From IMG/VR virus record IMGVR_UViG_3300022602_000033: a stretch of 64,000 bases of DNA, one strand, 5' to 3'. Origin of the DNA: a virus. A model generated the notes under the pieces. It searched no databases and had not been told where the DNA came from. It was given only the letters and a program-made list of their open reading frames with translations. This document shows, one piece after another, positions 1 to 64,000 of this stretch. Every line of letters begins with the position of its first letter. Position 1 is the first letter of the stretch. Position numbers and translations under genes: made by a program.

Positions 1-3228
<3,228 letters not shown>

Positions 3229-3247
3229 TTATGGCTAGAGAACAGCA

Positions 3248-3697
3248 TCATTGATTGGCAGATTCTAGCACGCTTACGATCAGCTGTAGGTATCCGCTTG
3301 TGGTGGTGGCAGTGGGATCAGTGCCAGACACATACAGCTGATCACCTGTCTCCAGCACCAATTTACCTGCCAACATCAGCCTGCTGTCGTTGGTAGGGCA
3401 TGGAATGTCGTTCACTATGGTGGTAAACACAGGTGTCTGCACGATGTTGGGATTGTACGTGGTGACCAATCTATAGTGCCAAGCACTGGCACTGTAGGTA
3501 GTTCCTGAGCTGATGTTGGCTATCTGCATGTACAGTATGATGCCAGTGGTGCCAGGAGGAGCTGTGTATACCCAGTAGGTATTGGCTGGGTTACCGCTGG
3601 GAGGAGTTGGTGTGCCCGGTGGTATGGCAGTGTTTGGTGCCAGATACTGCACGTATGAGGTGACAGTCTTGAATGTGTTTAATGGAATACCGGCCAT
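3248..3697 (-). CDS. Putative virion structural protein
   Basis: 149-aa ORF (MAGIPLNTFKTVT...KLVLETGDQL) lying between two fibre genes on the same strand. Confidence 0.65.
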   Translation of the reverse strand: MAGIPLNTFKTVTSYVQYLAPNTAIPPGTPTPPSGNPANTYWVYTAPPGTTGIILYMQIANISSGTTYSASAWHYRLVTTYNPNIVQTPVFTTIVNDIPCPTNDSRLMLAGKLVLETGDQLYVSGTDPTATTTSGYLQLIVSVLESANQ

Positions 3698-3712
3698 GTT
3701 ATGCAGTCCTTG

Positions 3713-6700
3713 TCATTGTAGCGCCAGTATGTATGGCGTCATTATTGCGAACAGGCTCTTTTGGAAGGTGCGCCCGCTCAGTGTACCTGTGTTCTGATTT
3801 ATCACCAATTCAGGACCAATCCTGAAGTTGCCGAGATGGTCAGTGGTGGTATATGCTACCCTACCGCCGTTGGTCATCACCACTTCGTGCGTCTGGTCTG
3901 GTGGATTACCTGCCCTGCTGCTAGTGCGTGCTGGTATGCAGCTGGCGATGTCTGTGCCAGATCCCACATATTCCATGCAGTGGCTGCTGGTTATGATGCG
4001 GCTCACTTGGAACATGTGCATGAGTGAACCATCAGCTGGCGTGTAAGGCAAGTTCTCGTCCAGCGTGACTGTGCCTGTGGCATCACCATTGCTGGTGCCA
4101 TAGGTCACCGTGTAATAGATGGGATAGCCTATGGGTGTGGCCTGTGCTGTGGTCCCGCCTGGATTTTCCGGAGCGCTGAACACAAAGAAGTCGGGTTTGG
4201 CCAGATCCAATGCTGTGTATTGGCTACCACTCACGATCACAGCTACCTGTTCCACGTAGTAGGTTGGCGAACCCAGATATGTGCCACCGTCCAGCGCCAT
4301 CACTGGCTGTACCTGTGCGATTGTTCCACCCGCTAATATAAACGCTTGGTACTGTGCACTGTTGAGGTTGATGCTCACGCTAGGTGGTGACACATAACCG
4401 CTGCCGCTTACTGTGACATTGGCTGCCTGTATGTAATAATACAGCGTCTCAACATAGCATACCTGTCCCACATAGGGACGCACATAGCCTTGGCTTGGTG
4501 CAGCAGGATTGAACAGAGGTAGGTTGTTTACGTACCACAAGCCTGCATATCCGTTGGTGCTGTTGGTTGGTACCAGAGCATTGTCTATGTTGCAGGCATA
4601 CTGCTCATCGCTCATGCCGTCTGCCCAGAGGCCATAGTTGCCAAAGTCTGTGTTGGAATTGGTTATGCTGCAGGTTCCACCGCTCTGGCAGATCACGCCA
4701 ATGTTGCAGCAGATCTCAAAGATGGACACCAGCTGTGCATAGCCACCGTTCTTGATCACTATGCCGTTGCCGCCATGGTTCAGAGCGTTGGTATCATAGG
4801 TTCCCAAGGGCACTGGCACAGGCGTGTAACCTATCTCGTTGTACTGCGTGAACGCATCCAGCACCATGCTGTTGAGACCTTGGCCGCGATAGGGCAGCGT
4901 GCTCTTGAAGGGCACGAACGTGAACGGCCCACCCTGGCTGGTAAACACCAGATTGTACAATGGATAGGTTAGACCGGGGTTGCTCAGTGGGTAAGGCCAC
5001 GAAGTACCAGGCAGCGGGCCACCAAACTCTATGAGCCAGGCATTGTTGCCGTTCTGGCCATCGTAACCTGGCTTGTAGGTCACGCTGCTGATGGGCGTGC
5101 CAGGACCTGCAGTGTTGTACATGATGGGTGCAGCTCCTGCACCATTGCTGACGATCTCTTCCACGATGAGGAACAGCTGGTCCACATACTGTACCACCAC
5201 GTTGCCGCCTGTGAGAGTAGTGTCTATGACCTGTGCGATGTTGCTCTGATAGAGCGGAGCAGTCTGCGTGTTGTTCAGCACGTTCACAGCCAACTGGTTG
5301 GCATATTGGAACGCAGCCACTGTCTGAGGTATCTCACCTGGTATGCGCGAGGTATTACCGTCCCAGTAGAACAGCGCATCGGTCACGCTCTGAGCATTGC
5401 CCAGATGGTAGGTGTCATAGGTAATGGCATCCCAGAGATAGCCCACATCGCGATAGCACTGGCTCTGCAGCACATCGCTGTTGAGAGTGCTAGGAAACAC
5501 CGAGTTAACATAGGCCACCACTTCGGCCTGTGCAAAGGTCCTGTTGCTGTTCATCAGCGTCTGACCGTTGGCCAGAGGATTCACACTGGGACTGTTCTGT
5601 ATGATCTCCAGCACTATGTTGTAGTTGGTAGCTATGGCAGTCACAGCAATGGCACCAGTGTTTCCCAGATAGGTATAAAACACCTGTGGCACGCCGGGAT
5701 CATAGATAGGGCTGAAGTTGGTGTTTGTGACCACGGTCTGTGCTATCTGGCTGGCGAATGCTATGCCTGCCACACAGATTGCTATGCTGCTGGGAGGCAG
5801 CACGCTCACTGGACCGTTTGCTGTCTCTGTCCAGAAATATTCGCCCGCTTGCAGAGCAAGATCGTAGTTGCTGGCCAAAAGGTCGCGGTACACTGCATCA
5901 GTGATGTAACCGATGTCTCGGGCGCTGGTGCTGCTCACAGGATAGGCAAATTCTGCAGCCATGTATGCCACTACCTGGGCCTGTATGAATGGTATGTTGG
6001 CTCGCAGCAGCGTGGCTGCATTCACAAATCCAGGCCTTGCGGGATTCTCCAGATACCATCCGCTGACCACGGTGTCGCCGAATCCAGGACTGGTGTTGTT
6101 CAATATTATCGCGCTGGTGCTGGTCAGCACGTTGTCAAAGGTGTACACATCAACTGTGTTGTAATCAAACTCATCCAGCGAGAATGTGTAGGCTGGGTTA
6201 CCGTCTATGCTGGTGGTACCCACGCTGGTGACCACAGCAGGACTGCCTTCTATACCGCTCTGCAGCAACCAACCAACGTCAACGTTGCCACTCCACGTGG
6301 GCGAATATACCTGATAGAACACTGCGGTGTTACCGCTGGTCCATGACGTCACGGTGTCCACAGTGACGTTACCAAAATCTGGTGAGCTGAGCTTGCGTCC
6401 GCGCACACCGTCAACTATCATGCCTGTGCCAGCCTCGCTGATCTGCACGTTGCCCTGATACTGCCCCAGCGTGATGCTGCTGCAGTTCTGCACGTAGGGC
6501 GATGCCCAATCGTGCAGTTCATGTATCACGGTGGTACCGTTTTCAGGGAATTGCACAGCTGCAGCAGGATACTGATGCCCTCGGAAGGTCATGCCATAGA
6601 GGTAAGTCTTGGGGTTGAGCCAGAAAATGTCCTGCGTGGGATTCTGAGGTGCCACCGTGACAGAACGCAGGTTGTCACCGAACACAGTGATGCCGCTGTG

Positions 6701-7888
6701 TACCAGTATGGGATTGGGCTCTAGATAGTCGCCTGCACGCACATATATGGTGGCATAGATCCAAGGTGTGCTGGGATTGGCTATGAGCTGAGCAGCTGCG
6801 CTGCAAGCGCTGGCAATGGTGCGCTTGGCACGATCTTCGCTGAGACCTGTGTTGGCATCATCACCGTCCACTGTGACATACATCACGCCTGTGACATGTG
6901 GAGCAGTCCTATAGGCTATGCCGCCCACATAGAGATCGTTGCTGACATAGACGCCGCCGTCCACAGGAGTCTGCAGCGTGAGGTTAGCAGTTGCCAGCCT
7001 ATTGCGTATGACATCGTTGACTATCTGCGTGTTCTGGCTGGTGATGGCATTGACGTTGAGCACGTTGTCTGTGCCCCAGGTAAACAAGCTGCTGCCACCA
7101 AACACGTTGCCGCCAGCATTGAACTGCACCGAACGCACGGGCGGAGCAGGTATACCTATGCCAGTTGGACCAGTTACGCCAGTGGGACCCGTGATGCCTG
7201 TGGGACCAGTTGGTCCTGTTGGCCCAGTATAGCCTGTGGGACCTGTGGGACCTGTCTCGCCAGTGGGTCCTGTGGGGCCTGTTTCACCGGTGGGTCCTGT
7301 GGGACCTGTGGTCACAGATGTGGGACCAGTGGGGCCTGTGATCGTGGAAGTGGGACCAGTTGGTCCAGGTATGCCAGGGAATCCCTGCTGTCCGGGCACG
7401 CCCATCAAACCTACTGGACCAGTGGCACCTGTGGGACCATTGGCTGGGCCTGTGGGACCAGTTATGGTGCTTGCAGCACCAGTGGGACCTGTTGGGCCCA
7501 CTGGATACCAGTTGGTGCTGTTGAAATACTCTATGGTGTTGGTATCTGTGTTATAGCGTATCTGCCCTATGACTGGATTGGGTCGCTGGCTGCTGTCACC
7601 TACTGGCAGCACCACAGCGCTGGTACCAGGAAAGGTGAGCTGATAGTTTTGATCGCTGGTCTGGAACTGGGTTACTAGTGTAACACTGCCTGTGGCGAGA
7701 TTGCCCGGCAATGGCGTGTAAACTGGACCTGTGATACCTATCGTGCTAGCTTGTAGCCCGCTGATGGCCACATTTGCAGCGATGAAATTCTGCTGGATGG
7801 CAGCGAAATTGTCCCTGAAGCCTTGGCTGTCATTGTCCTGATTGGCTACGGGAAACTGTGCATTAATGGTGTTGGGGTCTATGGCCAT
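3713..7888 (-). CDS. Large tail fibre/structural protein with a collagen segment and a pectin-lyase-like beta-helix region
   Basis: N-terminal [17 protein letters not shown] motif, GPT repeats, YVTVDGDD...TIYVRAGDY...GDNLRSV segment and two RD(I/V)GY helical repeats. Confidence 0.75.
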
Positions 7889-7915
7889 GGGTGCTGATCA
7901 TCCGAAATCTGCGTG

Positions 7916-7976
7916 TATTTAGCGTATGGCACTATAGGCCTATTACACCTAAGATCGCGTGCATGGTCTATAAATA
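7916..7976. promoter_or_regulatory. Divergent pair of T4-late-like promoter boxes
   Basis: TAAATA on the minus strand (7916-7921) before the 1391-aa gene; perfect TATAAATA on the plus strand (7969-7976) before phoH. Confidence 0.6.
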
Positions 7977-8003
7977 TTAGCGGTCAAAACCAGGGAGGAC
8001 CAT

Positions 8004-8765
8004 TTGGCTAAACGTGCGCGTCGCTCTGCGTATCGAGCGAACAATGAGAATAACTTCTACAAGCACACAGAAACACAGCATGGAAACGTGGTAAGGATAG
8101 AACAGTTCCATCGAAGTCCCCAACAGCGGCAGCGAATTAGGCTGCTGCCCAAGAACCTAGCCCAGGAAGCTTACATAGAAGCACTGGAAGATCCCTCAAT
8201 CAACATGGTATTCGCACTAGGCTACGCTGGCTCCGGCAAGACGTATATTGCCACGGTGCATGCCATACAGCAGCTGCAGTCTCGTGCAGTGAGCAAGGTG
8301 GTTATAACCAGACCTAACATAGCTGTTGATGACAAGGACATAGGTTTCTTACCGGGCGACATAGTTAAAAAGATGGGCCCATGGATCAAACCAGTGTTGG
8401 ATGTGTTCGAAGAATACTACAGCATGAAAGAGATCGCTCACATGATAGAGGAGGGTACCATAGAGCTGGTACCGGTGGCCTATCTGCGTGGACGGACCTT
8501 CAAGAACGCTGTGGTGATACTGGACGAAGCACAGAACACCACCCGCAACAGCATGCTTAGCGCACTCACACGCATAGGTGAGGGCACCAAGATGATCATA
8601 ACCGGCGACGTACGCCAGAGTGATCGTGGCAAGGATAATGGCTTAACTGACTTTATCGCTCGCTTTGACGGCACTCCCAGCATAGCAGTCTGCCATTTTG
8701 ACAAGGACAGCGTGGAACGCCATCCTGTGATCACTGACATATTGCGCATGTACGGCGAAGAATAA
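8004..8765 (+). CDS. phoH: PhoH-like ATPase
   Basis: Walker A GYAGSGKT, GFLPG, YLRGRTF, ILDEAQN, GDVRQSD and RHP motifs. Confidence 0.93.
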   Translation: MAKRARRSAYRANNENNFYKHTETQHGNVVRIEQFHRSPQQRQRIRLLPKNLAQEAYIEALEDPSINMVFALGYAGSGKTYIATVHAIQQLQSRAVSKVVITRPNIAVDDKDIGFLPGDIVKKMGPWIKPVLDVFEEYYSMKEIAHMIEEGTIELVPVAYLRGRTFKNAVVILDEAQNTTRNSMLSALTRIGEGTKMIITGDVRQSDRGKDNGLTDFIARFDGTPSIAVCHFDKDSVERHPVITDILRMYGEE

Positions 8766-8798
8766 ACACTCACTGCTGCGGCATGGATAAATATTTCC

Positions 8799-9311
8799 AT
8801 GCCGCACATTCACGACAGCAAATCAGCACAGGAAGCAGTAAACAGGATATCCGATTCTGAGGACCTAACTGACATCCTCATTGACATAGAGAACTATCTG
8901 GACAGCAACAATCTCTATGTTTACAAGAACTGGATACAAGGCGAAGTGGTCGCAGGACCATTCACCAAGCCCTACTGGATCAAGATCACCCTCAAGTATC
9001 CCTACAAGCAGATGCCAGACCCAGAAGGCGGCTTGCGCCTCATACAGCATGGTACTAAAATAAACTTTCGCTTGGCAGAAGAAGAAGTTCCCGTGAAAGT
9101 CAAGAGCGAAAGCGACTATCAACCAGGTACCAAGAAGCCCAAGATGAAGAAAGAAAAGATCTGGTTGATCGACATGCTGATACCTCGCAAGTTCGTGCGT
9201 AATCTCGACAAAGAAGTGCTTGATCAATACGAGGAAGAAGTCGATACGGACACTGTAGATGATGCCGAAGCAGAAGGCATTGATGCTGAGAAGGCAGTGA
9301 AACAGCAATGA
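8799..9311 (+). CDS. Phage hypothetical protein
   Basis: 170-aa ORF with an MPDPEGGLRL motif; TAAATA 5 nt upstream of the ATG. Confidence 0.7.
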   Translation: MPHIHDSKSAQEAVNRISDSEDLTDILIDIENYLDSNNLYVYKNWIQGEVVAGPFTKPYWIKITLKYPYKQMPDPEGGLRLIQHGTKINFRLAEEEVPVKVKSESDYQPGTKKPKMKKEKIWLIDMLIPRKFVRNLDKEVLDQYEEEVDTDTVDDAEAEGIDAEKAVKQQ

Positions 9312-10126
9312 GCAAGCTCACAGAAGGTCTAACTCGCCATGCGCTGGAACATCTGGTCATGCCCATGGTCACCATTGACGAGTTTGAGAGCAAGATTGAC
9401 GATCGCCGAGTGGTGGTCACTGGTTTCTATGTGACTGATCAGGATCCTGCAGTGGATCTCAGCATATTCATAGAAAAAAGCAGCATACGCCCGCTGGACA
9501 CCGAAGTCAGCCCTGCTCCCACAGATGATGGCTACTATCTGGTGTTTGTGGAGATGACGCGCAACGAAGAGTTTCCCACCAGAGTGGTACAGATGTGCGA
9601 GCAGGTCAGCAACCTAACCAACACCAAGAAATGGCAGTTCCATCCCTACGGTGAACCCGAAGGCGAGTTCCATGATCTCACAGAGGACAACATACGCAGA
9701 TATGTGAACCTCGATCCAAGCAAGGTCGAAGTCACAGACGAACCAGACACAGAAAAGCCTGGTCCGCAAGCACAAGTAAGCGAGCCAGCACCAAAAGCTC
9801 AAGGCGAACCAGCCACAGTTGCCGAACCCACAGCAGAAAGCATCGGAGCATTCTTTGCCAACAGCTTGGTAGAGAACGTGGAAGTGCGAGGCAAATGGCT
9901 GCGCATCACCAACGCTGGACAGCAGCGAATATATAAGATCAACGATTATCGCAGCGGGGCTTATGCTGCCATGCCAGTGTTTGGATTGGACATTGGCAAT
10001 CCAGTGCTGCGTGAAAGCATCGCGCTGCAGAGGTTGCTGGGTTCTGAGTATTATGTGGACTGCGCCGACGATCATGTGACCATTTCGGACGGCGATAACC
10101 ACCTGATCTTAGCGGTTGACGCCTAA
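9308..10126 (+). CDS. Phage hypothetical protein
   Basis: 272-aa ORF, ATGA-coupled to the upstream gene. Confidence 0.7.
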   Translation: MSKLTEGLTRHALEHLVMPMVTIDEFESKIDDRRVVVTGFYVTDQDPAVDLSIFIEKSSIRPLDTEVSPAPTDDGYYLVFVEMTRNEEFPTRVVQMCEQVSNLTNTKKWQFHPYGEPEGEFHDLTEDNIRRYVNLDPSKVEVTDEPDTEKPGPQAQVSEPAPKAQGEPATVAEPTAESIGAFFANSLVENVEVRGKWLRITNAGQQRIYKINDYRSGAYAAMPVFGLDIGNPVLRESIALQRLLGSEYYVDCADDHVTISDGDNHLILAVDA

Positions 10127-10143
10127 TCAAAACCTGCTATACT
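10116..10143 (+). promoter_or_regulatory. sigma70-type promoter
   Basis: TTGACG-N16-TATACT with TGC immediately before the -10 box. Confidence 0.6.
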
Positions 10144-10160
10144 GGCATGATAACAGGGAC

Positions 10161-10709
10161 ATGCCAATGACAAATAAACGCTATCTCAGCTACGCAGACG
10201 TAAATTCACAAGTATTATCAATAGCTCAGCAGATAACCACAGATGGCTGGAAGCCAGATTATGTGGTTGGACTTACTCGTGGTGGTTTGCTGCCTGCCGT
10301 GTTGCTAAGTCATTGGTTTAATGTGCCTTGTCACACACTTAAGGTCAGTTTACGCGACGATGGCGCAGAAAACGAAAGCAACTGGTGGATGAGCGAAGAC
10401 GCTTTTGGGTATGATGAGCAGTTCCCTACCGAAGGCAACCCGCCCAAAAAGATTCTAATCGTAGACGACATCAACGATACTGGCGCAACTTTGGAATGGA
10501 TCAAAAGTGATTGGCGCAGCACTTGCTTGCCTGATAATCCAAACTGGGATCACGTGTGGCACAACAACGTGCGTTTCGCTGTGCTGGTAAACAATCTTGC
10601 CAGCGAGACCAAGGTTGATTATGCAGCCATGGAGATCAACAAGGCTGAGAATGATCAATGGTTGGAGTTCCCCTATGAAAATTGGTGGGTTACTGCCACA
10701 TCACAATGA
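10161..10709 (+). CDS. Purine phosphoribosyltransferase (Gpt/Hpt-like, type I PRTase)
   Basis: VVGLTRGGL and the PRPP-binding motif ILIVDDINDTGAT; C-terminal FPYE. Start moved to ATG 10161, downstream of the promoter and SD. Confidence 0.85.
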   Translation: MPMTNKRYLSYADVNSQVLSIAQQITTDGWKPDYVVGLTRGGLLPAVLLSHWFNVPCHTLKVSLRDDGAENESNWWMSEDAFGYDEQFPTEGNPPKKILIVDDINDTGATLEWIKSDWRSTCLPDNPNWDHVWHNNVRFAVLVNNLASETKVDYAAMEINKAENDQWLEFPYENWWVTATSQ

Positions 10710-10987
10710 ATTTGGCAGCAGCTAATACTGTTGTTAAACTACAGAGCCGGGATGTTCCGGTAACCCTTCTAAAGCATAAGAGAAAACCAGAGATGGAAAA
10801 GAGACACGATATCAAGCAACGCCAACTTGATGGCAAGTGGGTAGTTTGGACTCAGGTGGACGATCCCGAAGCAGATTTGGACTATTATCGCAAGAGCGGA
10901 TTGCCTATCCCACAGCGTTGGGTTCCCATCGCAGTGGAAAACACTGAGGAAGATGCCAGAGCAGCCAGCCGTCGCAGCCGCATCTAA
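10706..10987 (+). CDS. Hypothetical protein (alternative start 10793)
   Basis: ATGA overlap with the PRTase stop; followed by a terminator. Confidence 0.5.
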   Translation: MNLAAANTVVKLQSRDVPVTLLKHKRKPEMEKRHDIKQRQLDGKWVVWTQVDDPEADLDYYRKSGLPIPQRWVPIAVENTEEDARAASRRSRI

Positions 10988-11000
10988 TATCGCGTTACTC

Positions 11001-11030
11001 AGAGGTGGGCTCAGTCCCACCTCTTTTCTT
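11001..11030 (+). terminator. Rho-independent terminator
   Basis: AGAGGTGGG-ctcagt-CCCACCTCT hairpin followed by TTTCTT, between convergent genes. Confidence 0.8.
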
Positions 11031-11032
11031 GA

Positions 11033-11263
11033 CTATATTCTGGGAATCTTACCGTCGCTGCGGGCCACAGGCGGATAACCATCGCGAGTGACCTTGATCT
11101 TGAACTTGGCAGCCTGACGTGGGATCTCATCCACACCCACATCCGGAGTGGTGTTCACGCCCTTGACTATCTTGCCCACGCCAGCCTCCGTGAAGAAAGC
11201 ATAGCTAGACTGATCATCAGCTAGCCTTATGGGGTGATTTGTATCCAGATCCGCGAGCCTCAT
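11033..11263 (-). CDS. Small hypothetical protein
   Basis: 76-aa ORF; TAAATA at 11269-11274, 5 nt before the ATG. Confidence 0.6.
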   Translation of the reverse strand: MRLADLDTNHPIRLADDQSSYAFFTEAGVGKIVKGVNTTPDVGVDEIPRQAAKFKIKVTRDGYPPVARSDGKIPRI

Positions 11264-11280
11264 GGCGATATTTAGTGATA

Positions 11281-12345
11281 TCAGCTGCGCAGATTCTTGG
11301 CGATGAAATCTTCGATCAATTCCATGTTGTTCTGCAGGCGTTTATCGTTTGGTAACTTGTCCAGTGCCAGCTTGGCCTGTGCCAGAGATTCATCATAGAG
11401 CTTGAGGTTCCAAGCTGCGATGCTGAGCAGATCATGTGGTTGCCATCCCCAGGCTTCAGGTGTGCAAGTGTAATCCATGGGATGCTTGGTTACCTTGAGA
11501 GCACGATGCGCGTAGTCATAGCAGTTCTTCCAATCAGCAGCTTCGTAGTAGTGTTGTGCCAATGCTACCAGAGGTTCACGATGAGTTGGCACTTCATAGG
11601 CAGCTTGCTTGAGCCAGAACAGCTTGTTCTCGGGTTCAGCTTGTGCCAGCGTGGTCAGTGCTTGGCAACGCTCCACGGTGTCGTAGCTCATGCCAAGGAA
11701 TTCCTTGTAGGTGGCAGCACACTTGTCCCAGATCTTTTGGTAAGCATATTCGCGACCAAGATAGGCTTTGATGCGTGAATCATGCGGCCATTCTCTCACG
11801 CTTTCTTCCAACAGCGATAGGTCGCCGCTCTTGCTCTTGGGATCTGGAAAGTGATGTATCTGAAAATCGTCAGTGAAAGTGTGAACTTCAGGTAATCGGC
11901 TGACCAGTCCTTCGTGTGTGGCTCCCATCCAGCGATAGCCCTTGCGACTGTGTATGCGATCACCATACCATTGGCGGCCCGGAGTGCCATCTGCGTTCCA
12001 GTTCCAGATGTATGGATAGCGCAGCCTCGTGGTCTCTGGCTTCCAAGCTGCTTCTAACTTGTCGCGCCAACCAGGTGTCAATCTCTCGTCTGTGTCCAGG
12101 CGTATGCACACATCTATGTCGTCTGGTACCAGGTACATGGCAGTGTTGAACGCATCGTCAAAGCGCCAGGGTACGATACGAACATCTGTGACTTGTACTC
12201 CAAGCTCCAACATCTTTTCCTTGGTGCCATCAGTGCTACCAGTGTCAGCCACGCATATGATGTCGGCATCACAGCAGCTATCATACCAGGGTTGCACGTG
12301 GTGAATTTGGTTCTTGGTTGGTCCGTAAATTGCTATGCGCATCAT
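11281..12345 (-). CDS. GT2-family glycosyltransferase with C-terminal TPR-like helices
   Basis: KNQ...DTGSTDGT, PWRFDDAFN, DxD (LDTDE) and HE motifs; helical repeats at the C-terminus. Start at 12345 (ATGA overlap). Confidence 0.88.
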   Translation of the reverse strand: MMRIAIYGPTKNQIHHVQPWYDSCCDADIICVADTGSTDGTKEKMLELGVQVTDVRIVPWRFDDAFNTAMYLVPDDIDVCIRLDTDERLTPGWRDKLEAAWKPETTRLRYPYIWNWNADGTPGRQWYGDRIHSRKGYRWMGATHEGLVSRLPEVHTFTDDFQIHHFPDPKSKSGDLSLLEESVREWPHDSRIKAYLGREYAYQKIWDKCAATYKEFLGMSYDTVERCQALTTLAQAEPENKLFWLKQAAYEVPTHREPLVALAQHYYEAADWKNCYDYAHRALKVTKHPMDYTCTPEAWGWQPHDLLSIAAWNLKLYDESLAQAKLALDKLPNDKRLQNNMELIEDFIAKNLRS

Positions 12346-13412
12346 GCTTGTTCCTTGATCTTGCCCTGCATCCACTGCAGATTGGTCTTTAATCTATCGT
12401 CAGTTGGTGCCATATCAACTGCCTGTTGGCACCATAATGCTGCCTTGGTATACCAGCCTAGGTTAGCAGCAGCTATGCTGCCAAAGTCCAGCAGCTGATT
12501 ACCCCAAGCATCTGCGTTGTCCAGATAGCTGTGGTCTCGCCTGCTCTTGTCCATGCCGCTGCCTGCAGCCCACAGCAATCCGTGCCAATCTTGGCAATTA
12601 TAATAGTACCGTGCTAGCTCTAACCAGACTTGCCTGCGCTCCGGGCTGCATATCAGTGCCCGCTGTATGTATTCAAGCTTGCGGCTATCGCTCATCCTGC
12701 TGATGTAGATCATGGCTTCTGAACGCTCTATCGGCCATCTGCTGGTCTCTAGATCCAGATAACGATTGAGTTCAGCCACAGCCTCTGCATGCTTGTTGGC
12801 ATACATCAGCTCTCGACCATACCAGAAGCTGAGCTGGCTGTCTGTGGGATCTTCTGTGGTAGCTATGGCCATCAGAGGCAGATAATTGCCGCGTGTGGGC
12901 TTGCTGCGATCCTGTATCTGGTTCAGCATTATGCTGAGATCTTCGGCTATGTTCTCGTAACCCAGCGTGCTGAACACAGTCTCATGCACAGGACGTCGCC
13001 ATTGGTAACCAATCCTTGCATGTATCTTGTCCATGCGATAACCATCATTGGGTCCGCCATCTCTGTAATCAAACACATAGGTGTAGGCCAAACGTGTGGT
13101 CTCGTTCATACGCCACGCTGCTTCCATCTTGGCTCGCCAACCTGCGGCGAGAAACTCGTCCATGTCTTGGCTGATGCAGATGTCAGTGTCGCTGGGCAAG
13201 CAGGCTAGTGCAGCATTGCGAGCATGATCAAAGCGCCACGGATCAAAACGCTGTTCGAACACTGTGACACCCAGCTCTCTGAGCTTCTCAACAGTGCCGT
13301 CAGTGCTGCCAGTGTCCAGCACCACGCGATAATCTGCATCTGAGACGCTGTTGGCCCAGCGCTCGCAGTGCTTGATCTCGTTTAATGCCACCGTATAAAC
13401 GCCTATCTTCAT
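12342..13412 (-). CDS. GT2-family glycosyltransferase with TPR-like helices (paralogue of the previous gene)
   Basis: LNE...LDTGSTDGT, PWRFDHARN, DMDE and PVHE motifs. Confidence 0.9.
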   Translation of the reverse strand: MKIGVYTVALNEIKHCERWANSVSDADYRVVLDTGSTDGTVEKLRELGVTVFEQRFDPWRFDHARNAALACLPSDTDICISQDMDEFLAAGWRAKMEAAWRMNETTRLAYTYVFDYRDGGPNDGYRMDKIHARIGYQWRRPVHETVFSTLGYENIAEDLSIMLNQIQDRSKPTRGNYLPLMAIATTEDPTDSQLSFWYGRELMYANKHAEAVAELNRYLDLETSRWPIERSEAMIYISRMSDSRKLEYIQRALICSPERRQVWLELARYYYNCQDWHGLLWAAGSGMDKSRRDHSYLDNADAWGNQLLDFGSIAAANLGWYTKAALWCQQAVDMAPTDDRLKTNLQWMQGKIKEQA

Positions 13413-13413
13413 A

Positions 13414-14073
13414 TCAGTCCCTTACCATGCGATAGCGCATGCCCTTTTGTAATTTAACTGGAATCTGCTTGGTCATCATATTTGTTGTGAGGAATAATTC
13501 GCTGCAGAAGTCTACGCCATCCACGCTATAAAGCCAAGGTATCCTCGAGAACGTCTCGCCATAGTCTCGCATCACGTGCATGCTGCCATAGCCAAACTGA
13601 TCGTTGTGTGCCACGTACCATGTGCCGCGATGCTGGAAGTTATGGCCGCTGAGTCCCGGATCGTCTGGCACAGTCAGTCCATCAAACGGTTCCAGCACAA
13701 ACTGATCGCAGTGCCAGTCAAAGCGGGCACGAGCCACATAGTCATAGGTCAGGCGATTGTGCCAAGCATGCCGGTCTGCTAGCTGAAGGCTCTGACCTAT
13801 GCTGTACCACATGCTGAGCACGTTGCGCGGTTCAGACCTATAGGCCCAGATCCTGTCCTTGTACATGCTGGTATCAAAGTCTCGCTGAGATTCAATGATC
13901 ATTGCTCTGGGAGCATACGCACTGCTGATCCAGTTGCGAGACAGCTCTTGCTGATCTGACCACGCATGCACGAACACGTCGGTGTCATGCTGATCTATCA
14001 ATCGACGCCAGCTCTCAGTGCTGACTTCAGTGATGCGAGGTAGGCCCGCAAAGCACAGTGCTAGCCTTGCCAT
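13414..14073 (-). CDS. Putative glycosyltransferase-like protein
   Basis: ALCFAGLPR...DVFVHAW...SMWYS...YDYVARARFD...NDQFGYG pattern typical of polysaccharide-locus proteins. Start moved to 14073. Confidence 0.55.
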   Translation of the reverse strand: MARLALCFAGLPRITEVSTESWRRLIDQHDTDVFVHAWSDQQELSRNWISSAYAPRAMIIESQRDFDTSMYKDRIWAYRSEPRNVLSMWYSIGQSLQLADRHAWHNRLTYDYVARARFDWHCDQFVLEPFDGLTVPDDPGLSGHNFQHRGTWYVAHNDQFGYGSMHVMRDYGETFSRIPWLYSVDGVDFCSELFLTTNMMTKQIPVKLQKGMRYRMVRD

Positions 14074-14534
14074 GCCCGCAGCCGGTTCACATAATCGCTG
14101 CAGAAACCGTACCAATGCCAGCTGCGTACCATGTCTTCAATCTCCGGCCATTCATAGGTAGCTTCTGGCATCACGCACACGCTCATGGGACTCACGGTCT
14201 CTGGCTTGCCAAAATAGGTCCACACAATGTTGGTGCTGGTTAATGTAATGAGATCGCTCTCATGCCAGAAGAAGTTGTAGTGATGTTTCTGGCTGCGCAG
14301 TGCAAACAGTGCATCAAGATTCTTGCAGTGTATCCACAATCCTTTTTGTTGTAGGTAATCAAACGCTATCTCATGTTCTGGACCATCATGCCCCAGCACC
14401 CACTTGTTGTCTATGCGCCATAGATCAATCTCTGCTTCGAACCCGTGATCCAGGGCTTTGACGATCTGAGCAGGATCGTTCTGCATCTTTGTGTCTGGAC
14501 CGTCCATCAACCCTCGATGTGCTATGAATCTCAT
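14061..14534 (-). CDS. GDPD/PLC-like phosphodiesterase-fold protein
   Basis: IAHRG, EIDLW, LGHD, WIHCKN and CSDY motifs. Confidence 0.75.
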   Translation of the reverse strand: MRFIAHRGLMDGPDTKMQNDPAQIVKALDHGFEAEIDLWRIDNKWVLGHDGPEHEIAFDYLQQKGLWIHCKNLDALFALRSQKHHYNFFWHESDLITLTSTNIVWTYFGKPETVSPMSVCVMPEATYEWPEIEDMVRSWHWYGFCSDYVNRLRAWQG

Positions 14535-14535
14535 G

Positions 14536-15678
14536 TCACACCTTTAGGTTATCTATGGCATTGCGTATCTTGCGAGCACCAGCCAGCGTGCCTTCTGCAT
14601 GCCCATGTATGGCACCGCCCACGTTGGCCATCCAATCCACACCAAACTTGTCCACGATTGGTGGGATCAGTTCTGCTGTCATGCCACAGCTCAGCGCAGG
14701 AACCACGTTGCCCTTGTGCAGGACATCCATGTATGCTGTGATCTCGGCTTCTGGATCTGACAGATAACCACCCCACATGCCAGCATGTATGGTGTCCACA
14801 CCGCTCATGGCTGCCAACTGACACAGCACAGTCCACTCTATGCCAAAGGGATTCTTCTTGCCAGTGATGACCTTGTCGCCGCTCTTCTGATAGTGTATGA
14901 ACAGCGGGAGGTCAAGATTGCGTATGGTGCGATAGCTACCAAGCCCGCTCCACACGTTGATGTGCACGCCGTTGCCGCCGTTCTGGCTCACGAATCTTGC
15001 ACGGTTTTCAATGTGAGCAGGATCGCTGTTGATGCAGAAGCAATACACAACTCTCTTGTCCTGTAGGTAATTGCTGATCAGCTCAACTCGATCTTCCAGT
15101 CGGCATATGGCAGGATTGCTGAGTATCTCGTCTTCCTTGATGAAGTTAACACCGCCTTCTACCAGCTGCTTGGTCATGTCCAGCAGCGTCTGTGGTGTGA
15201 TGCCAGTCTTGGGCTTGACGATGCCACCGAAGAATGGCTTGCCAAAGTTGCCCGTGTATTCGCGCATGCCAGTGATGCCGTATTTGGGCTTGCGGAAGTG
15301 AGTGTCAATGGTCTGTGGGTGTATCTCCAGACCAACCACTCTGCACTTCTTGATGCTATCTATGTCTGTCTGCCCGCCCTGTATCATGCACAGCAGATGT
15401 GCTATGCCATCACCGTCCCAGTCTATGTTGGCGCTGGGATAGCCTATGGTAACCAAGCCCTTTTTCTTTTCGAAATCCTTGCTGCGGATGATCTTGGCAC
15501 AGTAGGCTTCGATCATCTCGTCTGTTTCCCAGACTGAGCGCTTGGTGGGATTGCCTATGCTCTGCCCCACTGCGATGTTCCAACCTGCGTCGTAGACGCT
15601 AACCGTGCTCTCGACTTCATAGGTAACGTAGAAATACGTGCCCAGTTCTTTTTCATCTCTGACAATATCTATGCTCAT
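14536..15678 (-). CDS. RuBisCO-like protein (form IV RLP)
   Basis: GGIVKPKTG, GGVNFIKEDE (carbamylated Lys/metal motif), IHYQ, DTIHAG, PALSCG and NVGGAIHGH motifs. Lacks the E60, N123, R295 and K334 equivalents by visual alignment. Confidence 0.9.
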   Translation of the reverse strand: MSIDIVRDEKELGTYFYVTYEVESTVSVYDAGWNIAVGQSIGNPTKRSVWETDEMIEAYCAKIIRSKDFEKKKGLVTIGYPSANIDWDGDGIAHLLCMIQGGQTDIDSIKKCRVVGLEIHPQTIDTHFRKPKYGITGMREYTGNFGKPFFGGIVKPKTGITPQTLLDMTKQLVEGGVNFIKEDEILSNPAICRLEDRVELISNYLQDKRVVYCFCINSDPAHIENRARFVSQNGGNGVHINVWSGLGSYRTIRNLDLPLFIHYQKSGDKVITGKKNPFGIEWTVLCQLAAMSGVDTIHAGMWGGYLSDPEAEITAYMDVLHKGNVVPALSCGMTAELIPPIVDKFGVDWMANVGGAIHGHAEGTLAGARKIRNAIDNLKV

Positions 15679-15998
15679 TGTATCTCCACCTTGTCTCCTG
15701 GCACGCTGGGTGCTTTGATTACGAATACCTTGCAGTCTGTGACAAATTCTGGATCAGCTATCTCACCACGCTCCAGCAGGAATATCACCGGTCCTGTCAG
15801 TGTCTGTCCCTGCATCTGCATGGTGCCTTCCAGCAGGAACGTGATCTCGTCCATGTGTTCATGGTAGTGTGCAGCCCATGGTTCACCTGCCACATGATGC
15901 TTGTAGCCCACTTCATAGGCCTCTGTGCGCCAGATGCTGGGTTCAAAATCGCCTATGAACCAACCACCCTGATAATCTTTGGGATCAAACAGCTTCAC
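15675..15998 (-). CDS. Cupin-domain protein
   Basis: GGWFIGDFEPS...HYHEHMDEITF (HxH-x4-E cupin metal motif); GTG start overlapping the upstream TGA. Confidence 0.75.
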   Translation of the reverse strand: MKLFDPKDYQGGWFIGDFEPSIWRTEAYEVGYKHHVAGEPWAAHYHEHMDEITFLLEGTMQMQGQTLTGPVIFLLERGEIADPEFVTDCKVFVIKAPSVPGDKVEIQ

Positions 15999-16708
15999 TT
16001 GTGTGCCTCGATGTATATGTCTAGGTCCTCTGGCATGCCTATGGGCCAGTGCTCCTGCGGTGGGTAGATGCCAATGCGATCGCCTCTGGCAATGTTCCAA
16101 TTATACACTGGACAAACATAGAACTCTCCATTTACACGTACATCATCTGCGATCATCTGCTCAGCTGCCCACACAAAATCCTCACCTCGAGTCCACACAT
16201 AGATGCCAGTGGTAGCATGCGGGCTGATAACCTGTTTCTCTGCGGTGCGCATGGCCAATCCGCGATCATCAACTTCTACATAGCTGTAGGCAGTGGTGTC
16301 CTTGAAGAACGTGAGCATGGCACCGTCCAGTCGCTCAGCAACTAACCACTCTTCAAAGTGATCTTGGTCCCAGACCATCATCTGGTCGCAGTTGGCTATG
16401 AACAGCGTTTCCTTGGGTTTGATGTACTGGCGGGCCAACAGGCAGGTCTCTGCTGCTCCTTGCGTTACCTGATCCACGAACACGAGGTTGAGATCAGCTG
16501 CCATGCCTCTGAGCTGGGCGAACAGCGCAGGATCAGCATCATAGTGCTCGCGCAGCACGCACAGCGTGAACGTGTTGTGCAGGCCCAGATTCTCCAGCAC
16601 ATGCTGTACCATGGGCTTGCCAAAGAATTCTATCAGTGGTTTTGGTTTAGCGTAACCCTGTTGGGCGAACCGTGAACCTCGCCCGCTCATGGGTATGAGT
16701 ATGTGCAT
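15995..16708 (-). CDS. Sugar-phosphate nucleotidyltransferase (NTP_transferase/GT-A fold)
   Basis: IPMSGRGSRF...PKPLI, TQGAAET, NCDQ, EK and NGEFYVCPVYN motifs. Confidence 0.85.
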   Translation of the reverse strand: MHILIPMSGRGSRFAQQGYAKPKPLIEFFGKPMVQHVLENLGLHNTFTLCVLREHYDADPALFAQLRGMAADLNLVFVDQVTQGAAETCLLARQYIKPKETLFIANCDQMMVWDQDHFEEWLVAERLDGAMLTFFKDTTAYSYVEVDDRGLAMRTAEKQVISPHATTGIYVWTRGEDFVWAAEQMIADDVRVNGEFYVCPVYNWNIARGDRIGIYPPQEHWPIGMPEDLDIYIEAHK

Positions 16709-16767
16709 GCTGCTGATCCCTTGACTGTATTATTTTATGGATCAAACTGGCGGTATGCCTAAATATT

Positions 16768-17484
16768 TCACGGTTTGGTAGCAGCGAATAGCTTGCCGAT
16801 CTCCACAGCAGTGTCCTTGACGCTGTGCTCAGCCAAGACCAGATCGCTGATGTCAGCATTGTAATCCACACCCACGAATCCAAAAAGATCACCATTGGTC
16901 ATGTAGATCGGACAGCGGATCAGATGCTTGGCTCCGCGGCTCATCCAGAAGTAATAATCTTGGTTTTCTCTGTCCTTGTCGCTGTTCTTGATCACGGCAC
17001 ATCTATCGTTGACAAATTGGTTGTTGATGGCCACGTGTATGCTGGCAGGTATGCGCTGCTCAAAGGTCATGATCCTGGGTGTACCCGGGCTGATCACTTC
17101 ATGCGTCATGGTCTGGAAGAAGAACGGTACGCCGCTGATCGCAGCCAATCCGTTGTGATAGCGATACACGTAGGCTCTCATTCCGTTGGTATCTGACAGC
17201 AATCTGTTGAGATTGCGGTAGATGCTGTTGTCATTCTCCACAGACGTCTTGAGATTCATGCTGAAGCTGGTGATGCTGTGAGCTTCCTCGTAGATGCTGA
17301 CCAAACTGGTAAAATGGAAAGCTATCACGTAGGCTGTGGCAAAGATAGCAGTGATAGCAGCTGTGTATATAAGATGCACAGCCAGCATCAGCGGGCGAGT
17401 GCGAGTTAAATAATCAACTGCTATCTGTGCCAGCGTTGCTTGTTTCTGTTCGTCCAACGGAAAATCCCTTGATTTCAACGCCAA
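16768..17484 (-). CDS. Membrane protein with a GAF-like C-terminal domain; candidate T4 gpT-type holin
   Basis: One N-terminal TM segment, then RAYVYRYHNG...CPIY...GFVGVDY; TAAATA late box upstream (17492-17497). Confidence 0.5.
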   Translation of the reverse strand: MALKSRDFPLDEQKQATLAQIAVDYLTRTRPLMLAVHLIYTAAITAIFATAYVIAFHFTSLVSIYEEAHSITSFSMNLKTSVENDNSIYRNLNRLLSDTNGMRAYVYRYHNGLAAISGVPFFFQTMTHEVISPGTPRIMTFEQRIPASIHVAINNQFVNDRCAVIKNSDKDRENQDYYFWMSRGAKHLIRCPIYMTNGDLFGFVGVDYNADISDLVLAEHSVKDTAVEIGKLFAATKP

Positions 17485-17513
17485 TAATGCTTATTTATGG
17501 TTTTGCCAAGGCA

Positions 17514-17543
17514 TTGACACCACGCTAGCAGATAGGTTACACT
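17514..17543 (+). promoter_or_regulatory. sigma70-type promoter of the dnaJ-def-clpA operon
   Basis: TTGACA-N18-TACACT with the ATG 6 nt downstream. Confidence 0.5.
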
Positions 17544-17549
17544 ACGATC

Positions 17550-18428
17550 ATGGAAGACTATTACAAGATACTAGAGCTGAGCGAGTCAGCATCACCGGAC
17601 GAGATCAAGGCCGCCTATCGCAAGCTGGCCAAACAGCATCATCCGGATCTCAACAAGGGCAACGCCAACAGCGAAGCGCTGTTCAAGAAGATCAACGAAG
17701 CCAACGACACGCTGGGCGATCCACAGAAACGTGCGCAGTATGATCAGCAGCGCAAGTTTGGACAGGGCGGACCAGGTGGCAACCCATTTCAGGGATTCCC
17801 TGGACAGGAGTTCCATTTCAACTTTGGTGGGCAACCATTTGAAGAGATGTTTAACCAGTTCTTTGGCGGCGGCCATCCGTTTGCCAGGCATCAAGCTCGA
17901 AACAGGGACTACCAATTCAACATCAACATCAGTTTGGAAGATGCTTTTGCTGGCAAGAGCGTGCCAGTGAGCTTTGATGCCAACAGCAACCAAACCAGCA
18001 TCACAGTGAACATACCAGCTGGCATGGAGAACGGCGCACGCATGCGCTATCAAGGCCAAGGCGAACGCAACGTGCCTAACGCACCCCCAGGCGACCTTTA
18101 CATCACGGTGATGATCAACGAACACAGCGTGTTCCAACGCCATGCGCAGCATCTACATACCAACATGAAAGTGGATGCGATCGGAGCCATGCTGGGCCTG
18201 CAGCAAGATCTACAGACCATAGACGGCAGCATGATAAATGTCAGCGTGCCCTCTGGCACTCAGCATGGCGCTACTCTGCGAGTGCAGGGGCACGGGATGC
18301 CAGTGCAGCACAACAGCAGGCACCGAGGTGATCTTTACATACACATAGAGCTGTCAACTCCCATCAACCTAACTGAAAGCCAGCGTGACATGCTGCTAGA
18401 GATACAACGCCAGAGGAGCGCCAAATGA
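17550..18428 (+). CDS. dnaJ: DnaJ-class co-chaperone (class II/CbpA-like, no zinc finger)
   Basis: J domain with HPD, G/F-rich linker, DnaJ C-terminal domain (GDLY twice). Confidence 0.92.
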   Translation: MEDYYKILELSESASPDEIKAAYRKLAKQHHPDLNKGNANSEALFKKINEANDTLGDPQKRAQYDQQRKFGQGGPGGNPFQGFPGQEFHFNFGGQPFEEMFNQFFGGGHPFARHQARNRDYQFNINISLEDAFAGKSVPVSFDANSNQTSITVNIPAGMENGARMRYQGQGERNVPNAPPGDLYITVMINEHSVFQRHAQHLHTNMKVDAIGAMLGLQQDLQTIDGSMINVSVPSGTQHGATLRVQGHGMPVQHNSRHRGDLYIHIELSTPINLTESQRDMLLEIQRQRSAK

Positions 18429-18934
18429 TACTGCCCATAGTCACACGCCCAGATCCAGTGCTCAAGCAGACTGCCAGGCTGATAGAACCCCAAGAGATTC
18501 CAGGTCTGGCAACGTTGATCGCAGACATGTTCGACACCATAGCAGCCCACGGCGGCGTGGGATTGGCAGCACCACAGGTCGGACACAGCATCAACCTATT
18601 TGTGGTGCGAGTGGATGGCAACGATCACGTGTTCATCAATCCCGTGGTGCTCAATGCCAGCGATGACATGGATGAGATGCCAGAAGGCTGCCTCAGCCTG
18701 CCAGGACTCACGCTCAAGGTCAAGCGCAGCAAGCAGATCAAGGTCATGTTCAGAGATCGCGAAGGTAACCAGCAGATCACTGACATGGGCGAAGGATGGA
18801 GCAGGATCTTCCTGCATGAGTTTGATCATCTACAGGGCGTGATGATTGACGACAGAGTGGGCCGAGTCACCCTGGACTTGGCCAAGCGCAAGGCAGCCAA
18901 GAAGCAAAAGCGTCAGCAGAGGGTCACAGCATGA
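18425..18934 (+). CDS. def: Peptide deformylase
   Basis: GVGLAAPQVG, EGCLS and HEFDH motifs. Confidence 0.95.
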   Translation: MILPIVTRPDPVLKQTARLIEPQEIPGLATLIADMFDTIAAHGGVGLAAPQVGHSINLFVVRVDGNDHVFINPVVLNASDDMDEMPEGCLSLPGLTLKVKRSKQIKVMFRDREGNQQITDMGEGWSRIFLHEFDHLQGVMIDDRVGRVTLDLAKRKAAKKQKRQQRVTA

Positions 18935-21219
18935 GCATGAACAGCTTCGAACAACCATTACAGCGTGCCTATCAGCTGGCCAGCAGCCTCAATCACGAGC
19001 TGGTCACGCTGGAACATCTGCTGGCAGGACTGCTGGAAATGGAACCCATACAGGAACTGATCACCAGAGGCGGTGGCGATCTCAATAGCCTGGTTAGGGC
19101 AACCAGCGATTGGCTGGGCACAGATGCCAATCACGTGATCGTCAAGGCTGGCAGCTATCAGCCGCGCCACACCAGCTTGCTCAGCAACGTGATCAAGAAG
19201 GCCAAGACACAGAGCATGTTCAGCGGGCGCAACGACATTGGACCGGTGGACATACTGCTGGCACTGTATCACATACCAGATAGCCCTGCCAGTTGGTTCT
19301 TGGAGAAGTTTGCACCGAGCAAGGAACGCATAGCTGAGCTAATCAGCAAAGGCGATGTTTCAGCAGACATGGCCATGGACAGCAAAACCGCGTTAGAAAT
19401 ACTCAGTGCCTACTGCATCGATCTCAATGCCAAGGCACAGGCAGGACGCATAGATCCACTGATTGGTCGTGAAAAGGAAGTGGAGCAGATCACGCAGATC
19501 ATTGCTCGCCGCAACAAGCACAACGTGATCATGACTGGCGATCCTGGCGTGGGCAAGACCATCATCGTGGAAGGATTGGCTCGCCGCATCGTGGAAGGTG
19601 CAGTGCCAGACAGCTTGGCAGATCACACCATCTGGAATCTGGATGTGGCAACGTTGGTGGCTGGCACCAAGTTCAGAGGTGATTTCGAAGAGCGACTGAA
19701 ACAGATCATCGCAGCGTTCACAGCACTGCCCAGGACCATCATGTTCATCGACGAGATACACATGATCATGGGCGCAGGCAATGGTGGCGGTGGCGGTAGC
19801 ATTGATGCTGCTAACATGCTGAAACCAGCTCTGAGCCGAGGCGATATCTGCTGCATCGGCAGCACCACGCAGGAAGAATATCGCAAGCATTTTGAGAAAG
19901 ATCGCGCATTGGTGCGTCGATTCCAAAAGCTGGACATCTTTGAGCCCAGCGCAGAAGACAGCAAACGCATATTACAGGGCATTGCCAAGCATTACGAGGA
20001 ATATCACGGACTGGAGTTTGATGTCTCAGCATTGGATGCAGCAGTTGATCTCACTGCTAGGCACATACATGACAAGTGCTTGCCAGACAAAGCCATTGAT
20101 ATCATAGACAGTGCTGCAGCCTGGCAGAGGATCAAGCCAGAAGCAGAACGTGCCAAGACCATCACCAGAGACCTGATCGAAGCAGAAGTCAGCAGAGTAG
20201 CCAAGGTTCCGGTGACCACAGTGAAGAGCAAGGAAGCTGACAAGCTGAGCCAACTTGAGACAGATCTCAACACCAAGATCTTTGGACAGACAGATGCTAT
20301 CGATGGCGTGGTCAATGCCATCTACATGAGCCGCAGCGGCCTGCGTGAGAGCGATAAGACAGTGGGCAGCTTCCTGTTCTCAGGACCCAGCGGCGTGGGC
20401 AAGACCGAAGTGGCCAAGCAGTTAGCACGCAGCTTAGGCGTGCATTTTGCTAGATTTGACATGAGCGAGTACCAAGAACGTCACACCGTGAGCAAGTTCA
20501 TCGGATCACCTCCGGGCTACGTGGGTTACGGCGACGGTGGCGCAGGCGGTGGCGTGCTGATCAACGAGCTGGACACTCACCCACACTGTGTGCTGCTGTT
20601 TGACGAGATCGAGAAGGCACATCCAGACGTTTACAACATCTTCCTGGCTCTGATGGATCATGGCACAGTGACCAGCAGCCAAGGCAAATCAGCCAGCGCA
20701 CGCAATGCCATCGTGATCTTCACCAGCAATCTGGGCGCAGCTGACATGGAAAAGGAGCTGATTGGTTTCACCAAGAGCACAGTGCGCGACGAAGACACAC
20801 AGGCCATCAACCGGTTCTTCACGCCAGAGTTCCGCAACAGGCTGGATGCAATCATCAAGTTCAACAAGCTGAACAAGGATAACATGGACAGCATAGTTGA
20901 CAAGTTCCTCAGCGAGCTCAATGCGTTAAGCAACAGCAAGAACGTGAACATCGTGTGCGATCCTGCTGCCAAGCAGTGGCTGATTGACAAGGGATTTGAC
21001 ACAAACATGGGTGCACGACCACTGGCCAGAGTGATCACAGACCACATCAAGAAACCACTGAGCCGCGAGATGCTGTTTGGCAAGCTGCGCCACGGTGGTG
21101 CAGTGATGGTCACTGCCAAGGACGGCAAGCTGGAGTTTGAATATCTCAGCAACCCAGAACCCATGGCTGACGACACGCTGCTGTTACCCAGCCCCACAAC
21201 TGAGGATGTCACACAATGA
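18931..21219 (+). CDS. clpA: ATP-dependent Clp protease ATPase subunit ClpA
   Basis: Clp N domain, two AAA modules (GDPGVGKT, GPSGVGKT), KFRGDFEERL, PPGYVG and an IGF ClpP-docking loop; no ClpB middle domain. Confidence 0.92.
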   Translation: MSMNSFEQPLQRAYQLASSLNHELVTLEHLLAGLLEMEPIQELITRGGGDLNSLVRATSDWLGTDANHVIVKAGSYQPRHTSLLSNVIKKAKTQSMFSGRNDIGPVDILLALYHIPDSPASWFLEKFAPSKERIAELISKGDVSADMAMDSKTALEILSAYCIDLNAKAQAGRIDPLIGREKEVEQITQIIARRNKHNVIMTGDPGVGKTIIVEGLARRIVEGAVPDSLADHTIWNLDVATLVAGTKFRGDFEERLKQIIAAFTALPRTIMFIDEIHMIMGAGNGGGGGSIDAANMLKPALSRGDICCIGSTTQEEYRKHFEKDRALVRRFQKLDIFEPSAEDSKRILQGIAKHYEEYHGLEFDVSALDAAVDLTARHIHDKCLPDKAIDIIDSAAAWQRIKPEAERAKTITRDLIEAEVSRVAKVPVTTVKSKEADKLSQLETDLNTKIFGQTDAIDGVVNAIYMSRSGLRESDKTVGSFLFSGPSGVGKTEVAKQLARSLGVHFARFDMSEYQERHTVSKFIGSPPGYVGYGDGGAGGGVLINELDTHPHCVLLFDEIEKAHPDVYNIFLALMDHGTVTSSQGKSASARNAIVIFTSNLGAADMEKELIGFTKSTVRDEDTQAINRFFTPEFRNRLDAIIKFNKLNKDNMDSIVDKFLSELNALSNSKNVNIVCDPAAKQWLIDKGFDTNMGARPLARVITDHIKKPLSREMLFGKLRHGGAVMVTAKDGKLEFEYLSNPEPMADDTLLLPSPTTEDVTQ

Positions 21220-21545
21220 ATCCAGTGTTGATGACTCTGATTGACATGGGAGCGCTGGCCAAGGACAGCATAGTAACGGCCAGGCAGGGCACAGCAAACA
21301 GATTTGGGGTGGTCAACTACAGATCCAGCGAATACCTGATCAAAGACATAGTGAACACAGCACAAGGCACGCTGCTTAGCCTGCGCGAGAGCGATGGTGT
21401 AAATATGCTGAACGTGATGGTTGAGGACGTGCTAGCCATAGATGGCATGAGCATAGAGAGATACGCTGAGATCTACAACATCAACGCAGACGGTAGCTTG
21501 CGCAGCATGGGTCGCAAGCGGGGTCGCAAGCCAAAGATCAGATAA
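21216..21545 (+). CDS. Hypothetical protein
   Basis: 109 aa, ATGA-coupled; IDGM motif and basic GRKRGRKPK tail. Confidence 0.65.
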   Translation: MNPVLMTLIDMGALAKDSIVTARQGTANRFGVVNYRSSEYLIKDIVNTAQGTLLSLRESDGVNMLNVMVEDVLAIDGMSIERYAEIYNINADGSLRSMGRKRGRKPKIR

Positions 21546-21593
21546 AACCGTCAATTTCAGCCATAAGTATCAGATCCAACAGGGAGAAGACAC

Positions 21594-21776
21594 ATGGCTA
21601 AATTGGTAGAAGAATTGGTAGTGATCAAGCTGAGCCGCATGGTCAAGGACAGTGCAGCAGATGGTACTGTGTTATCAGACGAGCAACGCAGCGTGTTAGA
21701 AGCCACAGCACCTGCGCTCATAGAAGAAGTGTTGAATGATGCCGCTGTGATGGTAGAGCTAGCAGAATTAGGCTAA
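21594..21776 (+). CDS. Small hypothetical protein
   Basis: 60 aa with a GGGAG SD and a TAAGTA box upstream. Confidence 0.6.
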   Translation: MAKLVEELVVIKLSRMVKDSAADGTVLSDEQRSVLEATAPALIEEVLNDAAVMVELAELG

Positions 21777-21815
21777 ACACCTGCCGCTAAATACTAGAAG
21801 CATTCAGGCGGCATC

Positions 21816-23150
21816 ATGATCAGCGTCACACTACTAGGTACCACATACGATCAGATCAACGTCGTTGGACAGAAGGTCCAAGGCGCTGGTTACAACAACA
21901 CGGTTGGTAATAACCATACTGTGAGCATCAATCTGGACAACTTCATAGGCCGCATCTACATTCAAGGAAGCTTGGCCACAGATCCCAAAACAGACAGCGA
22001 TTGGTTCAACATACCCATAGGTAACGGCACAGCATACGTACAGTTCCCGCTTGATCCAGCCCTGCCCACAGGTTATAATCCTGCGCTCAACCAATGGCCG
22101 GCTAATCAATATCCCAATACACAGCAGGGTGATACAGGCATATTTGCCTACAGCTTCAGCGGCAACTACATATGGCTCCGAGCAGTGGTAGACAGGACCT
22201 ATTTGGTACCGCCGCCTACTGATCCTTACTTTGTTGGAGCGGTCAGCCAGATACTGTTGAACTTTGGCGCTGTGGCCGGTAGCAGCACGCTGCCACAAGC
22301 AACCAACACAGGAGGTGCTCAAGGCCCTCCTGGACCTCCGGGTCCCACGGGTCCTAACAGCACTGGTCCCACAGGCGTGGCCGGACCAACTGGTCCTGCA
22401 GCTAGTGGTGCTTTCCAGCGCTATGACAGCTATGCTAGCCCAGGTCAGACAGTTTTCTATGCCACATATGTTCCCAATTATGTGGACGTTTACTACAATG
22501 GACTGCTGCTGGTACCAGTGAATGATTACACTGCCACAGACGGTTCCACAGTGGTATTGACCAGCTCAGCCCTGGGTGGTGACCCGGTAAGCATCGTGGC
22601 CTGGGAGATAGCAAACATCAGTCAGCTCACAGGTCCTACTGGTCCAAGCGGTGGTCCCATAGGTCCCACAGGTGTGACGGGTCACACAGGAGTAACCGGT
22701 CCAACCGGTCCCACCAGCACAGTGCTGGGTCCAACAGGATCAACTGGTTACACTGGTCCCACTGGATCAACTGGTGCTACAGGAGCAGCAGCCACCAACT
22801 TGATCAGCTTCAGGCTGCTGTTTAACAGTGGTATAATATTGCCTACCAACTACGTGGACAGCTGTGTAAACATTGATCCATCACGGATAACCAGGGCCAG
22901 CGACACTCAGATCACTGTGTTACACAACATGAATGCCTATCCGGGCATGACCACTTGCCAAGGCGGTCCTCTGGCTCAACCAGCAGGTGCATACAGGCAG
23001 ACCGTACCAAATGCTGCTACCAGCGGTAGCTACAGCGCTCTCAGCTTGGATATCAACACTACCAGCTTATTCGCTCTAACGCCGGGTAACACAGGCATAC
23101 CAGCCAGCGGCAACGGATATCTCTGGGTTTCCATGATATTCTCTGGTTGA
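21816..23150 (+). CDS. Collagen-containing structural protein
   Basis: GPT repeats plus a GQTVF...VDVYYNG beta module; TAAATA at 21788-21793. Confidence 0.75.
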
Positions 23151-23163
23151 TAGAGGCATAGGC

Positions 23164-25368
23164 ATGGCATCCATATTACCAATCCTCACTCTGTACGTAG
23201 ACAACATAACCATAACCCCGCTGTCATACTGGCCTGTGGACGAAGGCCCTGTGTACGGCGAAGATCAATGGTGGCAAGGTGGTCCAGCACCGCAGCCCTA
23301 TCAATGGACCATGACTGCCACGATCACGCAGCAGAATCACAGCAGCTTCAGCACACCTCAGCTATACATCTACGATGGTCTAGACATACAAGTGGGCATG
23401 TGGTATGGCGAAGCTGCAACTGGCAAATGCACACAGATAGTGGATATCATATCAGCTAGCGCAGACAGCATCACCTGCGTGATAGAGGACACAGGTCGCT
23501 GGGAACAGTTTAGTGCACCAGATGGCATCGCTGCCACAGGCGATCCTGGTTTTATATTTGCCATAGATGAGGATGGCATACCTGTATTCCATACTCTCAC
23601 GCTGTACAACAGCTTCATCCAACCCTATCCTGGTTTTCTAGAAGACGTGATCAGCAAGTTTGAGGCACGCAACCTCAAGCAGAATCTGGTAACAATACTG
23701 CAGCCAAGCAATGGTTTCGCAGTAGGAGACATTATCTATCTAGGTCCAGATGGATTTTATCGCCAGGCTGTAGCCAATGCCGCAGTAAACACAAACGTGA
23801 TAGGCACAGTGAGGCAGCTGGGCATACCAGGTTATGACTATTTCAGCTGGGAGCCTCGAGGCAAGATACTGTACGATCTCAGTGGTTTGCCCGGCAATCC
23901 CGGAGATGTGCTCTGGTTGAGTCCGGACACTCCTGGTGGACTAACCAGCACCAAACCCGCAGCTCTGGCCATGCCAGTATACATCAAGATCAACGACAGC
24001 AGTGCCGTCAAGCTGGCACAGGTTGGCTTTGTTGCACCACTGGATAATTTCACTGCTATAGTACCGCCTAGCATCACCGACGACGAGACACAAGGCTACG
24101 GTTTTGGCAGCCAATGGATAGACATAGCCACACACGTAGCCTACATCTGTATAAATCCAACCACAGGCAATGCCAATTGGCAGGTGCTGGGCGCCGGGGG
24201 CGGAGCCACAGGGCCCACTGGTCCACAAGGTCCAACTGGAGCGGCAGGCACAGCCACAAACACAGGTGCCACAGGTTACACTGGTCCCACAGGCGCAGCA
24301 GGTCCAACAGGTCCCGCAGCGTTGGGTGCGTATGCCAGATTTGATTTCACTGCGACCACTGGCCAGAACGTGTTTTATGCCACGTATTATCCAGGATATG
24401 TGGATGTCTACTATGACGGCGTGTTATTGGCACCCAATCTCTACACTGCTCTCGATGGTGTGTCGGTAGTACTAGCTAATGCAGCAATCGGAGGCGATCC
24501 GGTCACCATCGTGGCTTGGCAGATAGCTGGTGTGAATCCCACAGGAGCCACAGGAGCCACAGGTGCAGGACCAACTGGTCCGACTGGTCCAGCCAATGTG
24601 GGTGCTTTCCAAGAGTACAACTTCTCAGCCAGCAGTGGCCAGACTGTATTCAACTGTGCCTACGTGCCACCATATGTGGAAGTCTATGTGAACGGTGTCA
24701 AGCTCACACCCAGCGAGTTCCAAGCCAACAATGGCACAGAAGTCATACTGAACGCAGCCAGCGTGGCAGGTGATACCGTGGACATCATAGCTTGGAGCGT
24801 GAGCACAGTCAGCCAGCTCACTGGTCCAACCGGTCCAACCGGCACTGCTGTGGGTTATTTTGTCAGCAACATAGCTGTGCGCGATACGTTAACGGTAACA
24901 CAGGGTACCATAGTCTATGTGTACGACGACGGCAGCGGGCACAACCAGGCATACCTAGCAGCTCAGCTTGGTCCCACTGTATGGATCCCAATAGGACTCA
25001 ACACAGATGGTCTCAACATAGGCAATAGCACCAGCGGTAGCCAGACTTTGGATTATACTTTCCTAGCCCACGGCACGTATGCAAGCAGCAACACTGTCAT
25101 CGTGGGCACCATGGTCCCATCGGTGACCGTTACTAACATAGACGTGGCTATACTCACTGCGTTCAACGATCCAAACACTGACTTCACGGTAGGCAGTCCT
25201 ACCAATCCAAGCCTGCTCATGGCCAACACGCTGATCGATGCTTCGACCGTGGGCACCTATACCACTGCCCTCAGTTATCCTGTGACACAGGTCACTACTA
25301 TAAACGCCTATGTGGGCGTCGGCACCAGCACGCAGGGCTCGTGGCGCATCACAATGACCTATAGCTGA
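23164..25368 (+). CDS. Collagen-containing structural protein
   Basis: Short GPT blocks separating two copies of the same GQxVF...V(D/E)VYxxG module. Confidence 0.75.
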   Translation: MASILPILTLYVDNITITPLSYWPVDEGPVYGEDQWWQGGPAPQPYQWTMTATITQQNHSSFSTPQLYIYDGLDIQVGMWYGEAATGKCTQIVDIISASADSITCVIEDTGRWEQFSAPDGIAATGDPGFIFAIDEDGIPVFHTLTLYNSFIQPYPGFLEDVISKFEARNLKQNLVTILQPSNGFAVGDIIYLGPDGFYRQAVANAAVNTNVIGTVRQLGIPGYDYFSWEPRGKILYDLSGLPGNPGDVLWLSPDTPGGLTSTKPAALAMPVYIKINDSSAVKLAQVGFVAPLDNFTAIVPPSITDDETQGYGFGSQWIDIATHVAYICINPTTGNANWQVLGAGGGATGPTGPQGPTGAAGTATNTGATGYTGPTGAAGPTGPAALGAYARFDFTATTGQNVFYATYYPGYVDVYYDGVLLAPNLYTALDGVSVVLANAAIGGDPVTIVAWQIAGVNPTGATGATGAGPTGPTGPANVGAFQEYNFSASSGQTVFNCAYVPPYVEVYVNGVKLTPSEFQANNGTEVILNAASVAGDTVDIIAWSVSTVSQLTGPTGPTGTAVGYFVSNIAVRDTLTVTQGTIVYVYDDGSGHNQAYLAAQLGPTVWIPIGLNTDGLNIGNSTSGSQTLDYTFLAHGTYASSNTVIVGTMVPSVTVTNIDVAILTAFNDPNTDFTVGSPTNPSLLMANTLIDASTVGTYTTALSYPVTQVTTINAYVGVGTSTQGSWRITMTYS

Positions 25369-25435
25369 TCACTAGTATGCAGCTAAACTAAATACTGCCA
25401 GCTGTATTAGCCAAGATCTGCGAGCTGGGAACAGG

Positions 25436-28400
25436 ATGACGCTGCCAAATAATCCAACATTTGACTTTGCACTGAGCGGCGTCTCTGGCGATGTGACTTT
25501 CGGCAAGGGCGGTCCCAGCATCGCCTCGGTGAACGGCGAGCTGCAGTTCTTTGACGCCAACGGTCTGCCAGGCAACATCACGGTCAATCAAGGCAATTTC
25601 ACAGCCATAGGTGTGGGCACTAGTACCATCAGCTATCCAGCAGATATCTGGGGCAACATACACATAGGCAACACTGCAACCACCAGTGGCATCATATTCC
25701 CAGATGGAACCTTCCAAGGCACTGCAGCTTTCTATACTCCGCCAGGTGGCAGCAATGGTGCCGTGCAGTTCAACGAAGGCAACCTTTTCGCAGCCAACGC
25801 TCTGTTCACCTTTGATAATGCCAACATTAGATTGGGTATAGGCACAGCCGTGCCGCTGAGCACGCTGGACCTGCGTGGTAACCTGCAGATCAGTAACACA
25901 GCCGGATTGACAAGCGGTATCATCTTCCCAGATGGCAGCTTCCAAGACACTGCTGCGGCCAACACTCCCAGCTTTGGTTATCCTGGTACCATGCAATTTG
26001 CTGGCAATGCCAACACCTTCAGCGGCGACAGCAGTCACCTAGTCTGGGATAGTGGTAACACAAGGCTCATAGCCAGCAATCTTCTGATCAACAGCAACGC
26101 AGCTACCTATGGACCAACCAGTGGTGCGCTCCAGGTGCTGGGTGGTGTGGGCATAGTTGGCGATGTTAATGTGCTGGGCAACATCATTGGTAGCAGTAAC
26201 ACCATCATCGTCAGCAACAGCGGCGTGTTCTTTGGCGATAGCTATGGTTTTGGTGCCTTGTATGCTGGTATCCGATCAGGGTATGTCTATCAGCCAAACA
26301 CAGTGTTGCAGCTCAGCGCAAACTCTGACGACTATGCTCAGCTTAACCTGCAGAACATCAATCCGGGTGCCGCAGCCAGCGGTGACATGGTAATCACTGC
26401 AGACAACGGCAACAACAACGATACCTACATAGATCTGGGCATCAACAGCAGCACGTTCGACCAAGGCACCATAGACGCTGCCAACGATGGTTACCTCTAT
26501 GTGTCCGGCAATGCTGTTACTGGAGGTGGTAACCTAGTGCTGGGCACGCTGGCTGCCAATGACATTGTATTTGCACAGGGTGGCGCTGACCCCAGCAACG
26601 AAGTGGCCAGATTTGTGTATGGACAGGGACTGTCACTGGAGCTGACCACTGCTAGCACAGATCCTCTCACCGGTGCCCTCACTGTGGCGGGCGGTGTTGG
26701 CATATCAGGTGATGTGAACACTGCTGGTGCCATGCACGTGGCTGGTGCGGCAGTGTCCGGAAGCCTTACCAGCAATACCACAATACAATCGCCAGGTACT
26801 ATCACAATCGGTGGTGTCAACAGCAATGGTAGCATAGTCGGCTCCCAAATAACGTCAAACAGCAGCATACAAGCTGCCACGCTGATCAATGGCCAAAACA
26901 TCGTAAGCAATGCCACGATCACAGCTGGAACCAGTTTGCTAGCAGGCAGTTTGATCAGCAACAGCACCATACAGGCAGCCGGTAACATCACCGTGGGTGG
27001 CGTGAACAGCAATGGTACCATAGTTGGCAGTGCTATCACTTCCAACAGCACCATACAAGCAGCTGGCAGCATCACAGTTGGAGGTGTAAACAGCAATGGT
27101 ACCATAGTTGGCAGTGCTATCACCAGCAACAGTACCATACAAGCCGCTGGCAACATCACCGTGGGTGGTGTGAACAGCAATGGCAGCATAGTTGGCAGTG
27201 CTATCACTTCCAACAGCACCATACAAGCAGCCGGTAACATCACAGCTGGTGGCGTGAACAGCAATGGTACCATAGTTGGCAGTGCTATCACTTCTAACAG
27301 CAGCATACAAGCAACTGGTAACATCACAGTTGGAGGTGTGAACAGCAATGGCAGCATAGTTGGCAGTGCTATCACTTCTAACAGCAGCATACAAGCAGCT
27401 GGTAACATCACAGTTGGAGGTGTAAACAGCAATGGTAGCATAGTGGGCAGCCAGATAGCTTCTAACACTACCATACAAGCAGCTGGGTTGGCCACTGTGA
27501 ATGCTCTGATTGCCAATGCCAACATCTACGGCGCTAACCTAAACATCACAGGCGCAGCGCAGGTCGGCAGTCTCATAGGCAATAACAATGTGTTTGGCGC
27601 CACGCTGCAGAGCAGTGGTCAGGCCTTGGTTGATAGTTTAACTGTCAACAATGCATCTACCACTAACACGTTGAACGTTCGCAGTGCAGCAGTGGTTGCC
27701 ACTCTGAGCAGCAACTCTGCTATCAGCGCACAGGGATTGATCAGCGGCGCAAACATGCGCAGCAACGGCTTTGTGGAAAGCGCCACGCTCAAGACCACTG
27801 GTTTAGCTGTGGTCAATCAGTTGATCAGCAACACAGAAGCCACTGCCAACACGCTAAACATCATAACCAATGCTGTGGTCCAGACACTGACCAGCAACAC
27901 CAGCATCCAGGCTGGTACATCGGTGTTAGCCAACACCATCAACAGCAATCTCAGCATAACCTCACCTGCTATCAATGCGCTGAACAATCTCAGCAGCAAC
28001 ACCATCACCAGCAACGTCACGCTCAATGCCGCTACAGTGAATGCCAGCGGCGTGGTTCGCATCACCAACACTGCTGTGAGCGGTAGCACAGGATCTGGTG
28101 CTCTCATAGTCACAGGCGGTGTTGGCATAGGTGGTAACCTCAACGTTGGCGGTGTGCAGAGCCTGTTTGCTGGCAACTTGATAGTCAGCGGAAACCTCAT
28201 CGTTCGCGGTAACAGCACCATCGTGAACAGCAACACCATCAACGTCACTGGTCCCACCATCCAAGTGGGATCTGACAACACAGAAGGCAACGTGCTGACC
28301 TACAACGATGGCTATGATCGCGGCATAGTGATGAACTATTTCATCCTCAATGACAACAATGCCTTCATGGGCTTCCAGAACAGCACTGGTAGGTTCGTTT

Positions 28401-31400
28401 ACATCACCAACGTGCAGCCCGGTGTGAGCAACCTGTTTAACCCATTCGAATCTGTGCCAGGTTATGTTTATGGTACCGCACAGTTTGGTACCATGTACCT
28501 CAGCAACAGCACCATCAGCATCAACAGTGCCACTGGTGCGCTGGTGGTGTCAGGTGGCGTGGGCATAGGCGGAAACGTGAACGCCCTTGGCCAGATTGCC
28601 ACCACAGGACAGGGCAGGTTTGGACAAGACCTGCTGGCCAACCAATTGAATTCCAATGCTGCTATCAGTGCCGTTGGCCTGGTCATAGGCAGCAACATAC
28701 ATGCTAATAATGAGATAAGTGGAACTAATATCAGCGTTACCAATAAGGTAAGCGGCGATCTCATAGCCGCTAACACCAGCGTGACATCGGCTGGCATCAC
28801 GGCACTCAACAACATCACAGGCAACATACTGGTTGGCAACCTAGCTGTGATAACACCAAACGTGCAGGCTACAACATTGGTTGCTGCTCAGAACATAATC
28901 AGCAACAGCAGCGTGGTGACCACCACGCTGTTCACTGGTGGGCAAGCACAGGTCAATGCTCTTAACAGCAACACCAACATCAGCAGCTTCAACATCAGCG
29001 CGACCAATCTGATCACGTCAAACGTCTTGGTTGCCAATGTAGCAGTGAATGCTCCTGCTGTGACTGCCAGCACGCTGCTCACTGGTCAGAACATAGTGGC
29101 TAACAGCACTGTGGTTAGTACGTTGTTGGTCACAGGCGGCTTGGCCACTGTGAACGATCTGATCAGCAACAACAACATAACCACCGCAACCATCAACAGC
29201 ACTGGTGCTGCCGTGTTTGGTAGCGTGACCAGCAACAGCAGCATACAAGCCGCTGGCCTAGCCACAGTTGCCAATCTAATCAGCAACAGCAACATAGTCA
29301 CTACAGAACTCACTGTGGGTGATTTGGCCATTGTGGACAGATTGGTCAGCAACTTATCGGTGAACACGGCTGTGGTCAACTCTGATGTGATCAACAACAG
29401 CAGCAACATTTTCACATCTAAAATCTTTTCAACTGACGGTCAGTTTGCTAGTTATATAGAATCTAATTCTATTTTTTCCAACACATATATCCAAGCAGGT
29501 GGCTTGTTATTAGCTGCCTATATTGTGTCAAATGGTTTCGTAAACAGTGATAGCATGACTGCCAATAGTTTCATATTGAGTAAGCAGATCACAGCTTCCG
29601 ATTTTATAGAATCTAATTCTATCTTTTCCAACACATATATCCAAACAGGTGGCTTTTTATTAGCTAACTCTATTGTTTCAAATAGCTTCATAAACAGTGA
29701 TAGCATGACTGCCAGTAATTTCATACTTGGCAAGGAGATCACAGCTGCCGAAACCATCACAGGTAACGAGGTAGTTGCCAACGTCAGCATCACAACCACC
29801 GGATTTTTGCTTGCAAACAGCATAACCAGCAATACTATTATACAAGGTCAGGCTGCAGGTATTTTTGGTTCTCTGTACAGCAACTCGTTCATTCAATCGC
29901 CTGGGTCAGCAATCGTTGGTAGCTTGGCCAGCAACAGCTACATACAGGCTCCCAATACCATAACAGGCGGCGTTGTAAACAGCAATACTTCGATCACTGC
30001 CAACGGATTGATACTGGGTGCCAGCTTGGTGAGCAACAGTACCATACAAGCAGCACAGACTGCCACAGTTGGCAGCTTGGCCAGCAACGGCGCCATCAGC
30101 GGCGACAGCTTGGTCATAAGAAACAGCACAACCACCAAGGATCTCACTGTCAATGCCACCATATCCGCCAGCAATCTCACGGTATCTAACTACACCGTAT
30201 TCAACGTCATAGTCAGCAACACCAGCGTGACAGCTGGTACCTACATCAATGCCAACCAATTCATAGCCAATGTGAACGTGGGTATTGGCACGGCCACAGT
30301 GCGGTATCCGTTGGACATCTATGGCAACATACACATAGGCAACACGGCCAGCACCACCAGCGGCATACTGTTCCCAGATGGCACGTTCCAGGATACCGCT
30401 GCTTTCTATACTCCAAGCTTTGGTTACCAGAACACCATACAGTTTGCAGGCAATGCCAACACCTTCAGCGGCGACAGCAGCCACCTAGTCTGGGATAATG
30501 TCAATCTGGCTCTTAACACCAGCAACCTTGTGGTGATCAACAATGCCAACATTGGTGCAAATGCCAACATTGGCATGAACGCTACCATTGGTAACAACAT
30601 CAACTTGCTTGGTAACCTCAATGGCAGCAACACCACGGTCATGCAGGGCAAGACTGCCATACTGCAGGGCGGAGCGGGGGGATTTGGTGCGCTCTATGCC
30701 GGTGTTCAGGACTATACCAACTATCAACCCAACACAGTGGCTCTGTTCGCAGGCAATGCCAATGCCACTGTGCAGATAGGCGTTCACAATGACAGCAGCG
30801 GTGGCACAGCCAGCGGCGACATAGTGATCACAGCCAACAACGGATCAGCCTACGATACCTACATCAACATGGGTATCAACAGCAGTGGTTGGAACCAAAA
30901 CACAGTTGATGGTGCCAACGACGGCTATCTAGTGGTGCATGGTAACACTACCACAGGCGGTGGTAATCTCATACTGGGTACCATACTCAACAATGACATC
31001 ATATTCACGCAAAACGGAGTGAATGCTGCCAATGTGGCTGCCAGACTGGTATATGGCCAGGGATTGGTAGTGTATGGCTCTGCCAACAGCTACAGCACTT
31101 CCACCGGCAGCTTGGTAGCGGGAGGCGGATTAGGTGTTGGTGGCAATGCCTACATAGGTGGGGCTCTTTCTGTGGTCAACAGTGCTGTGTTCAACAGCAA
31201 CATCTCTGTGGCCACAGATGGTGCATTCGGTGGCAATGTCAGCCTGCTGGGCAATCTCACAGTTGCTCAGAGCAGCAACATCGCAGTTGATCTGGTGGTT
31301 GGCAATAATCTCACAGCATATTCAGGCAGCATAGGCAGCTTGGATAGCATCAACAGCCGAGGCTTTGCCAACGTGCAGGTTCTGCAGAGCAATGGCCATG

Positions 31401-31735
31401 TGAGCGGCAACACCTGGGTGGTAGATGGCAATGCCTACACCAGCACCAGCAGCTTCCAACAGGTGGTAGACAGCTGGAGCACCAACAGCTTCCGCACAGC
31501 ATGGTACATGCTGCAGGTAACCAACACAGTGAACAGCAGCTATCAGGCCAGCCAGATCATGCTGATACAGGATGGCACAGATGTGTGGCTCACCGAATAT
31601 GCAGACATCAACACCAACGGTGTGCTGGGTCTCTGGGAAGCTGACATCGTGGCCGGCACCATAGAACTGCTGTTCACTCCAGTCAGCAGCCAGAACATGG
31701 CCATCAAGGTAGTGCGAACCACAATAGATATCTAA
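25436..31735 (+). CDS. Giant repetitive tail fibre/adhesin-like protein (2099 aa)
   Basis: Asn/Ser/Gly-rich, GAL(x)VxGGVGI motifs, three GIxFPDG modules and 14/28-aa periodic repeats; TAAATA at 25389-25394. Confidence 0.8.
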   Translation: MTLPNNPTFDFALSGVSGDVTFGKGGPSIASVNGELQFFDANGLPGNITVNQGNFTAIGVGTSTISYPADIWGNIHIGNTATTSGIIFPDGTFQGTAAFYTPPGGSNGAVQFNEGNLFAANALFTFDNANIRLGIGTAVPLSTLDLRGNLQISNTAGLTSGIIFPDGSFQDTAAANTPSFGYPGTMQFAGNANTFSGDSSHLVWDSGNTRLIASNLLINSNAATYGPTSGALQVLGGVGIVGDVNVLGNIIGSSNTIIVSNSGVFFGDSYGFGALYAGIRSGYVYQPNTVLQLSANSDDYAQLNLQNINPGAAASGDMVITADNGNNNDTYIDLGINSSTFDQGTIDAANDGYLYVSGNAVTGGGNLVLGTLAANDIVFAQGGADPSNEVARFVYGQGLSLELTTASTDPLTGALTVAGGVGISGDVNTAGAMHVAGAAVSGSLTSNTTIQSPGTITIGGVNSNGSIVGSQITSNSSIQAATLINGQNIVSNATITAGTSLLAGSLISNSTIQAAGNITVGGVNSNGTIVGSAITSNSTIQAAGSITVGGVNSNGTIVGSAITSNSTIQAAGNITVGGVNSNGSIVGSAITSNSTIQAAGNITAGGVNSNGTIVGSAITSNSSIQATGNITVGGVNSNGSIVGSAITSNSSIQAAGNITVGGVNSNGSIVGSQIASNTTIQAAGLATVNALIANANIYGANLNITGAAQVGSLIGNNNVFGATLQSSGQALVDSLTVNNASTTNTLNVRSAAVVATLSSNSAISAQGLISGANMRSNGFVESATLKTTGLAVVNQLISNTEATANTLNIITNAVVQTLTSNTSIQAGTSVLANTINSNLSITSPAINALNNLSSNTITSNVTLNAATVNASGVVRITNTAVSGSTGSGALIVTGGVGIGGNLNVGGVQSLFAGNLIVSGNLIVRGNSTIVNSNTINVTGPTIQVGSDNTEGNVLTYNDGYDRGIVMNYFILNDNNAFMGFQNSTGRFVYITNVQPGVSNLFNPFESVPGYVYGTAQFGTMYLSNSTISINSATGALVVSGGVGIGGNVNALGQIATTGQGRFGQDLLANQLNSNAAISAVGLVIGSNIHANNEISGTNISVTNKVSGDLIAANTSVTSAGITALNNITGNILVGNLAVITPNVQATTLVAAQNIISNSSVVTTTLFTGGQAQVNALNSNTNISSFNISATNLITSNVLVANVAVNAPAVTASTLLTGQNIVANSTVVSTLLVTGGLATVNDLISNNNITTATINSTGAAVFGSVTSNSSIQAAGLATVANLISNSNIVTTELTVGDLAIVDRLVSNLSVNTAVVNSDVINNSSNIFTSKIFSTDGQFASYIESNSIFSNTYIQAGGLLLAAYIVSNGFVNSDSMTANSFILSKQITASDFIESNSIFSNTYIQTGGFLLANSIVSNSFINSDSMTASNFILGKEITAAETITGNEVVANVSITTTGFLLANSITSNTIIQGQAAGIFGSLYSNSFIQSPGSAIVGSLASNSYIQAPNTITGGVVNSNTSITANGLILGASLVSNSTIQAAQTATVGSLASNGAISGDSLVIRNSTTTKDLTVNATISASNLTVSNYTVFNVIVSNTSVTAGTYINANQFIANVNVGIGTATVRYPLDIYGNIHIGNTASTTSGILFPDGTFQDTAAFYTPSFGYQNTIQFAGNANTFSGDSSHLVWDNVNLALNTSNLVVINNANIGANANIGMNATIGNNINLLGNLNGSNTTVMQGKTAILQGGAGGFGALYAGVQDYTNYQPNTVALFAGNANATVQIGVHNDSSGGTASGDIVITANNGSAYDTYINMGINSSGWNQNTVDGANDGYLVVHGNTTTGGGNLILGTILNNDIIFTQNGVNAANVAARLVYGQGLVVYGSANSYSTSTGSLVAGGGLGVGGNAYIGGALSVVNSAVFNSNISVATDGAFGGNVSLLGNLTVAQSSNIAVDLVVGNNLTAYSGSIGSLDSINSRGFANVQVLQSNGHVSGNTWVVDGNAYTSTSSFQQVVDSWSTNSFRTAWYMLQVTNTVNSSYQASQIMLIQDGTDVWLTEYADINTNGVLGLWEADIVAGTIELLFTPVSSQNMAIKVVRTTIDI
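26960..27463 (+). repeat. Six tandem 84-nt (28-aa) repeats NS(T/S)IQAAGNITVGGVNSNG(T/S)IVGSAITS
   Basis: Units begin at 26960, 27044, 27128, 27212, 27296 and 27380. Confidence 0.9.
29452..29750 (+). repeat. Two 150-nt (50-aa) direct repeats in an AT-richer patch
   Basis: tatagaatctaattctat(t/c)ttttccaacacatatatccaa occurs twice, 150 nt apart. Confidence 0.8.
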
Positions 31736-31785
31736 CACTTGAAATAATCAGCGATCTGTGTTATCATCATACGATAACATGGAGT

Positions 31786-32178
31786 ATGATTATGACTGAT
31801 CCACGCAAGAGAATGATCTGGGTTCGGTTCCAGAAAGAAGGCATCCACAAGTATCCAGCAGCATTGACAGATCCTGCGTTGGCCACGGGCGACGAGTATG
31901 ACGTCAGCTTCCTGGGCTATCCGCATCGCCACATCTTCCACTTCCAAGTTTGGATCTCAGTCACGCACAATGACCGTGACGTGGAATTTTTACAGGCAAA
32001 AAGATGGCTTGAGAAGCTATATGATCAAAAAACTTTACAGCTAAACTATCGCAGCTGTGAGATGATTAGTGAAGAACTATATGAGAAGATAATAGATAAG
32101 TGGCCAGGACGCGAAGTTTGGATCGAAGTCTCAGAAGATGGAGAAAATGGATGCATACTTAAATGGGATGCAGAATGA
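31786..32178 (+). CDS. QueD-paralogous T-fold protein (DpdL-like)
   Basis: LGYPHRHIF (LxxxHRHxF in place of QueD CxxxHGH), SCEMIS and IEVSEDGENG motifs; first gene of the deazaguanine region. Confidence 0.65.
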   Translation: MIMTDPRKRMIWVRFQKEGIHKYPAALTDPALATGDEYDVSFLGYPHRHIFHFQVWISVTHNDRDVEFLQAKRWLEKLYDQKTLQLNYRSCEMISEELYEKIIDKWPGREVWIEVSEDGENGCILKWDAE

Positions 32179-33105
32179 TCATAATTTCTTAATGAGATAT
32201 CTACCCTTAAATGGTGCAGTGCTGTAATTTGCCATCCAACGGGCAGAGGATACTGCATATCCGTTAACACTGCACCAATCGGTTATCGAAGGTATATCAT
32301 ATGTCTCATGCGTAACAAGATCCGTAATCCGATATCTGTTTGATTGTTTGATCCTCTTGTGATATAGCGCCAGGTCATCTAATGGGTTAGTGAGTACGTT
32401 GTTTTCATCAAATGATGATATAGCATCGCATGAGATGACACCCTTGCGTTGATTGTCCACAGCAGGAATAACCCTCAGATTTTGAGGTGCTGCTATATCT
32501 TCTGGTGGTATATTCTGGATGAACCCAGACATTATTGATGTAATATGATCAAGGTGGTATTCATTGCCGCGCGGTAATCCTGTTGAGTTAATGTCGTGAT
32601 AATATTTGATGTAATTTATATTGGATAGTTCTCGTACCTTACGTCTGTACTCTTCAAACGGTTTCCTTTCTGTCGGCGAAGTGATTTGTCCATCCTTGAT
32701 CTTTGTATCCAATTGCTTTTGGAATCCACAGCGTCGGCATCCAAACCCATCTAGATGGCTCGCAGGAATTTGACTAAAGACACCATGTATTGGACATACG
32801 ATGTCAACCTTCTTCCCTGACCTCTCATAACGTACCATCGAATAATCATATAAATCGCCATGGACAGCTTTAGCCTTGGTGATAAATGTCGGAGTGTCAT
32901 ATCGGAACTTCTTGCTCAGTCTATCATAATGGCAGTGTCGGCAACCAGCTCCCGAGAGATGCGTAGATGGTAGTATGTTGATATTACCATGTGTCTTACA
33001 TGTTATTACCACCGAGGTTGTGCTATTGACGTATACCGTATGGTCATAGGTGTAACGTGAGCTATGAACCTCTTTGGCTCGAGTCAGGAATTCTTCTGAT
33101 GTCAT
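32179..33105 (-). mobile_element. Free-standing HNH homing endonuclease
   Basis: Two 'F(L/I)T(R/K)AKxVH..Y.Y..Cxx HG..HLxGxGCxxC' zinc-ribbon repeats plus HLDHI...NLRVI...N.RKG; opposite strand to its neighbours and AT-richer. Confidence 0.8.
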
Positions 33106-33177
33106 GCGACGCACTTGTGTTTACTCCGATGCTATGTTATAGTTATTTATCATATCGAGACATATCGGAGTGGCGAG

Positions 33178-34275
33178 ATGCCAAACATTTATATCGTCGG
33201 AATAGAGCCGCTTGATACCCGATACACGAAACAGTGGTATCACCACATACCCAAGCTGCTGGATGCAGCCGGTGCTGACGTGGTAATCATCGAAGGGGAG
33301 GACGTTCCTGCCACGCCAACACCGGGTGCGTTCCTGGACTTTGGTGCAACCAACATCTTCAAGAGCAGCCAGCTGATGATCATAGCCCAGCTGTTCCGCG
33401 AAGACAAGATCCAAGATGGTGACAAATTCCTCTATACAGACGCGTGGAACCCCACGGTGATCCAGCTGCGCTACATGGCTGAATTGCTTGGCAAAAAGAT
33501 TGAAATACATGGTCTTTGGCACGCCGGCAGCTATGATCCGCAGGACTTCTTAGGGCGGCTAGTAGGCGATAAACCCTGGGTACGCAATGCTGAATGCAGC
33601 ATGTTCTACACCTATGACACCAACTGGTTTGCCACACGTTTCCACAGCAATCTGTTCCTGAGACAGCTGCTGGGTGTAGAGACACTGTTTGCCGAAGATG
33701 AGACCGAAGAGTTCATCGTGGGCTGCCCAGACTCTGAGATCAACAGGCTCAAGCTCACGGGTTGGCCCATGGAATATCTACCAGCAGTGTTAGAACCATA
33801 TCGATCGGTGCCCAAGCGTGACAAGATCATATTCCCGCATCGTCTGGCACCAGAGAAGCAGCTGGAGATATTCAAGGACTTGGCTGAAGCCATGCCAGAG
33901 TATGAATGGTTTGTGGCACAGGAACAAAAGCTCAGCAAAGATGAATATCACCATCACTTGGCAGAGAGCAAGATCGCGTTCAGCGCCAACCTACAGGAAA
34001 CACTGGGCATCAGCATGTACGAAGCAGCACTGGTTGGAACCTATCCCATGGTTCCAGGCAGGCTCAGCTACACCGAGATGTGGAGCGAATGCTATCCCAG
34101 CGAGTGGACCAAGAACTGGGACAGCTATCTGGCCAACAAGGACAAACTGATCACTCACATACGCTACCTCATGAACCGCAACAGTCTAGCCAGCCATGCA
34201 ACCGCAGAAGCTGTGCAGGTTGGTGCCAAGTTCTTCACAGCAACTCCATTGATCCAAGAGCTGGTTCGTGCTTGA
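33178..34275 (+). CDS. GT-B fold (GT4-like) glycosyltransferase
   Basis: FPHRLAPEKQ and the E-X7-E motif ETLGISMYE. Start moved to ATG 33178. Confidence 0.8.
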   Translation: MPNIYIVGIEPLDTRYTKQWYHHIPKLLDAAGADVVIIEGEDVPATPTPGAFLDFGATNIFKSSQLMIIAQLFREDKIQDGDKFLYTDAWNPTVIQLRYMAELLGKKIEIHGLWHAGSYDPQDFLGRLVGDKPWVRNAECSMFYTYDTNWFATRFHSNLFLRQLLGVETLFAEDETEEFIVGCPDSEINRLKLTGWPMEYLPAVLEPYRSVPKRDKIIFPHRLAPEKQLEIFKDLAEAMPEYEWFVAQEQKLSKDEYHHHLAESKIAFSANLQETLGISMYEAALVGTYPMVPGRLSYTEMWSECYPSEWTKNWDSYLANKDKLITHIRYLMNRNSLASHATAEAVQVGAKFFTATPLIQELVRA

Positions 34276-34300
34276 CAAGATCACCGCCATAGGCCATACT
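34272..34300 (+). promoter_or_regulatory. sigma70-type promoter for the DpdA-like gene
   Basis: TTGACA-N17-CATACT; the -35 box overlaps the upstream TGA and the ATG is 5 nt downstream. Confidence 0.5.
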
Positions 34301-34305
34301 GATAC

Positions 34306-35964
34306 ATGAACAAAGATTTCCAGAGATTCAGTTTCAATACTGACCACCTTGCCTTCAATGACAAGTGCAGGAACATGGCCGCCACGCAGAGCGATTATGC
34401 CCTGTTCCTTCCCAGCATCAGCATGATTTACGCCAAGATCGTCAGCATGGTGCAGTACAACATGCGAGACACGATGCCCGAGGGCCTGCCACAGGGACTC
34501 AAGGATCTCAACTTCCTTGATCCGGCCAACAGCTTGTTCTACTATCCAGTGAGCCTCTACTCCGCCGGGCATGCCATACTGGATCCACAGGAAAGCTGGG
34601 TACAGGAAAGCATGGTACAACAGCGCGATCGTGCCAACACCATATTGTTGGGCGACAGCGGCGGCTTCCAAGCTGCCACAGGCGTGCTCAAGTATCCATG
34701 GCATGCCAAGCCCAAGCAGACACCAGAAGAACATCAGCACGACAAGGATGATGTGCGCATGAAGCTGCTGCGTTGGCTGGAAGCCACGGCAGATTACAGC
34801 ATGGTCTTGGATTGGCCTACCTATGCCCTGGTCAAGTATGGCTTGGATCCTGTCACAGGAGCCAGCTTACATCCAAGTCTCAAGAGTTTCAACGATTGCT
34901 TGACTGGTAGCTTGGAGAATCACCGCTTCTTCATCAAGAATCGCAAGGAAGGTGCTACAAAGTTCCTCAACGTGTTACAGGGACGCAACATGGAAGAAGG
35001 CGATGTTTGGTGGGAACACACCAAGGACCTGCCATTTGAGAGCTGGGCGTTCTCCAACGTTCAGGCTTCAAACTTCACCATCAACCTGCGTCGACTGATC
35101 ATCATGCGCGATGAGAACTATCTCGCAGGTCGCGAATGGCTGCACTATCTGGGCAATGGCAAGATCAAGGCTGGATGTGCGCTCACATCTCTGCAGCGTG
35201 CGCTGCGCAAGCATGTGGATCCTCAGTTGACCATCAGCTTCGACGCAGCCAGCCCATTCGTGATGACTGCCAAGGGGCAAGGTTATTACGGGCACGAGTT
35301 AAGCGCCAACAATGTTGGATTCAAGGGTGGGCCTATACCAGACCGTAAGGAGCTCAAGAACGATCCGCAGCTGCTCAACGATTGGTTGGCTGCGAACTTG
35401 CCCAAGAAGACGATACCAGTGCGCAGCAGGATTGGCGACCAGGTATCAGTTGGAGACATCTGCATCAGAGGGTATGATGATCTCGAGAGCAAGAAGGTAG
35501 CATTCACCAAGAACGAGATTGACAGCGGATACTGGGCTTCAACTCCAGAAGGCAAGGCCAATGATCCGTTCAAGTGGACCAAAGCCTACAAGGAATACAT
35601 CATACACAGCCACGAGAACGGCGGTGTGTTTGATCTAGGTATCAACCAATTCGCAGATGCTCACAGCAAGTACCAAGAGAAGTGGCCCAGCAGCCTAGAC
35701 GGATTCAGTTACCTGTTGATGATGAATCACAACACAGAATTGCATATCAATGCCATACAAGCAGCTAACAGGGCACAGGATCTTCCAACAAGCGAAGCCA
35801 AAGAATATCTCACACCTGATCTGTTAGAGTTCAAGGATCTAGTAGAAGACATATTCACCAGCGAGCGCCCCATGGATCTGATCAACAAGCATGAGAAGAT
35901 GCTGCAGAGCATCACGGGCATGGATGCAGACAATTCAGTTTCAATGTTAGTAGAGGACATGTGA
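34306..35964 (+). CDS. dpdA: TGT-family base-exchange enzyme, probably a DNA 7-deazaguanine transglycosylase (DpdA-like)
   Basis: TGT motifs in order: GDSGGFQ, MVLD, VLQG, HYLG, SFDAASP (catalytic Asp) and HN; clustered with folE, queD and queE. Confidence 0.75.
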   Translation: MNKDFQRFSFNTDHLAFNDKCRNMAATQSDYALFLPSISMIYAKIVSMVQYNMRDTMPEGLPQGLKDLNFLDPANSLFYYPVSLYSAGHAILDPQESWVQESMVQQRDRANTILLGDSGGFQAATGVLKYPWHAKPKQTPEEHQHDKDDVRMKLLRWLEATADYSMVLDWPTYALVKYGLDPVTGASLHPSLKSFNDCLTGSLENHRFFIKNRKEGATKFLNVLQGRNMEEGDVWWEHTKDLPFESWAFSNVQASNFTINLRRLIIMRDENYLAGREWLHYLGNGKIKAGCALTSLQRALRKHVDPQLTISFDAASPFVMTAKGQGYYGHELSANNVGFKGGPIPDRKELKNDPQLLNDWLAANLPKKTIPVRSRIGDQVSVGDICIRGYDDLESKKVAFTKNEIDSGYWASTPEGKANDPFKWTKAYKEYIIHSHENGGVFDLGINQFADAHSKYQEKWPSSLDGFSYLLMMNHNTELHINAIQAANRAQDLPTSEAKEYLTPDLLEFKDLVEDIFTSERPMDLINKHEKMLQSITGMDADNSVSMLVEDM

Positions 35965-36488
35965 TGCAAAGAGATTATGCAGATGGCGTGAAGACAGACG
36001 TGATCTTCTTCACAGGTTATGAAGTAGAACACACACCGCAGCGAGGGGCTCATACCTTGTTCGTGGTAGGTCGCCAGGATGTGGACGACATTGATCAGAT
36101 GGCACAGCTCAAGGTGTGCAAGCACATCTATCTGGGTGCCAACCAGAGCTTCAAAGTCAACGGCTACGAGGACTTCCATACCTGGAAGCTCTGGGACGAT
36201 CTCTGTGTGGCACTGCTGGACAGAGGTTACTGGGTCACTCTGGACTTTGATCTAGAGCATTGGCTGGGTGTGGCCGAGATGAGTGCTATTAGCCACAATC
36301 AGTTCATTCCGCAGATTTCTGTGAAGATACCTTACGCTGCGCTGGGCAACTACAACACCTGCGTGAAGATTGATGATGTGGGATTCAAGGCCAGCAATCC
36401 AGGTGTGTGGGTGCACAGCCTACATGATCTCATGGATCGCAAGGTGTTCACGCCCTGGGCTGCCTATAGCAAGGACGAACAAGCATGA
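35961..36488 (+). CDS. Hypothetical protein coupled to the DpdA-like gene
   Basis: 175 aa, GTGA overlap; EVEHTP, HIYLGAN and KIDD..F..SNPGVW motifs. Confidence 0.7.
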   Translation: MMQRDYADGVKTDVIFFTGYEVEHTPQRGAHTLFVVGRQDVDDIDQMAQLKVCKHIYLGANQSFKVNGYEDFHTWKLWDDLCVALLDRGYWVTLDFDLEHWLGVAEMSAISHNQFIPQISVKIPYAALGNYNTCVKIDDVGFKASNPGVWVHSLHDLMDRKVFTPWAAYSKDEQA

Positions 36489-37081
36489 ATGACGCACAAC
36501 GACTGGAAGCAATGGACAGCTACTTTGGCCGTTATCGCAAACTGACGTCTAGGTTAAAGGAAAATGAACAGGAAAACGACATAGCTCGCAAAGCCTATGA
36601 TCAGCGCCGCACGGAACTGCAGGAAGAACGCCATCGCATCTCACGCGACCTAGCCAACATGAGGCAGGTCATCACCAAGATGATAGACGATGGCATTGAT
36701 CCTGTGATGGCTGGTCTGATCATGAACGAAGAGGATGCTACGACCAGCACCATATGGCAACAGCGTGACGAGGACGGCTTTGGCATGACCATGAACACTG
36801 ATGACATCATGAAACGCATGGGCAAGATCTCAGCCTTGACCACAGCTGACATCAGCACTCTGAGCATGGGTCAGCTGAGCTGGCCAGGAGCCACAGGTGC
36901 AACTGGTGCCATAGGAGCACAGGGATCGATCAGCATGGGCCCCAATGGCGGCTATCAGCAAGGATACGGAGCGATTCCGCCTATATCTAACCATCCAGGA
37001 GTCACGGCAGACATGCGTGGATTTGTGGATGGCCATGGCGACTATCATGAATATGCATGGACAGGCACAGCAGAGCTGTAG
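36485..37081 (+). CDS. Hypothetical coiled-coil protein
   Basis: 198 aa, ATGA overlap. Confidence 0.6.
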   Translation: MNDAQRLEAMDSYFGRYRKLTSRLKENEQENDIARKAYDQRRTELQEERHRISRDLANMRQVITKMIDDGIDPVMAGLIMNEEDATTSTIWQQRDEDGFGMTMNTDDIMKRMGKISALTTADISTLSMGQLSWPGATGATGAIGAQGSISMGPNGGYQQGYGAIPPISNHPGVTADMRGFVDGHGDYHEYAWTGTAEL

Positions 37082-37110
37082 TTGCGCATACCGCCTAAAT
37101 AGAGTACAAT
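37082..37110 (+). promoter_or_regulatory. Nested sigma70-type and late-type promoters before folE
   Basis: TTGCGC-N17-TACAAT with TAAATA (37096-37101) inside the spacer. Confidence 0.45.
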
Positions 37111-37151
37111 AACACACGCAACCCCACTGCGACAACATCGGGAGACAATCA

Positions 37152-37838
37152 GTGACAGTTAGTGATACGATAAGACAGCGCATCAGAGCAGCAGGTGCCA
37201 GCTTCAACGCCAATGACAACATCAGCGCCTACATAGAACCAGGTGAGACTGATCAGCTCATAGAAGAGCTCAACGCACGCTTTGATGCCGTGTTGGACAG
37301 CTTGATCATCGATCGTGAGAACGACCCTAACAGTCATGACACAGGCAGGCGCTTGGCCAAGATGTATGTGCGAGAGCTGATGAGCGGGCGTTACACAGCA
37401 CCGCCCAAGGCCACAAGCTTCCCCAATGACAGCAACGAACGCTATGAAGGCATGTTGGTTGTGCGCAGCGAGCTCAAGAGCGTGTGCAGCCATCATCATC
37501 AACCAGTCACAGGCGTGGCCTACATTGGCATCATCGCAGCACAGAAGCTGATCGGTCTCAGCAAGTACAGCAGGATAGCACAGTGGTGTGCACGTCGCGG
37601 TACGCTGCAGGAAGAGCTGTGCAACGACATTGCCAAGGAGATCATGCGGGCCACTGACTCAGAGAACGTGGGAGTGTACATCCAAGCTTCCCATGGATGC
37701 TGCGAAAATCGGGGCCTAATGGCACATTCTAGTTTGACACAGACCACTGTGCTGCGCGGTGCGTTCTTTACAGATCAGAGCACCAAGAAAGAATTCTTTG
37801 ACAACATCAAGCTGCAACAGGAATTCGCACCAAGATAA
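37152..37838 (+). CDS. folE: GTP cyclohydrolase I
   Basis: SVCSHHH, IGLSKYSR, LQEEL and HGCCENRG motifs. Confidence 0.95.
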   Translation: MTVSDTIRQRIRAAGASFNANDNISAYIEPGETDQLIEELNARFDAVLDSLIIDRENDPNSHDTGRRLAKMYVRELMSGRYTAPPKATSFPNDSNERYEGMLVVRSELKSVCSHHHQPVTGVAYIGIIAAQKLIGLSKYSRIAQWCARRGTLQEELCNDIAKEIMRATDSENVGVYIQASHGCCENRGLMAHSSLTQTTVLRGAFFTDQSTKKEFFDNIKLQQEFAPR

Positions 37839-37846
37839 GTATGACA

Positions 37847-37911
37847 AGCGGCGCTTTGGGCTTCACTCCCGCTATAGAAATTCTGCAGCCTATGGTATAA
37901 CAACATAGGAG
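37847..37911 (+). promoter_or_regulatory. Candidate structured 5' leader (H-type pseudoknot plus SD-sequestering hairpin) upstream of queD
   Basis: P1 AGCGG(37847-51)/CCGCT(37869-73); loop GGCT(37859-62) complementary to AGCC(37887-90); CCTATG(37889-94)/CATAGG(37904-09) covers the AGGAG SD. Confidence 0.4.
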
Positions 37912-37918
37912 CGCGACC

Positions 37919-38368
37919 ATGGCAAAACATTATTCAACCAAGCATTACGGACACAACATTGGCCTCAGCGCAGTGTTCAGACAACCCAACGCAGACCACA
38001 GTCACTGTCACCTGTTGCATGGTTACAGTCTGGCATTCACATTTACATTTGGATGTGAAACACTGGACAATAAAAATTGGGTGGTGGATTTTGGCGGTCT
38101 CAAACCACTCAAAGCTTGGCTTGAGGATCACTTTGATCACAAGCTGGCATTAGACAAGGCTGACCCGTATTTGGCCAAGTTCCAGGAACTGGAACAACTT
38201 AATCTGGTTGAAATACGCATATTTGACGGTGTGGGCGCAGAGAAGTTTGCAGAACATGCCTTCAATTTTGCTGATCAATTAATTCGAGAAAAGACCAACA
38301 ACCGTTGCTATTGTGTAAATGTGACATGCGCAGAACATGGAGCAAATTCAGCAACCTATGAAGGATGA
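37919..38368 (+). CDS. queD: 6-carboxy-5,6,7,8-tetrahydropterin synthase
   Basis: HCHLLHGYS, VVDFGGLK, FDH and AEKFAE motifs. Confidence 0.9.
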   Translation: MAKHYSTKHYGHNIGLSAVFRQPNADHSHCHLLHGYSLAFTFTFGCETLDNKNWVVDFGGLKPLKAWLEDHFDHKLALDKADPYLAKFQELEQLNLVEIRIFDGVGAEKFAEHAFNFADQLIREKTNNRCYCVNVTCAEHGANSATYEG

Positions 38369-38396
38369 TCACTGGACAGCGAATGGAGAAAAGTAT

Positions 38397-38690
38397 ATGA
38401 AATGGTTTGACAAGTGGTTTCAACGGCAAGCCAAGAAAGCCTGGGACAATTACGACGACAATCCAAGGCCGGTAACAGTGGGTAAGCCAGGGAGAATTAG
38501 TCAAGAATTGGACAGCCGCGGTGCTGCTACCATACGCATACATGCTGCCCATGGTGGCAAGGTCATAGAGATCAGCAACTGGGATGAGCGCAAAGGCGAG
38601 CATGATCGCGATCTCTACATCGTGCGCGATGATGCTGAGCTTGGTCCAGAACTGACCAGCATCATCATGCAGCATAGCCTGAGGTACTGA
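38397..38690 (+). CDS. Hypothetical protein (start could be 38358)
   Basis: ORF with a GGAG SD. Confidence 0.6.
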   Translation: MKWFDKWFQRQAKKAWDNYDDNPRPVTVGKPGRISQELDSRGAATIRIHAAHGGKVIEISNWDERKGEHDRDLYIVRDDAELGPELTSIIMQHSLRY

Positions 38691-39208
38691 TGGCAACCAC
38701 AGTCACACTGCCCACAGCTGCGGTCACCAATGGTGGATTTGGCATTGGTACCTACACTGGGACTGGCACAATACACACCATCTCACATGGTGGCACAGGC
38801 TACGTTAACAACACTGCCATCACTCTCACAGGTGGCGGTGGAGGCGGTGGTACCTATCTCACCACCAACACCACAGGCGGCACCAGCTGGCAACAGCAGG
38901 GGCGCGAGGTCATGCGCATCAGTGCCGACGGTGATATCTTCCAAGGTGGCAGCACCAATGCTGATGATGGACTGTTCGCAAGATTAGAACGCTTGGAACG
39001 GCTCATGGGCATCATGCACCGCGATCGCAACTTGGAACATGATTACGAACCCATGCGCCAGCTGGGTGATGCCTATGATGATGCTGTGGATGCTGCCATA
39101 CAGACCATCATGGATGTCACGCTGCACAAGCTGCGGCACATGGAAGCCGAATACGACAGCATGCGAGAACAAGCCAAGGTATGGCGAGCGCTGAGCAAGG
39201 ACGACTGA
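38690..39208 (+). CDS. Hypothetical protein with a Gly/Thr-rich N-terminus
   Basis: 172 aa, TGATG-coupled. Confidence 0.6.
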   Translation: MATTVTLPTAAVTNGGFGIGTYTGTGTIHTISHGGTGYVNNTAITLTGGGGGGGTYLTTNTTGGTSWQQQGREVMRISADGDIFQGGSTNADDGLFARLERLERLMGIMHRDRNLEHDYEPMRQLGDAYDDAVDAAIQTIMDVTLHKLRHMEAEYDSMREQAKVWRALSKDD

Positions 39209-39438
39209 TGAAACCCAAGAGTGCCAATGGTGTTACCGGATGCCTGCTACCCATAGGTGAAGTCTGGGTGTTCAGAGTATACGATGATGAGGGCTCGTAC
39301 ACAGACTATGACATCTTCCACAGCGATCTCTCTGTGACCATCACAGATGAGGATGCATACTTTTATGAACGTAGAAGCGGTGAACCATACTTGGATCATT
39401 CGCCAGCTACACTAGGCAAGGAAACCAACGATGACTGA
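39208..39438 (+). CDS. Small hypothetical protein
   Basis: TGATG-coupled; FRVY...DYDIxHxDL. Confidence 0.6.
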   Translation: MKPKSANGVTGCLLPIGEVWVFRVYDDEGSYTDYDIFHSDLSVTITDEDAYFYERRSGEPYLDHSPATLGKETNDD

Positions 39439-39625
39439 TACCAAACGCACCATGATAGTTGATGTCCAAGAGGACGAGAACGGTGAGCTGTTCCTGCAGT
39501 TCCCAGATGATCTCATGGCTCAGCTAGGTTGGAAAGAAGGCGATACCGTCAACTGGGATATTGATGAGAACACAGGCCATATCACAGTACGCAGGGTTGA
39601 ATCAGATGGTCCAGTTGGTCCCTGA
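39431..39625 (+). CDS. AbrB/MazE/SpoVT-like small DNA-binding protein
   Basis: LxFPxDLMxxLGWKEGDxV swapped-hairpin signature. Confidence 0.7.
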   Translation: MTDTKRTMIVDVQEDENGELFLQFPDDLMAQLGWKEGDTVNWDIDENTGHITVRRVESDGPVGP

Positions 39626-39843
39626 TGCCCTTGATCTACGAAAGCCCAGATAAAGGTGTCACAGTATATGGCCGAGAGCTGGGACACATGGATCGCCATC
39701 TGGTCAAAGGCGATCCCACAGATCCCTATGAACATATCTATCTGTGGCACGACATAGTGCACGCAGCCAAGGACAATCCAGCCTTGCGCGAAGTGCTGGA
39801 TCAAGCTATAATGATCTATAAGCTGAGCAAGGAGCAACCATGA
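39625..39843 (+). CDS. Small hypothetical protein
   Basis: IYESPDKGxTVYxR N-terminus; coupled ORF. Confidence 0.6.
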   Translation: MPLIYESPDKGVTVYGRELGHMDRHLVKGDPTDPYEHIYLWHDIVHAAKDNPALREVLDQAIMIYKLSKEQP

Positions 39844-40751
39844 GCACTGCCAAGAAGTACCGTTACAGCGAGATATTCGGTGGTAACGACGGTCCAACTC
39901 CCACCATACAGGGCGAAGGTTGCTATGGCGGACATCCCACTGTGTGGATACGTTTTTGGGGCTGCAATCTAGTGTGCGGAGGCTTTGGTCAAGTTAATCC
40001 TCGCGATCCCAGCACATATCAGTTGGATTATCTGGACTATGATCCCATCGCAGCAAACATCCAATCCATGGACCAGTTACCCGTGTGGAAGACAGGCTGC
40101 GACAGCAGCTACAGCTGGAGCACCAAGTATGGTCATCTAGCACACCAGAGCACTGCTGAAGAGATCTGCGCAGACTTCCGCAGCAGGCTACAGGGTGGTA
40201 GCTTCACACATCCTCGCAGCGGACAGGATGTGCATCTGGCATTCACCGGCGGAGAGCCCATGATGAGCCAGACTGGTATCGTGGACATCATGCACACGCT
40301 GCGTGCACAGAATGACAGCCCAAAGCACATCACCATAGAAACCAACGGCACACAAGCAGTGCGCAAGAACTTTGATGAGTTCTTTACCAATCAGGGCATG
40401 TACAACGGCGAACTGTTCTGGAGCGTGAGCCCCAAGCTGGGCACGTCAGGCGAAAACTGGGACGATGCGATCAAACCAGCAATCGTGCGAGACTATAGGT
40501 TGATCAGCAACGTGGGACAGCTGAAGTTCGTGCTGGATCGCAATCCCTTGACCTGGGACGAGCTGGAGCGAGCGGTTGATGCTTTCCGTGCTGTGGACGT
40601 GAACTGGCCAGTGTGGATCATGCCAGTGGGCGCTACCAGAGAAGAACAAGAAGACGTGCAGATGTGGGTCACAGAAGAAGCGCTCAAGCGCGGTTACAAC
40701 GTGGCAGCTCGCATACACTGCTGGATCTTCAGCAACGTGATAGGACGATGA
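39840..40751 (+). CDS. queE: 7-carboxy-7-deazaguanine synthase (radical SAM)
   Basis: EIF...IQGEG, RFWGCNLVC...GCDS (long insertion before the third Cys), FTGGEP, IETNG and VSPK motifs. Confidence 0.9.
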   Translation: MSTAKKYRYSEIFGGNDGPTPTIQGEGCYGGHPTVWIRFWGCNLVCGGFGQVNPRDPSTYQLDYLDYDPIAANIQSMDQLPVWKTGCDSSYSWSTKYGHLAHQSTAEEICADFRSRLQGGSFTHPRSGQDVHLAFTGGEPMMSQTGIVDIMHTLRAQNDSPKHITIETNGTQAVRKNFDEFFTNQGMYNGELFWSVSPKLGTSGENWDDAIKPAIVRDYRLISNVGQLKFVLDRNPLTWDELERAVDAFRAVDVNWPVWIMPVGATREEQEDVQMWVTEEALKRGYNVAARIHCWIFSNVIGR

Positions 40752-40752
40752 C

Positions 40753-41346
40753 ATGAACAAGATACCGTTTTCATGGTTACCCGCCAGCTGGGGACTCAAA
40801 GGCAAGAGCAGAGAACTGGCTGAAGCAGAATACTACCTCACAGGCTATGATCTGGACATTGCCAAGGCACGCATCGAGCATGGGCTCGAAAGCCCAGCAT
40901 TCACCAAGCGTGTGCTGGACATCACCCTGGCATATGGGAAAATCAGTGCCTATGATCACGACATGAGATTGGCAGAGATAGACCACACCGATGAAGTCGC
41001 GCTAGCATTGGCCAAGCTGGATGCGGATCTCAAGCACAACAAGATCAGTGCCCAGGAACACGAGCGCAAGACCGCAGATATCAAGAACGAACCCTACATG
41101 GCCATGCCCAAGATCAGCTGGGATCCGGTTGATCCCAGCAAGACATTCTTTGAGCTAGACTACAATGATGCATTCGTGCAATCACTGAGGGCCAACAGCT
41201 ATCAGGGCACAGACGAGGACGTGATCAATCGTTGGCTCAACGATGTGTGCAACAGCATATTGTCAGAGATGGCACCAACTGATCCAGAATTCGTCAGCAA
41301 TGTTCGACGAATTAGGCGCGACGACGGCAAGACAGAACACAGTTAA
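40753..41346 (+). CDS. Phage hypothetical protein
   Basis: 197 aa; FFELDYNxxF...W motif. Confidence 0.65.
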   Translation: MNKIPFSWLPASWGLKGKSRELAEAEYYLTGYDLDIAKARIEHGLESPAFTKRVLDITLAYGKISAYDHDMRLAEIDHTDEVALALAKLDADLKHNKISAQEHERKTADIKNEPYMAMPKISWDPVDPSKTFFELDYNDAFVQSLRANSYQGTDEDVINRWLNDVCNSILSEMAPTDPEFVSNVRRIRRDDGKTEHS

Positions 41347-41361
41347 CACCATAAATATGCT

Positions 41362-41943
41362 GTGAACCAGACACTTACCACACTGTTTGACAGCCCAGAA
41401 TGGCCCTTGATTTATAGGCAACAGGCCAGCAGAGGCATGCTTGACGAGCTCAAAAGCCTGCCTCATCCAGCTATCGGCATAGAGATAGGTGTGGGACTAG
41501 GCATGAACAGCTGGTACATGCTCACCGAATGCCAGAACATAGCCAGACTCACGGGTGTGGACCACTATGCTCCCTATCACGACTGGGATAAACCAGTCAC
41601 ACGTCCAGAAGCAGAAGCCAATTATGCTATATTGCAGGCCAACATGCCTCTGATGGGAGACAGATTCCATTTCATCAGAGAAGACAGCCAGAAGGCTGCA
41701 GCGCTTTTAGAAGACGAAGCCTATGATTTCGTGTTCATAGACGGCGGGCACAGCATGAAACAGGTGCTGGCAGATCTGGACAGCTGGGTTCCAAAAGTTC
41801 GAGCAGGTGGGTTGGTTGCTGGGCACGATGCCAATCTGTTCTCAGTGAATTTTGCCGTGACCAGCTGGGCCAAGGCCAACGGTATCCCTGCCAAATCTGT
41901 GCGCATGGTTGCCAACGACGGTTGGTACTGGCGCAAATCTTAA
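41362..41943 (+). CDS. Class I SAM-dependent methyltransferase (Methyltransf_24-like)
   Basis: IEIGVGLG, DFVFIDGGH and GGLVAGHD motifs. Confidence 0.85.
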   Translation: MNQTLTTLFDSPEWPLIYRQQASRGMLDELKSLPHPAIGIEIGVGLGMNSWYMLTECQNIARLTGVDHYAPYHDWDKPVTRPEAEANYAILQANMPLMGDRFHFIREDSQKAAALLEDEAYDFVFIDGGHSMKQVLADLDSWVPKVRAGGLVAGHDANLFSVNFAVTSWAKANGIPAKSVRMVANDGWYWRKS

Positions 41944-42073
41944 CAGATCTAATATACGCATTCATATCCGGGAAAAGGTTGGCAGTTAGGAAGAATCAAA
42001 AAGCAGGTTGATGGATCTATTGACATGTAGTAATATACTAATGTTATAAATTACATCACGAAGGTAAAATGCG

Positions 42074-43063
42074 GTGCACACATATCTAGTAATAGACTGC
42101 CAAAATCTCTTCATGAGAGTGCGCCACGGTATCAAAGCACCCAGCACTGACCTACAGCTGGGCATGGCGCTGCACATCATATTCAGCAGCATCAAGAAGG
42201 TATGGTCTGATTTTCAAGGCAGCCATACCGTTTTTTGCTTGGAAGGACGCAGTTGGCGCAAGGATGTTTATGCTCCTTATAAGGCCAATCGCAAGGTGGC
42301 TGCTGCTCAGCGCACCGAGCGCGAAGTGGAAGAAGATGCTGTGTTTTTTGAAAGCATGGACGGTTTCATCGACTTCATCAAGACCAAGACCAATTGCACA
42401 GTGCTGCGACATCCAAACGGCGAAGCAGATGACATGATCGCACGTTGGATCCAGCTGCATCCAGACGACAAGCATGTGATCATCAGCAGCGACAGTGATT
42501 TCCAACAGCTGATAGCAGAAAATGTCATACTGTACAATGGCATAGCCAGCCTGCTGTACACTCACACAGGCATCTATGATCAGGATGGCAATATAGCTGT
42601 GAACAAGCAGGGCAAGCCCATGCCTGTGCCCAATCCAGAATGGATCCTGTTCGAAAAGTGCATGCGCGGAGACGACAGTGATAACGTGATGAGCGCATTC
42701 CCCGGCGTGCGCAAGACCAAGCTGGAAGCTGCGTTTGAAGATCGTCATAACCGTGGATATACGTGGAATAACCTCATGCTTAGCAAGTGGTTAGATCATG
42801 AAAACACAGAACACAGAGTGCGGGACGATTACGAGAGAAATCGCATGTTGATCGATCTCACACAGCAGCCACCAGACCTCATAGAAAAGTTTGATCGCAC
42901 CATCATCGAAGAAGTGAATCAGGCACCAAAGAAGCAGGTGGGATTGGCGCTGATGCGATTCTGCAACATCAACGGATTGGTGCGCATCGAAAAGAATGTC
43001 AATGACTTCAGTCCCACGCTGAGCGCATTATACGAGGGACAGCTCAAGATGGAGACAGCATGA
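42074..43063 (+). CDS. rnh: T4-type RNase H / 5'-3' exonuclease (FEN family)
   Basis: WRK..Y..YKANR, EADDMIA, SSDSDF and GDDSDNV motifs. Confidence 0.9.
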   Translation: MHTYLVIDCQNLFMRVRHGIKAPSTDLQLGMALHIIFSSIKKVWSDFQGSHTVFCLEGRSWRKDVYAPYKANRKVAAAQRTEREVEEDAVFFESMDGFIDFIKTKTNCTVLRHPNGEADDMIARWIQLHPDDKHVIISSDSDFQQLIAENVILYNGIASLLYTHTGIYDQDGNIAVNKQGKPMPVPNPEWILFEKCMRGDDSDNVMSAFPGVRKTKLEAAFEDRHNRGYTWNNLMLSKWLDHENTEHRVRDDYERNRMLIDLTQQPPDLIEKFDRTIIEEVNQAPKKQVGLALMRFCNINGLVRIEKNVNDFSPTLSALYEGQLKMETA

Positions 43064-43539
43064 GCATCTACAAGATGAAAGAAGTGACTGAGACCAGCTA
43101 CATCCTTGAAAAGGATGGCAGCAACACCGGACTGGTAACCATCACAATCGAAGGCATCAAGGTCATAGGACCGTTTGATCGCAAGCTGTTTGCAGATGCT
43201 GACGAGCTTACTGCGTATCTGGGTGGCGATCTCACCATCGAAGCACGCGAATCCGAGGATGACAAGGAAGATGAGATCGGACAGATCAATGGCTACCCAA
43301 TCAAACACAAAGCAGTGTTTGATGTGGAAGAAGGTACCATCGTGACCTACAGCAAGACTGCCAAAGGCAAAGCCAGATTCGCAGCAGGATATTATGCGCT
43401 AGACTTTGAGCATGGTTGGACTGGCAGCTACTGCCCGCGCACACAGACTCTGGAAGAGAATGAGTTCATAGGTCCGTTCCGCACCAAGCTGGAGATGCAG
43501 AATGCCATGGCCCAAAAGAAGAGGGTGAGCAAGCTATGA
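43060..43539 (+). CDS. Hypothetical protein
   Basis: 159 aa, ATGA-coupled; AGYY...YCP...GPF motifs. Confidence 0.65.
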   Translation: MSIYKMKEVTETSYILEKDGSNTGLVTITIEGIKVIGPFDRKLFADADELTAYLGGDLTIEARESEDDKEDEIGQINGYPIKHKAVFDVEEGTIVTYSKTAKGKARFAAGYYALDFEHGWTGSYCPRTQTLEENEFIGPFRTKLEMQNAMAQKKRVSKL

Positions 43540-43757
43540 GTGATGAAGTAAACCAAGTGCGCAGTTTCCTAGAGAAGCATCGCGTGGCCAAGATGGCCAA
43601 CAGCCGTGAGATCAGACTGACCATGCAAGAAGCCGATGTGCTTGCTGCCAGCATTGCTGTGATGTTATCGCGAGAAACTGAACTGGCTGCCAAGGTAATT
43701 GACCTACAAGCACAGATCATGAGCGCAGAGATCAAGCAAGACGGCGGTCACTTCTAA
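43536..43757 (+). CDS. Small hypothetical protein
   Basis: 73 aa, ATGA-coupled, ends DGGHF. Confidence 0.6.
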   Translation: MSDEVNQVRSFLEKHRVAKMANSREIRLTMQEADVLAASIAVMLSRETELAAKVIDLQAQIMSAEIKQDGGHF

Positions 43758-43774
43758 CCACCCTTAAATATGGG

Positions 43775-44191
43775 GTGACAAAATCAGATTGGCCTCATCA
43801 AGATCTCTGGGATCACGGACCCTATGGTCCCCTCAAATGGATACAAGAACAGGGCATGGCCAGTGCCATAGTGCATAACCTGTTAGATGAGCAGGGACCT
43901 GTGAGCGAAGATGAATTGTTAGCCACTCGCAAGACACTGTTCGTGAATCAAGGTTGGCGGTTGACACCCACAGGCACCAAGCTGTTCATGGACTGCTACA
44001 ATCACTATAAAGCGCTCAGCGATGAGAACGAGATCATGACAGGTCGGGTGCTGATAGGCATGGATAAAGCAGTGCGAGGACCATGGGCCTATCGCGGCAA
44101 GACCATCATAACCTTTGATGCCCAGACTCATTTTGAGCTGCAGATGGTTGGCGGTAGCGCCAGAGCATTCGTGGAATTCAAAAGCGGTTGA
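43775..44191 (+). CDS. Hypothetical protein
   Basis: 138 aa; TAAATA 4 nt before the GTG. Confidence 0.6.
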   Translation: MTKSDWPHQDLWDHGPYGPLKWIQEQGMASAIVHNLLDEQGPVSEDELLATRKTLFVNQGWRLTPTGTKLFMDCYNHYKALSDENEIMTGRVLIGMDKAVRGPWAYRGKTIITFDAQTHFELQMVGGSARAFVEFKSG

Positions 44192-44215
44192 CAGTGTGCG
44201 TAATCATGCTATTGT
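44188..44215 (+). promoter_or_regulatory. Early sigma70-type promoter
   Basis: TTGACA-N13-TGC-TATTGT. Confidence 0.7.
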
Positions 44216-44221
44216 GTGAGC

Positions 44222-44413
44222 ATGAGATGGAAACACGCACACAGCCCAGAACTGCCCAGTGATGAACCCTGCTACGAGGTCAATCCAGACCTGTGGTCAG
44301 CGTTCAAAACCAGCTTTGACTTGCGTTTTGGATTTGGTCCAGCTGAAAAGCCAATCTACTCAGAAGCATTCTGCGCACAATGGATGGATCACGAGGTTCC
44401 CATTGACCAGTGA
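44222..44413 (+). CDS. Small hypothetical protein
   Basis: ATG 6 nt after the -10 box. Confidence 0.45.
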   Translation: MRWKHAHSPELPSDEPCYEVNPDLWSAFKTSFDLRFGFGPAEKPIYSEAFCAQWMDHEVPIDQ

Positions 44414-44738
44414 TCGCGATTGGGGTTGGGCAGCACATCTGTACAGGACTACCATAGATGTTGCTCAATCCGATGAGCGCTATGGCGATGTGCTGGGGCG
44501 CACTATATCACAATGCGATTACAGCGAGATCACCGCAGATGACATTGCCACAGGCTGTGCAGTACGCGAATATTGGGCTGGTAAATTGGATGAAATCCTA
44601 GCAGAAACTGCAGACAGATACACCAGAGAATGCTGGGCGATGGCCGCAGGAAAACGTGCTTTCGTGCCTATTTTTGCTGTCAGTATGACGCTTAGCTACT
44701 TGAAAAACAAGGCAAAAATACCGGTTGACAGCCTATAG
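44403..44738 (+). CDS. Hypothetical protein
   Basis: TTG start with a GAGG SD inside the 159-aa ORF. Confidence 0.4.
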   Translation: MTSDRDWGWAAHLYRTTIDVAQSDERYGDVLGRTISQCDYSEITADDIATGCAVREYWAGKLDEILAETADRYTRECWAMAAGKRAFVPIFAVSMTLSYLKNKAKIPVDSL

Positions 44739-44752
44739 ATACATGCTATTGT
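44725..44752 (+). promoter_or_regulatory. Early sigma70-type promoter
   Basis: TTGACA-N13-TGC-TATTGT. Confidence 0.7.
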
Positions 44753-44770
44753 GTGTAAACAACAGGGAGT

Positions 44771-45052
44771 ATGCCTATGCTGTACACAATGGAAATCTAC
44801 AAAACAGACCGACGCTCCAAAGCAGGTGAGCGACTCTGCGGCAAGTACGAATACGATCGCCCAGATCTGGATGCCATGCAGCGTGAGGTTCGTGAACTGA
44901 ATTCGTTATATCCTGCCGCACAGGGCTATCGGTTTGAGATCCGCGAGACCTTGGTTACTCGCAAGAATCTGCTCACCGGACAAGAGTTCCAAGAGCGATA
45001 CGACCGCCCATATCACTGCAGTCCGGCCAGCGAAAGCTACTGGAGCGCCTGA
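44771..45052 (+). CDS. Small hypothetical protein
   Basis: 93 aa, GGGAG SD; C-terminal CSPASESYWS. Confidence 0.65.
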   Translation: MPMLYTMEIYKTDRRSKAGERLCGKYEYDRPDLDAMQREVRELNSLYPAAQGYRFEIRETLVTRKNLLTGQEFQERYDRPYHCSPASESYWSA

Positions 45053-45061
45053 TCTTTCCCA

Positions 45062-45089
45062 TTGACACATCCTCGAATCGTGCTATTGT
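45062..45089 (+). promoter_or_regulatory. Early sigma70-type promoter
   Basis: TTGACA-N13-TGC-TATTGT. Confidence 0.7.
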
Positions 45090-45115
45090 AGCACATCAAA
45101 CAACGGAGCAAGCAT

Positions 45116-46303
45116 ATGGCTACAGCAACTAAGAATCGTGTTCTTGAGAACACTGGCATTTCCCCGTCGCGCTTGAAAATGGCGCTTACACACAGCATCA
45201 ACCGCAAGCGCCCTGTGTTCGTTTGGGGTCCCCCAGGCATTGGCAAGTCTGACATCGTTGCTGAGGTAGCACGCGAACAGAATCGTCCACTGATTGACAT
45301 CCGACTGCCTCTGATGGAACCCACAGACGTGCGTGGTATCCCTTACCTTGCTGAGGTCAAGGTCTATGACGCACAGGGCAACTTGGTGCGCGACGAGCAG
45401 AATGTTCCGCTCACTGAGAAGGTGTTCAAGTGGTCCAATCCCAGCGATTTGCCCACAGATCCCAACAGCCGCGCATTGGTGTTCTTTGACGAGATGAGCG
45501 CAGCACCTCCCAGCGTGCAGGCAGCTACCTACCAGGTTATCCTCAATCGCAAGATTGGTACCTATGAACTGCCAGCAGACGTTGTGATCGTGGCTGCAGG
45601 CAATCGCGTGAAAGACAAGGGCGTGGCATACAACATGCCCATGCCGTTGGCTAACCGCTTCTCGCATGTCACGCTGGACGTGAGCATCGACGACTGGAAA
45701 GAGTGGGCGCTGCTGAACCGCGTGCACAAGGACGTGGTTGGTTATCTCAGCTTCCAGCCCAACGACTTGATGAACTTCCAGCCCAGCACAGACAGCTATG
45801 CGTTTGCCACGCCTCGTTCGTGGTACTTTGCGTCAGAACTGCTGCAGGAGCCCAACAAGGACGGCGACATGGTAGACGTGCGCTTGCCTGACGAGGTCTT
45901 GGGCGATCTCATCAAGGGCACCGTGGGCGAAGGTCCGGGCATCAAGTTCATGACCTATCGCAAGCAGGCAGCTAACCTGCCCAATGCCAAGGATATCTTG
46001 GAGGGCAAGGTCACCAAGCTCAACAGCAAGCAGATTGACGTGATGTATGCATTGACCACCGCGCTGTGCTACGAGCTCAACGATGCTGCCAAGCACGTGA
46101 AGACCGATGCCAAAGCAGATGATGCGTTCCAGAGCAAGGTAGACGTGTTCTTCCGCTTCATCATGGACAACTTCGAAGACGAGTTGGCTGTGATGGGTGC
46201 CAAGACCATCCTTGGTACCTACAAGCTGCCTATCAAGGCACCAAAGCTGAAGACGTGGACGGAATTTTGTAAAAAATATTCTGATTTGATCCCCTCTATC
46301 TAA
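45116..46303 (+). CDS. MoxR-type AAA+ ATPase
   Basis: GPPGIGKS, FFDE, AAGNR, LANRF and TPRSW motifs. Confidence 0.88.
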   Translation: MATATKNRVLENTGISPSRLKMALTHSINRKRPVFVWGPPGIGKSDIVAEVAREQNRPLIDIRLPLMEPTDVRGIPYLAEVKVYDAQGNLVRDEQNVPLTEKVFKWSNPSDLPTDPNSRALVFFDEMSAAPPSVQAATYQVILNRKIGTYELPADVVIVAAGNRVKDKGVAYNMPMPLANRFSHVTLDVSIDDWKEWALLNRVHKDVVGYLSFQPNDLMNFQPSTDSYAFATPRSWYFASELLQEPNKDGDMVDVRLPDEVLGDLIKGTVGEGPGIKFMTYRKQAANLPNAKDILEGKVTKLNSKQIDVMYALTTALCYELNDAAKHVKTDAKADDAFQSKVDVFFRFIMDNFEDELAVMGAKTILGTYKLPIKAPKLKTWTEFCKKYSDLIPSI

Positions 46304-46309
46304 ATAACA

Positions 46310-46356
46310 CAGGGCGTCAGCTTAATGGTTGACGCCCTGGCAATACGTGCTATTAT
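46310..46356 (+). promoter_or_regulatory. 12-bp hairpin overlapping a sigma70-type promoter
   Basis: CAGGGCGTCAGC-ttaatg-GTTGACGCCCTG; TTGACG(46329)-N13-TGC-TATTAT(46351). Confidence 0.6.
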
Positions 46357-46376
46357 GGTTTATCGGAGGTACACAC

Positions 46377-47651
46377 ATGTCAATTCAACGAGATCCAATT
46401 GCCAAGAAGATCAGCCAGGCACGCTTAGAACTGCTGTTCAAGACACCATTCTTTGGCACGCTGACCATGCAGCTGCCGTTAGTAGATGCCACTGACGCAG
46501 GTTGGTGCACCACAGCAGCCGTGGACGGACGCAACATCTATTACAATCGTGACTTCTTCAAGGATCTGGATGTGGACGAGATCAAGTTCGTGCTGTGCCA
46601 TGAGGTGCTGCATGTGGCGCTGGACCACTTTGGTCGCCGCACACACCGTGATCCCAGCTGGTGGAACATGGCCAATGACTACATCATCAATGGCATGCTC
46701 ACCACAGACAAGATTGGCAAGATGCCCACAAAGAAGGTCACAGACGTTGACGAGAAGGGCGAGACCAACCAGCGTGTGGGCTTGTATGATGAGAAGTATC
46801 TGGGTTGGACCTCTGAGGCAGTGTACGACGATCTGCAGAAGCGCAAGGTCAAGAAACAACTGACCATGGACGTGCATCTGGAGATGGGCGGGGACAGCAA
46901 TGGCAAGGATGGCAAGGGTCGCCAGGCTGTGGACAAGGACGGCAATCCCATCAAGGTCAGCAAGGAAGAACTGGACAAGATCCGCGAAGAGATGAAGAAC
47001 AAGGTCTTACAGGCAGCACAGGCCAGCGCAGGCAAGATGCCAGCCAGCTTGCAGCGTCTGGTGGACGATCTCATCGAGCCCAAGATCAACTGGCGCGATC
47101 TCCTGCAGCAGAACATCCAGAGCTGCATCACTGACGACTTTACCTGGATGCGTCCTAACCGCAAGCACATGTATGGTGGCATCTTCCTTCCCACGCTGGA
47201 CAAGGACGATACCATTGACATTGCCATTGCCATTGACATGAGCGGTTCAATCAGCGACAGCATGGCCAAGGACTTCCTCAGCGAGGTCTATGGCATCATG
47301 CAGATGTACAACGACTTCGCCATCAGCATCCTCTGCTTTGACACCCAGGTCTACAACTTCCAGAAGTTCACCAAGGACAGCGCAGACGATTTGCTGACCT
47401 ATGAGTGCAAGGGAGGCGGCGGCACAGAGTTCATGGCATTCTGGAACTACTGGATGGAAGAGCAGATTGAACCCAAGAAGGCAGTGATCTTCACAGACGG
47501 TTATCCGTTTGGTACATGGGGTCCGGAGAGCTACTGCGACGTGCTCTGGATCATCACTGAGGGTCACAAGACTCGCGTGAAGCCACCGTTTGGTCAGTAT
47601 GCTTACTATGACCATGACACGGGTGTGGCAGAGATTGGACAGGCTGCGTGA
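46377..47651 (+). CDS. VWA-domain/HExxH metallopeptidase-like protein (DUF2201 type), MoxR partner
   Basis: TAAVDG, HEVLH, MIDAS DMSGS, GGGGT and FTDG motifs. Start moved to 46377 (GGAGG SD). Confidence 0.85.
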   Translation: MSIQRDPIAKKISQARLELLFKTPFFGTLTMQLPLVDATDAGWCTTAAVDGRNIYYNRDFFKDLDVDEIKFVLCHEVLHVALDHFGRRTHRDPSWWNMANDYIINGMLTTDKIGKMPTKKVTDVDEKGETNQRVGLYDEKYLGWTSEAVYDDLQKRKVKKQLTMDVHLEMGGDSNGKDGKGRQAVDKDGNPIKVSKEELDKIREEMKNKVLQAAQASAGKMPASLQRLVDDLIEPKINWRDLLQQNIQSCITDDFTWMRPNRKHMYGGIFLPTLDKDDTIDIAIAIDMSGSISDSMAKDFLSEVYGIMQMYNDFAISILCFDTQVYNFQKFTKDSADDLLTYECKGGGGTEFMAFWNYWMEEQIEPKKAVIFTDGYPFGTWGPESYCDVLWIITEGHKTRVKPPFGQYAYYDHDTGVAEIGQAA

Positions 47652-47679
47652 GCAGCCTGTGCTTAACAGGGAGGTATAG

Positions 47680-47871
47680 ATGAGCCTAGAGAATCACATC
47701 AATCGTTTGATCACAGAACACCAGGCACTGGACGATGAGATCGATCGTGCAGAGCGCACAGGACGTTACGATGATGACGCACTGCACCAATTGAAAAAGA
47801 AAAAGTTGGCTCTCAAGGATGAGATCGCTAAACTTATGGCAGGCGCAGATAACAAGAAGGCAGGCGACTAA
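47680..47871 (+). CDS. YdcH/DUF465-family small coiled-coil protein
   Basis: H..LD..I...LKKKKLxLKDEI signature. Confidence 0.8.
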   Translation: MSLENHINRLITEHQALDDEIDRAERTGRYDDDALHQLKKKKLALKDEIAKLMAGADNKKAGD

Positions 47872-48149
47872 TGCAAGGTACACCCGGAGAATTCCGACCA
47901 CAGCTGGGACAGCTCAGTGCTCAGCTGTGTGCTATGGTAGCAGAGAGATTGGCCATGTGGAGCCGAGACATGCCGCCTCAGGAGCGACAGAAGATCATTG
48001 ATATGATCGAGGACAAACTGCCCACGGTGGTTACCAACAGCATCGAAAAGACTGCCAGCCTGCACAGTGCGCAGGGTGTGGCCTATCTGGAAGAGCACTT
48101 GGAGGAATGGGCCGAATCATGGGCTCGCAAGTTCATAGGCAAGGATTGA
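47871..48149 (+). CDS. Hypothetical protein
   Basis: TAATG-coupled 92-aa ORF. Confidence 0.55.
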   Translation: MQGTPGEFRPQLGQLSAQLCAMVAERLAMWSRDMPPQERQKIIDMIEDKLPTVVTNSIEKTASLHSAQGVAYLEEHLEEWAESWARKFIGKD

Positions 48150-48370
48150 TACAACATAGCCAGCTCAACGGCAGCAACGTCATCGTGGACATGCCACAGG
48201 ACAGCTTTGCTGTGAGCATGCTGGAGCAACACCTGCAGCTGAACTATCCCACGGCTCATATACAAGGCATGGCACATCAGATACACTGGTCCACCAACAT
48301 AGCCAAGCTGAAGATCGCATTTGATAACCTCGAAGACGCTATAGATTTCCATCTCAGGCACAGCGAATAG
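48146..48370 (+). CDS. Hypothetical protein
   Basis: TTGA-coupled start within the 87-aa ORF. Confidence 0.45.
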   Translation: MIQHSQLNGSNVIVDMPQDSFAVSMLEQHLQLNYPTAHIQGMAHQIHWSTNIAKLKIAFDNLEDAIDFHLRHSE

Positions 48371-48379
48371 GAGACACAC

Positions 48380-48592
48380 ATGAATGCACAGCAACTAGGC
48401 AGAGAGATGATGACACGCAGCGGTGACATCACTGATGATCGCCAGAGCTGCGATTGGGCAAGGATTGGTCAGATCTTGACCATGCTGGGCACACCCAAGA
48501 TGCCAAAAACTGTTCGTGATATGAAGCTAGAAGATCGCACAGTGGTTATGGACGCTATCACAACGCTGCAGTATCTCCGATCGATAAGATAA
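48380..48592 (+). CDS. Hypothetical protein
   Basis: AGGAG SD, 70 aa. Confidence 0.55.
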   Translation: MNAQQLGREMMTRSGDITDDRQSCDWARIGQILTMLGTPKMPKTVRDMKLEDRTVVMDAITTLQYLRSIR

Positions 48593-48657
48593 CACTGATA
48601 CAGGGAAAAACATAAATAATTACAGCGTTGTTACCAGCGTACCACAAGGACCTTGAT

Positions 48658-48843
48658 GTGAAAAAACTTGTCAAAAAGATCTGCGTGCCGCTGGCGCTGT
48701 TTGCGATATTCTTCTTGTCTGGGATGATAGGATTGGCATGCGAGCAAGTGCACAACGATCTAACGCTGAGCACTGGGGCATTCATTACCAGCTTTGGCAG
48801 CATGTCAGGCTTGGTGCTCAGAGCTTATATAGCCCTTGCTTAA
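48658..48843 (+). CDS. Small two-TM membrane protein
   Basis: Hydrophobic segments; TAAATA at 48613-48618 and an AAGGA SD. Confidence 0.45.
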   Translation: MKKLVKKICVPLALFAIFFLSGMIGLACEQVHNDLTLSTGAFITSFGSMSGLVLRAYIALA

Positions 48844-48912
48844 AAATAATTTGGTTATGTTCATAATCTTGCTTAATACTGTGATAGAATCTCGTATCAA
48901 GGAGTCACAAGC

Positions 48913-49128
48913 ATGAACGATCAAACTGCACAGGCAGATTCAACCATCAATCTCGCAGATCTACAGAACATCTTGACGGTGTTGGATCTGGCCAGCAGCC
49001 GCGGCGCGTTCCGTGGCCCAGAGCTAGAACCAGTGGGTCAGCTCTATAACAAGTTCAAGAAGTTCGTGGACACTGCAGCAGCACAGCAGCAGGGCAGCGA
49101 CGCAGCAGCCGGTGCTACCAATGGCTGA
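48913..49128 (+). CDS. Small phage protein
   Basis: DL..I...D.AS.RGAF...E...VG..YNK motif; AGGAG SD. Confidence 0.65.
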   Translation: MNDQTAQADSTINLADLQNILTVLDLASSRGAFRGPELEPVGQLYNKFKKFVDTAAAQQQGSDAAAGATNG

Positions 49129-49834
49129 GATGATGAAACACATCGGCCAGATGGAAAACACTGGCAAGCAGGTGGTGGTAGTGTTCATGAGCTTACCAGG
49201 TGATGACGAACACGCGCTGGTCATAGACACAGATGCACTGCCTGATCAGTACAACGAAGCACTGCGCAAGATAGTGGAGAGCGTGGAAGGTCAGCAGAGC
49301 AAGGATCTGGGCGAGCTGCTGGGCCGTCGCCCTGCTCCAGATGGCACTGGGGCTACCATGCTGCAGAAGCTGCATGCTGCTCAGCGCTTGGACAAGGTGC
49401 CTGTGGATCTGGTCCACATGACGCCTGCACGCGGCATGAAGTTCCCACTGCGGCAGATACTAGCTGCCATGAAGACTGTTGACGACAGCACTCCGCCAGA
49501 CCTCAACGATCTGGATCCTGTGACTCGCGCACAGGTCATTGCTGAGATGGGCAAGTTCAACGTGCATCAGAGCAACATGGAAGGCACCACTGCTGACGGC
49601 AAGGCACAGGAAGCACGCGATCTCATACGCATGGCAGAGATGTTGGAAGCCGATGCCACTGCACGCCGTGCACAGGCCTATGCAATTGATCCCACTCTTA
49701 ACCCAGGACACAAGGCCAAAGCCAAGAGCAGTTCATGGTTAGAAGAAAATGTTGCTGCACCGACTGCTAAAAAAGCAGCACCCAAGGCCACAGCCAAGAA
49801 ACCAGCAGCTAAAAAGACAGCTGCCAAGAAATAA
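49121..49834 (+). CDS. Hypothetical protein with a histone-H1-like KKAA/KKPAA tail
   Basis: C-terminal AKKAAPKATAKKPAAKKTAAKK. Confidence 0.7.
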   Translation: MAEMMKHIGQMENTGKQVVVVFMSLPGDDEHALVIDTDALPDQYNEALRKIVESVEGQQSKDLGELLGRRPAPDGTGATMLQKLHAAQRLDKVPVDLVHMTPARGMKFPLRQILAAMKTVDDSTPPDLNDLDPVTRAQVIAEMGKFNVHQSNMEGTTADGKAQEARDLIRMAEMLEADATARRAQAYAIDPTLNPGHKAKAKSSSWLEENVAAPTAKKAAPKATAKKPAAKKTAAKK

Positions 49835-49870
49835 TATCACTTAAAAATTGATATGAGAAACGAGGACGGA

Positions 49871-50254
49871 TTATAACAATCCGTCCTTTTTCATTTGCTT
49901 GCGCACAGCTGTAGCAGAAATGCTATGGATGTCTTCATCAAACACTTCTTGTTCTATCTTGTAGCCAACATCGCGTCCGTATGTCACGTTGACGATGTTT
50001 GGCACTAACATGACCACATACTCGTCACCGTGCATGTAACCCTTCTTGCCCAGCTCTGTGATGATCCTATCACGTACCACATCGTAATAGAACGGATTCT
50101 TGTCGTCAGTGCCGCCCGTGTCTCTGACCATGATAGCAACCTGACCTGTCTTGGCCACTGCTCGCTCAAACAGCGCAAAGTGGCCATCGTGCCATGGCTG
50201 CCAACGGCCCAAAAGTTGCGTAGTTGGCTTGTTGTTTTCCCACTTCTTTCTCAT
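49871..50254 (-). CDS. Cytidylyltransferase-like (HxGH nucleotidyltransferase) protein
   Basis: GRWQPWHDGH, NPF and ISATxVR motifs; ATGA-coupled start at 50254 with a GGAGG SD. Confidence 0.8.
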   Translation of the reverse strand: MRKKWENNKPTTQLLGRWQPWHDGHFALFERAVAKTGQVAIMVRDTGGTDDKNPFYYDVVRDRIITELGKKGYMHGDEYVVMLVPNIVNVTYGRDVGYKIEQEVFDEDIHSISATAVRKQMKKDGLL

Positions 50255-50733
50255 CCGCCGTTCCTCCATCCATGTAGCATTGCCTTGATCCAACTGGGCT
50301 TATCATCAAGGTCAAGCTGTTCCCAGATGTACTTGGCCCAGAAGTCTGCGTCCTGTGTGTCCACGCGGTAGGCATACTGTCCGGGTTCAGGTGGCACGAA
50401 CATCTTGTTGGTATCTGCGAAACGACCTTGCTTTATCGTATCTACCCAGATGATCGTTGCTGGTCCAAACGCAGCACGGGTAGCTGGAGTTGGACAGATA
50501 AAATCTGCTATTGTCCAATGTCCTGCTTCCACTGCCTTGTCGCATAGCCATCCCATGCGGCGAGCTTGCTCTATCCTATCAGCTTCACTAAAGCCCAGAT
50601 CCTTGTTGATCTGCGCACGCACATCATCTGCGTTCCAATGCACGGCCTTGAGTTTGGTTCTCAGAGCTCTGGCCAACATGGTCTTGCCGGCGCCCGGCAG
50701 GCCCATGATCAGTATCTTCTTGTTAGGTTTCAT
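50251..50733 (-). CDS. Adenylyl-sulfate kinase (CysC)-like P-loop kinase
   Basis: MGLPGAGKT, NADDVR, DLGFS..DR and FICP motifs. Confidence 0.8.
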   Translation of the reverse strand: MKPNKKILIMGLPGAGKTMLARALRTKLKAVHWNADDVRAQINKDLGFSEADRIEQARRMGWLCDKAVEAGHWTIADFICPTPATRAAFGPATIIWVDTIKQGRFADTNKMFVPPEPGQYAYRVDTQDADFWAKYIWEQLDLDDKPSWIKAMLHGWRNGG

Positions 50734-51379
50734 TGTGTTCTCCAAGCATGGGAAATTGCTGTGTAACTATGTCCCAGCATGCATCTGCTATCTCGCGATG
50801 CTCCTTCTGCGTACCGTTGGCACGGCGTAGGTCGCAGTAGTGTACCCAGCTGCGCAAGCTGCCTGCCATGTACAGCTTGCTCTCTGTGAGCCCCTCTGGC
50901 AGCAGCGCACGGGCCTGTTCCTTGGCAATGCCCATGTTGATGGCCTTGGCATATTGGCGCTGCGCATCAGCTATGGCCAGCTCTTGCATGCTTCTCCACA
51001 GAGATTCGAGATCTGCATCATCTGTCTGGATGCTGTTCTGGCGGTTCTTGGCATCATGCAGACGTGCTTCTCTGGTTACGAAACCCAGGCTCTTGGTAGG
51101 ATCAGCATAGCGTTGGCTGAACTCTTGGAAGCTGAAGCTGCGATGCCGCAGTATCTGCCGCGCTATGTCTCTGGTGGTGTTGATCTCCATGGTCATGTGG
51201 ACCATTTCCAGAGGAGACCAGTGTGCGTTGTTGATGAGGTATCGTATTAGCTTGGCGCTGGTACCGTGGTTGTTTTGGTTGGCTGGGTTTGATACCCTGG
51301 CACAATATGCCACCAATTCTTCTGCTGTGGCACACTCGTCAATGGTAGGCTTGCTTATGGCTACGAGTTTCACTGTCAT
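50723..51379 (-). CDS. thyX: FAD-dependent thymidylate synthase
   Basis: ARVS, HWSPLE, RHRSFSFQEFSQRY and QKEHR motifs. Confidence 0.95.
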   Translation of the reverse strand: MTVKLVAISKPTIDECATAEELVAYCARVSNPANQNNHGTSAKLIRYLINNAHWSPLEMVHMTMEINTTRDIARQILRHRSFSFQEFSQRYADPTKSLGFVTREARLHDAKNRQNSIQTDDADLESLWRSMQELAIADAQRQYAKAINMGIAKEQARALLPEGLTESKLYMAGSLRSWVHYCDLRRANGTQKEHREIADACWDIVTQQFPMLGEHNET

Positions 51380-51409
51380 AGCATATTATTGTTGGCTGGG
51401 ATCAGCTAG

Positions 51410-51778
51410 TCAATTTCCAGTCTTGCGTTTGGCACGTTTGGCTTTAGATTTCACAGTAGTCTTGAAGGCATCGGCTGAATTAAGATTCCCCAACAGATCA
51501 GCAGCCCAGCTGTCTATGTCAGAGCGCAGTTTGGGGAAGTTGATGCTCATCCTACAGCTGCGTATCTCGCTGTCTTCGGGACTGAGATCTCGCTCTTGCT
51601 CTATGATCTCAGCAAAATGCTTGCCACTGACCTTGATGGTGCTGCCATCTTTGGTCTGTATGATCACGCTGCGAATGTATCTGGTTGGAGGTTCGTTTTC
51701 GATGGTTAAGCTATCAAATATCTCGTCCCAGGCAGCATCAGCTGCCTTGTCAACGATCTTTTTGGGGGAAGTTGCCAT
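51410..51778 (-). CDS. Hypothetical protein
   Basis: Start moved to 51778; TAAATA at 51808-51813. Confidence 0.6.
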   Translation of the reverse strand: MATSPKKIVDKAADAAWDEIFDSLTIENEPPTRYIRSVIIQTKDGSTIKVSGKHFAEIIEQERDLSPEDSEIRSCRMSINFPKLRSDIDSWAADLLGNLNSADAFKTTVKSKAKRAKRKTGN

Positions 51779-51842
51779 TACGGTGATCCCTGTTGAACTA
51801 ACACTGCTATTTATGGTACCTGGCATTCCCCACTGCATTGAT

Positions 51843-53246
51843 TTACTTTCTATCTAACAGCCCAGACAGCTCTGGGAAAGTGTCCACAAAGCTCTGCGAT
51901 CTCTGCTTGTCTAACACTCTAATCCATTCCTGTAGCTCAGGCATGCGTTCGCTCCAATCTTCCTTGTCCATGAAATCCAGCAGTCCTCTTAGGCGCTTGA
52001 TACCATAACCTGCTGCCAAGAAATCATCTTTGCTGATACCAGATTGTGTGGCACCTGTAGCGCTTTGCCAATTATCTTCTAACCAAACAAAGAACTCTTC
52101 AAACTTGTCACGTACCATTTGCTTGGCCCACTTGGGCAGCACCTTGACGTTGAGCTGCGGTGGCCAGTAGGCCAAGTGCCAGTTGATCATGCCAGCGCCG
52201 TTGGGCCATGTGTTGAATTTCTTGAAGTCTTGGCTCAGCTTCCACTTGATCATGTCTGGTATGTAATAGATGTTCAGTGCCATCACAGTCACTGCAGTGG
52301 TCACCATGACATTGTCAGGTGTAGCATCTAACCTACGCATGTTGACCAACAGCTGATCCCAGTCACTGGGATAGCGTATGTAATCATTCTTGTCTCCGAA
52401 GCTGTCTATGCTGAAGTGGAACTTGACCCTGCGGAAGTGGCTCCAGATGTCAAACAAGCGCTGTGGTAGCTCGACTGCGTTGCTGTTATAGCGTAGCTCT
52501 ATGTTTGCTGCATGTCCACGACGTATGACTTCTTCCAACAGCGTGTAATGCTCTTCTATGATGGTGCTTTCGCCGCCAGCAAAATACAGCTGCTTCATGT
52601 GCGGTATCTGATCGTAGAGCTGAGACCAAAATTCTGGATTGTTCATGTGCCAGTTGTAGCTGGCACCGTGTTTTTTGCCCTTGTCTGCCCAGTTCCAGCT
52701 TTCCTTAAGCCTGGCATTTTCTATCTTGGGATAGATCTCGTTCCACTCTTTGACCCAACCGCTGCTGTCGTGAGGGCTGCACATCACGCAGGCCAGCTGA
52801 CACTTGCTGCCCAATCTCAGATCTAGATAGCGTATTCTTGGACTGACTGCACCATCGTCTGTGGTATCACCTATGATATCATCTAAGCCCAGCTGTTCTA
52901 TCCAGTAGGCAGTTTCCCAGTTGCGCTTGCTCTGCACGCCCGCATCTTCTTCCTTGTAACATTTGAGACAGCTGGGCGGTTTCTCTCCGCGCAGCATCAT
53001 CTTGCGCACGTTGCGCATGTAATCGTTGTTCCATGCTTCCATCAGCGTGCTGTTATTGAGATTAGCTGGTATTCCATCAGCTGTGCGCAGCACACCAATC
53101 TGGCCACCACCACTCTTTTTGGTGCTGTCTGGATCTTGCACGCTGCTGGCATTGGCAGTGCAGCAAACTCTCATGGCGCCATCTGGACGGCTGCTGAGAT
53201 GCACCCAGGGCAGGGCACAGAAGGTTTTGCTTGATAATTCTGTCAT
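51843..53246 (-). CDS. Radical SAM protein with an N-terminal twitch/SPASM-like domain
   Basis: FCALPW...CC...CLKC, CQLACVMC and YFAGGE motifs. Confidence 0.88.
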   Translation of the reverse strand: MTELSSKTFCALPWVHLSSRPDGAMRVCCTANASSVQDPDSTKKSGGGQIGVLRTADGIPANLNNSTLMEAWNNDYMRNVRKMMLRGEKPPSCLKCYKEEDAGVQSKRNWETAYWIEQLGLDDIIGDTTDDGAVSPRIRYLDLRLGSKCQLACVMCSPHDSSGWVKEWNEIYPKIENARLKESWNWADKGKKHGASYNWHMNNPEFWSQLYDQIPHMKQLYFAGGESTIIEEHYTLLEEVIRRGHAANIELRYNSNAVELPQRLFDIWSHFRRVKFHFSIDSFGDKNDYIRYPSDWDQLLVNMRRLDATPDNVMVTTAVTVMALNIYYIPDMIKWKLSQDFKKFNTWPNGAGMINWHLAYWPPQLNVKVLPKWAKQMVRDKFEEFFVWLEDNWQSATGATQSGISKDDFLAAGYGIKRLRGLLDFMDKEDWSERMPELQEWIRVLDKQRSQSFVDTFPELSGLLDRK

Positions 53247-54346
53247 GATTTATTTACGGTTTCTTGGAACTGGCTGGCAAATTGATCGAATCCAGTACCA
53301 CAAGTTTTAGCACAAACTCGTAGCTTGCCATCGCTGATGCTGGGCTTTGACCAACTGTCTGCTATCTTATTGAAATATGGTCCTTTTATTATGGATTCTA
53401 ACGGGTTAACAAGCGCACTGAGGTTGTTAATATCGTGATCCAACAGCGTCCACATCTCGCTCTGTTTATGGGGCCAATACCACACATAAAGCTGGTTGGC
53501 TGTCCAGCAGCAGGGGAAAACTAGACCCTCGGCGCTGATATAGAGGCTCTTGTCCTCAGCCACCTTGCACTTGACGCATGTCTGGTCGATGTACCCTTGC
53601 ATGCTGCCAAATTGTTCGATCAAAGCCTGCTCTTTACTGAGGCTATCATTGTGATATGCTGGGTTTTTTGGTTTTTCTATGTGATATTCAACCTCACCAT
53701 TGCGGCTCCAAACTTCCTGGCTATCCTTGCCCTGTAGCTTGGTGTTGCTGAAAAAACGCCCGGTCTTCTTGGTGCGGAACTGTGCAAATCCCATCTGTTC
53801 ACTCAAAGATCTAGCAGCTTCTACCTGATGTTCGTTGTGTTTGAACACGATGTATTCCCAGTGTGCTATACCACCAGCAGCTATGAACGCCTGCGCATTG
53901 TCCATGATCTTTTGCCAGTTGGTACCTCGTCTATAGATGTGATTGCTGTCTGCCAAACCATCCAATCCAAACTTCACATAATCGCCTGGCTTACAGAGCA
54001 TGGTGCCCAGCTTTGCCCACCAAGCCGGAGTCCTAGCACTAGCATTGGTGTGCATGCCCAGTTTGATATCTGGATTGATTTGGCGCAGCCATTGATATAC
54101 TTCTAGTGTATCATTTGCTGCGATTGGATCGCCGTAGTTGCCGCACATGTACAGGCGCTTCAACTGCTTAACAAATGACTCAGGCATGATCACTTGTAGG
54201 TCTGACAGGCTCAGTTCAGTCTGCGGCAAGAATTCATTGTCAGGACCGCCAAACTTGTTTCGCCCGCACTGAGGACAGCTGGCATTGCACTTGGCTGTTA
54301 TCTCCAAATGCACAGTGTTGATATCATTATAATCATATATCATCAA
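53243..54346 (-). CDS. Radical SAM protein with a C-terminal SPASM-like domain
   Basis: CNASCPQC, GNYGDP, FPCC and C..TC motifs. Confidence 0.88.
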   Translation of the reverse strand: MMIYDYNDINTVHLEITAKCNASCPQCGRNKFGGPDNEFLPQTELSLSDLQVIMPESFVKQLKRLYMCGNYGDPIAANDTLEVYQWLRQINPDIKLGMHTNASARTPAWWAKLGTMLCKPGDYVKFGLDGLADSNHIYRRGTNWQKIMDNAQAFIAAGGIAHWEYIVFKHNEHQVEAARSLSEQMGFAQFRTKKTGRFFSNTKLQGKDSQEVWSRNGEVEYHIEKPKNPAYHNDSLSKEQALIEQFGSMQGYIDQTCVKCKVAEDKSLYISAEGLVFPCCWTANQLYVWYWPHKQSEMWTLLDHDINNLSALVNPLESIIKGPYFNKIADSWSKPSISDGKLRVCAKTCGTGFDQFASQFQETVNKS

Positions 54347-54572
54347 CTGTGTCCAGCAGCAGTTTGACAGATTGCCCCGGTCCGATCTTGCTGGGAAGGT
54401 CGCCGTGTTGCTCTACATACCATGCAATCACTGCCTTGTACCAAACATGGCTATCATGGTGGGCTAGCTTATTAAACTGAACCAACTCATGATTACCAAA
54501 ACCGCCACTGCTGGCCAACACCCTTGCAGCTTCTTTTTGTAGATCTCGCAGAGTGAATTTATCAAACGTCAT
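54333..54572 (-). CDS. Small hypothetical protein
   Basis: 79 aa, coupled on both sides. Confidence 0.6.
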   Translation of the reverse strand: MTFDKFTLRDLQKEAARVLASSGGFGNHELVQFNKLAHHDSHVWYKAVIAWYVEQHGDLPSKIGPGQSVKLLLDTVDDI

Positions 54573-55312
54573 TTACGTCCTATGAGCATGTACCTTGTAT
54601 AAAGTGTACAGTCTAACTCTCCGGCATATAGTAATTCAGTCATTGGATAGTTGTTCTTAAATTCGTCAATGCTGCTCACAGTGTTATTATGCTGATCGTT
54701 GTCAGACCAATCGTTATTTTGAAGAACGGTTATTGTACCAATAGGAATATTATCCCACCAGGCATTATTACTACCCATGTGATCGCAGCTCGTATTAACT
54801 ATAGTATCAGCTGATTCGTAAAGGGGTTGTATGCTGCCATCATATCTCAGAGTTTCGTACGTAAAATCAGTGTATATCAAAGAATTTACGTCAATAGTAG
54901 TTGCCTTAAAACGCCAACTGTCTTTCACATCAAATCGATTAAGTTCGTCGGCTAATGCTGTGCAAGATTTATCAATATCAAAGCTACGCACAGTAGATAT
55001 AGCAAGCAAATCCCTGCGTTCAAGCATTAGATAGCTCAGCGTGCCTATCCATCCGCATAGTATCCAAGTTCTTCCAAGCTTGAGCTCAAGTTCTAAACAT
55101 TGATTTATTAACCATATTTTGCTCGTTATCTGCCCCCGACTCCATGCATCCATACTGTCTATAAGTATTGAACTAGGATGGGCATATAGTGCTAGATAAC
55201 GTTCAAAGAATTTTTCTCTGTCTAATACATGATTACAAATATGAGATAGATTAGAAAGATGCTTTTTAATGCCGGTTAATATAGCATCATCGTTGCCAAG
55301 TGTTGGGTTCAT
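54569..55312 (-). CDS. Rossmann methyltransferase-like protein
   Basis: GQxxSKxWL, GWIG, SFDID, NTSCDH and RYMLIG motifs. Confidence 0.6.
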   Translation of the reverse strand: MNPTLGNDDAILTGIKKHLSNLSHICNHVLDREKFFERYLALYAHPSSILIDSMDAWSRGQITSKIWLINQCLELELKLGRTWILCGWIGTLSYLMLERRDLLAISTVRSFDIDKSCTALADELNRFDVKDSWRFKATTIDVNSLIYTDFTYETLRYDGSIQPLYESADTIVNTSCDHMGSNNAWWDNIPIGTITVLQNNDWSDNDQHNNTVSSIDEFKNNYPMTELLYAGELDCTLYTRYMLIGRK

Positions 55313-56163
55313 TTTACACCTATGAGCATGTGGCGAGAATACTCGCCGCAATCTAACGTGCCCTTATATAAAACTCTCCTGCATTTAGCTCTATATGAAA
55401 GCTCATACATGTTATTCATGCTATTCACATGGCCGTCGTATGATTCGTGATCACTGCACTGCAGAATTATCAATTTCCCGTCTGGTATGTTGAAAAACCA
55501 CCGTTCAAAATCAACAAGATGTTCACAACTAGTGTTGATAATGGTATCAGCAGTTTCGCAAACTCTCTCCGTTGATCCATCTGATTTTTTTGTATGCCAG
55601 AAGCAGTCGTCATAAGTTAAATCCATGACATCTATGGTACTGGCTTTAAATTTCCAGTTCTGTTTTACTTCTCGGTTGTTTAATCTATCAGCCAAATCTG
55701 CACAAACCGGATCTATATCAAAACTACATATAGATTCTAGTTTTAATCTAGCTTGTTTTTTGAAAATGAGATACGCAAGCAATCCTATCCAACCACACAT
55801 TATCCAAACTCTACCTAGATTTCTATCAAGCTTAATCAATGCATCAATCAACCATATCTTGCTGTCAATCTGGCCTTGGCTAAAGGCATCTAATATGCTG
55901 AGCTCTCCAGCAGTTTCGTGATAATAGATATCAAAATAAGATTTTATAAATTCATCTCTATCAGGTACTATCGGCCACATCCTATGTAATACCCGCATAT
56001 GTTCGGGTTGATCTCGCAGCTTGACCAAAAGGCTGGGTGACCAACGTATAATGGTCAAAAATGACTCTATTTCATCAGGTCGTAGTTTTAATAAAAATTC
56101 TAAAACATTAGAATTATTTGCCAGCTTAGATAAAATATCTCGGTTTTTAAGATCAGTGATCAC
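55309..56163 (-). CDS. Rossmann methyltransferase-like protein (paralogue)
   Basis: GQIDSKIWL, GWIG, SFDID and NTSCEH motifs. Confidence 0.6.
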   Translation of the reverse strand: MITDLKNRDILSKLANNSNVLEFLLKLRPDEIESFLTIIRWSPSLLVKLRDQPEHMRVLHRMWPIVPDRDEFIKSYFDIYYHETAGELSILDAFSQGQIDSKIWLIDALIKLDRNLGRVWIMCGWIGLLAYLIFKKQARLKLESICSFDIDPVCADLADRLNNREVKQNWKFKASTIDVMDLTYDDCFWHTKKSDGSTERVCETADTIINTSCEHLVDFERWFFNIPDGKLIILQCSDHESYDGHVNSMNNMYELSYRAKCRRVLYKGTLDCGEYSRHMLIGVK

Positions 56164-57029
56164 AGCATCATACCTTTACGAGGCGGATGCAAATAATTCT
56201 GTTTTAACCACAAACTGGTAGAAGCATCTAATTCTGGTACGAACAATCCAAACTCATTCTGTAATAGATCTGCATATCTCTTCAGCACAGTTTCTATGTC
56301 TACGTGTTTGGTTTTCTTCCAGTGTCTGTCAAACCAATGGTAATCATTAATCACGGTATTGTCTATTATGTTCGCATACAGCTCATAGAAACCCTGTCTA
56401 GCTCCTAACATAGCCCATGCACCGTTCTCAACATCTCTACCTACTGTCATCCATAAGTTAAGCTTGCTTAGATTTCCCTGATAAAGTAGAGAAATATCTG
56501 TTACAGGATTCTTCATCGGAAGGCCATTGAGATAACTCATTTTCACACCTTCTCGATAGCCTGCACGCCATGCTTGATAGGCACTCGAATTATTCACGCT
56601 AATACTAGCAAGTGTATCTATCTGGTAATAGCGCAATGCCCAACAGAAATCTGTGGTGTTGCTGCTTTCGTGTGTATTACTGGCTAGTAACACATCTCTG
56701 TTCCAGCATTTTAGTCCACCATTACCATATTCTAGGCCATTGATTATGTTTTTGCTCTTTAAGCTAAACACAACATCTTCCATACCAGCATCATCTAGGA
56801 AAGTGTCCAATCCGCTATCTAATAGATAATTATCGCCATCTATGGTCAAAAATCGGTCAGCTAAGGCCGCCTGAGCACATATCTTGTGTGCTGCTTCAAA
56901 ACCTATAACACCTTGTATATGAGTAGCGTTCGGTAATAATTCCTGTACTCGTGCCCAGTTCGATTCCCTGTTAGGTTCGTCGTAACTTATATAAAAAACT
57001 TCTAGGTCTCGCATCCATGCAGCAGTCAT
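56160..57029 (-). CDS. GT-A-like glycosyltransferase (SYxExN family)
   Basis: ISYDEPN, AH..CA, IDGD, YGNGGLK and AWRAGYREGVK motifs. Confidence 0.65.
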   Translation of the reverse strand: MTAAWMRDLEVFYISYDEPNRESNWARVQELLPNATHIQGVIGFEAAHKICAQAALADRFLTIDGDNYLLDSGLDTFLDDAGMEDVVFSLKSKNIINGLEYGNGGLKCWNRDVLLASNTHESSNTTDFCWALRYYQIDTLASISVNNSSAYQAWRAGYREGVKMSYLNGLPMKNPVTDISLLYQGNLSKLNLWMTVGRDVENGAWAMLGARQGFYELYANIIDNTVINDYHWFDRHWKKTKHVDIETVLKRYADLLQNEFGLFVPELDASTSLWLKQNYLHPPRKGMML

Positions 57030-57712
57030 GCCATGGTTCTTTCATATTGACTGCGTAACCATTGCCAATCATTTATTTTCATTAATTGGTCAGTACCTTT
57101 GTTTTCAAATCCAAATTTACGGCCAGCCTGAGCGCCGAGCAATGCCCAATGGCCATATTCTCGGTCTTGGCCTTTTATGCACCATGTTTCTAATCTCTGT
57201 TGTGTCTCAGTGTTAACTTGTCCATCTATCACTCCGCTGGCCAGCTTGGCACATTCCCGAAACGCACTGCGCCATGTAGTATATGGATCTGTGTTGAACG
57301 CAGTGACATTGCTAAGCTGGTGTATGATCTTGTATTTGCGATTGATGCTGCTGGTCATGTCAGGTTTGAAATCTCTGTCTACCAGTCGCTTGACATCGGC
57401 CACCGGCAGCAGTTTTACTGCGCCATAGCCATATACGAGATCATTGATCGGATTCCTAGCACGAAATACATGCACGTGATCCAGCTGGTGATCGGGTACC
57501 GCATAGTCAAAATTGAAATCTGGTTCAACCACTGCATCACCGTCTACCACATAAAACATGTCTGTCTCAGCCATGTTGGCTGCTGTAATGTGTGCCTGGT
57601 GCAGGCCTGTGACGCCATGCACACGTTTTACTGCAGGGAATCTGGTTTTCAACAGCTGCCAGTTCTGGTCTGCATTGGTCTCTTCATAGCTGATGAAAAC
57701 TATATCATACAT
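57026..57712 (-). CDS. GT-A-like glycosyltransferase (SYxExN family)
   Basis: ISYEETNA, VDGD, YGYGAVK and WRSAFRECAK motifs. Confidence 0.65.
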   Translation of the reverse strand: MYDIVFISYEETNADQNWQLLKTRFPAVKRVHGVTGLHQAHITAANMAETDMFYVVDGDAVVEPDFNFDYAVPDHQLDHVHVFRARNPINDLVYGYGAVKLLPVADVKRLVDRDFKPDMTSSINRKYKIIHQLSNVTAFNTDPYTTWRSAFRECAKLASGVIDGQVNTETQQRLETWCIKGQDREYGHWALLGAQAGRKFGFENKGTDQLMKINDWQWLRSQYERTMA

Positions 57713-57715
57713 TGA

Positions 57716-59149
57716 TTAATCTCTTAATGCTGTAACAATATCTGCGCGAGTTGGCTCTGTCAATGACATGTTACTACTATTGAATCTATCAGCCAACCAA
57801 TCAAAGTCATTTATCTTAGACAGCTGTGCTGATTTTTTTGCACGGTGGCATTCTAAATAATATTGAACACCGGCTCTTGCTCCCTGAGCACTGGCCGCTG
57901 CATATTCTGCAGTGCTATCTGCTGATAACCATACCAACAATCTGCTGAGGCTCTCCATCTGATCGCCGTTATACACGTTGTTGCAGAGCTTGACAGCTTC
58001 GCGAAATCCGCTGCGCCAAGTGCTGATCTCGTCACAGTTGTAGTTGGTGGTGGCTATGACATCTGGTATGATCTTGATGTTGCCCACCGTGGTGGTGAAA
58101 TCTAACCAGTTGGATTTGAACTCGCGAACCAATCTGGTTGGCCAAAGCTTGACTGCTCCCCATCCATAGCTTAGACCATTCACAGGGTTCCTGCTGTGCC
58201 ACAGATGCAGATATTGCCTATCATGATCTGGTGGCCTATAACTGAAAGTAAAGCTATCGTCTGCTATAGTGTCAGCATCTACTGTCCAAAACATGCTAGT
58301 CTTGCTTAGTTCCGCGCAACGCATGTGTGCGTTGTGTATGCCCTTTATGCCACTGACATGCTGCGCTCGTGGGAATCTGTCATTGAGCATTTTGAAATTA
58401 CTATCTGCATTTGATTCACGATAGCTGATGAAGAATATGTCATAGGGCAGGGTATAAGATGCGAACTGATCCATCAGTTTCAGCGAGGCAAAACTGCCTT
58501 GCTGCAGTTCTTCTCCAGTTGGCTGATAGTTTCTTGGTATCAGATAAACCCCGGTGTGTATGCCTTCAGATGTTTTCCAAATGTGCACATAGTCTCGATC
58601 CCACAGCGGCGGACGCCAAGTGAAGTCCCAGTTTTCTGTCAACTTGACATCGTCCATGATCAGCCAATACATCTCCGTGGCACAGGAAGATCTAACGCTG
58701 TCGCATGCAGCCACAGCATCAGTATGTTGATCATAGGATGCTGTGATGACTTGGTATGATCTCATGACCTGTGTTGGTCCAGTCATGGTCTTATGCTTCA
58801 ATAATGAATCAGTCTCTAGCTCCTCTGGTACCAGTCTGTACCGGTTGGGTATGAGGTAAATACCAGAGAATTCGTTCACAGGATTGCCCAGTTTATCAAA
58901 CGTTGGCCAAATGTGTACGTAGGGCCTATCCCAGCTTTCAGCCTTCCATGCAAAATCAAAATCCCCTGCGATGTCCACATCGTCGGTGATCAACCACCGC
59001 ATGCTGGTCATGCACATTTTAGCTGATTGATCTATTGCTGCGGTCAAGGTTTTGACATTGGGTAACCATTTAGCGCTGGGATAAGCTGCAGAGAATTTCT
59101 CAAACGCTGCACTATGGTCATGCTTGCTGCAGAAAATAATGTCGTACAT
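57716..59149 (-). CDS. GT-A-like glycosyltransferase with degenerate N-terminal repeats
   Basis: Two WDRxYVHIW repeats, then an ISYRESNA/VDAD/WRSGFREAVK domain. Confidence 0.65.
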   Translation of the reverse strand: MYDIIFCSKHDHSAAFEKFSAAYPSAKWLPNVKTLTAAIDQSAKMCMTSMRWLITDDVDIAGDFDFAWKAESWDRPYVHIWPTFDKLGNPVNEFSGIYLIPNRYRLVPEELETDSLLKHKTMTGPTQVMRSYQVITASYDQHTDAVAACDSVRSSCATEMYWLIMDDVKLTENWDFTWRPPLWDRDYVHIWKTSEGIHTGVYLIPRNYQPTGEELQQGSFASLKLMDQFASYTLPYDIFFISYRESNADSNFKMLNDRFPRAQHVSGIKGIHNAHMRCAELSKTSMFWTVDADTIADDSFTFSYRPPDHDRQYLHLWHSRNPVNGLSYGWGAVKLWPTRLVREFKSNWLDFTTTVGNIKIIPDVIATTNYNCDEISTWRSGFREAVKLCNNVYNGDQMESLSRLLVWLSADSTAEYAAASAQGARAGVQYYLECHRAKKSAQLSKINDFDWLADRFNSSNMSLTEPTRADIVTALRD

Positions 59150-60057
59150 CAGACAGCCGTTAGATGCCGTATCTGGTCATATCCAACCAATGGTCGCGGA
59201 GGATTGATATAGATTTTCTTGAAAAACCTGCTGTGCTCGGCATCGAGATCAGCAATGTCTATGCCAAGCCCTTGCCTCAGCTTGTCTCCCAACAGTCTGG
59301 ATCCTTCCATTGGATCGGTGTTTTTTACCAATTGCCATTTTTCTGCAAACCAGTCGTAGTTACTGATGTTGGTATGGTCATCCTCTGTGAGATTGCAGTC
59401 ATACGCGCCCAATCTAGCACCATAGATGCTCCATACGCCATTTTCCACATCGGCGCCAACACTGCACCATATCAACAGCTTGTGAAGATTATAGATCCAT
59501 ATCTTTTTGGCAAAATCCTGTGGTGAAACCTTGTTGCCGTTCTCTAGGCTCATCTTAACACCTTCGCGATAGCCACTGCGAAATGCTTGGTATGGACTAC
59601 CGTTGATCATGCTGGTGCTGTAGGTCCCAAACACTTCATGGTATTTTGCGTTCCAACAGAAGTCCACTTTGCTGGCATCTGATGTGCTGTTTTCATGGCT
59701 GTTCATGCTGCGCACGAACTGCTTGCTCCACAGCTTGAGTCCGCCGTTACCGTAGATCAATCCGTTGACATGATTCCTACCAGCCCAGGTCCAAGCATGA
59801 TCATCCTGTCCTTCGCTGATGTTGATCTTAACGCTGAGGAACTGTTCAGATATCCGGTTATCTCCATCTACTGTGACAAAGAAATCAGTGTCAGCTGCAT
59901 CAGCACAGGCCCTGTGCGCAGCATCAAATCCTTTCACACTGTGTACTCTCTTGGCCCAAGGTACTACATTTATCAACTCTGCATACAGTGTTTCTGCATT
60001 AGGCTCGTCGTAGCTGAGAAACACGAAATCAAATTCACTTATCTCACGTTGCATCAT
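59149..60057 (-). CDS. GT-A-like glycosyltransferase (SYxExN family)
   Basis: LSYDEPNA, VDGDN, YGNGGLK and FRSGYREGVK motifs. Confidence 0.65.
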   Translation of the reverse strand: MMQREISEFDFVFLSYDEPNAETLYAELINVVPWAKRVHSVKGFDAAHRACADAADTDFFVTVDGDNRISEQFLSVKINISEGQDDHAWTWAGRNHVNGLIYGNGGLKLWSKQFVRSMNSHENSTSDASKVDFCWNAKYHEVFGTYSTSMINGSPYQAFRSGYREGVKMSLENGNKVSPQDFAKKIWIYNLHKLLIWCSVGADVENGVWSIYGARLGAYDCNLTEDDHTNISNYDWFAEKWQLVKNTDPMEGSRLLGDKLRQGLGIDIADLDAEHSRFFKKIYINPPRPLVGYDQIRHLTAV

Positions 60058-60583
60058 ACCTCACATATATGCTGTAATCGCCTTTGACATCAACAGGTAT
60101 AGTCAAGTCCAATGTCTGACCTGCGTCTGCTGCATAAGGATACAGATCTATCTTTTTAATGAGATAGTTTGGATCATTTCGCATGGTTATGTAGAACACT
60201 ATGTTCTTGGCGCGACCTACCACGTCAACCACAAATCCATTGTCATTGCGGTTTTTAATCACCACCGGGCTCATATTTCCATTTACTGAATCAAAGTATG
60301 AGCTCACGCCCAATTTTTCTGGATCAATGAGTTGCCAAAACTTCTTGAATGCCATCTGACGTTTCTTATAAGCAATGATCAGATTGTCGTGATTCTTGGT
60401 TAACTCGTACTCAAACAATCTGCTCTTGCCGGACATGATATCCAATGCTGACTCGTAATTCATAGCAATTATACCGAGGTCAGAACCGTAATCAGCTTTT
60501 GGATTGAACCCAACATGCCTGAGTTCTAGCGTATCTAAGTCGTACCATGCCCAGGCAGCTTTATCGTCCAAGTTTTCGCTCAT
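60044..60583 (-). CDS. Hypothetical protein
   Basis: 179 aa, overlapping both neighbours. Confidence 0.6.
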   Translation of the reverse strand: MSENLDDKAAWAWYDLDTLELRHVGFNPKADYGSDLGIIAMNYESALDIMSGKSRLFEYELTKNHDNLIIAYKKRQMAFKKFWQLIDPEKLGVSSYFDSVNGNMSPVVIKNRNDNGFVVDVVGRAKNIVFYITMRNDPNYLIKKIDLYPYAADAGQTLDLTIPVDVKGDYSIYVRYDAT

Positions 60584-61439
60584 AGTATCCTATCATCTCA
60601 TCTGTAATGAAATCTTTGACATGATAATGCAACGGAAAAAACTGTAGATAATTTCCTATCTTGCATTCAAGTTCTGGATTGAAGAAAATGCTGATGTGTT
60701 TCGTCCAATCTTCTGTGATATCAGATAAACCCCAACCCTGCAGATGTGTTTTCATGTGCGTGAACGTCGGTATTTGATTAGTTCTGTAGTATTTTTGATC
60801 TAAATCCAGCAGTTTTAATGCTACTGCAAATATCACATCTGTACTGGGATATTGCGGGCGGTGTTCAAGCTTTAATGTAGCACTAAACATCAACTGCCAA
60901 TTGAAAAATATGTATTTCACGAGATCAAAAAGTTCAAATGTATTTGGAGTTTTCTTGAAATACATGAATGCTGTATACACATCTGGCAGATTGTTCTCTG
61001 TGAAGGTTTTTCTATAATAATCACTGGTAACCACATGAGATCTGTAGTCTATCACGCTGTTGCAGATAGCAAAATCATTCTGGCTTATTGTTTGCCACCA
61101 CGGACCTATGTCATTGAAGAACAGCATGTCGCAATCCAGCTTGATGGTCTCGTTGTAGGGGCTCATGTGTATGGCCTTCCACTCATTTTCCAACTTCCAC
61201 GCACTGTCTGCTGCGTGATCTCCCCACGGTGTTTCGATGATGTTGTCAAACGCCCATCTGTATTGTTCAGGCACTGTGGTACCAGGCGTCACACCTATTG
61301 TTAGATATGACACATCTCTCTGGCTCTGTTTTAGGCTCAGGGCCAGTGCATACGCTAGACGTATGTAATCCGTATCATCTGTGTTCTGCGCGAACGTGAA
61401 AAATCCGCGCTGGCGATTGTTGATATCAGCTGATGGCAT
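60561..61439 (-). CDS. GT-A (GT8-like) glycosyltransferase
   Basis: DYIRLAYALALS, SPYNETIKLDCD (DxD) and HY motifs. Confidence 0.7.
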   Translation of the reverse strand: MPSADINNRQRGFFTFAQNTDDTDYIRLAYALALSLKQSQRDVSYLTIGVTPGTTVPEQYRWAFDNIIETPWGDHAADSAWKLENEWKAIHMSPYNETIKLDCDMLFFNDIGPWWQTISQNDFAICNSVIDYRSHVVTSDYYRKTFTENNLPDVYTAFMYFKKTPNTFELFDLVKYIFFNWQLMFSATLKLEHRPQYPSTDVIFAVALKLLDLDQKYYRTNQIPTFTHMKTHLQGWGLSDITEDWTKHISIFFNPELECKIGNYLQFFPLHYHVKDFITDEMIGYYERKLGR

Positions 61440-62331
61440 AGGAGATTATCTCATCCTTGTGTCGCAATATAGCACGCTTGTTCATCATATGTATGTTGGT
61501 ATCAACTGAGTGAAGATGGAAATCACCCTGCGAAGGTTCGCTGGTAATCAGGCATCGACCATCTTTGAACTGGTGCAGCTCATCATCTTCCATGCTGAAT
61601 CGTATGTGATCAACTGGTAACGAGCTTACCGTGCCATATTCCATGAGATTGTTGGCCATGTGTATGGCAATGCTCAAAGCATAGTCGTTGCGGAAATAAC
61701 CGCTGTGCGAGAAGCGATAGAGATACTGGTAATATGCATAGTTCTCTTTGATGAAATTCATAAGGTCAAAGATCAGCTTGCTCTTTTCAGATTTACGGAA
61801 ATACACAGCAGTGGCCCAATACAAGCTGATGCTCATCTCATTGAAACGATTGTTGAATCCAAAATTGTTGACCTTGTGATCTAGGTCAATGGTCTTGCGA
61901 TTGCACATGAATTCTTCTCTGTTTCCCCATGCCAAATCCATGGTATTGTCCAACATTAGATAATCAGAATCCACAAGCACAGTCTCTTCAAATGGACTGA
62001 GATTGTAGACATTGGGTCTATTGGTATTGTTATACACGTCTGTGAAGCTGGTGTATCTAGTGTCGTGGAATCTACGAGTGGCATCAGTTGATGGCGTATC
62101 GTCTAAGATTATCCTATCAAACGCCTTGCGTATCACAGAACTGCTGTAGAAGTGGTCCATATATGCTGCAGTGTCTTCGTCTGTGATCAGTGCTACTGCG
62201 TTCTCAGCAAGATGTTTCTTGATCAGCAGGGCGTTACAGATAGCTAAACCACTATAGTCTATGTTTGAATTATTGTGAGCATATATCACGTAACCACGAG
62301 GTAATGAGAAGCCATCCGGATGCTCAATCAT
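61426..62331 (-). CDS. GT-A (GT8-like) glycosyltransferase (paralogue)
   Basis: SPFEETVLVDSD, WATAVYFRK, RNDYA and HMMNK motifs. Confidence 0.7.
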   Translation of the reverse strand: MIEHPDGFSLPRGYVIYAHNNSNIDYSGLAICNALLIKKHLAENAVALITDEDTAAYMDHFYSSSVIRKAFDRIILDDTPSTDATRRFHDTRYTSFTDVYNNTNRPNVYNLSPFEETVLVDSDYLMLDNTMDLAWGNREEFMCNRKTIDLDHKVNNFGFNNRFNEMSISLYWATAVYFRKSEKSKLIFDLMNFIKENYAYYQYLYRFSHSGYFRNDYALSIAIHMANNLMEYGTVSSLPVDHIRFSMEDDELHQFKDGRCLITSEPSQGDFHLHSVDTNIHMMNKRAILRHKDEIISYAIS

Positions 62332-62680
62332 CTACGAACTCATGGATGCTTTTGACCGACCGTGCGCTTCTCAGCTTGCTATATTCTGTGTGATAGTAAT
62401 TGGTAGCTTCAAAATACTTGCTGACTATCTCATCTAGGAATGCTGGAAGATCATTGACTTCAATTGGATTACCATTCTCATCTATCAGGACCATGGTATT
62501 ATAGTTTTTATCTACCATGAGATTGACAAACGTGATAAGCTCTTTTGTTATCCTGAAGATCCCTCCGTTCTCAGCATGGATTAACATGTTGTTAACTTTT
62601 AGCTTGAGATCTTCTTTGTTGTTAAACAGCGCTATGCGATATTTGGAAAATTCAAGAGCTTTTTCTAGTCGCTCGTCCAT
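62324..62680 (-). CDS. Phage hypothetical protein
   Basis: MDERLEKALEF...NGGIF...D.N.NP. Confidence 0.65.
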   Translation of the reverse strand: MDERLEKALEFSKYRIALFNNKEDLKLKVNNMLIHAENGGIFRITKELITFVNLMVDKNYNTMVLIDENGNPIEVNDLPAFLDEIVSKYFEATNYYHTEYSKLRSARSVKSIHEFVDD

Positions 62681-62737
62681 GTAGATCTCCAATCGTGTTA
62701 TACGATTGTGCTAGAAACTAGAAGTTTAGTCAACTTG

Positions 62738-63664
62738 TCAGAGTGGCGTAGTGGTGGTAAAGGTTGGACTTGCGATAGCCAGCACGCCGCCAGCCTTGTA
62801 TTGATTTATCGCGCTGGTCGTGGTACCATCAACGTTTCCAGTGCCACCCGATGCGTCACTGAACGTGACTGTGCAGTTAATCAAACTGCCGTTTCCACCG
62901 TTGGCACCCACATAATTGCCGCGGCTGACCTGTATGCTATAATAGATACCACTATATGGAGCATTAGCGCCATAATGTATGAAGGTCTGAACCAAAGAAT
63001 CGGTTAAACCATAATAACCAACGTTATTGGTAATAGTACCACCTGACCCTGTATAGGTTGTGGTATTAGAATCCATCTTGATAGTGCCCATGACCGAGAG
63101 CAATGCTGCCCAGGCTGCTGCGCTACCTGTGCTTCCGCCTGTGTTAGAACCACTCCAACGTATCTGTCCACCGCTGTTGAAGAAATATCTTGCTGCATTT
63201 TCACTGCCAAAATCTACTGTGAACACATGGGTTATAGTGCCGTTCCATGGTGTGCCAATGCTGCTGGTCAGCACGCTGCTCACTGTCATCTGTGTAACAT
63301 TAGCTAGCAAACGATTGGTATCGAGAGTGGCTATGTTAGTCGGTATGCTTGATTGATAGGTGATTGTGCCACCACTGGCCACAGTTGGTTGTAGTGTGAG
63401 ACCTGATCCCTGATGAGTGTTCAAAGTGCTCATGGCATTTAGCAGGTTATTCCATTGCACTGCAGTTATAGTATTACCTGCAGCAACGTCAGCTAATGTT
63501 GTAGATGTCTGTCCATATCCGCGGTCTCCATAGCCAACACCGATCAGCGCAGCTACTTTATCAGTGGCTGCACCACTAGAGGCATAAGGCGCGTTAACAG
63601 CTGTGGTACCCACAAAGCCGTTGTAGTCAGCTGCCTGTATGGTCCCACCGACACTGTAAGTCAT
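62738..63664 (-). CDS. Putative virion/tail-associated structural protein
   Basis: MTYSVGGTIQAADYN, GYGQ and ARYFFNSGG motifs; Gly/Thr/Ser-rich. Confidence 0.65.
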   Translation of the reverse strand: MTYSVGGTIQAADYNGFVGTTAVNAPYASSGAATDKVAALIGVGYGDRGYGQTSTTLADVAAGNTITAVQWNNLLNAMSTLNTHQGSGLTLQPTVASGGTITYQSSIPTNIATLDTNRLLANVTQMTVSSVLTSSIGTPWNGTITHVFTVDFGSENAARYFFNSGGQIRWSGSNTGGSTGSAAAWAALLSVMGTIKMDSNTTTYTGSGGTITNNVGYYGLTDSLVQTFIHYGANAPYSGIYYSIQVSRGNYVGANGGNGSLINCTVTFSDASGGTGNVDGTTTSAINQYKAGGVLAIASPTFTTTTPL

Positions 63665-63665
63665 A

Positions 63666-64000
63666 TCAGGCGCGTCCTATCACTATTTCAACTAAACCGA
63701 CTTCGTCAGTATGCTTGTCTGCCAAGGCGCGACCTATGATGCACAGAGGATTTTCTCCGCTGTCAGCGGCTCTGGCCACACCCTCAGTGTCGCTTGAAAC
63801 CAATCTGCAACCTTTGCCAACTGGTCCAATTACCTTGCAGGGTGTGCGTCCAAGAAGAGCAACATATGGGTGCGTGGCGTCTGTACCAGCCTTGCTGTTC
63901 ATCTGCAGTGCTGGTTTATCTGATATCACACCAAATACGAAAGTATCGCAGTCCACAGTGGTCTTGGTTATTTCAGCAGCACCGCCTAGAGTCACAACAT
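63666..64000 (-). CDS. C-terminal intramolecular-chaperone/peptidase-like domain of a tail fibre, 5'-truncated
   Basis: GVISDKPA.MN, VALLGRTPCKVIG.V.KG..LVSS and IIGRAL motifs. Confidence 0.7.
   Translation of the reverse strand, partial: VVTLGGAAEITKTTVDCDTFVFGVISDKPALQMNSKAGTDATHPYVALLGRTPCKVIGPVGKGCRLVSSDTEGVARAADSGENPLCIIGRALADKHTDEVGLVEIVIGRA

What the first reader, a model, noticed from the sequence alone, without database searches (positions are those of the whole stretch)
11281..16708. Phage-encoded RuBisCO-like protein embedded in a sugar-activation and glycosyl-transfer operon
Seen: seven co-oriented genes abut or overlap (nucleotidyltransferase, cupin, RLP, GDPD-like, putative GT, GT2-TPR, GT2-TPR). 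The RLP keeps the K175/K177, K201-x-D203-E204, H294, H327 and phosphate-binding SxG/GG equivalents, but by eye has G for E60, G/Q for N123, Y for R295 and Y for loop-6 K334. Established: form IV RLPs do not fix CO2. They perform enolase, isomerase or (trans/de)carboxylase chemistry on phosphorylated sugars in methionine salvage and in hamamelose and apionate catabolism. Inference: here the RLP works biosynthetically with the cupin (epimerase/isomerase), phosphodiesterase and nucleotidyltransferase to make an unusual, possibly branched-chain, NDP-sugar or polyol-phosphate that the downstream GTs transfer. That would be an uncharacterised RLP pathway carried by a virus.
Basis: partly seen in the sequence, partly recalled or inferred. 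Interest (0 to 1): 0.88.

Follow-up and report, generated by a model that had tools for sequence, protein, structure and literature searches.

The report
Megaphage RuBisCO-like sugar-activation gene cassette
A freshwater giant phage carries a RuBisCO relative that cannot fix CO2 and that sits beside, and in other genomes is fused to, a sugar-activating enzyme, a small cupin and a miniature phosphodiesterase, upstream of three glycosyltransferases, so it probably helps build an unusual activated sugar, a job never shown for this enzyme family.

Summary
The operon is real. Seven abutting or overlapping minus-strand genes encode a nucleotidyltransferase (NTase), a 107-aa cupin, a 380-aa RuBisCO-like protein (RLP), a 157-aa miniature GDPD-fold phosphodiesterase, a GT-A-fold protein (DUF7796) and two paralogous GT2-TPR glycosyltransferases. 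The host is a freshwater megaphage; related contigs reach 485-518 kb.

The RLP keeps K175, K177, K201, D203, E204, H327 and the P1 glycines. It has E60G, T65N, N123G, H294Q, R295K, H298D and K334Y. This signature is at least 92% conserved at 19 of 20 sites in 87 clade members.

The RLP is neither MtnW nor OiaX. It belongs to the phage/Beckwithbacteria "IV-like" clade already reported by Jaffe et al. 2019.

In 83 viral loci the NTase is present in 80, the cupin in 71 and the mini-GDPD in 54. In 50 cellular loci (Legionella, SAR11, DPANN, CPR) the NTase is present in 45. Natural fusions RLP-NTase, RLP-NTase-cupin and GDPD-RLP tie all four into one pathway. The glycosyltransferases vary between loci.

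A biosynthetic role in making an activated sugar is well supported. The chemistry is unknown, and a branched-chain product has no support. This scan has found the same cassette before on other phage DNA.

The parts
15995..16708 (-). Sugar-phosphate nucleotidyltransferase, 237 aa, with the G-x-G-x-R signature
   Evidence: PF00483 35.1 bits above cut-off. Best solved relative is 4evw at 1.2e-16, then RmlA at 5e-6. Present in 80 of 83 viral and 45 of 50 cellular RLP loci. Fused to the RLP in 21 protein clusters.
15675..15998 (-). Small metal-site cupin, 107 aa; GTG start overlaps the NTase stop
   Evidence: Motif read. H44, H46 and E51 are invariant. Profile matches Cupin_2 structures at 2.9e-6. 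Present in 71 of 83 viral loci. It is the C-terminal domain of the RLP-NTase-cupin fusions P0275 and P0276.
14536..15678 (-). RuBisCO-like protein, 380 aa (P0001), of the NTase-linked 'IV-like' clade
   Evidence: PF00016 2.3e-37. All NCBIfam RuBisCO and RLP equivalog models score far below their cut-offs. Clade support is 99. Active-site signature.
14061..14534 (-). Miniature GDPD/PLC-fold phosphodiesterase-like protein, 157 aa (P0272)
   Evidence: H6, R7, N19, E35, D37 and H49 are invariant. Profile hit to GDPD 7e0v at 5.7e-5 over the HRG/EN/ExD/HD motifs. Model pLDDT 93. The top 22 VIA rows are all GDPD or PLD, Z 8.9-11.9, with about 147 of 157 residues aligned. Fused N-terminally to the RLP in P0175.
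13414..14076 (-). GT-A-fold glycosyltransferase-like protein (DUF7796); probable start is the ATG at 14076
   Evidence: PF25072 1.6e-8. Model pLDDT 95. Foldseek best hits are GT6 enzymes BoGT6a and ABO transferases, E 1e-6, with 264 hits at or below 1e-3. Present in 41 of 83 viral loci.
12342..13412 (-). GT2 domain plus TPR glycosyltransferase (first copy)
   Evidence: PF00535 at 21.3 bits is just under cut-off, with TPR hits. phrog_13126 1.2e-84. SunS peptide glycosyltransferase 7msp at 4.4e-5.
11281..12375 (-). GT2 domain plus TPR glycosyltransferase (second copy, paralogue)
   Evidence: phrog_13126 4e-86. 35% identical to the first copy, E 1e-67. The pair occurs only in 13 of 83 loci.
11033..11263 (-). 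Co-oriented 76-aa ORF closing the operon, function unknown
   Evidence: Conserved in 6 related loci at the same relative position. No family hit.
16768..17484 (-). Co-oriented 238-aa upstream ORF; conserved only in the megaphage subclade and not part of the core cassette
   Evidence: Found in 10-11 loci. No Pfam hit. The L003 orthologue has a weak GAF hit.
11001..11024 (.). 9-bp-stem GC-rich hairpin between the convergent transcription units; a possible terminator
   Evidence: Consensus scan. The number of such sites is close to the chance expectation, so this is a weak feature.

Best explanation
The four genes NTase, cupin, RLP and mini-GDPD form one biosynthetic cassette. It turns a phosphorylated keto-sugar of the host into an unusual nucleotide-activated sugar or sugar/polyol-phosphate donor. 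The downstream GT-A-fold protein and the two GT2-TPR enzymes then transfer that donor.

Inferred mechanism:
- The RLP uses its intact Mg2+/carbamate site (K181, D183, E184, equivalent to K201, D203, E204) and K155/K157 to enolise a keto-sugar phosphate held by the intact P1 site. It reprotonates the intermediate to give an isomer or epimer.
- It cannot add CO2 or cleave C2-C3, because K334, E60, N123 and H294 are replaced.
- The product, directly or after the cupin (a metal-dependent isomerase or epimerase) and the mini-GDPD (a phosphodiester or phosphoryl-migration step), is coupled to NMP by the RmlA-like NTase.
- In this megaphage the GT2-TPR architecture resembles the peptide and protein glycosyltransferases SunS and GmaR, and collagen-like fibre genes lie nearby. 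The acceptor is therefore most likely a protein, possibly a virion fibre.

Shown here: gene content, folds, active-site signature, synteny, fusions and phylogeny. Inferred: substrate, reaction order, product and acceptor.
For: 1. Linkage. In 83 viral RLP loci the NTase is present in 80, the cupin in 71 and the mini-GDPD in 54, all on the RLP strand. In 50 cellular loci the NTase lies within about 2 kb in 45. At least four of the five exceptions have the RLP near a contig end or a truncated match.
2. Fusions. There are 21 clusters of RLP-NTase proteins of 666-672 aa, two RLP-NTase-cupin proteins of 813-817 aa and one GDPD-RLP fusion.
3. Constraint. Nineteen of the 20 active-site positions are at least 92% conserved in 87 members from Legionella to megaphages; the T173 equivalent varies (G/A/S). 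This implies one retained reaction.
4. Neighbours. On the same strand are NAD-dependent sugar epimerase/dehydratases, CmcI- and FkbM-type methyltransferases, WavE, GT1/4, GT2, GT10, GT11 and a DegT aminotransferase. In Legionella the neighbour is LicD.
5. Folds. The mini-GDPD fold and catalytic motifs are supported. DUF7796 has a GT-A fold.
6. Placement. The RLP is separate from MtnW, OiaX-like and form III. Its nearest outgroups sit in sugar catabolic operons, so a keto-sugar phosphate substrate is plausible.
Against: - No enzyme assay exists for any clade member, and none was found in the searchable literature.
- The core cassette has no kinase or mutase. It is unclear how a phosphate placed as RLPs need it becomes the anomeric phosphate that RmlA-like NTases use.
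- The cupin and the mini-GDPD are dispensable in some lineages: Legionella has only RLP plus NTase, and six viral loci lack the cupin.
- LicD in Legionella suggests a CDP-alcohol-type donor rather than a glycosyl donor.
- The GT2-TPR link to protein glycosylation rests on weak hits (4.4e-5 to SunS; 0.084 to GmaR).
- No RNA data are available.
Confidence: 0.6

Rival explanations
1. Same cassette, different order and donor type. The NTase makes a CDP/NDP-linked alcohol-phosphate (teichoic-acid-like, as with CDP-ribitol or CDP-glycerol). Its phospho-group, not a glycosyl group, is transferred, and the mini-GDPD handles the resulting phosphodiester. Alternatively, the RLP acts on the nucleotide-linked intermediate after activation.
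For: A LicD-family phospho-alcohol transferase sits next to RLP-NTase in four Legionellaceae loci. More distant homologues' NTases hit NTP_transf_3, the IspD/TarI type. A GDPD-fold enzyme is a phosphodiesterase by family. RLPs bind a phosphate on a primary carbon next to the carbonyl.
Against: The window's NTase is closest to RmlA-like sugar-1-phosphate enzymes. Most neighbours are Leloir-type glycosyltransferases, which need NDP-sugars. LicD was found only in the Legionellaceae loci.
Confidence: 0.2
2. The RLP module is catabolic or salvage. It breaks down or recycles a host sugar phosphate or a SAM by-product during infection, like MtnW, the R. rubrum RLP or the apionate enzymes. Its adjacency to glycan genes would then be incidental.
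For: All characterised RLPs are catabolic or salvage enzymes (established knowledge; Carter 2018 and Erb 2012 as cited in PMC6389311). The sister sequence P0142 lies with an FGGY kinase, a split transketolase, an aldolase and an ABC transporter. P0176 lies with PFK, ROK and an ABC transporter.
Against: Inside the clade no kinase, aldolase or transporter is linked. The NTase is near-universal and is fused to the RLP. MtnW and OiaX model scores are 93.5 and 127.9 against cut-offs of 513.6 and 700.
Confidence: 0.08
3. The cassette modifies phage DNA (sugar hypermodification of bases) or attacks a host signalling nucleotide, rather than building a surface or protein glycan.
For: Jumbo phages often hypermodify DNA, and the window also carries a QueE-like gene. 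A phosphodiesterase and a nucleotidyltransferase could in principle act on nucleotides.
Against: The same cassette sits in cellular glycan loci (SAR11, Legionella, Nonomuraea) next to WavE, fucosyltransferase-type GTs, sugar methyltransferases and LicD. No DNA-glycosyltransferase, base-modifying or defence family hit was seen in the operon.
Confidence: 0.05

Closest known systems
'Form IV-like' RuBisCO-related proteins of phages and Beckwithbacteria (Jaffe, Castelle, Dupont, Banfield 2019, Mol Biol Evol; PMC6389311)
   Same: This is the same clade. It is phage-borne, highly divergent from other RLPs and only partly conserved at catalytic residues. A Beckwithbacteria sequence (L104) falls inside the clade here.
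   Different: That paper left the function open. In the passages read it does not describe the NTase-cupin-GDPD cassette, the fusions, or the spread to Legionella, SAR11 and DPANN genomes. This copy is in a megaphage lineage of about 0.5 Mb and is followed by a GT-A-fold protein and two GT2-TPR genes.
MtnW/YkrW 2,3-diketo-5-methylthiopentyl-1-phosphate enolase (methionine salvage RLP)
   Same: It has the RuBisCO large-subunit fold and the K201/D203/E204 Mg site. It enolises a monophosphorylated keto substrate. It has lost K334 and N123.
   Different: It forms a separate clade. TIGR03332 scores 93.5 bits against a cut-off of 513.6. The active-site set differs: here K177 and H327 are kept, with Q at 294 and Y at 334. 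There are no methionine-salvage neighbours.
OiaX 3-oxo-isoapionate-4-phosphate decarboxylase and related apionate-pathway RLPs (Carter et al. 2018)
   Same: These are RLPs acting on a phosphorylated keto-sugar acid. OiaX is one of the better, though still weak, NCBIfam matches (third by score).
   Different: NF042437 scores 127.9 bits against a cut-off of 700. The OiaX-like clade is separate and keeps E60, N123, H294, R295 and K334. Its context is catabolic, not NTase-linked.
Classical NDP-sugar pathways (RmlA-type nucleotidyltransferase plus cupin-fold RmlC/FdtA plus glycosyltransferases)
   Same: An RmlA-like NTase and a small cupin sit beside glycosyltransferases, sugar methyltransferases, SDR epimerase/dehydratases and a DegT aminotransferase.
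   Different: No known NDP-sugar pathway contains a RuBisCO-fold enzyme or a miniature GDPD-fold protein. The core cassette has no 4,6-dehydratase.

Membership tests
RuBisCO large-subunit superfamily (PF00016 / PF02788) | Significant match to both the catalytic TIM-barrel domain and the N-terminal domain | tested here: met
   PF00016 129.3 bits (cut-off 30.1) and PF02788 24.5 bits (cut-off 20.7). There are 99 solved RuBisCO/RLP chains at E <= 1e-3, the best being 2cwx at 1.3e-33.
Bona fide RuBisCO (forms I-III) | Full carboxylase residue set: E60, N123, H294, R295, H298 and K334 alongside K175, K201, D203 and E204 | tested here: not met
   E60G, N123G, H294Q, R295K, H298D and K334Y. TIGR03326 scores 166 bits against a cut-off of 497.
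MtnW/YkrW DK-MTP-1-P enolase | Reaches the equivalog model cut-off and groups with MtnW in a tree | tested here: not met
   TIGR03332 scores 93.5 against 513.6, and NF007095 scores 118.9 against 409. The MtnW representative P0212 lies outside the clade.
OiaX 3-oxo-isoapionate-4-phosphate decarboxylase | Reaches the equivalog model cut-off and groups with OiaX-like sequences | tested here: not met
   NF042437 scores 127.9 against 700. The OiaX-like clade is separate.
Phage/Beckwithbacteria 'IV-like' RLP clade (Jaffe et al. 2019) | Phage-borne RLPs that form one clade with Beckwithbacteria sequences, apart from other form IV groups | tested here: met
   The clade has 87 rows with SH-aLRT 99. It contains the window, IMG/VR contigs and a Beckwithbacteria MAG (L104). 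408 IMG/VR loci encode a relative.
Sugar-phosphate nucleotidyltransferase (PF00483, RmlA-like) | Pfam match above cut-off and an N-terminal G-x-G-x-R nucleotide-binding signature | tested here: met
   35.1 bits against 21.2. G9, G11 and R13 are invariant in 25 orthologues. 4evw matches at 1.2e-16 and RmlA at 5e-6.
Glycerophosphodiester phosphodiesterase (GDPD, PF03009) / PLC-like phosphodiesterase fold | GDPD fold with the HR...EN...ExD...HD catalytic and metal residues | tested here: met
   The fold is matched: the top 22 VIA rows are GDPD or PLD at Z 8.9-11.9, and unrelated barrels begin at Z 7.9. Foldseek's top hits are GDPD. The motif residues are invariant and align to 7e0v at 5.7e-5. Caveats: there is no Pfam hit, the protein is about 90 residues shorter than normal GDPDs, and the 'EIK' motif reads 'HCK'. 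It is a divergent miniature member whose activity is untested.
Cupin superfamily | Conserved motif 1, G-x5-HxH-x3,4-E-x6-G, and a beta-barrel match | tested here: met
   Motif 1 is present. H44, H46 and E51 are invariant. The profile matches Cupin_2 structures at 2.9e-6 to 6e-4. The His of motif 2 is absent, and no Pfam model reaches threshold.
GT-A-fold glycosyltransferase (for DUF7796) | GT-A Rossmann-like fold match to solved glycosyltransferases | tested here: met
   Model pLDDT 95. There are 264 Foldseek hits at E <= 1e-3; the top hits are GT6 BoGT6a and ABO transferases at 1.3e-6, TM about 0.55. Donor and acceptor are unknown.
GT2 glycosyltransferase (PF00535) with TPR, SunS-like | Pfam GT2 match above cut-off; TPR C-terminal half | tested here: inconclusive
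   PF00535 scores 20.6 and 21.3 bits against a cut-off of 23.3. However, phrog_13126 'glycosyltransferase' matches at 4e-86 and 1e-84 and SunS 7msp at 4.4e-5. TPR hits are below cut-off.

The most novel reading that the evidence does not exclude
This RLP clade catalyses a reaction not yet known for the RuBisCO fold. It acts inside a four-enzyme route (RLP, NTase, cupin, mini-GDPD) that makes a nucleotide-activated sugar unknown to current glycobiology. Giant phages use that sugar to glycosylate their own proteins, and SAR11, Legionella and DPANN/CPR cells use it in surface glycans.
Probability: 0.35. Interest if true: 0.85.

Novelty: new variant of a known kind. Interest (0 to 1): 0.7.

Why it matters
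Every characterised RuBisCO-like protein works in catabolism or salvage. A clade that is hard-wired, by synteny and by gene fusion, to a sugar nucleotidyltransferase would give the RuBisCO fold a biosynthetic role. It would also point to an undescribed activated sugar.

The cassette is widespread: 408 IMG/VR loci, plus SAR11, Legionella, DPANN and CPR genomes. The product could therefore be a common but unseen component of aquatic microbial and viral surfaces, relevant to phage-host recognition.

The question is directly testable. The four proteins are small and soluble-looking, fused versions exist naturally, and cultured carriers are available (Azospirillum oleiclasticum, Nonomuraea rosea, Legionella species).

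Tried and rejected
- Megablast of the operon and tblastn of the RLP against 50,697 GenBank phage records gave no match. No isolated phage in that collection carries this RLP. PHROGs has no family for it.
- No whole genome is held for the window.
- Methionine-salvage and apionate assignments were rejected on model scores and tree position.
- The DUF7796 profile gave no sequence hit against solved structures. Only the fold search resolved it.
- The window's cupin shows only a marginal local match (8e-4, 42 residues) to the GPI-type cupin beside the sister RLP P0142. Homology of the two cupins is not shown.
- The LicD lead was found only in Legionellaceae loci, not in the window or in viral loci.
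- Promoter and terminator scans gave counts near the chance expectation.
- Sequencing runs: the stretch is held by freshwater and lake metagenomes of several studies. No RNA holder is listed, so nothing can be said on expression.
- Complex prediction (RLP with NTase) was sent four times and the machine could not be reached. No result.
- The protein atlas gave only the proteins' own, mostly viral, clusters and generic Cupin_2 or weak GDPD leads.
- Literature searches for the cassette found nothing.


Full report
**What is in the sequence**

The window is phage DNA. It carries collagen-like tail fibre genes, a ClpA-like ATPase, QueE and an HNH endonuclease. The ClpA-like protein is closest to those of the 469-490 kb phages Phosso and Atu_ph07, at 45-49% identity. 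The nearest relatives of the operon lie on contigs of 485-518 kb. The stretch is held by freshwater and lake metagenomes of several studies.

Between 17484 and 11033 a run of minus-strand genes abuts or overlaps:

| Coordinates | Product | Main evidence |
|---|---|---|
| 16768-17484 | 238-aa ORF, unknown | no Pfam hit |
| 15995-16708 | RmlA-like nucleotidyltransferase (NTase) | PF00483 above cut-off |
| 15675-15998 | 107-aa cupin; real start GTG at 15998, overlapping the NTase stop | full cupin motif 1 |
| 14536-15678 | 380-aa RuBisCO-like protein (RLP) | PF00016 2.3e-37 |
| 14061-14534 | 157-aa GDPD-like protein | |
| 13414-14076 | DUF7796 protein | PF25072 |
| 12342-13412 and 11281-12375 | two GT2-TPR proteins, 35% identical | |
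| 11033-11263 | 76-aa ORF | conserved in 6 loci |

**Folds of the unnamed parts**

- The 157-aa protein was folded with 31 orthologues, giving pLDDT 93.
- Foldseek's top hits are GDPD and PI-PLC enzymes.
- In a search that does not depend on Foldseek, the top 22 chains are all GDPD or PLD enzymes. They score Z 8.9-11.9 with about 147 of 157 residues aligned. Unrelated barrels begin at Z 7.9.
- The GDPD catalytic residues (HR, EN, ExD, HD) are invariant in the orthologues. They align to a solved GDPD at 5.7e-5.
- DUF7796 (pLDDT 95) has a GT-A glycosyltransferase fold closest to GT6 enzymes, with 264 hits at or below 1e-3.
- The GT2-TPR proteins match phrog_13126 at 1e-84. Their best solved non-TPR relatives are SunS (4.4e-5) and, much more weakly, GmaR (0.084). 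Both are peptide or protein glycosyltransferases.

**The RLP active site**

Two independent alignments agree: HMMER against form III 2cwx and MAFFT against form III representatives.

- Kept: K175, K177, K201, D203, E204, H327, S379, G381, G403, G404.
- Replaced: E60G, T65N, W66P, N123G, H294Q, R295K, H298D, K334Y, G380C.
The retained His is the H292 equivalent.
- The Mg2+/carbamate site and the P1 phosphate site are therefore intact.
- The residues needed for CO2 addition and for hydration and cleavage are gone, and the distal phosphate site is remodelled.
- Nineteen of the 20 positions are at least 92% conserved in 87 clade members from Legionella to megaphages; the T173 equivalent varies. 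This argues for a retained, single catalytic function.

**Phylogenetic place**

- No NCBIfam RuBisCO or RLP equivalog model comes near its cut-off.
- In a tree of 107 representatives at 50% clustering, the phage-type sequences form one clade with support 99. MtnW, YkrW-like, OiaX-like and form III groups are separate.
- In a second tree with 96 rows, the clade has 87 rows with SH-aLRT 99. Its deep branches are cellular: Legionellaceae, Francisellaceae, Azospirillum, Nonomuraea, then SAR11 plus DPANN archaea, then CPR including Beckwithbacteria. The crown is mostly viral.
- The window sits in a terminal megaphage subclade with L007, L009, L010 and L001.
- This is the "IV-like" phage/Beckwithbacteria clade already reported by Jaffe et al. 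2019, who left the function open.
- The sister sequence P0142 and the next group (P0176) lie in sugar catabolic operons. Those operons hold an FGGY kinase, a split transketolase, a GPI-type cupin and an aldolase, or PFK and ROK. The sister shares Q294 and Y334.

- 408 IMG/VR loci encode a relative.
- In 83 loci (80 IMG/VR loci, two megaphage assemblies and the window), the counts are: RLP 82, NTase 80, cupin 71, mini-GDPD 54, DUF7796 41. All are on the RLP strand.
- The GT2-TPR pair is present in only 13 loci, all close relatives.
- Other recurrent neighbours are NAD-dependent sugar epimerase/dehydratases (27 loci), CmcI- and FkbM-type methyltransferases, WavE, GT1/4, GT2, GT10, GT11, a DegT aminotransferase, a DHQ-synthase-like cyclase, an SDR and an APH-like kinase.
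- In 50 cellular loci the NTase is within about 2 kb of the RLP in 45; at least four of the five exceptions lie near contig ends or are truncated matches. The mini-GDPD is present in 24 and the cupin in 16.
- These cellular loci include isolate genomes of three Legionella species, Nonomuraea rosea and Azospirillum oleiclasticum, and a complete Pelagibacter chromosome.
- In Legionellaceae the pair RLP-NTase faces a LicD-family gene.

**Fusions**

- 21 protein clusters of 666-672 aa are RLP-NTase fusions. They come from several sources and from contigs of up to 47 kb.
- Two proteins of 813-817 aa are RLP-NTase-cupin fusions.
- One protein, truncated at 288 aa, is mini-GDPD-RLP.
- All four core components are thus joined to the RLP in some lineage. 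This is the strongest available evidence that they act in one pathway.

**Interpretation**

The evidence supports a biosynthetic cassette that makes a nucleotide-activated donor for variable glycosyltransferases. The RLP would supply an enolisation-based isomerisation or epimerisation of a keto-sugar phosphate.

What is not known is the substrate, the order of steps, the nucleotide, the product and the acceptor. Three points remain unresolved:
- The core has no kinase or mutase.
- RLPs bind a non-anomeric phosphate, whereas RmlA-like enzymes use an anomeric one.
- LicD in Legionella hints at a phospho-alcohol donor.

A phosphoryl-migration role for the mini-GDPD through a cyclic phosphodiester would bridge the first two points. 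That idea is pure inference.

There is no support for a branched-chain product or for CO2 use. For this megaphage, the SunS/GmaR-like GT2-TPR architecture and the neighbouring collagen-like fibre genes make a protein acceptor plausible. That too is inference.

**Novelty**

- The clade is published (Jaffe et al. 2019). No paper in the searchable library links it to a nucleotidyltransferase, a cupin or nucleotide sugars.
- Earlier notes of this scan describe the same cassette on other phage DNA.
- I re-tested their main claims here: the spread to cellular genomes, the fusions, the catabolic cousins and the H294Q/R295K mapping. All of them hold.

Noticed in passing
window 54000-64000: This region has clearly lower GC (0.41-0.47 against 0.50-0.55 elsewhere). 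It holds a run of at least nine minus-strand ORFs of 228-477 aa with no Pfam family. It may be a separately acquired block.
   Followed up: partly
window 17550-21219: A DnaJ-like protein, a peptide deformylase and a ClpA-like ATPase lie divergently next to the cassette. The same arrangement is kept in megaphage contigs of 485-493 kb.
   Followed up: partly
window 1-7888 and 21816-31735: Several very large collagen-like tail-fibre genes (1391 aa, 444 aa, 734 aa) and a 2099-aa ORF flank the glycan operon. They are candidate acceptors for the GT2-TPR enzymes.
   Followed up: no
L003 1-147 and 15506-15736: A related 485-kb megaphage encodes a ribosomal protein L33-like gene and an eIF-1a/IF1-like gene close to its RLP cassette.
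   Followed up: no
P0239 (583 aa): This protein is a TIR domain fused to a distant RLP (27% identity to the window's RLP). The architecture is odd and might belong to a defence system.
   Followed up: no
L087 5593-9287 (MAG GCA_023488455.1): The sister RLP P0142 sits directly after a GPI-type cupin and a split transketolase. An FGGY kinase, a class II aldolase and an ABC sugar transporter are nearby. This looks like an uncharacterised sugar catabolic pathway using an RLP with Q294 and Y334.
   Followed up: partly
L135 6773-7624 (Legionella drozanskii), also L133, L134, L138: A LicD-family phospho-alcohol transferase lies divergently adjacent to RLP-NTase in Legionellaceae. Neither a cupin nor a mini-GDPD is present there.
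   Followed up: partly
L064 3077-4141; L071 2367-5061: Some viral RLP loci also carry a DHQ-synthase-like sugar-phosphate cyclase, an APH-like kinase and an SDR. This may be a separate cyclitol module beside the cassette.
   Followed up: no
P0296 (724 aa): Here the RLP is fused to a 299-aa protein family with no Pfam hit. That family recurs in 11 viral RLP loci (cluster 20).
   Followed up: no
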